In this document: piece by piece, positions 1-64,000 of the stretch
How the letters are laid out: each line of letters opens with the position of its first letter
How positions within the stretch are numbered: the stretch's first letter is position 1
Assembly (NCBI GenBank): GCA_050613775.1
Contig: JBODTK010000011.1
Location: 1,178,001-1,242,000, forward strand
DNA length: 64,000 nucleotides
Origin: Neocallimastix sp. 'constans'
Lineage: Eukaryota
Direction of reading: 5' to 3'
Program-made: the position numbers and the translations under genes
Notes under the pieces: model-generated
Databases searched by the model: none
What the model was told of the DNA's origin: nothing
What the model saw: the letters and a program-made list of their open reading frames with translations, nothing else

Positions 1-1839
1 CTACCCCCTAAAAATATCACTCAACTTAAATCATTTTTGGGAGCTGTTGGTTATTATCGGAAATTTATTAAAAATTTTGCTCAGATTGCAAATCCTCTGT
101 TTAACCTCTTAAAGAAAGATGTACCGTATGAATGGTCCGAAAAGTGCAACATAGCCTTTGAAAAATTAAAAATGTCACTAACGGTTGCCCCTATTTTAAC
201 TCCTCCTGATTATTCTAAACCTTTTATTATCCGAACAGATGCTTCCAGAGATGGACTTGGTGGAGTACTTCTCCAAACAAATGAAAATTCAATTGAAATC
301 CCCATATATTTTGAAAGTAGAACTCTTTCCGCTGCTGAATCTAATTATAGTGTTACTGATTTAGAAGGCAAAGCAATATTTCATTGTGTTAAAAAATTTA
401 AACCCTATTTTAGTGGAAGCCCTTTTACCACTATCGTTTATACAGACCATAAACCCTTGGTTAGTATATTTGCTAATAGAGAGCCTTCAAATAATCGCCA
501 CCTTAAATGGGTTACTGAACTATCAATATTAAATGTTCAAGTCCAATTTCAAGAGGGGAAGAAGAACGTTATTGCTGACGCTTTATCTAGGTTACCTACA
601 AAAGAAATACATGAAAATAAAGAAATATTAAATGCATTAGTAAACAATGATGTTTTATCCAATAATAGCAATGATAGTATAAATAAATTTATGAATGAAT
701 TTATAAATAAGAGAATTATAAATATTGATGGTGTGGAATATCTTAAACAAGGAGAACAACTGAGAAGAATAGTTCACAACAAAGAAGAGAAGCAAAAATT
801 AATCGAAGAAGCCCATGGTCTAGGCCATGAAGGAGCTTATAAAACTTATAGCAGACTGAAGAGGGATTACTACTGGGGAAATATGAAAAAAGATATACAA
901 ATACTAATAAAATGTTGTCACAAGTGTCAAACTTGTCGACCACAAAAATTAAATAAATATACCGAAAATATTGCAACTGTACCTGAATATCCTTTCTCAA
1001 GAGTTGGGTTGGATCTAATAGGACCATTACCTATAACAAATAAAGGTAATAGATATATAATTGTATTAGTAGATTATCTTACCAAATGGGTGGAAGCAGA
1101 ACCCTTACAATCTGCCGAATCTCAAGATGTAATAAATTTTCTCAAGAAAATATTTGCACGACATGGTGTTCCTGAAATTTTAGTTACTGACAATGGTCCA
1201 CAGTTTACTTCCGATAAGACAAAAGCATTTTTGGACCTTAACGACATTTATGTAAATTATGTAGCAACCTATCACCCCTCGTCTAATGGAGAAGTAGAAA
1301 ACAGAAATAGGGAAATAGGTAAGTATCTCAGGTTACTCGGAGAAGAGGATTCGCAGTGGGACGAAACACTTTATAGTGCTCTTTGGGCTTTAAGAACGTG
1401 CAAGAATGAAGTTACGAAACACAGCAGCTTTGAATTGTTGTATGGTCGGAGAGACTTACAACCATTCGAACTCACTGTTAATGTCGAATCCAAAAATGAC
1501 TGGGAAGACGAAGAAGAATTTTGGCTGAGGAAATTTATTAACCATGACCGTTGGATCCGTGAAGCAATAAAGAACATTGAAACAGCAAACAAGTTGTGGG
1601 AAGATCGTAGAAAACAAATAAAAAGAATGAGAGCAAAGTATAAGCCAGGTGATCTTGTTTTGGTCAAATTGTTCAACAGAAAGAAGCTGGATCCGTTTTT
1701 CACAGGCCCACTAAAGATCGTAAAACAAGAGTTCAATACAGTAACAGTTTGCGATCCAGTAACTGGGGAAGTTGCTGATAGGAACATTCATTTAAAAAAC
1801 ATTATTCCATATTTCACAGAATTGAATTTAGAAGAATAA
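1..1839 (+). CDS. pol: Ty3/Gypsy pol, C-terminal part (RT connection, RNase H, integrase); element A, runs off the window start
   Basis: RNase H motifs IRTDAS and YTDHKPL; integrase HHCC zinc finger (H-GLG-H ... CHKC), GLDLIGP, TDNGPQF, ENRNRE; C-terminal FTGP. Confidence 0.95.
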   Translation, partial: LPPKNITQLKSFLGAVGYYRKFIKNFAQIANPLFNLLKKDVPYEWSEKCNIAFEKLKMSLTVAPILTPPDYSKPFIIRTDASRDGLGGVLLQTNENSIEIPIYFESRTLSAAESNYSVTDLEGKAIFHCVKKFKPYFSGSPFTTIVYTDHKPLVSIFANREPSNNRHLKWVTELSILNVQVQFQEGKKNVIADALSRLPTKEIHENKEILNALVNNDVLSNNSNDSINKFMNEFINKRIINIDGVEYLKQGEQLRRIVHNKEEKQKLIEEAHGLGHEGAYKTYSRLKRDYYWGNMKKDIQILIKCCHKCQTCRPQKLNKYTENIATVPEYPFSRVGLDLIGPLPITNKGNRYIIVLVDYLTKWVEAEPLQSAESQDVINFLKKIFARHGVPEILVTDNGPQFTSDKTKAFLDLNDIYVNYVATYHPSSNGEVENRNREIGKYLRLLGEEDSQWDETLYSALWALRTCKNEVTKHSSFELLYGRRDLQPFELTVNVESKNDWEDEEEFWLRKFINHDRWIREAIKNIETANKLWEDRRKQIKRMRAKYKPGDLVLVKLFNRKKLDPFFTGPLKIVKQEFNTVTVCDPVTGEVADRNIHLKNIIPYFTELNLEE

Positions 1840-1856
1840 GGATACATATATATATA

Positions 1857-1900
<44 letters not shown>

Positions 1901-1905
1901 AACAG

Positions 1906-1948
<43 letters not shown>

Positions 1949-2061
1949 TAAATTATATTGAAACTTCAAAACCTCAAAATTGAAATTTCAAAATCTGAAT
2001 TTAAAACTTATAATTTTGAAATTTATTTTATTCATTACTTAACATTTGATAAATTTTATCT

Positions 2062-2095
<34 letters not shown>

Positions 2096-2210
2096 ATAAT
2101 AATAATAATAATTATATATAAGAACTGATTATATTAGATATAATAATAAAATATATAAACATAGATAGTATAGATAGTATAATTAACTATAATATAGACA
2201 ATATAACGTA

Positions 2211-2420
2211 ATAGATAGTATAATAATATAAATATTATATATTGAGTAAAATAATAAAATATTAATAATATAACAAATAGATAGTATAATAATATAAATA
2301 TTATATATTGAGTAAAATAATAAAATATTGATAATATAACAAATAGATAGTATAATAATATAAATATTATATATTGAGTAAAATAATAAAATATAGATGA
2401 AATAACAAAAAGATAGTATA
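2211..2420. repeat. 66-bp tandem repeat (about 3 copies) in the long 3' untranslated region of element A
   Basis: atagatagtataataatataaatattatatattgagtaaaataataaaat recurs at 2211, 2277 and 2343. Confidence 0.85.
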
Positions 2421-2907
2421 ATAATATATATTATTAACTAAAATAACAAAATAGATAGTATTATAATATAAAATAATATGAATGTTATAGATAGATATAA
2501 TAATATAATAATATATAAAAATAATAATAGTATATATTTTAAAACCATAGGTTCAACACTAAATTAAGACATTGATTCAAAAGATTATTTTATTTTTTTT
2601 TAATTATAATTTTATTTGGATAATAATGATTATAATACATATTAATGATAATTAAAAAAATACATGGCGAAAAGAAAATAATGTGAACATAATGAAATTT
2701 GACAAAGAAATTTGACGTTATAAATTCTAAATTATACGATATTTCCAAATATATATATATATATTTATATAACAAATGGTAACAATGAAATTAAATCAAT
2801 TAATAAAAATAATAATTGAATGTAATTATCAATTTAAATATGTAATCATCAATTTAAATATATTATAATAATAATAATAATAATAATAACATAATATACA
2901 TACCTAA

Positions 2908-2963
<56 letters not shown>

Positions 2964-3197
2964 CCATGAATAAGACATTTACATTGATAAACTTCACATG
3001 TTCAATGAATTAATAATTGACCAATAAAATAATAATAATTCATATAAAATTTTTTTTTTTGAACAAAGATTAATTTTAATTAAAAAAAAAAAAAAAAAAA
3101 ATACAACAAACTTGTAAATTTAAATGGATTTATATATATATATATATATATTTTTTAGGACTTCAAGGGACGAAGTCTAGGCTAAGCGGGGGCGTCT

Positions 3198-3744
3198 TGA
3201 TGCAGTATTTAAATAAAAAGAGAATATTATCAAGAAATAAAATTAAATATAATAAATAATTAGTTAAATTATATATGTATATTATAATAATAAATAGTAA
3301 TATAAAAATTATTAAATTTATTTAATTAGTTAATAGCCAATAGGATTTAATTTATAGTAAATTAGAAATTAGAAATATAAAAGAAAAATTATTATAATTC
3401 TTTAAAGAGAAGGGAGGTTTTTTTATTTGGAAAAAAAATAGAGATAAAATTGGTTAAAATAAATATATTTGGGGAATATATTTATTTATCAAAAATTTTA
3501 GTAGTAATAAGTTAGTTAGAAATAAATAATTAATAAGATCTTTAATAACATTTTATTATAAAATTTGTATTACGACATAAATAATTTAAATAAATAAATA
3601 AAACGACAAAACTATAATTTTTTTTATATTTTGTTTTAATATTAACGTGTATTGTAATTATATATTTTTATATTAGAATATATTTTTATTTAATACAATC
3701 TTGCTAACCACAAAAACATTGATACTTATAGAAATAACGTATCA
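3198..3744 (+). mobile_element. 3' LTR of element A (family G type, TGATRC...GTATCA)
   Basis: Follows the hairpin gacttc/gaagtc (3159-3177) and PPT-like aagcgggggcgtct; termini tgatgc...cgtatca; no second copy in the window, so the end is inferred. Confidence 0.65.
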
Positions 3745-4578
3745 TTAGTTGGATAAATAATTTCATTCAACAAAGTTGTTATATTTCTGTTTGTGCAAGA
3801 GAAACAGTGTGATATAAAACTTTGAAATATTTATTCCTGTCAAGTACTAATTAGTAAGAATAATAATTTAATTATATTATACATTTATTCATTAATATAA
3901 GAATACTTTTATACAATTTATAACTTATTGTAATCGGCGGCTGTTGGATGAAAAACTCCTTAGCTTAAGGCTTTGTTACAATTAAGTGTATATAGTAATT
4001 CGTATTTATATTATCGACTAAATTATATTATAATTGAAATTATAAATTCAAATTTATAAATATATACATATATATAGTATCTATATATTGATACCAAGAC
4101 TGTTGATATATATAGATATAAAAATTAGACGTTTATATTAGAGAATAGGAGAAGGATTGCTTTACACATAGGGAGGTAGTAGAGCATTATTGAATAAGGT
4201 TTAGTGATACAAGTGATAACAGAATAGAAAAAGTGGTAAGGTCCCGTGTTCGTACAGGCACACACTACTCTGTTATATTCACTATTCTGACGGTTCAATA
4301 GTGGAGGTCGAACGGCCCTGTAAAGAATCTGCGGATCCGAAAATAATATAAAGCTAATAATATATATATAAGAAATATTTATAAATTTTCCATATTAATT
4401 TTTTTTAATTTAGCAATTAATTTATTCCGTGCTATATATAAGAAATTCTAGTGTACTGAATTCCAAAAAAAAAAAAAAAAAAAAAAAATTTTTGTTTACT
4501 GTTCTTACTCTGTGGTTAAGTGAAATTGAGCCAAAGAAGAAAGACTACTATATTTTTTTTTTACTACCTGTTTGATTT

Positions 4579-4782
4579 GGTTGTCGAGGTGTATCTTGAA
4601 CCAAATAATTATCATTATAAGTGGTCGAAGTGTCATTCGAGCTTATAACCTTAATATAATTATATCTTCTATTGGTGATCGAAAGGTATTCGAACCAATA
4701 ATATAAAATTTCCTTAGGTGGTCGAGTGTTATTCGAACCTAAAAATATATTTCTTGTAGGTGGTCGAAGTGTATTTCGAACC
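4579..4782. repeat. Five degenerate ~23-bp repeats separated by AT-rich spacers in the leader of element B
   Basis: ggt(g/t)(g/a)tcga...tt(c/g)gaacc-type units at about 4579, 4621, 4674, 4717 and 4759. Confidence 0.75.
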
Positions 4783-5120
4783 TCATATAAATAACTATAA
4801 AGATATAATTTAATAAACAATAATTATAAAATATTTTAATCTTGGATATCAAAATAAAACAAAACAAAAAAAAAAAAAAAAAAAAAACAAAAAAAAAAAA
4901 AAAAAAAAAATTTTTACTTATTTTTTTTAATCTCTGAAGTGTTTGTAAACTTACCAATTTTTTTTTTAATCTCTGAAGTGTTTGTAAACTTATAAATTCT
5001 AATACTATATTATATATATCTATAACATACTCACACACACATAAAAAAAAAAAAAAAAATATTATTATTTTTATTTTGAATATTTTACCTATATTACTGT
5101 ATAATTTCTACTCAAGAAAT

Positions 5121-6080
5121 ACGGCTTCAGTTACTAATGATACTACTAATGTTCCTTCATTTAAAGATCTTAAAAAGGAACTAAAATATGTTGATAAATT
5201 AAACAAGGACCATTTGGATATAAAATCTTGGGCTTCTGAAATTGAGTTATGGATCCAATTACAAAATATCACTGATCCAAAAACTATTTTTGTTGCTTGC
5301 CTATTAACGTCTACTGGTGAACCAAGACAAATTATCCAAGAATTAGAACTACCTGCTACTACAGCAGAAGAAGATGTAGAATTGAATGGTTCCACTGATA
5401 CAGATGAGATGTCAGGATCTAACACCAGTAGCTCTACTAGTTCAAGTAGTTCTAGTAATGATAGTGTTAGAACTAACCGTTATCCTTCTTTTGTCGAGAT
5501 CGTCAACGCTCTTGAAGTATTCTATGGGGCAAAGGAAGATCAGAATACCTTATTAAGGGAATTGCGTGCTCTTAAAATTGGTAGAAATGAAAAAGTAAGG
5601 GATTTTAATAAAAGATATCGGACATTATATTTAAAATTAGATAAAACTCACAAAAAACAAATCAGTATCTTGGACTATGCTGATGCACTTGAGAATAATA
5701 TTGAGGCCTGGAAAAGAGTAACTTTAATTGATGATATACCACTTTCAAAGGCTTATGAAATTGCAGAAAAAGTGGATAGACTTGCTGTGAGGTTACATCG
5801 TGTACCAAGTCCTAATAGAAATGTTTCCAACAATAATAATAATAATTATAATAAGAGTCGTAGTTCACCACCAAGAAATACTTATGAAAACAGGGACAAT
5901 AGGAAAGTTTCTGATGAAAGTGAAAGGGAGAACCTTACACGTGGACCAAGAAACTCTACCGTCAAAACCTGTTTCTTCTGTAAGGAACCTGGACATTATC
6001 AACAACATTGTCCCAAACTACAAGCCATTATAGAAGAAAATAAGAAACAGATTTTTTCCAAAGGACCTTTAAACCAGTAG
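5121..6080 (+). CDS. gag: Gag of element B (start codon uncertain; ACG at 5121)
   Basis: CCHC knuckle CFFCKEPGHYQQHC; lies directly upstream of pol; N-terminus resembles element E Gag (LDIKSW vs RDIDSW). Confidence 0.88.
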   Translation, partial: TASVTNDTTNVPSFKDLKKELKYVDKLNKDHLDIKSWASEIELWIQLQNITDPKTIFVACLLTSTGEPRQIIQELELPATTAEEDVELNGSTDTDEMSGSNTSSSTSSSSSSNDSVRTNRYPSFVEIVNALEVFYGAKEDQNTLLRELRALKIGRNEKVRDFNKRYRTLYLKLDKTHKKQISILDYADALENNIEAWKRVTLIDDIPLSKAYEIAEKVDRLAVRLHRVPSPNRNVSNNNNNNYNKSRSSPPRNTYENRDNRKVSDESERENLTRGPRNSTVKTCFFCKEPGHYQQHCPKLQAIIEENKKQIFSKGPLNQ

Positions 6081-6117
6081 AAGGGAGAGGAAGCACTCCC
6101 ATCAAAAAAATAGCTTC
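6068..6117 (+). promoter_or_regulatory. Programmed -1 ribosomal frameshift signal
   Basis: T TTA AAC heptamer in gag phase, 8-nt spacer, stem gggag/ctccc, loop gaagc complementary to gcttc at 6113-6117; the -1 frame is open from 6068 into pol. Confidence 0.85.
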
Positions 6118-9100
6118 ATTAAAATATACTTCCAATTCTTCTGATGCAGAAAGTAAAGACTACAGAGTGGATTATACTATCAAAAGTCATGATCAGGTAG
6201 GAGAATATTTTGTCGGTGCGGCAAAAAGAAAACTTGATGAAAGTGATGTTGAGTTAGATAATGGAAAAGGAAGGAAAATTCATAAAAGCCTACGTGATAA
6301 TCCACGACCTATAAACACTCCTGCATTAAGAAAAAGAAAAGAAAGAGAATTGGAAACTGAAGAGGTGATACCTCATAAGAAACAGTTGCAAACATCAATA
6401 ATTATGCAACCAAATATCAATAAAGAAAAGAAAATTGAAAAAGCAATACGTGATAAAGAAAGATTTTTGAAATCTAGTACTAATTCTAAAGAATTCGAAA
6501 CTGCATCATCCAGTCAGTCTAATGTAAACTTAATTACTAATAAAGAGGAAATAACTTCAAAAGTTGATAATGTAGAAGCTCCAAGGGAAATTAACCAAAC
6601 TAGAGAAAGAAAAAAAGACAAAAATAATAATAATAATACTAGTAATCCTAATAATAGTAACAACGGAACTATTAGAAAAACCCCAGTCGTAAATGATATT
6701 AATAATAATAATACTATTAATATTAATAATAATGAAACTATTATCGATAATAATCATGTAACGAATAATAAAAATATATTAAATAAATTAATTAATACAG
6801 ATGGTATTAATAATAATAATAATAATGATAATAATAATAGTATGAAAATACCTCGGGTAAATCGAATTATTAAAATGCTTTCTAATTATAAGGAATATGA
6901 TGTATGGGATGATTTAAGCAATACCAAGTGTAATATTACCTTTGGACAGCTTTGGAATGCTGCGCCTAAAATAAGAAGTCAAGTTTCCCAAGGTTTAAAA
7001 CTAGTAAAAGCCACCACTAATGTTGTTGGCGCTATTAATAATGTAGTTGCTACTACAACATTAGTTAATAATGTTGATCATAACTATAAAAGTAAAAGTA
7101 CAGAAATAACAGAGGAGGATATTGCAATGGTAGATGCCTCTGTTGATGGTGTATCTGGAAAATTACTTATTGATACGTGTAGTAATTTAAATATTATGTC
7201 ACAAAAATATTATAATTCTCTACCATACCAATATACCGTTGTTGGTCATAGTTGTGGTAGAATAATGCTTGCCACTAGAGACGATGAATACTCTGAAGGA
7301 ATAGTCGTTAGGATACCTGTGAAAATTAATGAGCTTTCATTGTTAATTGATTTCCGAATTGTAGAAAAAGAGGAACCATTTTATGACATGCTAATTAATT
7401 TAAAAACTATAGTTGATAATAGATTATTTATTAATCCCTTAAATAATTGCTTATGTAAATATAACATGGATGGTACTATCAGTTCTATTACACCAATAAA
7501 TAATTCTGCAATTGACGAAAAATATATTTGTAGTGTTAACAAATTACTTGAGGATAATAGTAAGGAAAAATATGCTGGTGGGGAATTAAAGAAATTAGAA
7601 GGATTACCACCTATGGAATATATACATAATACAATATTTATGAATACTCTAAATGAAAAATATAGAACTGATATAATACACCTATTAGAGGACAATATAG
7701 AAATTGTTGCTACGTCGTCTGAGGAATTAACACCATCATTGCTTTCACCACACAAAATAAATCTAAAAGCTGGTACCAAACCTATAAAACAAAGAGCTTA
7801 TCGGCTAACAAAATTAAAGACAAATATTTTAAAGGAAGAATTAACTAAGTTAATTAATAAAAAGTTAATTGAGCCTTCAAATTCTGAATGGTCTTCGCCT
7901 ATTGTTCTAGTACCAAAGCCTAATGGGAAATGGCGTATGTGTGTAGATTATAGGAAGGTTAATGATTCTACTATAAAGGATTCTTATTCTATACCATACA
8001 TTGATGAAATTTTTGATAGTCTCAATGGTGCAACTATCTTCACTACCATTGACTTATACTCTGGATATCACCAAATTTTAATGGAGGAAGAAAGTATTGG
8101 TATAACAACTTTCACCACTAAGTTTGGTAACTACCAATTTAAAGTTATGCCATTTGGTTTAACCAACGCTCCTGCAACCTTTCAAAGAGAAATGAATAGA
8201 ATCCTATTTCCTTTAATAGGAAAGTGTGTTTATAATTTTATCGATGATATACTTATATACTCTAAAACAGTTGAAGAACACCTCCAACATATTCAACAAG
8301 TTTTATCCATACTCAAAGAAAATAGATTAAAACTTAATATTGAAAAGTGTCACTTCATGAAAACAGAAGTGAATGTTTTGGGGCATAGATTAACCACTAA
8401 AGGCTTAAAACCTCTTGATAGTAAAATCGAGGTTATCAGAGATTGGAAACCCCCTCAGGACATCCATGAATTACGTTCATTTTTAGGAGCTGTTGGATAC
8501 TATAGAAATTTCATCGATAAATATTCACAAATTACTGCGTGTTTGTGTAAATTATTAAGGAAAGGTGTGAAGTATGTTTGGACTAGTGAACACCAAAAAT
8601 CGTTTGAAGTACTGAAAGAAAAACTAATAAATGCACCCATATTAAGTTTCCCTCAGTTTGATAAAGAATTTATTATACGTACCGATGCTTCTTATGATGG
8701 AATAGGAGGTGTGTTATTACAAAAAGATAATGAAACTGGAAAAGAACACCCTATTCACTTTATTAGTAGAAGTTTGACCAGAGCAGAAAAGCATTATGGT
8801 ATAACGGACCTAGAAGGTGCTGCCCTATATTATTGTATAACTAAATTAAAACCGTATATAGATGGAAATCCAATACCAACTATTGTATATACGGACCATA
8901 AACCGTTACTAGGGTTGTTCAAAAATAAGGAACCACATAATGCAAGGCAAACTAGATGGTGTTTGACAGCTAGTATGCTTGGTGTAGACATTAGATATGA
9001 AACCGGTAAAAAGAATGTGCTTGCTGATGCCCTATCCCGAATGAAAAATAATAAAGAAAATGTAGTTTTAGCTACGAAAATAATTAACCATGATATTACG

Positions 9101-10276
9101 AATGATGAAAATGAAGCCTTATTATCCAAAGTAATACATGATTTTATCAATGAAAAATTCACCACTATTGATGGTATTGACTACTTTATTGATGGTAACA
9201 ATTATAGAAAATTAGTAACCGATCTTAATGAAAGAATAAAATTAATATTAGAGGCTCATAATATTGGACACGATGGTTATTATAAGACTTATCAACGTTT
9301 ACGTAAGAGTTATTATTGGAACGACATGGTGAATGATGTTAAACGTGTTGTCAGTAAGTGTGAAAAATGTCAATTAAATCGACCACAACCTTATCCAGAG
9401 CCTACAGAAAATCTACCTACTAAAGTGGAAGGACCTTTTGTACATCTTGGTTTGGACATTATCGGTCCACTGGTTAAAACTAGAAGTAATAATCAATATA
9501 TAATAGTAGCTGTTGATTATTTCACTAAGTGGGTAGAAGCAGAACCCACTGAAAATATCACTTCTAAAGACGTAATTAAGTTCCTTATTAACGTATTTTC
9601 TCGTCATGGAGTTCCCCAAGTAATTACCACCGATAATGGTGCCCAATTTACATCAGATATGACTAAAATATTTTTAGATCTATATGATGTATATATAAAA
9701 TTTGTTACAACATATCATCCCGAATCTAATGGACTTACGGAAAATCGTAATAAAGAAATTGGTAAACTCCTTAGATTGCTTGGGACGAAAAATAAAGATT
9801 GGGATGAGGTATTACCCTCTGCTCTCTGGGCTTTAAGAACTGTTAAAAATAGTACCACTAACCATTCTAGTTTTGAATTAGTTTATGGTCGTGAAGACCA
9901 ACAACCTTTTGATATAGCTGCAAGACCGACTAAAGGTATAAATAAATCTTCTGATGAAATTCTATTGGAAAAGTTTATATCTCATTATAGATGGACCATA
10001 GAAGCATCAGAAAATGTGAAAAATGCAAATAAATATTGGGCTGTTAGACGAGAAGAAAAACAAAGTATGAATCAGGCTAAGGAAATCAAGGAGGGAGATT
10101 TAGTCCTAGTTAGAAACTTTAGTAGAACTAAACTAGAACCTTATTTTAATGGACCTTTAAAAGTAATCAAGAAAAAGTTTAATACAGTTACGTTAGCTGA
10201 TCCAAATTCAGGAATATTATTAAATCGGAATGTACACCTCAAAAATATAGTAAAATATAACTCAGCTACAATATAG
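6068..10276 (+). CDS. pol: Pol of element B (protease, RT, RNase H, integrase), uninterrupted
   Basis: LIDTCS protease, MPFGL and FIDD RT, IRTDAS RNase H, HHCC plus DDE integrase; Gypsy domain order; no chromodomain. Confidence 0.96.
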   Translation, partial: FKPVEGRGSTPIKKIASLKYTSNSSDAESKDYRVDYTIKSHDQVGEYFVGAAKRKLDESDVELDNGKGRKIHKSLRDNPRPINTPALRKRKERELETEEVIPHKKQLQTSIIMQPNINKEKKIEKAIRDKERFLKSSTNSKEFETASSSQSNVNLITNKEEITSKVDNVEAPREINQTRERKKDKNNNNNTSNPNNSNNGTIRKTPVVNDINNNNTININNNETIIDNNHVTNNKNILNKLINTDGINNNNNNDNNNSMKIPRVNRIIKMLSNYKEYDVWDDLSNTKCNITFGQLWNAAPKIRSQVSQGLKLVKATTNVVGAINNVVATTTLVNNVDHNYKSKSTEITEEDIAMVDASVDGVSGKLLIDTCSNLNIMSQKYYNSLPYQYTVVGHSCGRIMLATRDDEYSEGIVVRIPVKINELSLLIDFRIVEKEEPFYDMLINLKTIVDNRLFINPLNNCLCKYNMDGTISSITPINNSAIDEKYICSVNKLLEDNSKEKYAGGELKKLEGLPPMEYIHNTIFMNTLNEKYRTDIIHLLEDNIEIVATSSEELTPSLLSPHKINLKAGTKPIKQRAYRLTKLKTNILKEELTKLINKKLIEPSNSEWSSPIVLVPKPNGKWRMCVDYRKVNDSTIKDSYSIPYIDEIFDSLNGATIFTTIDLYSGYHQILMEEESIGITTFTTKFGNYQFKVMPFGLTNAPATFQREMNRILFPLIGKCVYNFIDDILIYSKTVEEHLQHIQQVLSILKENRLKLNIEKCHFMKTEVNVLGHRLTTKGLKPLDSKIEVIRDWKPPQDIHELRSFLGAVGYYRNFIDKYSQITACLCKLLRKGVKYVWTSEHQKSFEVLKEKLINAPILSFPQFDKEFIIRTDASYDGIGGVLLQKDNETGKEHPIHFISRSLTRAEKHYGITDLEGAALYYCITKLKPYIDGNPIPTIVYTDHKPLLGLFKNKEPHNARQTRWCLTASMLGVDIRYETGKKNVLADALSRMKNNKENVVLATKIINHDITNDENEALLSKVIHDFINEKFTTIDGIDYFIDGNNYRKLVTDLNERIKLILEAHNIGHDGYYKTYQRLRKSYYWNDMVNDVKRVVSKCEKCQLNRPQPYPEPTENLPTKVEGPFVHLGLDIIGPLVKTRSNNQYIIVAVDYFTKWVEAEPTENITSKDVIKFLINVFSRHGVPQVITTDNGAQFTSDMTKIFLDLYDVYIKFVTTYHPESNGLTENRNKEIGKLLRLLGTKNKDWDEVLPSALWALRTVKNSTTNHSSFELVYGREDQQPFDIAARPTKGINKSSDEILLEKFISHYRWTIEASENVKNANKYWAVRREEKQSMNQAKEIKEGDLVLVRNFSRTKLEPYFNGPLKVIKKKFNTVTLADPNSGILLNRNVHLKNIVKYNSATI

Positions 10277-10299
10277 CTTGAGTCTTAGCGGGGGCATCG

Positions 10300-11363
10300 T
10301 GATAAAGAATGAAGTAATAAATTGATTCTTATTAAAAACCTTTTAATATAGTCAAGGTGATTTTTAAAATATTAATAAATTTATGTATTCTTTACATTAA
10401 TAATTTTACTATATTATTTGATCTGAAAATTTAAGTTTATACATAAAATTTAATTTAAATTTATGTTCATTCCTTATAAAGGTAAATTAAATTTATGAGA
10501 GTTTAGCAATAACATAGTACTAATTACTTTTAGTATTATTTTTCTAAATAAGGAATAATTCCTGTATATAAACAACTTAAATAACTTTATCAATATTTCT
10601 GTCTTTCGAATTAAGAAATAATTGAAATGAAAGAAATAAATAAAATAAAATTTTCTGTATTTAAAATTGTAAAAGATTTTTCATATATTAATAAATGTAT
10701 TTTATTTTCTATTATGTCATTCAAATTAATATATAAGATTACATATTAAATTAGTATCAAAATTAAGTTAAAGTATTCAATTTTATTGTAATACTGCTTC
10801 TCTTTTTTTTTGTTTAATTCTTATCTATAATGCATCTTTTATATTATAGATTTATTTTGGTTAATTTGAATATTGGGAAATAATAAAATTTCTATTTATT
10901 ACAATAAGGAAATAATCAATAAGATTTAAAAATCTATTGTTTTTCCGTCTCTTCAACCACTTCCAGAGGCTTTGCTACTTTTATATCTTCAAAAAGATAT
11001 AAATTGACTACCTTGGAACCCCTTTTTAGGGGAGAGAGAAAAAAAAAAAAAAAAAAAATAGAAATAATAAAAATAAATAAATAAAAAAAAAAAAAAAAAA
11101 AAGAAAATAAAAATAAATAAAAATAATAATAAAAATAAAATAAAAATAATAATAAAAATAAAATAAAAATAAAATAAATAAATAAAAATAATAATAAAAA
11201 TAAAATAAAAATAAAATAAATAAATAAAAATAATAATAAAAATAAAATAAAAATTAAAATAAAAATATAATAAATAAATAAAAATTATTGTGAAAGAATA
11301 AAATTTTTTTTTTGTGTTTTAATATTATATAATTTTTTTTTTTGAATTCCTCGAACCATAACA
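10300..11363 (+). mobile_element. 3' LTR of element B (family F, TGATAA(A)GAAT...AACCWWAACA)
   Basis: Begins after PPT-like agcgggggcatcg; termini match other F copies (20190-21007, 32071-32590, 36766-37740). Confidence 0.7.
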
Positions 11364-11369
11364 CTTTTT

Positions 11370-12368
11370 TGTAAGAATCTATAATTATTTTTAACAAAAT
11401 AATTATATTTTCTTAGTTAGGTTATAATTAATATAACTTTTATTTAACTCATATTTCATTTATACAATTAATTATAATTAATAATTTATTTAATTATATA
11501 TTAAAATTTTATTTAGTTTAATATTAAAAATTTATTTAATTAAATAATTTTTATACATTTAAAATAATATTAAATTTATTTAATTATTCACTTAATTATT
11601 AAATTTATTAGTTTTAGTTTTCTCTCACTTATTAAATCATAAACTAAAACACTATTCTGTATTTTATCATGTATTCTGTATTCTATCATGTATTCTGTAT
11701 TGTATTAATCATGTATTTTATTATTAATGTATTGTTTTATATTTTTTATGTAAAGTTCTATAAAATAGAACTAAATAGATTAAATTTTAAATTTTATGAT
11801 CGAAATAATTTTCATTATTTTATTCTTTTATTTTCGATCATTATATTAGATTAAGTAATCGGTTAATTAAGGTTTTTCCAATTACTTCTTAAAAGTAATC
11901 GGTTTTACTTAATTAACGCGATGATCGATATGGATAGAATATCGATCAAAAAACTTATCTAGGTTTTTCTTCTAGTCTTTTCCTAGATAAGAGATTTGTT
12001 AAGATTAGAACCCCTTTTGATTTTAACCTTATTTTGACAAAAAAGTATAAATAAGGCTCTTGAGTTCTCTTTGAGAAATCAAGAGTTATTATTATAACAA
12101 TTATAATATAATAATAATAACAATAAGTTTTAACATTTAAAATTTTTAATAAATAATAAAACAAATTATTTTAATAAAACAAATTTTATAATTAAAACTT
12201 TTCCTTATCAATTTTAGTGTTTCGTCTATTATAATTCGTTATAATAAACTCGATAATTAGAAAGAACCATAGGTAAGTATGATTCTTTTTTAAACCTTTA
12301 ATATTAGCAGTTAGAGCTAATATTAATGACTAATAATTTAATTATAATTTTTTAATTAAATTATTACA
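11370..12368 (+). repeat. 5' LTR of element C
   Basis: Direct repeat of 17841-18819 plus a ~19-bp tandem duplication near 11660; TATA gtataaata near 12045. Confidence 0.93.
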
Positions 12369-12380
12369 ATAATAACTCTT
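12369..12380 (+). promoter_or_regulatory. Self-priming PBS of element C
   Basis: ataataactctt is the exact reverse complement of aagagttattat at 12081-12092, just downstream of the LTR TATA box; no TGG-type tRNA PBS. Confidence 0.8.
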
Positions 12381-12754
12381 CTTAGTATAGTTTAATAGAA
12401 TAGTTAATTAATTTAATAATATAATTAATTTCTAGAATCAAGTAGTGCAAAATAATTTAGTGTAGTACAATAAAAATTTTTATGATTAATAATAAATAAA
12501 ATAATATAAATTATATAGAATAATCTAGAAATTAAAAAAATAAATTAATATATAGTAAATAAATTAAATATTAAAATATAAGTAGATAATATTAGTAAAT
12601 CAGATCAAAAATCATTAATTAATAATTTAGTATAGAAATTATAAGAATAAATTAATATAAACCATAAATTAAATATTAAAAAATAAGTAAATAGTAATAA
12701 TTAGTTGGATAAATAATTAAAATCATAAAAAATTAAAAGAATAGATATATAGTA

Positions 12755-13130
12755 ATAAATAATAATAAATAATAATAAATAATAATAAATAATAATAAAT
12801 AATAATAAATAATAATAAATAATAATAAATAATAATAAATAATAATAAATAATAATAAATAATAATAAAATAATAATAAATAATAATAAATAATAATAAA
12901 ATAATAATAAATAATAATAAATAATAATAAATAATAATAAATAATAATAAATAATACTAAATAATACTAAATAATAATAAATAATAATAAATAATAAATA
13001 ATAATAAATAATAATAAATAATAAATAATAATAAATAATAATAAATAATAATAAATAATAATAAATAATAATAAATAATGATAGTAAATAATAAATGATA
13101 AATGATAAATGATAAATGATAAATAATAAA
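12755..13130. repeat. (AATAATAAAT)n low-complexity tandem repeat in the leader of element C
   Basis: Directly visible 10-bp and 7-bp units. Confidence 0.9.
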
Positions 13131-13628
13131 AAATTAAACAACAATAAATAGCAATAATAAAATAAATAATAACAATAATAAGAACACATAAATACACTAA
13201 CATATGTTTACATGATTTTAGGGAAATAGAACTGGAAGAAGTAGGCCAAGGAAACAATATAGAAGAACCAAGACTTAGTACAGACCTTAGAAGCAGAAGT
13301 GTGTTAGCATCTAGGTAACAGTTTCCGGATTAAGTTTATCTGTCACAGGCAGCGATCTGGGCAGCTCTGGACTGGCCTATCCGATGTGTGGTAGGTTGCA
13401 ATCGTGGTGTACGCGGGAACATGACACCAGTAATAGGCAAGCTGCTCCCGTCATTAAGTACATACTACTGTTTAATGCTAACGTGCTTCTGGAAAATCGT
13501 CTGGAAATGCTTGAGTATTTTCTTATTTAACTGTTTTCTTTCGCCAAAACTTCTTAACTATGACCTTATAATCATAATAAACATATATATATATTTCATA
13601 GTTAATATAATTTATAATTTAGGTAAAA

Positions 13629-16600
13629 ATGGAATCCAATAGTAATAACGCCCAAATTCCAAGTGAAGTTGAATCCTCAAAGCTTATAACAGCTTTAACA
13701 GAATTTATTCCTACCTTCTTTTCCGCCAACGGAGTGTTATCCAAGGACTTAGCTGATAACAACAAACATAACGTTAATGAGCTCCTGGAACAGAGTGAAT
13801 TGTTTTTTAAAAAACATCCCAACTCTTTTTCCACGGACGACTTAAAAATTTCTTATGTTATCAGCATGTTACATGGACCTCCAAAGAAATGGGGACTTTC
13901 ATTGAAGGCTGATGGGACTTTAAATTCGTTAAGCTATGACACCTTTAAAGATATTTTGATAAGCAATTTTGGGGATACTAAAGAACAGAAGGATGTTCTT
14001 ATTGAACAACTTCTAAACTTAAAACAACTTCATTTAGGAAGAGCCGCATTATATACTATTGAATTTCGAAGGTTAGCTGGACGTATTGGATGGCCGGACG
14101 ATGTATTCATTGACCTAATCAAAAGAGGTCTTCTTGAGGATGTTAAAACAGAGTTCAATAAATTAGACAAACCTAAAAGTTTATTTGAGGCAACAAATTC
14201 TATTATCAATATTGATAGAAAATGTTTACTTAAGCAAAAAGTAAAGACCAATGACTACAAGCCAAAGAGTAGTAAATCTTTCAAACGAAAAAGAAACGAA
14301 ACTAACATGACCGAAAACAAATTTAAACGCAATAAGCACCATAAGGGACGAGACAATGGAAGTATTTTATCAGCAAATTACACCCCAAGTCATAATAATA
14401 AAATGACTACAACTTTCTTGTTAACCGTTAATAACAAAAAGATTAAAACCAGAATCCTTATTGACTCGGGCTCTGCTAGAAGTTATCTCTGCAAAAGCTT
14501 CGTAACAGCAAACAAAATTCCTTATTCAAACCTCTCAAATACGATCAATGTAAAACTTCCTAATGAAAAGAATATGGCTATAAAACAAGTTACAAAACGT
14601 CTTAAGCTTACTTTCATGGACCATACGGAAACATTTGAATTCTTTATAGCCAATTTACAACTTCAAGACGTATCTGCAATCCTTGGAAGAGATTGGTTAA
14701 GCCTTCATTCACCTTACATTGATTACAAAAATAATAAAATTTACTTCTTGGAAAGCTACTGTAAAAACCATTGCCCTTCTGCTAAGGGTAATAGGTTTGT
14801 TTTCCATTCATCAGATATTACTGCTTCTCTCTTACCCAATAATGTACAGAAGGAAGAAATTCCTCTTGACTCAATAATTCCAGATTCCATACCTGAAGAC
14901 GAACTTAGCGATATGAACATTTGCGCTGCTTTAGTTCACAATAGTGAAATTAAGAATACCAAAAGAAATAAAAAAATAATTAAAAAATATTATTATGACC
15001 TTTGTATTGTATTTGAAAAGAAAGAAGCTGATAAACTCCCTCCACACCGTGTTTATGATATTTCCATTGATATAGTTCCCGGTGCCCAACTTTATTTTGG
15101 ACCAATTTATTCGTTGACTGTTGAAGAAAAGAAGGCACTTCGTGAATACATTAAGGAAAACGTTGCTAAAGGATTCATTAGAAAATCAAAATCTCCTGCT
15201 GGTGCCCCGGTGCTATTTGTTAGAAAACGTGACGGTTCTCTTAGACTTTGTGTTGACTATAGAAAGCTCAATTCTATCACCATTAGAAACAGTTATCCAA
15301 TTCCTAGGATATCTGATTTGATAGAATCGTTTAAAGGTGCTATTATTTTCTCTCGGCTTGACTTAAGATCTGCCTATAACTTAGTTCGTGTCAAGAAAGG
15401 CCATGAATACCTTACTGCTTTTCGTACTCCTTTTGGTCATTTTGAATACCGTGTAATGCCTTTTGGTTTACGTAATGCACCTTCGGTTTTTCAACGCTTC
15501 ATCCAAGACATTTTTTCTGATGATATTGGCTTGTTTCTCTTTGTCTACATAGATGACATTATAATATATTCGAAAAACCTTACTGAACATATTAAACATG
15601 TTCATCATGTCCTTTCCTTGTTAGTCAAAAATGGTCTCTATGTAAAACTAGAAAAATGTGAATTTCACGTTCCTGAAACTACTTTTTTAGGATTTGTTGT
15701 ATCAATAAATGGCCTTTCTATGGATAAAAACAAAGTAAAATCAATTCTTGAATGGCCTACTCCAAAAAACATGAATGAACTTCAAAGTTTCCTTGGACTC
15801 TGTAACTACTATAGGAAATTCGTAAAGAATTTCGCCATAATTATGGAACCCTTAAGAATACTCCTCAAGAAGAATAACGAGTTCAAATGGAATGATGATG
15901 CTGAGAATGCCTTCAAAAAATTAAAACTTGCTTTTACCACAGACGAAATCCTTATCTACCCCGACCCAGAAAAGGAATTCACTGTTGAAACTTATGCCAG
16001 TGATTTTGCTGTGGGTTGCATTCTTTCTCAAATCAGTGACAAGGATAACGAACTTCACCCTGTCGCTTTTCATTCTAGGTCTTTGTCATCTTCTGAATTA
16101 AATTATACAATATATGACAAGGAACTTCTCGCTATTATCACCGCTTTTGAAACCTGGCGTCACCACCTTGAAGGGGCTAAGTTTCCTGTTCAAATCATTA
16201 CCGATTACAGGAATTTATTATATTTTAAAAAGTCTCAACATTTAAACCAACTCCAGATAAGATGGAGCCTCTTTCTTTCTAAGTTTGACTTTAGGATTTC
16301 GTTCAGACCTGGATCAAGGTGTGGTAAACCAGATTCGTTGTCGAGACGTCCGGATTATAAATCCGTGGTTTCCCTCCACAACAAAGACCGTCCTTTATTG
16401 GATGATAATGCCTTTTGTTGTGCAAACACTATTATCAGTAGCTTGATTGATACCCAACCGACTGACAAATTTTGTGGATCAAGGAGTAGTGAACCAGATT
16501 CGTCGTCGAGACGTCCGGATTATAATTCCGTGGTTTCCCTCCACAACAAAGACCGTCCTTTATTGGATGATAATGCCCTATGTTGTGCAAACACTGATAA

Positions 16601-17831
16601 TATTAGTAGTTTGATTGATGCCCAAACGGCTGACATATATTGCAAATCTATTTTAGAAAAGATTAAAACTAAGTCAAACACAGTTAAAAGTTCTTTATTT
16701 TCTTTAAATGAAGGGGTCTTACATTTCCAAAACAGAATCATCGTCCCATCCACTTTAAGAGAGAGCAAGAATTTTGAAATCTTTTCATGACTCACCCACC
16801 AACGGACACCAAGGTATTGACAAAACTCTTGAAAAAATCAAGAGATACTACTGGTGGCCTAATATGAAGAAAGATATTCATAATTATGTACTTTCTTGTT
16901 CAACTTGTGCTAGGTGTAAAATTCGTAGACATAAACCCTACGGAAAAATTCAACCGTTGCCTGTTCCCAATAAACCATGGAAATTATTGGGGTTGATTTT
17001 ATAGTTTCGTTACCTAGTTCACAAGATTGCACATGTATTATGGTGGTTTCGGATCACTTAACAAAGATGATCCATTTAGTTCCTTGCTCCGACGTCCCTT
17101 CCGCTGACCTGACCGCCAAGATGCTCCTTTACAACGTTTTTCGGTATCATGGATTCCCTAAAATCATTGTCTCTGATCGTGGCTCCCAGTTCTCTTCTGA
17201 ATTTTGGACCTCACTCTGCTCAGCTCTAAATACTAAGCCAAGACTCGCTACTGCTCATCACCAACAAACAAATGGTCAAGTCGAAAGGGCTAATTCCGTA
17301 ATCGAACAATATTTACGATGCTACTGTTCTACTGCCCAAAATGAATGGTGCTTTTATCTACCTCTTTGTGAAATGGCTTATAACAACTCATTTCACAAAT
17401 CTATAAACATGTCGCCTTTCTGTGCAAATTATGGTTTTAATCCAGTATGCAATATTGATTCTCCTCCTGTTCTTTTAAAAGATAATGTCTCTGTACTTAC
17501 TAGGGATTGGTCTGCCCATTTTGATGCCCTTAAAAAGCACTTTATCAAAGCTAAAGAAGATTTCAAAAAGTTTGGTGACTCTAGGAAAGCTTCTGGTCCT
17601 ACTTTCCATGTTAACGACATGGTTTGGTTGAAAAGGTATTACTTCTCCAATGAACCTGCAAAAAAGCTTTCTAACCAGTATCTTGGACCCTTTAAGGTCA
17701 TAGAAGTGAGGAAAAGAATGAACTACCGGCTTGAATTACCAGAAAATCTTCATTTACACCCGGTATTTCATATCTCGCAGTTGGAGCCTTATACTGAAAG
17801 AGACATAGGATTAAAGGAACCATCACCATAA
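13629..17831 (+). pseudogene. gag-pol of element C, frameshifted in integrase
   Basis: LIDSGS protease, YIDD RT, RNase H TYAS in place of TDAS; integrase split over 16774-17004 and 16977-17831; ends GPF...HPVFHISQLEPY without a chromodomain. Confidence 0.9.
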
Positions 17832-17840
17832 AGGGAGCAA

Positions 17841-18819
17841 TGTAAGAATCTATAATTATTTTTAACAAAATAATTATATTTTCTTAGTTAGGTTATAATT
17901 AATATAACTTTTATTTAACTCATATTTCATTTATACACCTAATTATAATTAATAATTTATTTAATTATATATTAAAATTTTATTTAGTTTAATATTAAAA
18001 ATTTATTTAATTAAATAATTTTTATACATTTAAAATAATATTAAATTTATTTAATTATTCACTTAATTATTAAATTTATTAGTTTTAGTTTTCTCTCACT
18101 TATTAAATCATAAACTAAAACACTATTCTGTATTCTATCATGTATTCCGTATTGTATTAATCATGTATTTTATTATTAATGTATTGTTTTATATTTTTTA
18201 TGTAAAGTTCTATAAAATAGAACTAAATAGATTAAATTTTAAATTTTATGATCGAAATAATTTTCATTATTTTATTCTTTTATTTTCGATCATTATATTA
18301 GATTAAGTAATCGGTTAATTAAGGTTTTTCCAATTACTTCTTAAAAGTAATCGGTTTTACTTAATTAACGCGATGATCGATATGGATAGAATATCGATCA
18401 AAAAACTTATCTAGGTTTTTCTTCTAGTCTTTTCCTAGATAAGAGATTTGTTAAGATTAGAACCCCTTTTGATTTTAACCTTATTTTGACAAAAAAGTAT
18501 AAATAAGGCTCTTGAGTTCTCTTTGAGAAATCAAGAGTTATTATTATAACAATTATAATATAATAATAATAACAATAGTTTTAACATTTAAAATTTTTAA
18601 TAAATAATAAAACAAATTATTTTAATAAAACAAATTTTATAATTAAAACTTTTCTTTATCAATTTTAGTGTTTCGTCTATTATAATTCGTTATAATAAAC
18701 TCGAAAATTAGAAAGAACCATAGGTAAGTATGATTCTTTTCTAAACCTTTAATATTAGCAGTTAGAGCTAATATTAATGATTAATAATTTAATTATAATT
18801 TTTTAATTAAATTATTACA
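17841..18819 (+). repeat. 3' LTR of element C
   Basis: Direct repeat of 11370-12368, preceded by the PPT. Confidence 0.93.
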
Positions 18820-18827
18820 CTTTGGTG

Positions 18828-19422
18828 TGATGCACCCATGAAAATATAAAATTCAGAGTGAAGAATATAATATTATAAAATAGTTTAATAAATTAGATTA
18901 TTAATAAATTATTAAAAAAAAAAAAAAAAAAAATTTTTTTTGTTTATTAATTAAAAAATTAATTAAATTTGTTTAGGATGTATATATTAAAATTGATTTA
19001 TAAAAAAAAAAATAATAATAATAATAATAATAATAATGAGATGATGTAGAGGAGATTATAATTCGGAGATAAATAACATATTTCAAGAACGGAGTTAAGA
19101 TTAAAAATTATAGAGTTATAAAAGAGATAACTAATAATTTAATATCCTATAATATTGAAATATAGAATTTTAGAATTATAATAAATAAAATATTTTTATT
19201 GTATTTATATAAAAAAAAAATTGACAAAATTATAAAAAAATATCTTAATAATAAGAATAAATAAAAGTTATAAAATTTAAGTGTTTATTCAATCTAGAAT
19301 AATTTATTTTAACAAGTGAAGTGTCAATAAGCCCATGGTACAAGCACATACCAGCTTTTTGACAAACGATTCTATTATCTTAATTTGAAGTTATTACTTC
19401 AAAAGTGATAATAGATGTATCA
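18828..19422. mobile_element. Putative solo LTR (G type)
   Basis: tgatgc...tgtatca termini, abutting neighbours. Confidence 0.5.
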
Positions 19423-19426
19423 AGTT

Positions 19427-20185
19427 TGATTTAATATAAAATTTAATATAAATGAATTTGTTTTATTATTATTAATAATTAAGTTATTATTATTCTAGCT
19501 TAACACTGAATTGTTATTAATTTTTCAAAATTATACATTTATTTTGTGTTTGGTATTAATTTTTATTATTATTTATTAATTTTTATTATTATTTATTAAT
19601 TTTTATTATTATTTATTAATTTTTATTATTATTTATTAATTTTTATTATTATTTATTAATTTTTATTATTATTTATTAATTTTTATTATTATTTATTAAT
19701 TTTTATTATTATTTATTAATATAATATTTGGTTATTATTTTTTTATTACATTTCTAATAACAACGAGAAATTAATTTTATAAAATATTTACAAGTATTTA
19801 TATTTTTACAATAATTTAAAGTATTTACAATTTTTAATAATAAAACAATTAAGAATAATTATATTTATAAAAATAAACAATAAAATAAACAATTAATACA
19901 AGAATTATTATAAACAAAGAATTCAAAATAATAAAAAAAAGAGAGAATTGTTTACAAACTATTTACTTTTAATTAAAAAGAGAAATTAATTAACATTAGT
20001 ATTTCATTATTTTAAAAATTAAAATAGAATTAAAGTATAATTTCGAGTTTTAGAATTTAATCAAAATAAATTTTTTTTATTATGATTTTAATTTCAAATT
20101 TTAATTTATTAATTTGTTGTTGAATAGGTTAGATATTATTCAAGCTTTCTAATAATTTTATGCTTAAGAATTCCAATCTGTATCA
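19427..20185. mobile_element. Putative solo LTR with an internal 20-bp tandem repeat (about 8 copies, 19556-19720)
   Basis: tgat...caatctgtatca (same end as 48220); partly similar to about 24230-24400. Confidence 0.5.
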
Positions 20186-20189
20186 CTTT

Positions 20190-21007
20190 TGTTAAGGTTT
20201 TAGAGAATTAAATAAAAATAAAAGTAAAAGACACACAAATTTTTTTATTTGTTTATTATTTTATTTATTAATTTTATTAAATTTATTTGATTATTTTTAA
20301 AAATTGGTAGCAAAATTTACAACTATTTATACTTTTTTTCAAGGCATAAAAGTTGTTCTTGCCACTAAATTTCATTTTATTTATTTTTTTTATAAAAACT
20401 ATTAAATTTAAATTGAATTTTATAATCAATTATATAAAATTTAATTATAACAATATAAATAAAATACATTTATAATATTAATAAAACCTTTTTTTTTATT
20501 TTATTTTATTTTTTTTTTAAAATATCTAAAATATTACTAATAAGAATTTATTTAATTGGCTATAATTTTTATTACAATCTGTTAAAATATTCAAATAAAA
20601 ATAAAAATACTATTCTAATATAAAGGTTTTTAATAAAATAAAATATTTTTCAATATAAAATAAAACATTTCGATATAAAATTTTATAATAAAAGTTAAAA
20701 TATAATATATAAATTTTTAATTATCAATATATAAAAATATTATTAATACAAATTTTCATTATTAATATAAAAATAAAAAAATAAGATTTATTATTAATAT
20801 TGCTAATATAAGTTTTAAATATATAAAAATATTACTATTAATATAAGATTTAATATAAAAATATAAAGTTTAATATAATTTTTGATTTAATTTTTGATCT
20901 TTGGATTTAAAAATTTATTAAAGTACAAAAATAATAATGTACACATAATGTATTAGAAATAAATCGTAGATTTAATTAAGAATGCATTATTTGGTACATT
21001 CTTATCA
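20190..21007 (-). mobile_element. 3' LTR of element D (family F)
   Basis: Minus strand reads tgataagaatg...aaccttaaca directly after pol; homologous to 34282-35005 and about 51810-52266. Confidence 0.85.
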
Positions 21008-21025
21008 AGATGCCCGGACGAAGAC

Positions 21026-22995
21026 TCAAGCTTCTCTGTAAGCGGAGTTAAACTTTACTAAATTTTTAAAGTGAACATTCCTATCGAGTTGCTTTCCAGT
21101 CTTCTGATCGATTAGGGTTGCCGTGTTGAATTGAATTTTTAAAATTTTAAATGGTCCATTGTAATATGGTTCTAGCTTAGTGCGACTAAAGTTTCTAACA
21201 AGAACAAGATCACCAGCCTTTAATTCTTTTCCTTTTTTCATACTTATTTGTTCTTCTCGTCTTGTTGCCCAATACTTGTTAGCATTCTTCACATTTTCGC
21301 ATGCTTCTCTAGTCCATTGATAATGACGAACAAATTTTTCAATTAAAATTTCATCATACGATTTACCTGCATTTTCAATTGTTCTTATGGCTATATTATA
21401 AGGCTGTTGGTCTTCTCTTCCATATACTAATTCAAAACTAGAATGTCCAGTAGCTGTGTTTTTGGTAGTTCGAAGTGCCCATAAAGCAGAAGGTAAAACT
21501 TCATCCCAATCTTGATTTTTCCTTCCTAATAAACGAAGTAATTTTCCAATTTCTTTGTTTCGATTTTCAGTAAGACCATTTGATTCAGGGTGGTAAGTAG
21601 CTACAAATTTAACATATACATCATAAAGATCAAGAAAGATTTTAGTCATATCAGAAGTGAATTGTACTCCATTATCAGTAGTAATAACTTGAGGCACACC
21701 ATGTCTTGCAAAAACGTTTATTAAAAATTTAATTATATCAGAGGAAGTTATGTTTTCAGTGGGTTCGGCTTCAACCCATTTGGTAAAGTAATCAACAGTT
21801 ACTATAATATATTGATTATTATTTCTTGTTTTTGGTAACGGTCCTATAATATCTAATCCTAAATGCACAAAGGGACCCTCTACTTTAGTCGGATGGTTTT
21901 CGGATGGTTCTGGATATGGTTGAGGACGATTTAACTGGCATTTTTCACAATTACTAACAATTCTTTTGATATCTTTAATCATATGATTCCAATAAAAGTT
22001 TTTCTTAAGTCTTTGATATGTTTTGTAATATCCTTCGTGGCCAATATTATGAGCTTCTAAAATTAATTTAAATTTTTCATTTTCATCCGTTATTAATTTT
22101 CTATAATTTCCATTGTCGATAAAGTAATCTTCACCATCAATAACAGTAAACTTTTCATTAATAAATTCCTTTATAACTTTAGATAATAATTCTTCATTAT
22201 TTCCATTAGTAATTTTTGTTAATAATATCTTTCTCTCTTCCTTACTTTTCATTCTTGAAAGAGCATCAGCTAACACATTCTTTTTGCCTGATTCATATTT
22301 TATATTAATTCCAAGCATACTAGTGGTTAGACACCATCTTGTTTGCCTTGCATTCAAAGGTTCTTTATTCTTAAATAAACCAACTAATGGTTTATGATCT
22401 GTGTAAATAGTTGTAGGTAATGGATTTCCTTCAATATAAGATTTAAATTTAGTCATACAGTAGAATAAAGCTGTTCCTTCCAAATCTGTGATACCATAAT
22501 TCTTTTCAGCTTTCTTCAAACTTCTACTTATAAAGTGTATTGGATGCTCCTTACCGGTTTCTTTCTTTTTGTAAAAGAACTCCACCAATTCCATTATACG
22601 AAGCATCAGTTCTAATGATAAAAGGTTTGTCAAATAACGGAAATTTTAGAATAGGTGAATTGATTAATTTTTTTTTTAGGAGTTCAAAGCTTTCTTGTTG
22701 TTCTTTATTCCATTCATATTTAGTATTCTTTTTCAATAATTTACATAAAGGTGAAGTAATTTGAGCATATTTAGGAATAAAGTCACGATAATATCCTACT
22801 GCTCCTAGAAATGATCTTAATTCATGAATTGATGAAGGGGCTTCCCACTTCTTAATAGCTGTTATTTTGCTTTCCATGGGACTTAATCCTTTAGTAGTAA
22901 GTTTGTGACCTAATACATCAACTTCAGTTTGAAGAAAATGGCACTTTTCAATATTAATTTTTAACTTGTTTTCTTTAAATACTTCTAATACTTGT
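21026..22995 (-). pseudogene. 5'-truncated, frameshifted pol of element D (close relative of element B)
   Basis: RT end, RNase H and integrase strongly similar to element B (ETGKEHPIHFISRSL, GPFVHLGLDIIGP); frameshift near 22560. Confidence 0.92.
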
Positions 22996-23690
22996 TTAAT
23001 AATAATTTAATAAAATAAAAAAATTAATTAATTAATTAATTAAAACAAATAAATTACACTTAAAAATTACATTAATACTCAGATATGAAAGAAATATTAT
23101 ATATTTTTCAAAATAAATATATTAAGATTAAATTTATAATAAAATAATTAGTTTTTATAATTAGTTTTATAATAATTTTTATAATTAATTTTATAATTAA
23201 ATAATAATTTTATAATAACAAAATTTATTAATTTAAATAACAAAATATTTTTAATTATTTTTATAATAAACAAATTTATTTATTTTATTATTAAATATTT
23301 ATTTTATAATTAATTTTATTACTTTTATTTTATTTAATTATTCTTTTTATTTATAAATTATAAATAGTTTATTTTTAAAGAAAAATATAAATGCTTGTAA
23401 ATATTTCATGTAAATATTATTATTATTATTATTATTAATTAATTTTATAATTTTAATAATCACTTTTAAATTTTATAATGTTTAATAAATTTTAATAAAA
23501 AAATTTATAAAATAAAATATTAGAAAACAAGTGTTCTAATAAATCAAATTTTTAGTGTTATTTTAAATAAAACATTTTTAATTCATAAATAACTTATACA
23601 GTTATTATTAAAATAAATTGAAATTATCACTTTTTAATTCTATATTAAAATTAAGATAATTTCTAAAATTTATCAGTTGCTTTGATAAAA
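22995..23690. repeat. Dispersed AT-rich repeat; inverted near-copy at about 63300-63990
   Basis: Shared strings such as taatactcagatatgaa, aagtgttctaataaatcaa and ataacttatacagttatt appear in opposite orientation. Confidence 0.8.
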
Positions 23691-24750
23691 TGTAATAATT
23701 ACCTTAATTTAGAAATTGTCCTAAAAGTGGTAATTGCTTATTAAAAGTATTTTATACCTTATTATTTATTAAATATTATCTATGATTATTTATTATTACT
23801 TATTATTATTTGTTATTATTTATTACTTTTTATTATTATTTATTATTATTTATTATTATTTCCTAGTTTAATAACTATTCTAATAATTATAAATTATTTT
23901 TATTAACTAAATTAATAATTATTTAATTATACACTAAATGAATTATCAATTTTCATATTTTATTAAATTTTTACTATTAAATATTTATTATTAACTTTAT
24001 TTATAATAATCTTATATAAAATAAGTTTTTATTAATTATTAATTATTTATTATAATAATTTTAAAGAATAAATTATTTTTACTATTAATCTATTCTAATA
24101 TTTCTAAACTATTCTAAATTATAGTTAAAATCTATAATTTTATTAAGCTATTTCATTTTATTTTTTTATTTAATTATAATGTAAAATAATTATTATTTAT
24201 CTTTATTAATTTTTATTAAATAATTATCTAATTTATTTTATTTATTTATTTTGGTTATTATTTATTATTTTATTAATTTAATAATTTAATAACAACGAAT
24301 AATAATTAAAAGAAATATTTACAAGTATTTATATTTTTACACGAATTTAAGGTATTTATAATATTAGTAAGAAAAGAAATTAAAAAATAAATATTTTTTT
24401 ATATTAAAAGAAATAAAAGAATAAATATATTATATTAAAAGAAATAAAAGAATAATTATATTTTATTATAGAAATAAAGGAATAATAAAGAAATAAAAGA
24501 ATAACAATAAAGAAAATTATATCGTTGATAAAAACAAGATTATTAAAAGTTATCTTTTAAAGTTATTATAATATTTTTCTTCTAAAAACACAATTTTTCT
24601 AGAAGATCAATTAATTTTTTTAATTTTAATTTTATTAAAGCAGAATTATTTAAGGTTCAGATAATTTTATCTTATTTAAGGTTAAAATTTAATTTTTAAA
24701 TAAATTTTATTATAATATTTGATTTTATAATTTCAATCTTCATCAATGAA

Positions 24751-25702
24751 TGATACGGGGTGTCACTAAATACCTTGTATTTCCTATTAAATACTCTTAA
24801 TAATAATAAAATAAAAAAATATTATTAAATCTTATTATTAAAATCTTCTATTAATACCAAATGTAATAAAAATATTATTAAATACTTTTATTAATTTCTT
24901 TTATTAATACTAAATATAATAAAAATTATTATTAAATATTCTTATTAAAATCTTTTATTAATATTAAATATAATAAAAATTATTATTAAATATTCTTATT
25001 AAAATCTTTTATTAATATCAAATATAATAAAAATTATTATTAAATATTCTTATTAAAAATTATATAAAATTTAAATCATTACTAATTCTTATTTTTATAC
25101 TAAGTGTAATAAAAACCTATTTCAATAAATATTTGATATAAAATACAGAAATTATAAGTTTCTGTATAATATTTTCTAAACCTTTGAAATAAACTAAAAA
25201 TAAAACAAAAATCAAAAATAAATTAAATCTTTATTAAAATAAAAATGAACTAAAATATAGAAGAATTTCAATAATAAAAATGATCTAAAATACAGAAAAT
25301 ATCAATTCTGTATAATTCTTTCTCTGAAAACAATATCAAGAAGAAGCTACCGCCCGGAATGCCCTTCGTGATACAATCTCCAAATTAATTTTTATTTAAT
25401 AAATGTTATTTTTTTTTTAAAAAAAAAGCAATTTAAAATAATAGTTAAAAATTAAAATAAAATAGTTATAATAGTTTTTTTTATAAAGAATATATTAATA
25501 ATAAATAAAATGTATTAAAATAAAAGTATAAAAAGAAGAATAAATTTCTTTCCTTTTAATACTGGAACAATTATTTTAATTTTAAATTTAAATAAAGAAT
25601 ATTTTAAAATTTAATTTTTTTTGTTTCCAAATTCATTTTTGTATGTTAATATTTATTTTTTTTTGTTTTGAATATCTTAGTGTTTCAACCCAAGCCGTAT
25701 CA
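24751..25702. mobile_element. Putative solo LTR or LTR composite (G type) with 54-bp tandem repeats
   Basis: Perfect 8-bp inverted termini tgatacgg...ccgtatca; possible second start at 25369. Confidence 0.55.
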
Positions 25703-25706
25703 CGCG

Positions 25707-26501
25707 TGATGCAATATGAATAGAAATAGTTATAATTAATAATATAATCCAATATTTTATTATATACTTAATATTCTAATTATACTATATTTAATTATAT
25801 TATATTATATTTATATTATTAATTTATATATTAAAACTAATTTATATTTATTAATATTTTCTAATAAATGATATATTTTTATTAATATTTAGATAAATAA
25901 TTCATATTTTAATTAAGATAATTTTTATAATATAAATAGTTTAAATAATGTTTATAGTAAAATTAATTAATAATTTATTTTTATAATTTTAATTATTACT
26001 AACTATTTTAATTGATTTTGATGTAATAATTTCATATAACTCAGTATTAATTTTTATATAAACAAATATTATTAATTAAAGTTGTGTAGAAAAATAAGAA
26101 AAGTACTTAAAAGTAGGAAAAGATAAATTAGAATGTGAAGAATTTATTGAAATTGTTAGTAATGATTAATTAGTTTTTATTATTATTATTTATTATTATT
26201 AGTTTTTAGTATTTTCTAGTATTATTTTAGTATTAATTAAGTAATGTATGGTTATAAATTTAAGTAATTATAAACTCATTTCTTTTGTTATGAAAATTTT
26301 ATGTAGAAAGTTAATAAAAATTATTTTATGTTTAAAAATATAACAAAAATAGCAAAAATAAATAAAAAGATAAATATAATAAATAAAATAATAAATAAAT
26401 AAAAAGTAAATATAATTATTGTAATATAATATTCTTGGAGTAATTCCCTTTTGCATAAACGCCCAATTAATATATATGGTATTTAATAAAATACTGTATC
26501 A
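25707..26501. mobile_element. Putative solo LTR (G type)
   Basis: tgatgca...tgtatca termini; 4-bp spacers on both sides. Confidence 0.55.
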
Positions 26502-26505
26502 GTTA

Positions 26506-27981
26506 TGTATAAGAATTTAGATTTATTTCTTGTAAAATAATCTATCTTCTTATTTAATTAATTTATATTTTATTTATATTTCAATATTTACTAATATGTA
26601 AAAAATATATTAATTTATTCAATTAATATATTGAGAAAATAATGTAAACAAATTTGTTGTAATGTATTAATTACTTAAAAATATTATCTATATTTTATTA
26701 TTTTAATTAGTTGATAATTTATAAGATTTTAGTAATCGGTTAATTAATTTTTTTCCAAATAATATTATGATTGGGTTTTTATTAATTAATATGATGATTA
26801 ATATATTAGAATATCAATCGAAGTTATTCAGGTTTTTCTACTAATCTTTTCCTGAATATCAATTTGTTAAGATTAGATACTTTTGATTTATTAATTTTAT
26901 CGTATCTATTTTATTTATTTAATAATTACATCTATTTAATAATCACATCTATTAAAATAATTATAAATAAAAAAGTATAAAAGAGCTCAAATTTCTTTGA
27001 TTAAAGAAATTAGAGTTATTATTATATAATGCTATATAATAAAAAGAAATAAAAATCTTTTATTTATGTCTATATTTAATGTTTATAATAAACTCTATAA
27101 GTAGAATCTCTGAAACAATATTTCGAGCGTACTCAAATTCCTCAATAGATAGTGATATCTATGATTTACATATTTCTATTGGTAGCAAAACTTTTAATGA
27201 ATATTTCAGAGTAATTGAAAAAGATGATATTTTTGATATCTTAATTGATGTCGATTCCATAAAGAATAATAGATTTGATATTACCTTAGTAGATGATACT
27301 TTATACTATATTGACGAAAATAATAGTTATTAAACTAGCAGATTTATTTTATGATATAAATCTAATACTTACAAGGGCGATGAAAATATAGAACATCTAA
27401 CTACAAAATCTGAACCTTTACTATTAACAATCACAGTCGCAAATGATGAAGAAATTAAAAATACTGATGATGTAACTAATACGAAATAATAGTTAATTAA
27501 CGAAATAATATCTTCTGCTCCTGGTAATTTTAAAAATGCAATTAGTAAAATTTTTTCTAAATTTAAAAATGTAATAGCAATCAAAACAGATGACTTAGGA
27601 AAGTCAAAATTGTTACCTCATAAGATCGATTTAATTCCCGGGTCTTGAGTTCTCTTTAAGAAATCAAGAGTTATTATTATAACGATTATAATAACAATTA
27701 TAATATAATAATAACTATTAAATATTTATATTTTTTATTTAATAAAGATAGTTTAATAATAAAATAAATTTTAAAATAAAAATTAAATAAATAAAAAATT
27801 TTCCTCGTAACGAATTGGTGTAACCTTTGGTATTTGTTTATTATAATTAAGTTATAATAAACTCTTCAATATTTAGATAAGTATAAATTTCTTATTTTAT
27901 TTTTCTCAATTTAATAATTATTATAAAGTTATAATTAGTTAATAATTTAATTATATTTAATTTAATAATTAAATTATTACA
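26506..27981 (+). mobile_element. Chimeric family S LTR containing a pol fragment
   Basis: S motifs gttaagattaga and agagttattatt (twice); ends attattaca. Confidence 0.7.
27095..27642 (+). pseudogene. Degenerate pol fragment (protease C-terminus to RT start)
   Basis: FRVIEKDDIFDILI and LGKSKLLPHKIDLIPG resemble the same region of elements B and E; internal stops. Confidence 0.75.
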
Positions 27982-29320
27982 TGTAAAAGGTAAGTTGATT
28001 ATTAACTAAAATAACGAATAATAACTAATTTTAAAGGCTAAGATAATTTAACACCTTTCTATTCGAGTTGTTAATAATAAACACTAAAATTAACTATAAT
28101 TATAATTATTTATCTCTATTACTCTAGAATATAGCGCAGCACTTTATAACTCTATTTGTTATTAGTTACTGGGCTTACACAGGGTAAATTTATTTATTTA
28201 ATAATTAAATTTTTATTTTTATATTAATATTTATTTTAACAATTTACATTAATAGTAACGCTAGTGCGTTACAGTTACAAGTTCAGTTATTTTTTATACA
28301 TGTTAATAATTTTATGATTGGTAAATAATTTAATTTAACTTAATTTACTAATCAACTAAATAAAATTATATTAAACTAAATATTTAACTATATAATTAAC
28401 TATAAAAATAAACTATAAAATAGTAAAATTAATGTACGAAATTTAAGAAAAGATTTTATTTGATTGACTGAAATTGATAACTGTTTAGAGATACGTTACG
28501 TAACCAAAGGACTATCATTGGATAGGCTTAAAGTTACCATGCATCTATTACAATTTATTGAGTTATGGTACGATTAAATAAAGAAAAATTAAACTATTTA
28601 AAGAAAATATTACAGTAAAAAATATTATTAACAATTATAAATAAATATTAAAAAAATTGAATATTAAAATATTAGTTATAGAATATTATAAAATTAAATA
28701 AAATATAAATAAATGTATTAAAAAATCATGTATTAATTATATTATATTATTTAATATTGTAAAACTTTTATAGAATATTTTAATAATTTAGAAATTTTAA
28801 GTTTATATTTTATTATTATATTTTTATATTTTTATTATTATATTTTTATTATTAAAATTTTTAATAAATTTTATTAAAATTTTATTATTAAATAAAATTT
28901 TTTTTATTTTTTTCTTAATCCAATCAAATAAATATTTTATTAGTATAAAAAAGAACAAAGTAACACAATACTTTAGTTCTCTCTCTTTTTTCTTACGACT
29001 TTATTATTATTATTTTTTTAATATTTTCTAAAAGATAAAATAATAAATTAAATAGTTTAAAATATATAAATATTTATTAAATAGTTTTTCTAAATTTAGT
29101 GTTCTTGAAGTGTTTAATTAGTAGTTTTTTTGAGTTTAGTTGTATAGTAGTAAGATAGTATAATATAAAAATTAGTTTAGTAATAGATTAGTTAGATTAA
29201 ACATTTTATAGATATAGCAATAGGTTTAGTGAAATTATTTAGTTTAGATTTGATTAGTTTAGATTAGGATATTAGTATAAGTTATTTTAATTTAGTTTAT
29301 ATTATTTTAGATTAGGACAG
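27982..29320 (+). mobile_element. Family K LTR, 3' end lost or diverged
   Basis: Starts tgtaaaaggt; homologous to 39711-41090 (gtaacgctagtgcgttac, ccaatcaaat...tataaaaaagaac). Confidence 0.8.
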
Positions 29321-29324
29321 TTTA

Positions 29325-29899
29325 GACTAAGATTATATTAATAATTTCAATTGTCTACATATGACATCACATGTATTTATTTTATTATGTTTATACATAT
29401 GTTTACATCATATATATTAACTACTATTTTTAATTATTCAAATTAATTATATAATTACAAATTGCATTTATTTAGTTATATTAAATATTTTAAACATATC
29501 GATATTGTTATTATCTTAATATTTTATTAATATTCATTTTACTATATTATTAATATCTTATAATTAAATACTATTATTATGTAACTTACAAAGTATAAAA
29601 GAAAGATGTAAAAATCTATCTTTTATGTTCTTTGTAAGGTTATTGTGTTTGCATTAATTATATACTAATAATTCAACTTTTATTAAAATAAATAGATCTT
29701 TTTTATAAATCTTCAAAAAAATTATTGCTTAAATTATTCTTTAAATATTAAGTGTTTAAATAATTTAATTAATTATCTTATTTTATTTAATTATCAATTT
29801 ATTATTAATTAATTATTGTTGGATTATTAATATATAAATCAACATATTAATCTAGTTACGTTATTAATTATAAAGCTATTTTATATCTTAATTTTAACA
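29325..29899 (+). mobile_element. Partial family N LTR
   Basis: Reverse-complement match to 50801-51350; ends ttttaaca. Confidence 0.75.
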
Positions 29900-32070
29900 A
29901 AAAAAAATAATATCACGGTACAAATTTTATAAAGTTTAATAATAAACAATTAATAAATTAATAAAAATAAAAATATATTAAAAATATTTTAATAATAATA
30001 AATGTATAATAAACAATGAACAGAAATAATAATTTTTAAAATATTATTAATTATAACATGTAAACAAATTTTAAAATGTATAATTTACTAAATTAATATA
30101 AATATTTCTTAATTTTATTTATTTTAATAATCAGATTTTTATATAGTTTTTACTCATTCTAATCATAAATTAAATATTAATAATAATATTAAATAATTAA
30201 AATAATAATTTAAATTATAAAATTAAAAGATGTATTTAAAATAATTTATAAAATAAATAAAATATATATTAATAAAATTCTTAATCATAAAAACAACTTT
30301 TTTCTAAATTTATTTATTGATATTGGTTATATCACTTTCTGAGCCTATTCAGAATTGAGATATAAACCATAAATATCATTTTTGATAAATAACGAAATTA
30401 TAAAATTAAAATAAATAATAAATAATAAATTCTTATTTAACTTAACCTATTAGAAATCTTGAAATCAATTTAAGAAAATTAATTAAAAGAAATAAATGAA
30501 AATAAAATAATAATAATCTAATTAATTATTAACAATTTTAATTAAAACTAAAACAAATTAATTAATTTTCTTCTAAAATTACAAATAAACAAAATAATAA
30601 ACAAATTTAATAAATTGTAAATAATAAATAAACAAACTTATAAACATTTCAAAATTAAAATTAAATAGTTAAATAATCCTCAAATTACTTTTATTTAAAA
30701 TAATTAATATTTTATTTATTTTATAACAAAACTTTTATAAACAAATTATAATTAAAACTTTTTTATTTTAATACTTTATTTGTAAGTATTTATAACAATT
30801 ATTTATTTTATTGTTTATAAATGTAAATAGTTTAAAATCATTGAAAATATAAAAACATGTAAAATATTTCATATAAATTATTCTTTATTATTAATAATTT
30901 CAATAAATTATTTTATATATTTTATTAGTTTATTAATTGTTAATAATCAAATTTTATTTTTAAAATTTAAATAAATTATGATAAATAATAAATAATTTTA
31001 TTTTATTATTTTATTAGTTTTAATAATCACTTTTCTGTTATTAATTTAAATAAAATTAATTATTAAATAAATAAAGATTAATATTTAAAATAAAAAAATC
31101 TTTTTAATAAAACAATTTGTGTTTAATAATAAAACATATTTATTTTTAAATTTATTAATTTTTTCTTATTTGTTTTAGTATTTATACTTTTATTCACTTC
31201 TACAAAATTTAATTTTTGTAGATTAAGAATAACAGGTATAAATCATTTTTGGTAAAGAACGAATATATAATGGATTATTAATTAGAATTTCAACTTACTT
31301 TAGAATCCATTATATTGTTCTTTACTTAATATTACTTTACTATATTTTCTATACTAAATTATTTTATAAATATATTTTTTTTATATTTTTATTAAAAAGT
31401 TACTAAAATATTATCAATAATTCTATATTTTTATTATTAATATCAATATCTAATATAACCTTAAATTTTATTATTTTATTAAAGTGTTTATTATCAATAT
31501 TAATATTTTATCTTTATTTTCAAATATATTATTATATTATTATTATATTTTATCAATATTAAAATTGTATTCTTTTTAGTATTTTATTTTATTTTTAAAT
31601 TGATTATTTAATTTATAAATATTTTTATTCCCGACAAATAAAATCAAATCTTAATTGATTAATAATAAATATTAAATATATTATAGTTTTTAAATTTATA
31701 TTCTTGATTAAACTAACTTTATTTTTCTGTAAAGCCTTTTTAAATTTTGTTTGTTTCTTTTCGTATATATTAAATAATTTAGTTTTAGTATATGAAAAAT
31801 AATATAAAATTATATAAACAAATTTATTAAAATAAAAATACTTATGAATTAGTTAATTTAAATTAATATAAAATTTGAAGAAATTAGTAATAGTAAATTA
31901 TTTTTTTTTAAATATGATGATAAAATGTAGAAAGGCTTTACATATTTATTTTTTTCAAAAAGTATAAATAAGTGAAGTTTTTCAATAATTAAAATGTAGA
32001 CAGACAAAAACAAAAAAAAAATAAATAATTAAATAAAAATATTTCTAATAAACCCGAACCATAACAATTG

Positions 32071-32590
32071 TGATAAAGAATAAAATAATAATGATATATT
32101 TAACATATATTCTTAATAATTTATTATATAAAAATATATTATTATATTCTTTACTATTAATAATTTTCTTATATTTTATATAATAATTTTTATATTAATT
32201 ATATTTTATAATTTTAAATATTAATTTATGTAATTAATTAATTTATATGATTGGATTTAATAATGTAATTAAATAATATAAAAAATATGTATAATCCATA
32301 TTTATTATGAGGGGGGCCTTTCTGAGGAAAGAATTAGTAGAAATAATAGTGAAAATGAAATAGGAATAATAATTGAAAGGTTTCCCATATTGTTATAAAA
32401 ATAAATATTAATATTAATAAAGTTAGTTTTAACAATAAAATAATTATATAATTTATAAATAAAATATTTTTAATAATAATTCTTTAAATAAAATTCATAA
32501 TGTGTAGTAATAATTTCTTTAGTGTAATTTAGTTAGTTAATTTATCTACTTATTAATGTTCACACTCCTTTTACAATATGAACCTCAACA
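32071..32590 (+). mobile_element. Solo LTR, family F
   Basis: tgataaagaat...aacctcaaca flanked by attg on both sides. Confidence 0.75.
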
Positions 32591-32594
32591 ATTG

Positions 32595-33365
32595 TGTAAA
32601 AGGTAAGTTTATTATTAACAAAAATAACAAATAATAATTAATTTTAAAGACTAACTTAACACCCCTCTATTGGAATTGTTAATAATAAACACTAGAATTA
32701 ATTATAATTATAATTATTTATTATTAAATTTTTATTATTAAATTTTTATTATTAAATTTTTATTATTAAATTTTTATTATTAAATCTAGTCCAATCAAAT
32801 AACTGTTTTAATTGTATAAAAAGAACAAAGTAGTACAATACTTTAGTTCTTTCTCTCTTTTTCTTACAACTACAACTTTATTATTGTATTATTCTTTTGT
32901 TATTTTAGAGTTAAATAATAAATTAAATAGTTAAATTGAAATAAAATTAGTTTAAATAATTAAATAAAATTAGTTTAAATAATTAAATAAAATTAGTTTA
33001 AATAATTAAATTAGAATAGTTAAATAATTAAATTAGAATAGTTCAAATAATAAAATTAGTATAGATTAAATAATAAAAATAAAATAGTTTAGTTTAAATA
33101 AAATTAAATTAAAAATAATTTGAATGTTGTTTTTAAGTGTTTTAAGATTTTATGTTTAATGTTTAGAGTTAATAATTATTGTTGAATAATTAGATTATTT
33201 AGATTAGGTTTGAAATTATTTTTAGTTATTTTAGTATAGTTAAATTATTTAATATTTAGATTTTTAAATTAGAATAATAAATTAGAATAATAAAATAGAA
33301 TATAAAATTTTCTTTAGTTATTAGAATATATTATTTTATTATTAAAACTCTTCAAGACTGTACCA
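32595..33365 (+). mobile_element. Solo LTR, family K (internally deleted)
   Basis: tgtaaaaggt...ctgtacca, same termini as 39711-41090. Confidence 0.8.
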
Positions 33366-33370
33366 TTGTG

Positions 33371-34278
33371 TGTTAGAAATTGAAATAAAAATTCTATTAT
33401 AGCAATTTCTAATCCACAATTTTATTTTAATAATAATATTATTAACTAAAATTGGGAAATTTTAAATTTGTTTTATTAAAAAAATCGAGTTTATTATAAG
33501 AAAATTTAATTTATTTATTTATTTAATTTATTTTATTTTTTTAAAAAAAATAAATAAAAATTATTTTAAAATAAAAAAAAAATAATAATATTATTATTAT
33601 TATTTAAATTATAAAATTTTATTGTTATTATTATTTTTCTTATAATAATAACTCTTAATTTCATAAAAAGAACTTAAGAGTCTCTATTTATACTTTTACA
33701 AAATTTTAAATTAAATATTGTCTAATCTTAACAAATTTCTTATTTAGGAAAAGATTAGAAGAAAAACCTAAATAAGTTTCGATTAATATTCTAAACATAT
33801 TTATCATCGGATCATATATGTAAAATCGATACCAATCAGTATTCGGGAAAACCTTAAAGATCGATTTTCTAATTACTTTTATAATAAATAATTCTAATTA
33901 AATGTCCAAAATGATAAATAAAAAAAATTAAAAATTGAATAAATTTGTTCAAATTTAGAAAAAAAAAATTTTTTTTTTGTTATGAAAAATTTTAAATAAT
34001 TTTTGATTACATCTAAAATGTCCAAAAATTTAAATAATAATTCTAACGAATAAATTATTGAATAATATTAATTAATTATTAATAATTAAGTTTAACTAAT
34101 AATTGGTTAACTACTCCTAATTTTTAAATAATTTTACATGTAATAGTTATTGTACATCGTTACAAAACAAATAACGATAATGTAAAAATAATGTATTTCT
34201 AATTATTAATTTTTAATATATTAATACATAATAAGAAATAATAATTATAATTTAAAATTTTATTATTATTTCTTACAT
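33371..34278 (-). mobile_element. Solo LTR, family S
   Basis: Reverse S motifs aataataactctt and tctaatcttaacaa; TSD ttgtg. Confidence 0.8.
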
Positions 34279-34281
34279 TGT

Positions 34282-35005
34282 GTTAAGGTTTAGGGAATTA
34301 AATAAAAACAATAAGTAAATATACAAATTTTATTTATTTATTTATTTATTTATTATTTTTTTTATTAATTTATTAATTAATTGATTAATTAATTTTATTA
34401 AAATTGGTAGCAAAATTTACAACTATTTATACTTTTTTTAAGGCATAAAAATTGTTCTTGCCACTAAATTTTATATTATTACATTTTTTTTATAAAAACT
34501 ATTAAATTTAAATGTTAATTCTGATACCTTTCTAAGTAGTATCACCTTATGTGTAATATAATTATATGTGAAAAAAAGTTTAAAAGCAAAACACAATAAC
34601 TAATAAGTTACACTTTTGTATGATAAAAATAAAAGATTTTATATTTTATTTATTATTGATTTATTTTATTTATTAATTATATAATATTATAATTTTATTA
34701 TTTAATAATATATTTTTTATTTGATAATATAAAGTATTAATAATATTAGTATTATAGAAAAACTTATTAATTATATTTGTTTTTATGAATAAGAAACCGT
34801 TATTCAATCTATAACTATATATCAACAAGTTTTTCAAAAGTAAAACAAAGATTAAAATATTTAAGAAAATTTTTGATTTAATTTTTGATATTTGAATTTA
34901 AAAATTTATTAAAGTACAAAAATAATAATGTACACATAATATATTAGAAATAAATCATAAATTTAATTAAGAATTAAGAATGCATTATTTAGTACATTCT
35001 TATCA
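34282..35005 (-). mobile_element. Solo LTR, family F
   Basis: Both ends homologous to 20190-21007. Confidence 0.8.
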
Positions 35006-35011
35006 AATGTT

Positions 35012-36762
35012 TGTAATAATCTTACTAAGTACTATTACTTAATATGATTATTAATTTCATCTTAACGACTAATTCATTAAGTTGAGAAAATAAAATAATT
35101 TTATACCTGAATCGACTTTATTATAAACTTAATTATAATAATATCAATGCACAAAAATAGAAGAATGTTTAGATAAAGTTTATTTGTAAAATATTTTTTT
35201 ATTAGAAATTATTTTAATATTTATTTAAAGATAAAAATATAAATTATTATTATTATAAATAGGTTTTTATAATAATAACTCTTGATTTCTTAAAGAGAAC
35301 TCAAGAGCCTTATTTATTATAAAGTGTTTTATGATAAAACAGATTATAATAATACAAAAACACTATTATAAATAAATTCTTTTTTATTAAAAATATTTGG
35401 TTTATTAAAAATCTTTTATTAAATAGTTCTTATTATGTTATGAACTATCAAATTATAAAAAATAACAATTACATTTTTTCAATTAAAGAAAATTTACAAT
35501 ATTTATATTTTTTTCTTAATTATATTCTAATATATTAAATTAATTTAATTTACATATATTCAATTTAAATATTAATAATAATTAATTTTATAAAATAATA
35601 AAATATTTAAACTAAAACTAATTATAGTATAATTTTCTAATTAACTATTTTTTATTATAACTATTTTTTATTATAACTATTTTTTATTATAACTATTTAA
35701 ATATTTTAACTAATTTAAAATTAAACTAAAAACTATTAATAATATTATATTATACTATTTAAATAAATAAAAATTTAACAATAACAGATTTGGCGAATTT
35801 TTTGTAACTAAATTATTTAATTTCATATTTAATAAATATAAATTTAAATAATTTAAGTTCTAATTTATAATTTTAAATTTCAATTATTAATTTAAGGAGA
35901 AATAATTGTTTAAAGTATTTAATTCATGTACGTAAATTTGATGTATGATTTTTCGTTTACATAAATTTATTGAAATACGCTTTAATTCATAAATTAATGT
36001 AAATTACATAATTTTATTCAAGATATCGTGGAAAAAATTTCATACATAAATTAATATAATAATGAATTACATAAATTTATTAAAGATATAAAGATATCTT
36101 TACATTTATATTTTTTTAAGAAAATAAGGTTAAATAAAAAAGGTTTTCTAATCTTAACAAATTTCTTATCTAGAAAAAGACTAGAAGAAAAAACTAGATA
36201 AGTTTCGATCAGTATTCTATTCATATTGATCATCGTATATTATAAGTAAAACCAAATATATTATAATACTTGGATAAAACCTTAAAAAAACGATTTTCTA
36301 TTTTTTAATTTAGATCATCAAATAAAAGGGAAAATAAATAATAACCGAATCTGATCTAAATTAATCTAATTTTCAAAATATCATTAAAATCTAATCTAAG
36401 CTTATAAATATAACACTATCTTTTAAACTAAAATATAAAATTATACAAATATAGAAACTTATTAATTATTTCTTTAAATGTACAATGTAAAAATAAATAA
36501 AAATAATGTTTTACATTAAATTAATAATTAAGTGAATAATTTAAATAAATTGTTAATATTAATAAGTGTATAAATAATAATTATTTAATTAAATCTTCTA
36601 ATATTATTTAAGTGTATGAATAATTATAATATTAATAAATTTGATAATAATATTTCAATGTATGAATTAGTTATAATTTAAATAAATTTATAATTATTAT
36701 CAATAATTATAAAGACTAAGAAATAATAATTATTTATTAGTAAATAATTATTATTTCTTACA
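35012..36762 (-). mobile_element. Solo LTR, family S (subtype S1) with a ~0.75-kb AT-rich insertion
   Basis: Collinear with 48232-49171 except for extra sequence at about 35315-36100. Confidence 0.8.
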
Positions 36763-36765
36763 TGT

Positions 36766-37740
36766 TGATAAAGAATGCTCAAATAATGTTCTTTTTGTTA
36801 TTCATCCTAAATGATTCATTTAACCCACAAATTATTTGATTCTTTGTTCTTTCTTTTGGAACTTTCTATATTCTAATAAATTAATCTATATTCCTGGTTA
36901 GTACAAATTAAATTATACTATTTAAAAGAATATTTAATATTAATTTCTTATCTATGCTACCTTTATTATTCTTATCAATATTTTATTATTATTAAAATCC
37001 TTATCAATATTATATAGTTTATTTTATCAATTTTTTTTAGTTTATCAAAATCTTATCAATATTTCTTTTATTAATATTAAACTTATCAATATTAGTTATT
37101 TCTTTGGAAAATTCCAAATTAAAAAAATTGTATTAATGATTACTAATAAAAATTAAACATAAAAGAAAATAGTTATACTATTATTATATGTTTTATTATA
37201 AATATTATATTATAAATTATAAATTTGATGAAATTATAAATTTTATATTAACAATTTAAATAATAATATTTTTCTAAACATAGTAAAATTAAACTTTAAG
37301 ATTAAATAAATATTACTAAACCACTGAATTAACTTCTGTAAAATAAAAAAAATGTCTTTTAAAGTATATAATTAAGTAGATTAGTAATAAATAATTAGTA
37401 ATAGATTAATATATAAGTATTATTTATTATAAATTAAATAATAATTATATTAATAATAAAAAAATAATATAAAATATTTAATAATAGTTAATTTTCATTA
37501 TACAAAGATATGACTTTACCATTTCTATTATTTTAAGAAAAAGTATAAATAACAGTAAAAAAAAATAGTAATTTTTATATTGTAATTTTCTTAATATTGT
37601 AATTTTTAATAAAAATTTAATAAAAGATTTATAAAATAAAAAATTATAAAATTATTATTTTATTATTTTTCTTTTTCATTAATTTCTTTTTATTGTTTAT
37701 ATTATTACTTATTTTTATTTTCCCTCTCCGAACCTAAACA
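36766..37740 (+). mobile_element. Solo LTR, family F
   Basis: tgataaagaatg...ccgaacctaaaca. Confidence 0.7.
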
Positions 37741-37746
37741 TGTTGT

Positions 37747-38719
37747 TGTAAGAAATATTAATTATTTATTAATAAATAATTAATATTTCTTAGTCTTTAT
37801 AATTATTAATAATAATTATAAATTTATTTAAATTATTAATATTGCATACATTGAAATATTATATCTAACTTTATTAAAAAATATAATTTTTATATATTTA
37901 ATTAATATTTGGAAATTTATTTAAATAATTATTATATATACATTTATTAATATTATCAATTCATTTAGTCATTCATTTAATTATTAATTTAATGTAAACA
38001 TTACTTTTATTTATTTTTTATATTTTTTACATTGTACATTTAAAAGAATAATCAATAGGTTTCTGTATTTTCTATAATTCTATATTTTAGTTTAAAGATA
38101 GTTTTATGTTAATAAGCTTAGATTAGATTGTAATAATAATAATATTTGGAAAATTAGATTAATTTAGATCATTTCGGTTATTATTTATTTTTCCTTTTAT
38201 TTGATGATCTAAATTAAAATTTAAAAAATCGGTATTTTAAGGTTTTATCCAAATATATAATTATATATTTGGTTTTCACTTAAAATATACAATGATCAAT
38301 ATGAATAGAATATCGATCAAAACTTATCTAGTTTTTTCTTCTAATATTTTTCTGGATAAGAGATTTGTTAAGATTAGAAAACCTTTTTTATTTAACCTTA
38401 TTTTCTTAAAAAATATAAATAAGGCTAGTTCTCTTTAAGAAATCAAGAGTTATTATTATAAAAACCTATTTATAATAATAATAATTTATATTTTTATCTT
38501 TAAATAAATAATAAAATAATTTCTAATAAAAATATTTTACAAATAAATTTTATCTAAACATTCTTCTATTTTTGTGCAGTGTTATTATTATAATTAAGTT
38601 TATAATAAACTCGATTCAGGTATAAAATTATTTTACTTTATTTTCTCAACTTAATGAATTAGTCGTTAAGTTGAAATTAATAATGATATTAAATAATAGT
38701 ACTTAGTATGATTATTACA
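37747..38719 (+). mobile_element. Solo LTR, family S (S1)
   Basis: tgtaagaaat...attattaca; TSD gttgt; inverted homolog of 48232-49171. Confidence 0.85.
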
Positions 38720-38721
38720 GT

Positions 38722-39708
38722 TGTAAGAAATCATAATTATTCAATAATGAATGATTAATATTTCTTATAATTAATGAAAAATCATTAATAATTTATAATT
38801 ATTTATAAAATAATAATTATTTTTTAAAAATATTTATTTAAATAATAATCAATATATTCATTGATTTTAACTTATAAATTTATTTAATAGTTATATTTTC
38901 ATATATTGATCTAAATTTATTTACATATTATAATTTATACATTTATATAAATAATATAAAATTTATTTGCTTATTATTACTATTCATTTAAATAGAATTT
39001 TTACAAAAGATTATGTAAATTTGTATTTAATATTTTACCATAAAAATAAAATTATGTATTTTATAATGTATTATAAACTATAAATGTATCTAATCTATCA
39101 TATTATTTAATTTTTTTTTTAAATAAAAAAAAAAAAAATTCTTTTTTTTTTTTTATTAATTCCTATCCTATCATTATTTAATATTTTAATAATTAATTAG
39201 AAAATCGGAAATTAATGTTTTTCCAGCAAATTGATTTTCTTTAATTATACGATGATCAAAATGATTAGAATTTTGATCGAAAAACTATTTAGGTTTTTCT
39301 TCCAATCTTTTCCTAAATAGATTTTTTGTTAAGATTAGAAAATAAATTTATTTAACCGATTGATTTTTTTGAAAAAATATAAATAGGACTATTGAATTCT
39401 CTTTGAGAAATCATTATTATTTTAAGAAAATATAATAAATAATAACTAATAAAATAAATTTTATATTTATATATCAAAAAATTATTATTAATCATAAAAG
39501 CTTTTTTTTTAAAATATTTTCAACTACTATTCTACTATTGATGGTTATTGTTTATTATATTTACTTATAATAAACTCTACGTAATTATTAAGTATAATTT
39601 AAATTTTTTAATTTTTATTATTTCAATTTTAATATTATGTAAAAAATAATATTAAAATTGTAGATAATAGTTATATTAACTAATTTTAGTTTTAGAATAG
39701 CTATTACA
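38722..39708 (+). mobile_element. Solo LTR, family S (S2)
   Basis: tgtaagaaatcat...ctattaca; inverted homolog of 49177-50184. Confidence 0.85.
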
Positions 39709-41097
39709 ATTGTAAAAGGTCGGTTTATTATTAACTAAAATAACGAATAACAATTAATTTAAAGGCTAAGATAATTTAACACCTCTCTATTCGAGTTATT
39801 AAAATAAACACTAAAATTAATTATAATTATCTTTTTGAAATACTTAAGAATATAGCGCAGCACTTTTAACTCTATTCGTTATTAGTTACTGGGCTTATAC
39901 TAAGATATTTTATTTATTTTAATAATTAATTTTTATTTATTAATATTAATATTTATTTATAACAATTTACATTAATAGTAACGCTAGTGCGTTACAGTTA
40001 CAAGTACTGTTATTTTTATACATGCAAATAATTTAAATATTGGTAAAATACTTTAAATTAACATAATTTACTAATCTATTAATAAAACAAATTATAACTA
40101 TATAACTATTAATATAATAACTATAAAAATAATAAAATTTAACGTACGAAATTGAAATAAAGATTTTATTTGATTAGCTGTAATTGCTAACTGTTTATAG
40201 ATACATTACGTAACTAGAGAACTATCATTGGATAGGCTTAATGTTACCATGTATCTGTTACATTTATTTTATGTTACGATACAAATAATATATAAAAAAT
40301 AAGTAAAATTAAATAAACTATTAAGAATAATTAATAAATAAATAATAATAAAATATTAAAGTATTAAAATATATAATGAAATTAAAAAGTGTATAAATAA
40401 CTAAATTATTTAAAATAATGTATTAATTGTATTTATTTAATATTGTAATAGTAAACAATTAGATATTTTATTATAAATAATTAAAATTATATTTATTATT
40501 ATTTTATGTTTTTATTATAAAATTTTTATTATACTTTATTATATTTTTATTATTATCTTATATTAAATATTATATCAAAATTATATTTTATTACATTTTA
40601 TTATTATAATATTATTAATTTTTGTTATTATATTTTATATTTCTATTTTTACTCCAATCAAATAAATGTTTTAAATATATAAAAAGAACAAAGTAACACA
40701 ATACTTTAGTTCTTCCTCTTCTTTCAATTTTATTTTTATACTATTCTTTTAATTTTTCTAGAATGAATTATTAAATATTTTTAATTAGTATAATTAAATA
40801 ATTAAATAAATAAATAAAACTAAATTATTCTCTTATTAAATTGATTAGTTTTTTTTTTTTTTTTTTTTTTTTTTGTGTTTTTATTACGGTTAAGAATAAA
40901 AATAATTTTTGTTTGTTTTAAGATATTCAGATTGTTAGGTAAATTAGTTATATTTTAGAGATAAATTTATTAAATTATTTAAATTATTTACATTAGAATA
41001 GTTAATATAATATTTATTTTTGTTAAAGGAAAATTAAATTTTACTTATTAGAATATATTATTTTTTTATATTATTTTCAATTCTGTACCATAAATCT

Positions 41098-41115
41098 TGG
41101 CGAGCTATGCAGGAC
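41098..41115 (+). promoter_or_regulatory. tRNA primer binding site, probably tRNA-Arg
   Basis: tggcgagctatgcaggac is the complement of a tRNA-like 3' end gtcctgcatagctcgCCA, 7 nt after the LTR end; tRNA identity is from recall, not a search. Confidence 0.7.
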
Positions 41116-42175
41116 ATGAAGATAAAAAAAATAATATGAAAATAATGATTAAAAATATTAGATAGATAATAAAGTTGTAAAAAAAAAAAAAATTATCCAA
41201 TAGAATAGTTAAAAAATTACAAAAATTAGCCAATAGAATAGTTTGAAAATTAAAAAAAAAAAAATTGGATTATAAATTAAAGTTGGAAATTTTATTAATA
41301 AAATTATTGATAATATTAAAAAAAAAAATAGTAATAAATTATTGAAAAATAATTAGTGGGTAAATAGAGAATTAAATAATTAAAGTAATAAATTATTGTA
41401 AATTTGGATATTGGGAATTTTAAATTTTTATAATTAAATTTAAAATAAATAGTATTTAGTAATAAAATAAAATTATTTTATACTAATAAAAAGAATATTT
41501 ATTATTTTCATTCAAAAGAAAAATTAAAACCAAAAATTATAAAGATTTATATACAGTGTATAAACTGGTTGAAAATTTATTGGTAAAGAATTAGGGTGAT
41601 TCCAATTTTTACTAATTAAGGTTTTTAATCGATCTTGTAAGTGCGTGAATACGTCCCAAAGTAATACTATACTCCCCACGGCACTTTCCGTAGTTTATCA
41701 ACTATCCGAGTGTTGACAGGGTTTTTGAACAAGATCGAGCACTGGAACAATAATGAACTTATATCACCGAAGGTATAAGGTCCACTTTACAAACCTTTAT
41801 AAGAATATAAAAATAAAGTTTTATTATCAATACAGCGAAATAATTAATTCAATAAATAAATAAAATTTTTTTATTCACACAATTTTAATTAATTCAATTT
41901 CTATTTATTCAATTTCACTTCATTATCAGTTTAATTTAAAAATAATCATAATTCTAAAATTAAATTTTTAACAAAGAAATTTTCACTTTATATTATTCAA
42001 AAAAAAAAAATTATCAATACTTCTAATTATTCATCCATTAAAAAATTAATTCAATAAATTCAAGCAAAATAATAAAAAAATATATATATGAAATAAAAAT
42101 ATAATCTTATAATTAACAAAACAATAAAACTTATTCTTTATCAATCCATCCATTAATATATTCAATCTTATTAAA

Positions 42176-42991
42176 ATGAAAATATTACAACTAGAAAATT
42201 TGCTTCCCCATCTTAATGGATATGATAGAGATATTGATTCTTGGTGTGACGAATTCACAAGAATCATGTCTTTAGCCAATATCACCAATCCAATGAGTAT
42301 GCACTCCTGGGCAATGGAGTGTGTTGAAGAAAAATTAAGGGGAATACAAGATTTATATATAATTGAAGATGGTTTTCACAATTATCCAACAATTCAAGAA
42401 ATTAAGGACGCAATTGAGAAGGTTTTGGAAATAACACCACAAGAAAAATGCAAACGACTTCAAAAATTAAGAATCCAGAAAGGAGAAAGCATAAAATATT
42501 TTAATTGGAGATATAAAAAAATGTATAATAATCTCCCAAAGTTTTATTAAACATTTATCACAGTAGAAGATTATGAGAATTCAATTATTTATAGACCCTA
42601 CGCAAGATCTCAAGTTATTACATAAAGATTTTTGGATTTAGAAGATGCATTTGAAGAAGCTGAACTTGCCGAAAGAGCTGAAGAAAGAAGAAATAACAAT
42701 AATGTAGTTATAATGACAACATTATATAATAATCATCCATTTTATTACAACAATAATAATTACACAGTTAATCCTTACAGACAAACCAAAACAATAAATT
42801 ATAATTCCACAAGAAAAGAATCAAACTTTTCTAATAATAATAATATTAATGAACCAAAATCAACTTATAATAATCAAAAAACTTGCTATAGATGTGGTCA
42901 AAAGGGTCATTATTACAATCATTGTCCTTACTCTTTTAAACAACTTGCAGAAATGGAAGAAAAGAATAGTAATGAATCTTTAAACTTTTAA
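42176..42991 (+). pseudogene. gag of element E with an in-frame stop at about 42548
   Basis: Two in-frame ORFs; CYRCGQKGHYYNHC knuckle; ends at a TTTAAAC heptamer (42979-42985). Confidence 0.88.
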
Positions 42992-45900
42992 ATGGAAGAA
43001 GGAAAACTTCCAATAATCAAACCAAAAATGAAGTTATTGCTGTTGCCATAAGAAACAATGAGAAAACAAATATAGAAAAGCCTTATAGTAAATCTAAAAC
43101 AAAAACAAATAAAACTATTAATACCAAGAATAATCATAATAATGAAGTTGAAAAAATGAAATTAGAAAATGATGAATTACAAACAAATGAAAACAATTGT
43201 AAAGAGTTTAGAAGAAACAGATTACAAATAATAAAATACACAAAACAGTTTAAAACACGTAAAAAAAAATTCTTTTTTTTAATAAATAATCTTTTATTAA
43301 TTTTAAAAATAAATCTCTTATTTTTATTAACTAGTTAATAGTCAATAACTAATACATCGATTTAAATGAATGAATTTTACATGTATTTATATTTTTTCAT
43401 GATTACAATTTAATATATTTAACCTATTAATATACATATATTACTATTTATTTATAAACAAAATATTTATTAATAATTTTATTAAATAATAATTAACTAA
43501 AACTAAACAATAATTAATTTAATAAACTTTCAATTTATTTACAATAATAATTAAATTCAATAGCAACTCATTTATTATATATTTATTATATAAATATTAT
43601 TAATACTAATGTTTATATATTTACAATTCAAAACTATTTTTATAAACTATTTAAACTAATTTTAACTATTTAAAACTATTCCGAAATTAATTTTAAAGAA
43701 TTTTAAACTAACTAAACTAAGTTAAATAGAATAACTAAACTAAATTAACTAACTTAAATAAATTATTTAAATTAAATTTATTAACCAAAATTATTTAAAT
43801 AATAATTTATCCTTTATGAAAAATTTACATAAATTTATAATTAATTTTCATATATGTAAATCATAAATTTATGTAATTTTATTACATTAATTAATTATGT
43901 AATAATTAATTATTAAAGATTTTATTAAATTTTTACAACAATAATACTAATGCTAGTTTTGATATCGATAAAAACAATAGCAATAAAACTCAAACTGAGA
44001 ACGATATTTCAATTTTACCTATTACAACACGTTCGACTGAAACTGAAAGACTTAATGAAATTGACGTTTCAGTTTTAGCCCAACTATCTATCAACAAAGC
44101 GAAACAAAATGCTAAAAAACGAAAAAAAAAAAAAGAAATCATTGAAGAATCAGAAAATATTATTCAAGTAACTAATTTTAATAAACAAAATAAATTACCA
44201 AGTATACAATTAGAAGAAAGAAAAACTAAAAATAACAATACTGACAAAATATAAAAACACATTATGATAATGGATGGACAACCAAAATATGATATAACAA
44301 ATGATCTCAATAATAATTTTGCAAATATTGCATTTTCACAATTATTAGATATTAGTCCAAAATTATGAGCGGAATTTATAAAAGCATTGAGGCTAAAAAG
44401 CCCTGTAATAAATAAGGAAACTCCAGAAAAAATCATCTTATCAGTAATGGCTAGAGATGATGTAGCAACAACAGAATGTCGAATTAATAAAGTAAAAGGA
44501 ATCGCTTTTTTAGATACAGGTGCTAACATAAATTTAGTTACCAAACAATTCTTAAACAAGCTAGGAAAAATTAAACCAGTGGGATATGTAAAAAATAATA
44601 TTGTCCAAGTCTTATCAAAAGAAAATGTGTATACAGAGATATATTTATTAAATGTTAATATTGGAAAGTTAAATTTACACGATATTTTTAGAGTTATTGA
44701 TAGTAAACATAATTTATTTGATATTTTAATTGGTTATGGAACACTTAAAGATAATAATTTATTTATAAACCCAATAAATAATACTCTATGTCTTATGAAA
44801 GAAAATAATTTATATAAATGTTTAATAAAACTTGGAAAGGAAAATAATGAAAATGTTATTAACGATGATGAAGAAGTTGAATCAATTAACACAGATGATA
44901 AATCTAATTCGGATATTAATAACAATTCTTATTTATACTGCTTTATTAATGAGAATAAAGATGAAAACAATAATAAATTGTTAGAAAACCATAATGAAGA
45001 ATTAAATACTATAAATAATAATAATGATAATAAAATTAATAATAAAATTGATGGAGATGAAAATTAAAAGGCGAAATTACTACAAAACATTATAATTGAA
45101 ATTCCCAATAAAAAAATAAAATTATAAAACTATTAAAAGAATTTTCCACTATTTTTGCATCAAAAATTGAAGAACTTTAACCGACAAAATTATTACCACA
45201 CAGAATTCATTTAGAAAATAATGCCAAACCAATAAAACAACGATGTTATAGGCTTTCTAGGGTTCAAGCTAAAGCACTTAAAGTTGAATTAGAAAAACTT
45301 ATAAATAACAAGTTAATTGAACCTTCAAATTCTCCCTGGTCTTCTCCAGTTATATTAGTACTAAAAAAGAATAAGAAATGGAGATTGTGTGTGGACTTTA
45401 GGAAATTAAACACCGTCACAATAAAAGATGCCTATGCATTACCTTTAATCGATGAAATATTATTTTCAATTGGAATTGAGGTTAAAGTGTTCACTACAAT
45501 CGATTTATTTTCTGGTTTTCATCAGATTCCAATGTATAAAGACGATATACCTAAAACAAGTTTCACCACTATGTATGGCAATTACCAATTTCGAGTAATG
45601 TCTTTTTGATTATGTAATGCTCCCGGAACCTTCCAAAGGGAAATGAATAGGATATTTCTATCACTTATTGGAATTTGTATGTTTGTCTACGTTGATGATT
45701 TAGTTGTATTTTCTCCTTCTATTGAACAACATATAGAGGATCTCAATAAAGTATTCAACATCATTAAAGAAAATAACTTAAAAATTAATTTAGAAAAATG
45801 CAACTTCTTCAAAGAAAAAGTCAATTTATTAGGTTATACTTTATCAATTAATGGAATTTCCCCTATACAAGAAAAAATTCAGGTTATTTTAGAATGGATT

Positions 45901-46199
45901 CCACCAAGAAATATCACTCAATTACAATCCTTTATTGGTGCAGTCGGCTATTATCGAAAGTTTATATTCAACTTTGCTAATATTGCTAAACCATTGTTCA
46001 AATTATGTAAGAAAGGTGTTAAATTTATATGGGATAAAGAACAAGATGATAGTTTCAATGAATTAAAAATTAAGTTAGCTTCTGCTCCTATTTTAACTAT
46101 GCCTAATTTTGACAAACAATTTATTATCCGTACTGACGCTTCTTATGATGGTATTGGAGGTGTTCTCCTTCAAAAAAATGAAAATAACATTGAAAAATA
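42979..46199 (+). pseudogene. Fragmented pol of element E
   Basis: FLDTGA protease, CVDFRKLN, YVDD, IRTDAS; multiple stops and frameshifts; AT-rich insert at about 43250-43935. Confidence 0.88.
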
Positions 46200-46562
46200 T
46201 TCACTATTTTTTTTTTTTTTTGCACCTCAATTATTGCGAATTTTATGCATTATTTTATTATTTATTTTTTCTTTTTTTGAACTTAGACTTTAATAAATTT
46301 ATTTAATTTATAATAATAATAAAATTACGTGATTTAAATGAAAATGAAAAAAATAAAATATATGAAATAAAATATAATATATTATTATAATTATAAAAAG
46401 TGCGTTAGAAGCAATAGTTTCTAACTATTGCCCATTCTTCAATAAATAACACCACGTCCATTATTGCGAGTAATAATTTCATAAGTTATTCCTTTTCCGT
46501 CACCTGGGCAAACAGTTAACATCATTGGGGAGGTATAAAATTGTAAAATGAAACATTAACTA

Positions 46563-46684
<122 letters not shown>

Positions 46685-46747
46685 TATATATATATTATAT
46701 ATATATATAAACTATTATACTTTCTTTAATAAAAAGAATTAAAATAC

Positions 46748-46753
46748 AAAAAA
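46748..46753 (-). terminator. Pol III oligo-T terminator of the tRNA
   Basis: T6 run on the minus strand about 10 nt after the discriminator base. Confidence 0.65.
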
Positions 46754-46763
46754 TTACTTTCTT

Positions 46764-46845
46764 CGTCACCTGCAGGACTCGAACCTGCGCTCCCAAAGGG
46801 AAATGGCTTAGCAGGCCACCGCGTTAACCACTCCGCCAAAGTGAC
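46764..46845 (-). tRNA. tRNA-Ser(GCT)
   Basis: Cloverleaf: acceptor GTCACTT/AGGTGAC plus G, anticodon arm GTGGC-CTGCTAA-GCCAT, long variable arm TCCC-TTT-GGGA, T arm GCAGG-TTCGAGT-CCTGC; 82 nt. Confidence 0.97.
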
Positions 46846-46861
46846 TATCATAAATTCATTG

Positions 46862-47646
46862 TGTAAGAAATTGATATAAATTTTTATAATTTATTTCTAT
46901 TTCTTATTAATTAATAATTATTTCATAATTATTATTCTTTAAAAAAATTTATTTCATTTAAAAACAATTATACCAATTAATGTATTAATTGTTATATGAA
47001 AAAATGTATTTAATATAACTTCTGTATTATTTCATAGAAAAAATGTATTTAATAATTTCTGCATTATTTTATCCTTCTCTTTTTTATCCTTTTTCTTTTT
47101 AATTCTTTTAGTTATTAAAATCGGTTATTAAAGTTTTTCCGATTAATTATAATTGGTTTTATTTAATAACACGATGATCAATAAGTATAGATTATTGATC
47201 AAAAATCTTTCCAGTTTTTTCTTCTAATCTTTTTCTGGAAAGAATCATTGTTAAGATTAGAAAAATACATTTATTTTTGTAAAAATATAAATAGCTGTTG
47301 ATTTTCGTCTTTAGAAAATCAAGAGTTATTATTTTAAGAAAAATATAATAATAATAAAAGACATTAATATTCCAATTAATATAAAATAGTTATTTTAAAA
47401 TTTGTCAAAAAAATAATAAAATATTTAATAATAAAATAGATTAATAAAGTTCTTTTGATAAAAACATATTTTATTTCTCTTTCATTTAAGGTCTATTATA
47501 TTTTCTTATAATAAGCTCTAATTTTAAAGATAAGTATTAAATTCTTATTTTTATTTTAATTTTTATTTTAATTTTTTTTTAATCTTAATAGTTTAGTTAA
47601 TATTAATTATAAATAATAATCTCTATAATTTATAGAAATTATTACA
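46862..47646 (+). mobile_element. Solo LTR, family S, 16 bp upstream of the tRNA
   Basis: tgtaagaaat...attattaca with S motifs (gttaagattaga, caagagttattatt). Confidence 0.85.
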
Positions 47647-47649
47647 CTG

Positions 47650-48220
47650 TGATAAAGAATGAAAATTAAAAATTAAAAATAATTATAAAACGGAATTTAA
47701 AAATAATAAATAATTAAATTATAATAAAGTAATTAATTTTTAGATTATAAACATTTAAATTATAAAAATATTAAATATTTAAATAATACACAATTAATAA
47801 TAATTAGATTAAAATAATATAAAATAAACAATAATTGTTTATTTAATTATTTATTATTAATAGTTAATTTATTATTTATAAACAGAGTATAAATATAAAA
47901 ATTAATATAAATAGAAATAAAAATTAATAGTTTTAAAAATTGTTCCTAATTAGCCATTATAAAAATTAGATAATATTAATAATAATATTTTAAAATGATT
48001 ATTTTTAATAAATTATAATTTTAATAAAACAAAATGTATTAATGAATCAATAACTAATTGATTTACTTATTTTAAGTTACTCAATAAAATATTAAAATAA
48101 AATTAAAATTACTTTTATCCTTTTTTTTTAATTAACTAGTATATCTAGTTATATTTGAACATGAGAATAAAGACTTTTAGTAAGAAATTACTAAATTAAC
48201 TTTATTTTCAATCTGTATCA
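47650..48220 (+). mobile_element. Solo LTR with an F-like start and a G-like end
   Basis: tgataaagaatg...caatctgtatca. Confidence 0.6.
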
Positions 48221-48231
48221 TAAATTCTGTA

Positions 48232-49171
48232 TGTAATAATCATACTAAGTTCTATCACTAAATATGATTATTAACTTCAACTTAATGACTAATTCATTAA
48301 GTTGAGAAATAAAATAAAAATAAAAATTTTACCTAAAAACGAGTTTATTATAAAATTAATTATAATAACAACACAAAAAGTAAAAGAAGGAATATTTGAA
48401 TAAATTTGGTTTAAAAAATATGTTTTTGAATAAAATGTTTTATTAATTTATTAAAGTTTAAAATATAAAATTGTTATTATTATAACTATATTTTTATAAT
48501 AATAACTCTTGATTTCTTAAAGAGAAATCAAGAGCCCTTTTTATATTTTTTTATTAAATTAAGGTTAAATAAAAAGTTTTAAAAATTATCTTATCTAGAA
48601 AAAGATTAGAAGAAAAAACTAGATAAGTTTTGATCGATATTCTATTCATATAGATCATCGTATATATTAAGTAAAACCAAATATATTATTTTATATTTGG
48701 ATAAAACCTTAATATATCGATTTTCTAAATTTTAATTTAGATCATCAAATAAAATGAAAAATAAATAATAACCGGAATGATCTAAATTATTCTATTTTTC
48801 TAAATATTATTTTTAAAATCTAATCTAAACTTATTAACATAAAACTATCTTTAAAAAATACAGAAACTTATTAATTGTTCTTTTAAATGTACAATGTACA
48901 AAATAAATAAAACTAATGTTTACATTAACTTGATAATTAAATGAATAACTAAATAAAATTAATAATATTAATAAAAGAATATATAATAGTTATTTAAATA
49001 AATTTTTTAATATTATTTTAGTGTATGAATAATTATATTTTTAATAAATTTGATAATAATATTTCAATGTATGAATTAATTATAATTTAAATAAATTTAT
49101 AATTATTATCAATAATTATAAAGACTAAGAAATAGTAATTATTTATTAATAAATAATTATTATTTCTTACA
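48232..49171 (-). mobile_element. Solo LTR, family S (S1)
   Basis: Inverted homolog of 37747-38719; flanks ctgta / ctcta. Confidence 0.85.
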
Positions 49172-49176
49172 CTCTA

Positions 49177-50184
49177 TGTAATAGCTATACTAAAACTAAA
49201 ATTAATTAATATAACTATTATCTACAACTTTAATATTATTTTTACATAATATAAAAATTGAGAAAAAAAAATTAAAAAAAAATAAAAATTATACTTAATT
49301 ATGTGGAGTTTATTATAAGTAAATATAATAAACAATAACTCAGTAGGTAAATTAGTAGTTGGAAATATTTAAAAAAAGCTTTTATGATTAATAATATTTT
49401 TTTTTGATATATAAATTTAAAATTTATTTTATTTGTTATTATTTATTATATTTTCTTAAAATAATAACTCTTGATTTCTCAAAGAGAATTCAAGAGTCCT
49501 ATTTATATTTTTTAAAAAATTAATCGGTTAAATAAATTTATTTTCTAATCTTAACAAAAAATCTATTTAGGAAAAGATTAGAAGAAAAACCTAAATAGTT
49601 TTTCGATCAATATTCTAATCATATTGATCATCGTATAATTAAAGAAAACCTATTTGTTAGGAAAAACATTAATTACCGATTTTCTAATTAATTATAAAAT
49701 ATTAAATATTGATAGGATAGGAATTAATAAAAAAAAAGATTTTTTTTTTTTTTTTTTTATTTAAAAAATAAAGATTAAATAATATGATAGATTAGATACA
49801 TTTATAGTTTATAATACATTATAAAATACATAATTCATTTTAATTAAAATAACTAATATTTTTATGGTAAAATATTAAATACAAATTTACATAATTTTTT
49901 GTAAAAATTCTATTTAAATGAATAATAATAATAAGTAAATAAATTTTATATTATTTATATAAATGTATAAATTATAATATGCAAATAAATTTAAATCAAT
50001 ATATGAAAATATAACTATTAAATAAATTTATAAGTTAAAATCAATGAATATATTAATTATTATTTAAATAAATAATTATTTAAAAATAATTATTATTTTA
50101 TAAATAATTATAAATTATTAATTATTTTTCATTAATTATAAGAAATATTAATTATTCATTATTGAATAATTATGATTTCTTACA
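49177..50184 (-). mobile_element. Solo LTR, family S (S2)
   Basis: Inverted homolog of 38722-39708; flanks ctcta / ctgta. Confidence 0.85.
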
Positions 50185-50185
50185 C

Positions 50186-50741
50186 TGTAAAAGGTACGTT
50201 TATTATTAACTAAAATAACGAATAATAACTAAATCTAAAGGCTAAGATAACTTAACACCTCTCTATTCGAGTTGTTAATAATAAACACTAAATTAATTAA
50301 TTCAATAACTATTATTTCTTATTACACTAGAATATAGCGCAGCACTTTATAACTTTATTTGTTATCAGTTGCTGGGCTTACACTGAGTAATATATTTTAT
50401 TTAATAATAATATTTTACTTATTAATATTAATATTTTTATCAACAATTTACGTTAATAGTAACGCTAGTGCGTTACAGTTACAAGTTCAATTATTATTTA
50501 TACATGTCAATAATATTATGATTGGTAAATAATTTAATTTATCTTAGTTTACTAATCACTAAATAAAATATATTTAAATAAGTATTTAACTATATAATTA
50601 ATTATAAAATAATAAAATTTAATGTACGAAATTAACAAAAGATTTTATTTGATTAGCCAAAATTGCTAGCTGTTTAGAGATACGTTACGTAACCAAAGAG
50701 CTATCATTGGATAGGCTTGAAGTTACCATGTATCTGTTACA
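50186..50741 (+). mobile_element. Short family K LTR
   Basis: Matches 39711-40262; ends tgttaca. Confidence 0.8.
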
Positions 50742-50751
50742 AATTCCTTTG

Positions 50752-51941
50752 TGTAAGAATCTATAATTATTTTTAACAAAATAATTATATTTTCTTAGTT
50801 TGTTAAAATTAAGATATAAAATAGTTTATGATTAATAACGTTACTAGGTTAATATGTTGAATTATATATTAATAGTCCAACAATAATTAATTAATAATAA
50901 TATAATTAAAATAATATAAGATAAATAGTTAAGTTATTTAAACACTTAATATCTAAGAATATTTTTAAATAATAATTTCTTTGAAGGATTTATGAAAATA
51001 TTTATTTATTGAATTATTAGTATATAATTATTGCAAACACAATAACCTTACAAAGAACATAAAAGATAGATTTTTACATCTTTCTTTTATACTTTGTAAG
51101 TTACATAATAATAGTATTTAATTTTAAGATATTAATAATATAGTAAAATGAATATTAATAAAATATTAAAATAATAACAATATCGATATGTTTAAAATAT
51201 TTAATATAATTAAATAAATTTAATTTGTATAATTAATTTGAATAATTAAATATAGTAATTAATATATATGATATAAACATATATATAAACATAATATAAA
51301 TAAATACATGTGACGTCATATGTAAATAATTGAAATTATTAATATAAATCTTATTTATTAATATTTTCAGAATTATTAGGCCTAAGATAATTCTTTAAAT
51401 ATTAAATAAGAATTTATATTAATTATTAATTAAATGTATATTGAAATGTGAATAACTGAAATTGAGATTTCAAATCAGTTATAATTTCAACATTGTTAGG
51501 TTATAATTAATATAACTTTTATTTAACTCATATTTCATTTATACACCTAATTATAATTAATAATTTATTTAATTATATATTAAAATTTTATTTAGTTTAA
51601 TATTAAAAATTTATTTAATCAAATAATTTTTATACATTTAAAATAATATTAAATTTATTTAATTATTCACTTAATTATTAAATTTATTAGTTTTAGTTTT
51701 CTCTCACTTATTAAATCATAAACTAAAACACTATTCTGTATTCTATCATGTATTCCGTATTGTATTAATCATGTATTTTATTATTAATGTATTGTTTTAT
51801 ATTTTTTATATTGAAAAATATTTTATTTTATTAAAAACCTTTATATTAGAATAGTATTTTTATTTTTATTTGAATATTTTAACAGATTGTAATAAAAATT
51901 ATAGCCAATTAAATAAATTCTTATTAGTAATATTTTAGATA

Positions 51942-51981
<40 letters not shown>

Positions 51982-52266
51982 ATTAATATTATAAATGTAT
52001 TTTATTTATATTGTTATAATTAAATTTTATATAACTGATTATAAAATTCAATTTAAATTTAGTAGTTTTTTTTAAAAAAAAATAAATAAAATGTAATTTA
52101 GTGGCAAGAACAACTTTTATGCCTTGAAAAAAAAGTATAAATAGTTGTAAATTTTGCTACCAATTTTTAAAAATCATCAAATAAATTTATAAATAAAAAT
52201 AATAAATAAATAAATAAAATTTGTGTTTCTTACTTTATTTTTATTTAATTCTCTAAAACCTTAACA
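50752..52266 (+). mobile_element. Composite: 5' part of an element C-type LTR (interrupted by an N LTR) fused at about 51810 to the 3' half of an F LTR
   Basis: Near identity to about 17841-18200, then to the reverse complement of about 20190-20655. Confidence 0.8.
50801..51492 (-). mobile_element. Solo LTR, family N, nested in an S LTR
   Basis: tgttaa...ttcaaca; flanks tagtt / ttgtt; the host LTR resumes after it; related to 52322-52977. Confidence 0.85.
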
Positions 52267-54147
52267 TTCTTGATACGGGATGAATAAATAAATATAAAAA
52301 TTAATAAATTTAGAAAAATAATGTTAAGATAATAACTGAATTTCAATTCAATTTCAATTTCGATAATTCAGTTAATTGAACTTCAATATTAATAAATAAT
52401 AATATAATAATTATTATTAAATTAACTTTATTAAAATATTTAGGAATTAGTCTAGGCCAACTAATTACTAAATATTATTAACATATTGAAATTAATATAT
52501 ATTAAATAATGTAAACACGTGATTGTCATATTTAATTAATTTCTACATATTATATTTTAATTATTAAATATAGTATTTAGCTATATTAGATTTTTATATT
52601 TTATTTATATTAAATATTTATATTATTATCTTATTTTATATTATCAATATCAAACTTATATTAATACTATTACATATTCATATTAATAATTAATATTTTA
52701 ATAATTAATTATTTTATATAAATACATGTTTAAATCTTTTGATTAATCCTTTGTAGGATTATTGTAATTTAAATTATAGTAATAATTATATAAAATAATA
52801 ATGTAATAAAATATTATTAAGATTAAATAAAATTTATATTTTAAATAAAAACTTAATTATAAGATTTACTAATAACAATATGTTTTAAATAAGAGTAAAA
52901 TTAAATTATTAATTAATTACTATAATTTGGCATCTTGACCTAATCGTTAAGACCAAATTATCCTAAAAACTTTAACAATAATCCTACCAACAATATATCG
53001 ATTGCCTCAAGATGTCTAAAATAACTAGTAACGCTACTTCTGTATCATTCACAATAGATGATACAAATAAATTAGAAGAAATAAAGAAAGATTACATTTC
53101 TATTGAAGAATACAATGGGTTTGTTAATAAAGTTACAAAGGAAGTTAATGCTCAGTTATCAATACTTATTAAAGCCCAAAAACAGGCTTGTGCCCTTAGG
53201 TCTAAAGTCCTAAAGTCAATAGAAAATCGTTCTATAGATATGAATACTGCTCAGAATGTCTTAGATCAAATCAATAAAATACTTCTTCAAAATAAAGCGA
53301 GTTCGTTACATTATATTAAGCTAAATAGGTCCTTTAAATATTTAGATCCTAAAATAAATTATAAAAAATCAAAAGGAAACACTGATAATAGAATTAATGT
53401 GATTGATAAAGATAAAAACATTAATAAAGAATCTATCCAAATCAAGACTTCCGAAAATTCGAGAAATAATATTAATTCTATAAAAAATCAACCCATTTGT
53501 AACGAATCTTAAAAAATTAGAAATTAGAATGCTGGCATAGTGGTTAGTCACTATGACCTCAGCCTGAACCACTATGGTTCGACTCACACCTTTGCTAAAA
53601 TTTTATATCATTTAAATTTTAAAGAATTTTTATACTTCATTTCTGTATTTGTTTCTGTATTTGTTTCTGTATAAATTTCTGAAAAAATTAACAAAAGAAA
53701 TTCTTAGAAATTAATAGAAACAAATCAGATAGAAATTCTATTTTAATTTATCTTTTATCATTATTTCTTTTAGATTCTTTTTAACCGAAAATAATCAATT
53801 TTTATGAAACTTTTTAATGATTTTATGGTTTTAAATTTTTATGGATTTAAATTTTGAAAAACTATAAATAGGAGTGAATTTCGCAGCCAAAAAAAAAAAT
53901 ATTCTAAAAATTGTGTTTTTATTAATTATTGAATTAATTAATAAGTAATTCGAAATATTACAATAGTTAATCTTTATAATTAATATTTTTAAATTTCTTA
54001 ATTAATAAAACTATATTTTAAAAAACCAAATTACTTATTAATCAAAAAGTGCTTACCTATTGTGTTACACTCTTTAAAACACGGATATTCCAATATTCGT
54101 TACAATAAAAACACCACTAAACTAAGCACAATACCTTTGCACTTTTA

Positions 54148-54360
54148 CTCTTTTTGGAACCCCGTTAAGGAATCCCATTTTCTACTACTATTTTTGGAAC
54201 ACCGTTAAGGAATCCCATTTACTACTATTCTTTTTTGGAACCCCGTTAAGGAATCCCATTCTCTACTACTCTTTTTGGAACCCCGTTAAGTAATCCCATT
54301 CTCTATTACTCTTTTTGGAACCCCGTTAAGGAATCCCATTTTCTACTATTTTTGAAACCA
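54148..54360. repeat. ~40-bp tandem repeat (5 copies) in the chromovirus leader
   Basis: tttttggaaccccgttaaggaatcccatt at about 54151, 54191, 54232, 54272 and 54312. Confidence 0.92.
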
Positions 54361-54583
54361 CTTACCAAGACTATAAATTTTTCTACCAAAATTCATGCAT
54401 GAATTTATAAATTCAATCGGAACCCTTGAATTTTACTATATATTAAAATTATTAATATTTTCAATAATCCATATAGCCATCCTTGAAATTAAAATTATTT
54501 ATATTGAAATTAAATATTTACTTCTTCTAATAATTAATTATATTGTATATTTATTATTCAATCAAAATTAATGATTATAATAA

Positions 54584-54630
<47 letters not shown>

Positions 54631-54923
54631 AGTAATAATTAATATTTAATAATTAATATTTAAAAATTAATAATAATAATTAATAATCAATAATTAGTAA
54701 TAATTAATAATTAATAATTAATAATAATAATAATCAATATTCAATAATTAGTAATAATTAATAGTAATAATCAATATTCAATAATTAGTAATAATTAATA
54801 GTAATAATCAATATTCAATAATTAGTAATAATTAATAATAATAATTAATAATAATTAGTAATAATCAATATTTAATAATTAATAATAATTAATAATTAAT
54901 AATTAATAATTAGTAATCAATAA

Positions 54924-59144
<4,221 letters not shown>

Positions 59145-59213
59145 ATATAAATCATTTAATCAAAAATAAATTTTATTTCATCAAAATACTATTAATCATT
59201 CTAACTTATGATT

Positions 59214-59244
<31 letters not shown>

Positions 59245-60791
59245 TTATTTTATATTATTCAAAAACATTTATTCTAGATAGTTTTATTTTTATACTTTAT
59301 TTTTAAAACTTAAAATTCATGTAATTTTTATTATCCAATGTATTAATTAAATTATCACTCTTATAAGTATTTTAGTTATAGTTTATTATTATAAAAGTTA
59401 GAATTAGAAATAGTTTAGATTTAAAGTAAAAGATTCGTCTGGCATCCGAATCCTAGAGGAGGACCATGTAACGAATCTTAAAAAATTAGAAATTAGAATG
59501 CTGGCATAGTGGTTAGTCACTATGACCTCAGCCTGAACCACTAGGGTTCGACTCACACCTTTACTAAAATTTTATATCATTTAAATTTTAAAGAATTTTT
59601 ATACTTCATTTCTGTATTTGTTTCTGTATTTGTTTCTGTATAAATTTCTGAAAAAATTAACAAAAGAAATTCTTAGAAATTAATAGAAACAAATCAGATA
59701 GAAATTCTATTTTAATTTATCTTTTATCATTATTTCTTTTAGATTCTTTTTAACCGAAAATAATCAATTTTTATGAAACTTTTTAATGATTTTATGGTTT
59801 TAAATTTTTATGGATTTAAATTTTGAAAAACTATAAATAGGAGTGAATTTCGCAGCCAAAAAAAAAAATATTCTAAAAATTGTGTTTTTATTAATTATTG
59901 AATTAATTAATAAGTAATTCGAAATATTACAATAGTTAATCTTTATAATTAATATTTTTAAATTTCTTAATTAATAAAACTATATTTTAAAAAACCAAAT
60001 TACTTATTAATCAAAAAGTGCTTACCTATTGTGTTACACTCTTTAAAACACGGATATTCCAATATTCGTTACACCATTAAGGAAAATCAATCTTTCAATA
60101 ATGAAATTTCTTTCAAAAATCAAGTTTATTTTACTTATAACAATCAATTAAATATTAATGAAAATAATAAAGAAATAGCAAATAAATATAATAAATATTC
60201 TAAAATAAATATAATTAAGAAGGTTAATAATAAATTGAAAGTTAAGCATAACCTAAATCAAGGTAATAATTTAACATATAAGAACAACATTAGTGTTACC
60301 AAGGTTAAACCAAAACTAGAAACAAGTATCTCAAACCACAATTATAAAAATTATAATAGTAAAACAGTTGTAGTATTAATTTCATTTGTCTTAAAGATCA
60401 TCATTTCCAAGTTTAAAATGAGAAAAATAAAGGCACATTCTCATGAATCAGATTTTTCTCCACCATATCATGTAAATACGAAGAATAATACAATTAACAA
60501 ACACTTTGTTGATGATAATTAATTTACTATTTAAATTAAAACGATACTGCACTGGTAGATTTTATAATCTTCGATTATTATTTACATTTGAATATACATT
60601 AATAATTAATTATAGTTATTAATAAATAACTTTAATTATAATAATACTAAATTTGGATATAAAATAAACTACTATAATTTTATTTTACATAACATTAAAA
60701 CTTTCAATTATTAAAATCAATTTTTTTATATCAATTTACCAAAATCTAATATTAAAATAATTATTAAAACTTTCAATTAATGAATTATTCT

Positions 60792-60822
<31 letters not shown>

Positions 60823-63540
60823 TATTCAGTAGGAATCAATATTTGAGATTAATAATTTTTCTTTAAAATCAAAAACCTTAATTATATTATAATTAAACAG
60901 TTGAAAACAATCAACTTTTCCCTTCTTTTACATTTAATTAATATTCTCTACAAGAGCTATAATTAAAATTTTAAGATTTATATAGTTATTAAATTAATAC
61001 TAGTTAAAATTTAATAATAAAGTATAATTTATAATCTTAACATTTTCAACATTTCCAAATAGATTAATCAAAATTTGTTTAATATTATATTGAAAAGGAC
61101 GCTTTTCTCTATAATACTCTTTGATAATAAAATAATTATGATAAGGACGCTTACATAATTATTATCGTTAATAATAAACTAAATTGAATATTATGATATA
61201 TTCAATAGTTTAATTGATAAATTTTCAATTACAATTTCAAAATTTAGAAAATTATAAATTATAAATTTTAAAATTTCAAATTTCGACATTTAAAAATTTC
61301 ACATTACGAAATTTCAAAATTTAATAAAAATTATATATTCAACTATTTAATAGTAATTTTAAATTTTAATATATTTATTATTTACTATATTTTTAAAATT
61401 TTCAATAATTTCAAAGTTAATGGTAAAAATTGAAATGTTAATTTCAATTAAATTTCAAAATTTCAATTTCAAAAATTTACAAGGGAATATATTTTAAAAA
61501 TGGTACCACCACATTTCAAAATATTGAATTTCATAATAAAATTTTAATTTTAACAAATTATGACAAATTTTAAATTTCATTGAAATTGTCACTTAAAAGG
61601 TCTTCTCCAAAGGATTCAAGTGACCTTTTAATTCCTTAATTACTTTAAAAAAATTAAAAATTTTTTCTTTAATAACTTTAAAAATCTTTTTTTTTTTAAC
61701 AATGTTACACAAATCGTCTGGAATCCGATTTTTGTGGAAGGGCATTGTTAAGATAATAACTGAATTTCAATTCAATTTCAATTTCGATAATTCAGTTATT
61801 TGAACTTCAATATTAATAAATAATAATATAATAATTATTATTAAATTAACTTTATTAAAATATTTAGGAATTAGTCTAGGCCAACTAATTACTAAATATT
61901 ATTAACATATTGAAATTAATATATATTAAATAATGTAAACACGTGATTGTCATATTAAATTAATTTCTACATATTATATTTTAATTATTAAATATAGTAT
62001 TTAGCTATATTAGATTTTTATATTTTATTTATATTAAATATTTATATTATTATCTTATTTTATATTATCAATATCAAACTTATATTAATACTATTACATA
62101 TTCATATTAATAATTAATATTTTAATAATTAATTATTTTATATAAATACATGTTTAAATCTTTTGATTAATCCTTTGTAGGATTATTGTAATTTAAATTA
62201 TAGTAATAATTATATAAAATAATGTAATAAAATATTATTAAGATTAAATAAAATTTATATTTTAAATAAAAACTTAATTATAAGATTTACTAATAACAAT
62301 ATGTTTTAAATAAGAGTAAAATTAAATTATTAATTAATTACTATAATTTGGCATCTTGACCTAATCGTTAAGACCAAATTATCCTAAAAACTTTAACAAA
62401 TAATAAAATAAAATTTAATTAAAGTTAAAATAAAAATTATATAGTTTAAAATAATAATAAACAATAAAAAAAAAAATTAAAAATAAATAAATTAAAATAA
62501 GAATTATTAAAAAAAAAATGATAATAATAGTTTAGAGATAGAGAAAATAAATATAATTAAAAGGTCTTAGAGAGAGGCCTTAATTGAGATTTTTAGTTAG
62601 TAATAATTAGTAAAATAAAATAATAAAAGTAATGTTAAAAATGTAATTAATGTAAAATTTAAATAATTATAAATAAAGTATTAAATATATAATAATAAAA
62701 TATTTAAGTTTTATTTAATATAATTATTGTGTTAAAATTATTAATTGTTTTATTAGAATATATTAATTTTCCTCAAATAAAATATTGCAAGTCCCATAAA
62801 AGTATACGCTTATAAAAATATCGTATCATTTGTGATATGAAATAGGAATTTATCTTGTTTCCCATTTCATAACTATTATGATTTTTATACTTGTCCATAA
62901 CAAGTCTTTATATATTTAAATAATAACACTTAAATAAAAATATTTAATTCATTTTTAAATAAAATATTGTTTTATTAATATTCTAATATTTATAGGTAAT
63001 TAGTAAACCTTTAATACAATTCTTTTATAACATAATTCTAATAATCAAAATATAAAATTAATCAATAATAATTCTAATTTTATTAAAATATTATATACTA
63101 ATTTTACTGGATAATTAGGAACATTTATTAAAGTATTATTTCTAATAACTATTTATACTAATTCTTCATTTTAAAGTTATGTTTATAAACAATTATTTAT
63201 AAAATTATTTAACTATTTAATATTTATAATATATTTATTTCTTATTTTTCTTATTAACTTTATTTATATTAATTATTAATTAAATATTTCGTTTCTTATC
63301 ATTTGATAAATTTTAGAAATTATCTTAATTTTAATGTAGAATTAAAAAGTGATAATTTCTATTTATTTTAATAATAACTGTATAAGTTATTTATGAATTA
63401 AAAATGTTTTATTAAAAATAACACTAAAAATTGATTTATTAGAACACTTGTTTTCTAATATTTAATTTTATAAATCTTTTATTAAAATTTATTAAACATT
63501 ATAAAATTTAAAGTGATTATTAAAATTATAAAATTAATTA

Positions 63541-63571
<31 letters not shown>

Positions 63572-64000
63572 TTTACATGAAATATTTACAAGTATTTATA
63601 TTTTTCTTTAAAATTAAACTATTTATAATTTATAAATAAAAAGAATAATTAAATAAAATAAAAGTAATAAAATTAATAATAAAATAAATATTTAATAATA
63701 AAATAAATAAATTTGTTTATTATAAAAATAATTAAAAATATTTTGTTATTTAAATTAATTAATTTGTTATTATAAAAATATTATTTAATTATAAAATTAA
63801 TTATAAAAATTATTATAAAACTAATTATAAAAATTAATTATTTTATTTTAAATTTAATCTTAATATTTTTATTTTGAAAAATATATAATATTTCCTTCAT
63901 ATCTGAGTATTAATGTAATTTTTAAGTGTAATTTATTTGTTTTAATTAATTAATTAATTTTTTTTTTTATTTTATTAAATTATTATTAAACTTTGCTAAG

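Follow-up and report, generated by a model that had tools for sequence, protein, structure and literature searches.

In Table 1 of PMC5911963, insertion of Ty3-type elements beside tRNA genes is entered for yeasts and for amoebae, and the close comparisons for the locus described here include Ty3/sigma of Saccharomyces cerevisiae, together with Tyl3 and Tyl6 of Yarrowia. Ty3-type elements insert 15–17 bp from the tRNA 5' end (PMC5014426), and Ty3 is described, in the part of bioRxiv 2021.07.27.453949 used here, as measuring its site by a vestigial chromodomain that follows an SH3 domain. According to sections of PMC4600332, Tj1 of Schizosaccharomyces japonicus, a self-priming relative of Tf1, inserts 1–10 bp ahead of Pol III start sites, and in repeat-rich regions it occurs in clusters with tRNA genes. 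DGLT-A of Dictyostelium discoideum, a Ty3/gypsy element, lies 13–33 bp from the tRNA gene (PMC5911963), upstream of it and at a mean of 15 bp in the extract of PMC5006619, and an extract of PMC6101501 ascribes its targeting to contact between RNase H and the TFIIIC subunit Tfc4.

The window analyzed here, a stretch of 64,000 nucleotides from the AT-rich genome of the gut fungus Neocallimastix sp. 'constans', contains at 31250-41090 a stack of 11 abutting LTR units of several families, set back to back (Table 1). An initial annotation had described nine abutting LTRs; the stack is real, but 39711-41090 divides into a B-family and a C-family LTR, 32595-33365 is a fusion, and a further LTR end lies at 32066. 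All nine spacers that it listed (attg, attg, ttgtg, ttg, aatgtt, tgt, tgttgt, gt and at) are present in the sequence, as are the three target-site duplications (TSDs) that it named, those of E1, of E3 (taking in 2 nt of E4) and of E7 (taking in 3 nt of E8).

Table 1. Units of the orphan LTR stack and associated features (positions in the window).
Feature	Positions	Strand	Description
E0	31250..32066	+	LTR, tRNA-primed clade; 3' end firm, 5' start tentative
E1	32071..32590	+	Solo LTR; 4-nt TSD attg/attg
E2	32595..33365	+	Fused LTR; no full-length TSD
E3	33371..34277	-	Solo LTR, self-primed clade; TSD ttgtg includes TG of E4
E4	34281..35005	-	Solo LTR, relative of 3' LTR 20190-21008; TSD attg/aatg
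E5	35012..36762	-	S1-family solo LTR; TSD tgtt includes first T of E6
LTR nested within E5	35318..36104		Solo LTR of another family; TSD tttat/tttat
E6	36766..37740	+	Solo LTR, tRNA-primed clade; duplication of just 3 nt, tgt
E7 (S1)	37747..38719	+	Solo LTR; TSD gttgt includes TGT of E8
E8	38722..39708	+	A-family solo LTR; TSD attgt includes TGT of E9B, visible once E1-E7 are undone
E9B	39711..40262	+	B-family solo LTR
E10C	40272..41090	+	5' LTR of decayed Ty3/gypsy element; oldest stack position
Primer-binding site	41098..41115	+	After 7-nt leader 3' of E10C; decayed internal region begins
tRNA-Ser(GCT)	46764..46845	-	Anchor of neighbouring stack with the same LTR families

TG...CA termini and short TSDs identify the units as Ty3/gypsy solo LTRs, the exceptions being the fused E2 and E5 and E6, whose TSDs are one base short. 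E3, E5, E7 and E8 align to the two LTRs of a gag-pol element (11370-12368/17841-18819), and E4 to the 3' LTR 20190-21008; the source elements have the RT-RNase H-integrase order of Ty3/gypsy. E0, E1 and E6 are tied to such elements by terminal words only, and for the B family there was no linked coding element. Within the window, nhmmer (20 queries, the last cut short) found no relative of 29900-32066, E1, E6 or T2 (T numbers denote LTRs of the neighbouring tRNA-Ser stack), and local alignment of LTR ends against ten loci (L001-L010) gave mostly low-complexity noise. E1 occurs in many copies, and public contigs place the two ends of this repeat at 32071 and 32590. E2 joins about 130 nt of a B-family start to a C-family end. 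T5 (50186-50741), a relative of E9B, has the same end point followed by aattc, a word that also stands left of T5 after T3 and T4 are undone. Behind E10C, gag, protease and RT pieces extend to about 46200, and its order of 5' LTR, 7-nt leader and primer-binding site matches loci L002, L003 and L008.

Two integrase lineages supply the LTRs of the stack, one tRNA-primed with a 4-base TSD and the other self-primed with a 5-base TSD. In the S-clade element at 11370-18819, the sequence after the 5' LTR is complementary to the start of the LTR R region, with a 12-nt self-priming match at 12081, and an SH3_Tf2-1 domain is present; the self-priming motif also occurs in E3, E5, E7, T1, T3 and T4, and an exact match is absent from E8, E9B and T5. 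Both integrase types stop within about 10 residues of the end of their match to Ty3 (Ty3 residues 1444-1447 of 1547). A Ty3-type vestigial chromodomain after SH3 is absent, ORF 16974-17831 and the corresponding alignment (A1) both ending at the SH3 region, as do the integrases of all four close relatives fetched; that of a distant relative, P0011, continues into a chromodomain. Integrase alignment led to 80 loci, about 10 of them close relatives, all on short internal contigs, and none of the 80 holds a tRNA gene, so that these loci inform on LTR ends and leaders and not on targets. Searches with a 20-nt B-family motif returned no loci in viral or metagenome contigs, and with the S-clade RT none in viral contigs.

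In what order did these units arrive? When TSDs are undone, 8/9 inner units peel off under relaxed rules, a number reached in 0/3000 pooled-letter shuffles and 0/3000 background draws; the TSD lengths and relaxed rules were chosen after inspection of the data, and E2, E5 and E6 fit only if the TSD is allowed to be one base short, and E4 only with a mismatch. With exact TSDs only, three units peel off, as many as were reached in 2/3000 shuffles and 0/3000 background draws. The cut offsets of E1-E8 (0, 1, 1, 0, 2, 2, 3 and 0) all lie within 4 bases of a fixed left reference, so that each of the eight undone units is confined to a few bases. The annotation had each left element arriving after its right neighbour. 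Insertion at one point, with newer units on the left, is upheld, and over all 37,800 optimal undo paths E3 is later than E4, each of E5, E6 and E7 later than E8, and all of E1-E8 later than E9B, but the TSDs give no order for the pairs E1/E2, E2/E3, E4/E5, E5/E6 and E6/E7. E8, old by position, is 95% like T4, and E4 is 83-86% like its nearest relatives in the window; pairwise identity is uninformative as an age gradient, these relatives being no source copies. In 4/5 cases tested, LTRs from other families sit inside elements and carry 5-nt TSDs of their own; the one nested within E5 is an internal control, belonging to a family that does not target junctions.

The polarity of the stack is, as annotated, that of the neighbouring stack at tRNA-Ser, where TSDs likewise overlap the right neighbour (T4/T5, T9/T10), and the two have LTR families in common (identity without gaps: E7/T3 0.896, E5/T3 0.894, E8/T4 0.954, E9B/T5 0.875). 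Is one array then a segmental duplicate of the other, or a product of unequal crossing-over? The order S1-A-B is found in both, and 27982-29327 again has B followed by C across a similar spacer, but relative to E7 and E8 both T3 and T4 show inversion, B keeps its orientation, the spacers differ, and every unit has its own TSD. The same order despite this inversion argues for independent insertions; we consider duplication scarcely credible, being largely refuted by orientation and TSDs, and the B-C pair alone may still fit it.

In the tRNA-Ser stack the first LTR and the tRNA 5' end are 16 nt apart, a spacing like that of Ty3 and DGLT-A, which for these families places a Pol III gene within about 12-20 bases of the site; at the orphan stack there is none. 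The annotation had predicted a Pol III anchor to the left, and that prediction failed: neither tRNA searches nor Rfam (E up to 10, 0 matches) found a tRNA or other RNA in 23000-32100, ARAGORN with introns at its default threshold returned tRNA-Ser alone (lowered thresholds gave noise), and no GC-rich island stands beside the stack. A tRNA-like A/B-box stretch in the LTR at 53498 was rejected, having no tRNA match in Rfam. The anchor is not simply beyond the window edge, since 31 kb of other elements lie in between.

An anchor of another kind might have gone unrecognized left of the stack, be it some other factor bound to the DNA or a Pol III unit (5S, U6, SRP, SINE or a TFIIIC site) that has decayed. 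Tj1 uses 5S genes too (PMC5911963) and divergent RNAs can escape Rfam, but an LTR end occupies the DNA left of 32067, GC is 25% in the best 75-mer of 29900-32066 as against 60% in the tRNA, and 25700-32066 holds no B-box-like match; we think this very improbable. The lack of an anchor would also suit integrases that recognize an existing LTR edge, as the annotation had already suggested, or else a rebuilt attg/tgt word, so that the stack would grow without a Pol III gene, and each cut does lie a few bases from an LTR terminus with a site word near attgt throughout. In the printed best paths, however, TSDs overlap the right neighbour at E3/E4, E5/E6, E7/E8 and E8/E9B and the left neighbour nowhere, regardless of whether that neighbour presents its U3 end (E6, E8, E9B) or its U5 end (E4), which argues against recognition of LTR ends; moreover, these families have different site words (ctgta, aattc, ctttg and tttg) in the tRNA-Ser stack, which begins 16 nt from its tRNA. 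We therefore regard edge recognition as improbable.

The leftmost LTR is E0. Its terminus at 32066 shows 12/12 identity to 11352-11363, the terminus of the 3' LTR 10300-11363, a public contig (X3 record 17) agrees up to that position and diverges beyond, and its start word resembles the 3' LTR start of locus L005; its flanks are unlike each other, tttt on the left and attg on the right. This mismatch, with no Pol III gene to the left, suggests that LTR-LTR recombination, or else a misjoin, likely removed the anchor. A misjoin of the assembly within E0, a very high-copy LTR, would account for the mismatched flanks, and the summed contig depth of the E0 3' part is in the tens of thousands, where single short contigs of run X1 have depths of 4 to 10. 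Misassembly could not, however, produce the base-level TSD logic within the stack, and other rearranged joints in the window, such as truncated elements and the pair formed by T6 (50752) and the 3' LTR 17841, which are identical at 361/363 positions and share a CTTTG flank 30 kb apart, suggest a truly recombining locus; an assembly error is an unlikely explanation. The public-contig comparison spanned 851 bases, and a single exact contig bridges E0/E1, with no more than 16 letters of it in E0. Separately, an X1 contig joins 32066 to 32595 (side of 22 letters, depth 5) and would fit an allele lacking E1; it is below the reliability limit and perhaps from another locus.

We conclude that the stack is a one-directional pile of solo LTRs. 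Ty3-like elements probably built it by inserting again and again a short way upstream of a Pol III (tRNA) gene, from which LTR recombination probably parted it later. With no anchor gene at the stack, the case for Pol III targeting is made by analogy with a single tRNA locus of the same window. By that analogy, each new element would be set at a fixed distance from TFIIIB/TFIIIC on a gene to the left, each arrival would push older copies rightward, and each inserted element would then collapse to a solo LTR; exchange within E0 would finally have replaced the tRNA side by the flank of another array, and the E0 mismatch and the T6 pair are signs of rearranged arrays. Against this reading, T1, which adjoins the tRNA, has flanks that differ at 2/5 bases. 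T2 was rejected as the reciprocal partner of E0, having neither homology nor matching flanks. Was the lost anchor the tRNA-Ser locus itself (46764-46861) or a paralogue? The 16-nt stretch 5' of the tRNA finishes with the orphan stack's site word, attg (a match with a local probability of 0.005 at that position), and from this flank one would predict TTCAT as the TSD of E9B, where TTTAT is observed; we treat this as a doubtful lead.

There is about an even chance that the picture holds for anaerobic gut fungi more broadly: that two separate Ty3/gypsy lineages, neither with the chromodomain ruler of Ty3, share one target site, a few bases wide, upstream of tRNA genes, that one-directional LTR piles record family activity in order, and that recombination between piles strips anchors and builds tens of kb of repeat-rich genome. 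If so, two integrase lineages of a likely early-diverging fungus would represent another independent solution to tRNA targeting, and a compact system in which to look for the host contact. From piles of at least 10 LTRs one would obtain a base-level record of family activity over time, and with it the waves of transposon activity could be dated in very AT-rich genomes, in which divergence clocks perform badly, while the orphan pile indicates that arrays can lose their anchor and so conceal the targeting rule.

Compared with Ty3, the integrases of the window end before the chromodomain, the pile has 11 units of several families, and one clade has 4-nt TSDs. Compared by features rather than by tree, the S-clade element resembles Tj1 in its self-priming and its SH3_Tf2-1 domain; it differs in its host, a gut fungus instead of a fission yeast, and in its ordered solo-LTR piles, none of which are described in those sections of PMC4600332. 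DGLT-A, from an amoeba host and with a wider range of insertion distances, provides a precedent for a targeting route other than that of Ty3.

The units of the LTR stack, which we number from left to right as E0 to E10C, lie in DNA of about 13% GC (2-kb bins across the window range from 10 to 39%), and all but one of the window's Pfam-matched long ORFs are pieces of Ty3/gypsy gag-pol. The nine spacers and three target-site duplications (TSDs) named in the initial annotation are present as it described them; its list of nine LTRs, on the other hand, had to be revised at three places (Table). An LTR pair at 11370-12368 and 17841-18819 aligns with E3, E5, E7 and E8, identifying these units as LTRs, the 3′ LTR at 20190-21008 aligns with E4, and terminal words of the 3′ LTR at 10300-11363 occur on E0, E1 and E6. 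The B and C units (E9B and E10C) could also, less probably, form one compound LTR, because a copy at 27982-29327 can be aligned with both right across their joint; we list them here as two LTRs. A broken gag-protease-RT region follows the leader and primer-binding site of C.

Table. Revised units of the stack and associated features
Feature	Coordinates	Strand	Description
E0	probably 31250-32066		additional LTR end at 32066, left of E1
E2	32595-33365		fused unit, B-family start joined to C-family end
B LTR	39711-40262		first part of former single unit 39711-41090
C LTR	40272-41090		then 7-nt leader and primer-binding site like those of related loci L002, L003 and L008
tRNA-Ser(GCT)	46764-46845	minus	sole tRNA gene found in window
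Lineage 1	1-1839, 6044-10276, 21026-22645		ORFs; tRNA-primed; 4-nt TSDs
Lineage 2 (S clade)	13623-17831		Tf1-like; self-primed, 12-nt self-priming match; 5-nt TSDs

Many of the sequencing runs that contain the stack are animal faeces metagenomes. Public contigs were compared over 31900-32750 (851 of about 9,000 stack bases, 4 of 21 runs), where E0, E1 and the start of the B family are high-copy repeats and the contig records cease to match at 32066, 32071 and 32590. The E0/E1 joint is crossed by one exact 87-nt contig, with just 16 letters on the left side, below the tool's 31-letter rule. One contig of run X3 runs from an E1-type end through six letters into an E1-type start (32590 to 32073), a hint that elsewhere in the genome, or in other isolates, LTRs also abut.

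In what order did the units arrive? Along three of the optimal undo paths a TSD reaches into the right neighbour in 4 of 8 cases and into the left in 0 of 8, and when units are undone from the left all 8 cuts fall at offsets 0-3. By contrast, LTRs of other families are nested inside elements with 5-nt TSDs of their own (four of five cases passed; the fifth lay outside the coordinate window of the test). The overlapped end is U3 in E6, E8 and E9B and U5 in the inverted E4; since both ends are overlapped, the direction is not set by the LTRs, which disfavours the alternative that LTR ends guide integrases. Rightward overlaps recur in the stack beside tRNA-Ser (LTRs T1-T10), at T4/T5 and at T9/T10, where the TSD of T9 (tttg) takes in the first two bases, TG, of its right neighbour, with the same polarity.

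Insertions were undone by a script that removed one unit plus one TSD copy per step, under rules fixed after the data had been seen (TSDs of 5 nt in families S and B and of 4 nt elsewhere, one mismatch or one base short tolerated). Under these relaxed rules 8 of 9 inner units were undone at a total cost of 4, E9B being refractory because its left TSD copy is gone. Neither of two nulls gave 8 undone units (0/3000 each; maximum 7, once per null). With exact TSDs only, 3 units peel, a number that the nulls gave in 2/3000 and 0/3000. Every one of the 37,800 optimal paths places E3 after E4, each of E5, E6 and E7 after E8, and E1-E8 after E9B. The proposal that each left unit is newer than its right neighbour thus holds for E3/E4, E7/E8 and E8/E9B, the remaining neighbouring pairs being unordered.

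The Pol III gene predicted to the left of the stack was not found by Rfam, ARAGORN with introns, a B-box scan or GC content. The flanks of E0 differ (tttt left, attg right), and those of the preceding unit are both tttt, a pattern expected from a misjoin or from exchange between two LTRs that belong to different arrays; such an event at E0 would have taken the anchor side away. T6 (50752-51811) is an independent sign that arrays have recombined with, or been duplicated into, one another: it matches the 3′ LTR at 17841-18827 at 361 of 363 bases, closer than the 5′ LTR of the same element (11370-18819), shares the CTTTG flank of that 3′ LTR, and agrees with it wherever the two LTRs of the element differ.

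Could the tRNA-Ser locus, or a paralogue, be the lost anchor? We regard this as a lead only, and a doubtful one. ATTG, the site word of the stack, ends the tRNA-Ser flank (local chance 0.005); the flank predicts TTCAT as the E9B TSD and TTTAT is seen, and the T1 flanks differ at 2 of 5 bases. Both stacks have the order S1-A-B, with family identities of 0.896 (E7/T3), 0.894 (E5/T3), 0.954 (E8/T4) and 0.875 (E9B/T5); T3 and T4 are inverted, so the shared-family members are separate insertions. The tRNA-Ser stack extends rightward to the window end (46862-63304 and beyond; T5-T10, nested elements included). The 12 bases tatcataaattc occur in the tRNA-Ser 5′ flank (46846-46857) and across the T2 3′ end and spacer (48216-48227), possibly from microhomology-driven joining, and also resemble the LTR end plus 7-nt leader of the tRNA-primed clade. 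A second copy of the gene's 3′-terminal 9 bases, perhaps a remnant, lies 266 bases to its left (46498-46506).

A third anchor-less array (3170-23006, site word cttt) carries on its left side full-length elements whose long ORFs are still open, and on its right side a solo LTR and a truncated element, a layout that fits newer-left polarity. More abutting LTRs (spacer words cgcg, gtta, tttt) occupy 23676-31245, with a pol fragment within an S-clade LTR, 27 GC-rich bases separating two LTRs (25343-25369) and faintly resembling a primer-binding site or tRNA fragment, and an S-B-C run at 27640-29327 paralleling E8-E9B-E10C.

By LTR homology, an indirect tie, the stack LTRs would come from two lineages (Table). 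For each lineage the top match with a solved structure is Ty3 Gag-Pol, and neither protein continues beyond the end of that match at Ty3 residue 1444-1447 of 1547, so the vestigial chromodomain of Ty3, described as a ruler contacting Brf1 (bioRxiv 2021.07.27.453949), has no counterpart in either. A chromodomain is likewise missing from close relatives of the S integrase, whereas many distant ones carry it; the window's chromodomain-bearing element is nested, not stacked. Both LTRs of that element hold motifs resembling the A and B boxes, spaced as in tRNA genes (53530-53600, 59500-59570), a stretch without a tRNA match in Rfam, for which Helenus/Ajax (PMC10886601) may be compared. In the tRNA-primed clade the 5′ LTR and the primer-binding site are 4-8 bases apart (41091-41097; L002, L003, L006, L008), more than the two bases reported for Tyl3 (PMC5014426), implying that the clade's integrase processes the 3′ end in an unusual way.

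Pol III targeting by the stack families would rest on one tRNA locus, the anchor being absent here, and against it we count the imperfect TSDs of four units, an age gradient not demonstrated and the few junctions covered by contigs. Our literature search, which for most hits covered listing entries and the opening lines of abstracts, found no report on anaerobic fungi that dealt with LTR piles or with targeting of tRNA genes, and passages of PMC7175516 added nothing; a study of LTR elements in these fungi (Navaratna et al., 2024, cited in PMC13728883) may bear on the point. The first LTR beside tRNA-Ser begins 16 nt upstream of the gene, a spacing that fits the 15-17 bp given for Ty3-type elements (PMC5014426) and the 13-33 bp for DGLT-A (PMC5006619, PMC5911963). 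The nearest precedents are DGLT-A, whose RNase H contacts Tfc4 (PMC6101501), and Tj1 (PMC4600332). The mechanism, then, is already known; new are the pile's depth, the pair of lineages lacking a chromodomain, the host group (likely an anaerobic gut fungus) and the orphaned state.

Follow-up and report, generated by a model that had tools for sequence, protein, structure and literature searches.

The tRNA-Ser(GCT) gene and the LTR array upstream of it

The window, as we call the whole stretch of DNA analysed here, is 64,000 nucleotides long and comes from Neocallimastix sp. 'constans' (GCA_050613775.1, contig JBODTK010000011.1, positions 1,178,001 to 1,242,000). It is very AT-rich, with a non-coding G+C of ~0.09-0.2, and shows retroelement remains; among the 13 ORFs scanned, Pfam matches were to parts of Ty3/gypsy retrotransposons only, and no recognisable host protein gene was found. 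Homologs of the window proteins include Orpinomyces-labelled proteins (P0092, P0227) and many unnamed metagenome proteins, and the stretch is present in animal feces metagenomes.

ARAGORN and Rfam identify a sole tRNA gene in the window, an intact tRNA-Ser(GCT) whose A and B boxes are perfect and which is followed after 10 nt by a T6 terminator. Of 45 relaxed ARAGORN calls (introns allowed), Rfam supported none but the Ser gene, and none was taken as a hidden tRNA of another LTR chain. Positions -16 to -14 of the 5' flank, read on the tRNA strand, form a CAA start-like motif; the Ty3 cut coincides with a CAA start motif, according to the accessible part of PMC6673722. Contig depth at the gene (46720-46873) exceeds the depth at single joints at least 100-fold in two runs. 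This hints that the tRNA gene has very many copies, although depth is no copy number. The only other perfect A box/B box pairs in the window lie in both LTRs of the young element U (53533-53585 and 59502-59554), where a perfect A box and B box stand 43 nt apart and Rfam calls no tRNA; a Pol III promoter inside this LTR could act as promoter, insulator or landing site.

Upstream of the tRNA gene, six LTRs stand end to end, in outward order X, L, S1, S2, K and R:

46764..46845, minus strand: tRNA-Ser(GCT) gene, intact (ARAGORN and Rfam)
46846..46861: tRNA 5' flank, -1 to -16 (tatcataaattcattg)
46862..47646, plus strand: LTR X, solo, R/S superfamily by similarity to R, S1 and S2
47647..47649: spacer ctg, between X and L
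47650..48220, plus strand: LTR L, 571 bp, inverted termini TGATAAAG..CTGTATCA
48221..48231: fossil spacer taaattctgta, made up of flank -6 to -12 and the four bases that open K
48232..49171, minus strand: LTR S1, solo, R/S superfamily
49172..49176: spacer ctcta, equal to the duplication ctgta with one change
49177..50184, minus strand: LTR S2, solo, R/S superfamily, inserted 4 bp inside the left end of K
50185..50185: spacer c, equal to flank -12
50186..50741, strand not assigned: LTR K, solo, 556 bp, duplication aattc
50742..50751: fossil spacer aattcctttg, made up of flank -8 to -12 and a presumably older -13 to -17
50752..51809, plus strand: LTR R, 5' part

The start of LTR X, 16 bp from the tRNA, is seen directly, and its boundary is confirmed by a run-X18 contig that begins fitting exactly at 46862 with a purine-rich tract before it; the duplication around X is imperfect (cattg / ctgtg, 3/5). 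At the L boundary, 47650, the fit of contigs begins in three of four runs. L shares its start word with the 3' LTR of the M element at 10300 and its end with the LTRs at 20185 and 26501; from these termini alone it is putatively placed in the M/T/W lineage. X, S1, S2 and R form one LTR superfamily, defined by a full-length element at 11370-18819, relative to which X and R are sense and S1 and S2 antisense. K has two further full copies in the window, at 27982 and 39711. Internal parts of the K and L elements were not found in the window, both being solo LTRs. The outermost LTR, R, is interrupted by LTR N (50801-51492; duplication tagtt/ttgtt) and fused by deletion to an M'-type LTR (51793-51809).

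Spacers between the LTRs repeat the tRNA flank

The initial annotation proposed that the spacers are fossil copies of the sequence upstream of the tRNA, and every position on which it built is correct: taaattc at 46851-46857, taaattctgta at 48221-48231, ctcta at 49172-49176, ctgta at 50185-50189 (the spacer c and the first four bases of K) and aattcctttg at 50742-50751. The match at 48221 comprises 7 nt within the spacer, and 12 nt (tatcataaattc, 46846-46857 = 48217-48228) when the last five bases of L are counted. The 12-mer occurs nowhere else in the window, on either strand; its extra five nucleotides are the L terminus that also ends the LTRs at 20185 and 26501. A match of at least 7 nt between a random AT-rich 16-mer and any of the five spacers was obtained in 69 of 6000 draws, and taaattc arises in 0.9% of shuffled tRNA flanks; by itself the 7-nt match is modest evidence, at ~1% by chance. 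A 12-nt match to any junction, extended by 8 nt on either side, was reached in none of 6000 draws (maximum 10). Compared with the 19 other LTR-LTR spacers of the window, the tRNA flank has no match longer than 4 nt.

A second line of evidence is obtained by peeling the insertions off in silico. The array is rebuilt from its outer end, each new element duplicates 5 bp, and the next spacer is scored against the predicted tail; in the null, spacer letters are redrawn from the pool of all spacers. For K, S2 and S1, 13 of 15 spacer bases are predicted (null 6e-5), the single change from ctgta to ctcta being counted twice in this score, and the mirror order predicts only 9 of 20. This part of the peel is internally consistent without using the tRNA sequence. 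It returns exactly the duplication aattc that had been suggested for K, which flanks K on both sides after peeling, and likewise the target ctgta (one copy ctcta) suggested for S2 and S1. With S1, S2 and K removed, tatcataaattc-ctttg-R remains, close to the present tatcataaattc-attg-X.

The initial annotation had also allowed that such short, AT-rich motifs might agree by chance, and this caution holds for the 7-nt match alone but is opposed by both the K/S peel and the 12-nt match. A related reading takes the letters after L as the leader of the L element itself: behind a related LTR end at 41090 stand taaatct and a primer site, and this leader has 5 nt in common with the spacer. At 20185 and 26501, however, other letters follow the same L-type end, the repeats aattc on both sides of K and ctgta around S1 and S2 are independent of the tRNA, and the register places S1 and S2 at the very 16 bp seen for X. 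Chance or an L leader is thus a highly improbable source of these letters, and for the K/S peel the chance reading is already largely refuted. That the spacers between the LTRs repeat letters from upstream of the tRNA-Ser gene is confirmed, and more strongly than first proposed.

Proposed insertion order and distances from the tRNA

The distances to the mature tRNA implied by the peel are 17 bases for R, 12 for K, 16 for S2, 16 for S1 and 14 for L, beside the 16 observed directly for X. The suggestion that the LTRs originally lay about 12-16 bp from the tRNA is borne out for K at 12 and S1 and S2 at 16; X, a relative of S1 and S2, provides an independent check, being at 16 today. The four R/S/X relatives are placed at 16, 16, 16 and 17, which supports, at this one tRNA locus, the view that these LTRs would share the 16-17 offset known for Ty3.

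Given the element boundaries, the spacer letters, the position of X and the consistent K/S2/S1 peel, all shown above, we consider it probable that the stack grew by repeated integration of Ty3/gypsy elements of several families at the Pol III start site of this tRNA. Each new element would land 12-17 bp from the tRNA, pushing the older ones outward and leaving a duplicated piece of the flank as a spacer, and full elements would later collapse to solo LTRs by LTR-LTR recombination. The order, oldest first, would be R (at 17, ctttg), K (at 12, aattc), S2 (at 16, ctgta, 4 bp into K), S1 (at 16, the same cut), L (at 14) and X (at 16, 2 bp into L). The ruler would be TFIIIB bound at the tRNA gene, by analogy with Ty3.

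The proposed regeneration of an empty site, one duplication at a time, succeeds for K, S2 and S1 with 5-bp duplications, but not for X and L, which the initial annotation had omitted. With plain 5-bp duplications, L scores 0/3, the final flank 4/7 and the whole array 17/25 (null 0.002). L would have to be irregular, its rebuilt state having a 9-bp repeat, taaattctg, on both sides; a 9-bp duplication, of atypical length and picked post hoc after the data had been seen, predicts the spacer ctg exactly and raises the whole array to 25/29, the remaining misses being two bases of the left duplication of X. Most simply, the integrase would have joined one end of L at -14, and the other end would have been repaired on the 5-nt match between the L terminus and flank -1 to -5. 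Tying the inner spacers to this tRNA needs either an irregular L event and two changes in the left duplication of X, or a fusion in which another copy of the tRNA locus took part and was lost.

Such a fusion is the closest rival, since it keeps the targeting and changes only the origin of the inner stack. S1, S2, K and R would have inserted at a second tRNA-Ser copy (paralog or allele) that had an identical flank. Through the 5-nt match (tatca), a deletion or recombination event would then have removed that tRNA and joined its stack to tRNA-X-L. This would explain why the 12-nt match starts exactly at -1 and why the duplications of L and X are broken. Deletion-type fusions are known in these chains (R/M' at 51793-51809; a K/W hybrid at 32595-33365), the depth over the tRNA, far above that of single joints, suggests many copies (though depth, again, is not copy number), and the chain at 11364, 18820 and 20186 has spacers starting with cttt, like the rebuilt -13 to -16. 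Against this, a fusion requires a second gene sharing the flank as well as an additional deletion, and the two mismatches of X stay. Moreover, ctg, the spacer left of L, is in register with the K-derived flank and continues it, a match that comes free if all insertions occurred at a single locus. We regard a two-locus origin as unlikely.

Under growth at the single locus, the predicted ages can be compared with sequence divergence. R, predicted to be the oldest, is identical to the LTR at 17841 at 360 of 361 positions, whereas the duplications of S1, N and X carry one, one and two changes; the copy at 50752 differs from the 3' LTR at 17841 by one change and from the 5' LTR at 11370 by four changes and one gap. 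If R is the oldest, then either all later insertions are recent or R has been homogenised. X is nearly identical to contigs of its family, yet its duplication has two mismatches. Over 46720-49000, the places listed at which contigs differ number 4 for X, 6 for L and 22 for S1, an order consistent with nearer elements being younger, although the S1 differences may represent subfamilies.

Element families and their integrases

Two elements of the window represent the Ty3/gypsy lineages concerned:

11370..18819, plus strand: full-length R element, defining the R/S/X superfamily
5076..11363, plus strand: M element (gag, pol and 3' LTR at 10300-11363), a second Ty3/gypsy lineage, no chromodomain

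The R element encodes Gag-PR-RT-RH-integrase, and Pfam finds protease, RT, RNase H and integrase in this order over 13629-17831. In the pol of M (6167-10276), Pfam matches RT, RNase H and integrase, with no protease match; the 3' LTR of M abuts the R element over 6 bp. Purine tracts precede the 3' LTRs at 10300 and 17841, and 5-bp duplications are found for K, S2, S1, U and V. In pol order, TG..CA ends, purine tract and duplications of 4-6 bp, these elements fit Ty3/gypsy (Metaviridae).

The R integrase stops 12 aa after its SH3-like domain and has no chromodomain, so that the C-terminal integrase chromodomain by which chromoviruses are recognised is absent; the M integrase likewise ends just after the GPY/F region. 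Among 16 relatives of R (at least 70% identity, reaching the SH3-like domain), none has PF00385. A quick tree built on 52 of 53 rows, with P0035 left out and neither Ty3 nor DGLT-A among them, places R as sister to the chromodomain-bearing U clade (SH-aLRT 99) and M in a separate lineage (support 99). For both integrase lineages, Ty3 is the best match among solved structures: the alignment of R extends to Ty3 residue 1447 of 1547, with 9 more residues before R ends, and that of M to residue 1438, with 11 more before M ends. Ty3 itself continues for ~100 residues past the aligned part, and uses a vestigial chromodomain after its C-terminal domain as a ruler, as described in the accessible text of a preprint (bioRxiv 2021.07.27.453949); the R and M integrases, ending after 9-11 residues, are without this ruler part. 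By this comparison the array elements would work like Ty3 but are not Ty3.

U, which keeps its chromodomain, stands outside all chains, nested in another element and flanked by a clean ccatt duplication. Element V (52322-62397) has an LTR pair with 99.7% identity and the duplication aataa, and contains one short ORF without a Pfam match, split by the U insertion; it looks like a non-autonomous LTR element. Short-repeat arrays occur in the 5' leaders of M (4560-4790, five tggtcga..ttcga units) and U (54146-54353, five or six 40-bp units), and an inverted pair of 96% identical AT-rich repeats (22994-23675 and 63304-63991) stands 40 kb apart.

Junctions elsewhere in the window

By eye and motif (an LTR end CA with the next TG within 13 nt), 24 abutting junctions were collected; all have the form CA-spacer-TG, on which basis they were chosen. 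If a fixed landmark resets the distance at each event, the mean spacer must equal the duplication length, and the mean found is 5.08 nt. Landing nearer the gene predicts for a family a long spacer towards its older neighbour and a short one towards its younger neighbour, as seen at the three intact copies of K (10/1, 9/2 and 13/0; 3 in 1,000,000 permutations, post hoc). That the two K-W junctions are one duplicated block was considered and dropped, K27982 being no closer to K39711 (689) than to K50186 (777); their independence is assumed, not proven.

A second chain gives a comparison away from the tRNA:

32066..40272: second chain, 10 end-to-end junctions, no tRNA in view

It peels in the same direction, with 10 of 10 bases predicted over its first four junctions (null 2e-5). 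Over the whole chain, 21/35 bases are predicted at 5 bp (null 0.0095; mirror 18/40), and 25/35 when M-type elements are given 4-bp duplications (mirror 16/36); at four of the nine predicted junctions the fit is poor with both lengths of duplication. Since the flank word here is tttat instead of aattc, this chain grew at another site. At junction 25702/25707, inspection found no fit. In both tested chains, every junction that can be decided has the same chromosomal polarity, irrespective of whether a 5' or a 3' LTR end was cut.

Nineteen of the 24 junctions lie outside the tRNA array with no tRNA gene in view, one of them (52266/52271) in the deleted continuation of the array, and many insertions cut 2-5 bp inside the TG end of the older LTR. 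Both observations would be expected if the integrases aimed at existing LTR ends or short TG-rich words, the proximity of the tRNA being incidental. Yet this fails on the one-way polarity, on the equality of mean spacer and duplication length and on the compensating spacers of K. Moreover, no intact outer end of a youngest element was found in the window for the tRNA-less chains, whose tRNA genes may have been cut away by deletion, in keeping with the two deletion-type fusions above, and the one chain with an intact outer end has a tRNA at 16 bp. Targeting of LTR ends is accordingly improbable, rather more so than a second locus.

LTRs N (50801) and V (52322), which are weakly related, sit 49 and 51 bp inside the left ends of the older LTRs R and Z. 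If integration is measured from the tRNA, these positions would correspond to ~66 bp upstream of it, a possible second offset class; a third, truncated copy of N (29328-29899) is without such placement. Four spacers begin or end with cttt(t/g) (11364-11369, 18820-18827, 20186-20189 and 50747-50751), and R50752 and R18819 both stand beside ctttg. These spacers may derive either from a paralogous tRNA flank or from two halves of one R insertion split by rearrangement.

Searches for further loci

The LTR core pattern had no match in viral and metagenome contigs, the R integrase, the R polyprotein and the relative P0006 gave no confirmed locus in viral and prokaryote contigs, and the exact tRNA pattern had no match in prokaryote genomes. 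In metagenome contigs, the tRNA-Ser pattern occurs at 116 loci, of which only L115 (626 nt) has the identical gene (82/82) in AT-rich DNA and is plausibly gut-fungal. On this contig (L115:227-382), a tRNA-iMet, its identity read from the sequence, is followed 2-3 nt on by the identical tRNA-Ser(GCT), forming a dimeric tRNA gene. Upstream of the tRNA-iMet, at 14 nt, begins TGATACG, a terminal word of the L/Z type, and alignment to the LTRs of the window is marginal; for comparison, 2.2% of AT-rich control positions and 2 of 90 other Ser flanks have such a 7-mer at a distance of 10-20 nt. The word is a weak hint of an LTR-type end at this tRNA.

In contigs of four runs over 46720-49000, no empty-site joint was found among the 15 joints listed of 87, and no loose contig end at 48220 among the 24 listed of 1451.

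Comparison with known Pol III-targeting elements

Targeting of this kind is known from Ty3, Tyl3/Tyl6, Tj1, Tca8 and DGLT-A, and by analogy the mechanism proposed here would be of the same kind. Ty3-type elements insert 15-17 bp from the mature tRNA (PMC5014426; PMC5911963 Table 1, both in their accessible parts); here, at one tRNA locus, X is seen directly at 16, and peeling places S1 and S2 at 16, R at 17, L at 14 and K at 12. Ty3/sigma of Saccharomyces cerevisiae shares the 5-bp duplication, the 15-17 bp distance, the occurrence of both orientations and the PR-RT-RH-IN order; unlike Ty3, several families here share one site, stacked at least six deep over 5 kb. In Yarrowia lipolytica, the available text of PMC5014426 describes Tyl3, Tyl6 and tDNA-associated LTRs as likewise chromodomain-less Ty3/gypsy elements at Pol III start sites, with several families in one genome and a 5-bp duplication; this ascomycete yeast differs in having few copies, and that text contains no deep multi-family stack. 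Tj1 of Schizosaccharomyces japonicus was one family of ten tested and has a 244-bp LTR (PMC4600332, accessible part), compared with LTRs of 550-1060 bp and at least two lineages here. DGLT-A of Dictyostelium inserts ~15 bp (13-33) upstream of the mature tRNA in either orientation, which the accessible parts of PMC5006619 and PMC5911963 read as an adaptation to compact, gene-dense genomes; the host there is an amoeba, and the present window, by contrast, shows retroelement remains.

Those same parts of PMC5911963 and PMC5006619 list Pol III start-site targeting for budding yeasts, fission yeast and Dictyostelium, and explain it as protection of compact genomes. A search of the open literature found no report of tRNA-targeted LTR elements in anaerobic gut fungi. 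The novelty lies in the host lineage, in the use of a single site by several families from two lineages that lack the ruler domain of Ty3, and in a stack of sufficient depth to be read as an ordered record.

Implications for the genomes of anaerobic gut fungi

Taken together, the observations can be read more broadly, although we advance this wider reading tentatively and with less confidence than the account of the single stack. Gut fungi would have at least two distinct Ty3/gypsy lineages. One would have branched from the chromoviruses and lost the chromodomain, the other would come from outside that group, and both would have converged on the Pol III start without the chromodomain ruler of Ty3. 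The families would have their own offsets (K 12, L/M ~14, R/S/X 16-17 and perhaps N/V ~66) and would build stacks of 5-10 kb or more, in which the spacers form an ordered log of insertions. Stacks anchored at tRNA genes, and afterwards rearranged by recombination, would make up much of the repeat content of these genomes.

Spacer arithmetic of this kind offers a means of ordering insertions and measuring the offset of each family from sequence alone. Intact elements could also provide a tool for integration at safe sites in these fungi, for which gene-insertion protocols were reported to be absent in 2018 (PMC5796279, accessible part). If the reading is true, Pol III targeting would occur in an early-diverging fungus, in a repeat-packed region and in two lineages without a ruler domain, adding independent origins to those known; the elements would offer natural integrases for asking which surface reads TFIIIB, and the explanation of Pol III targeting by genome compactness would be called into question.
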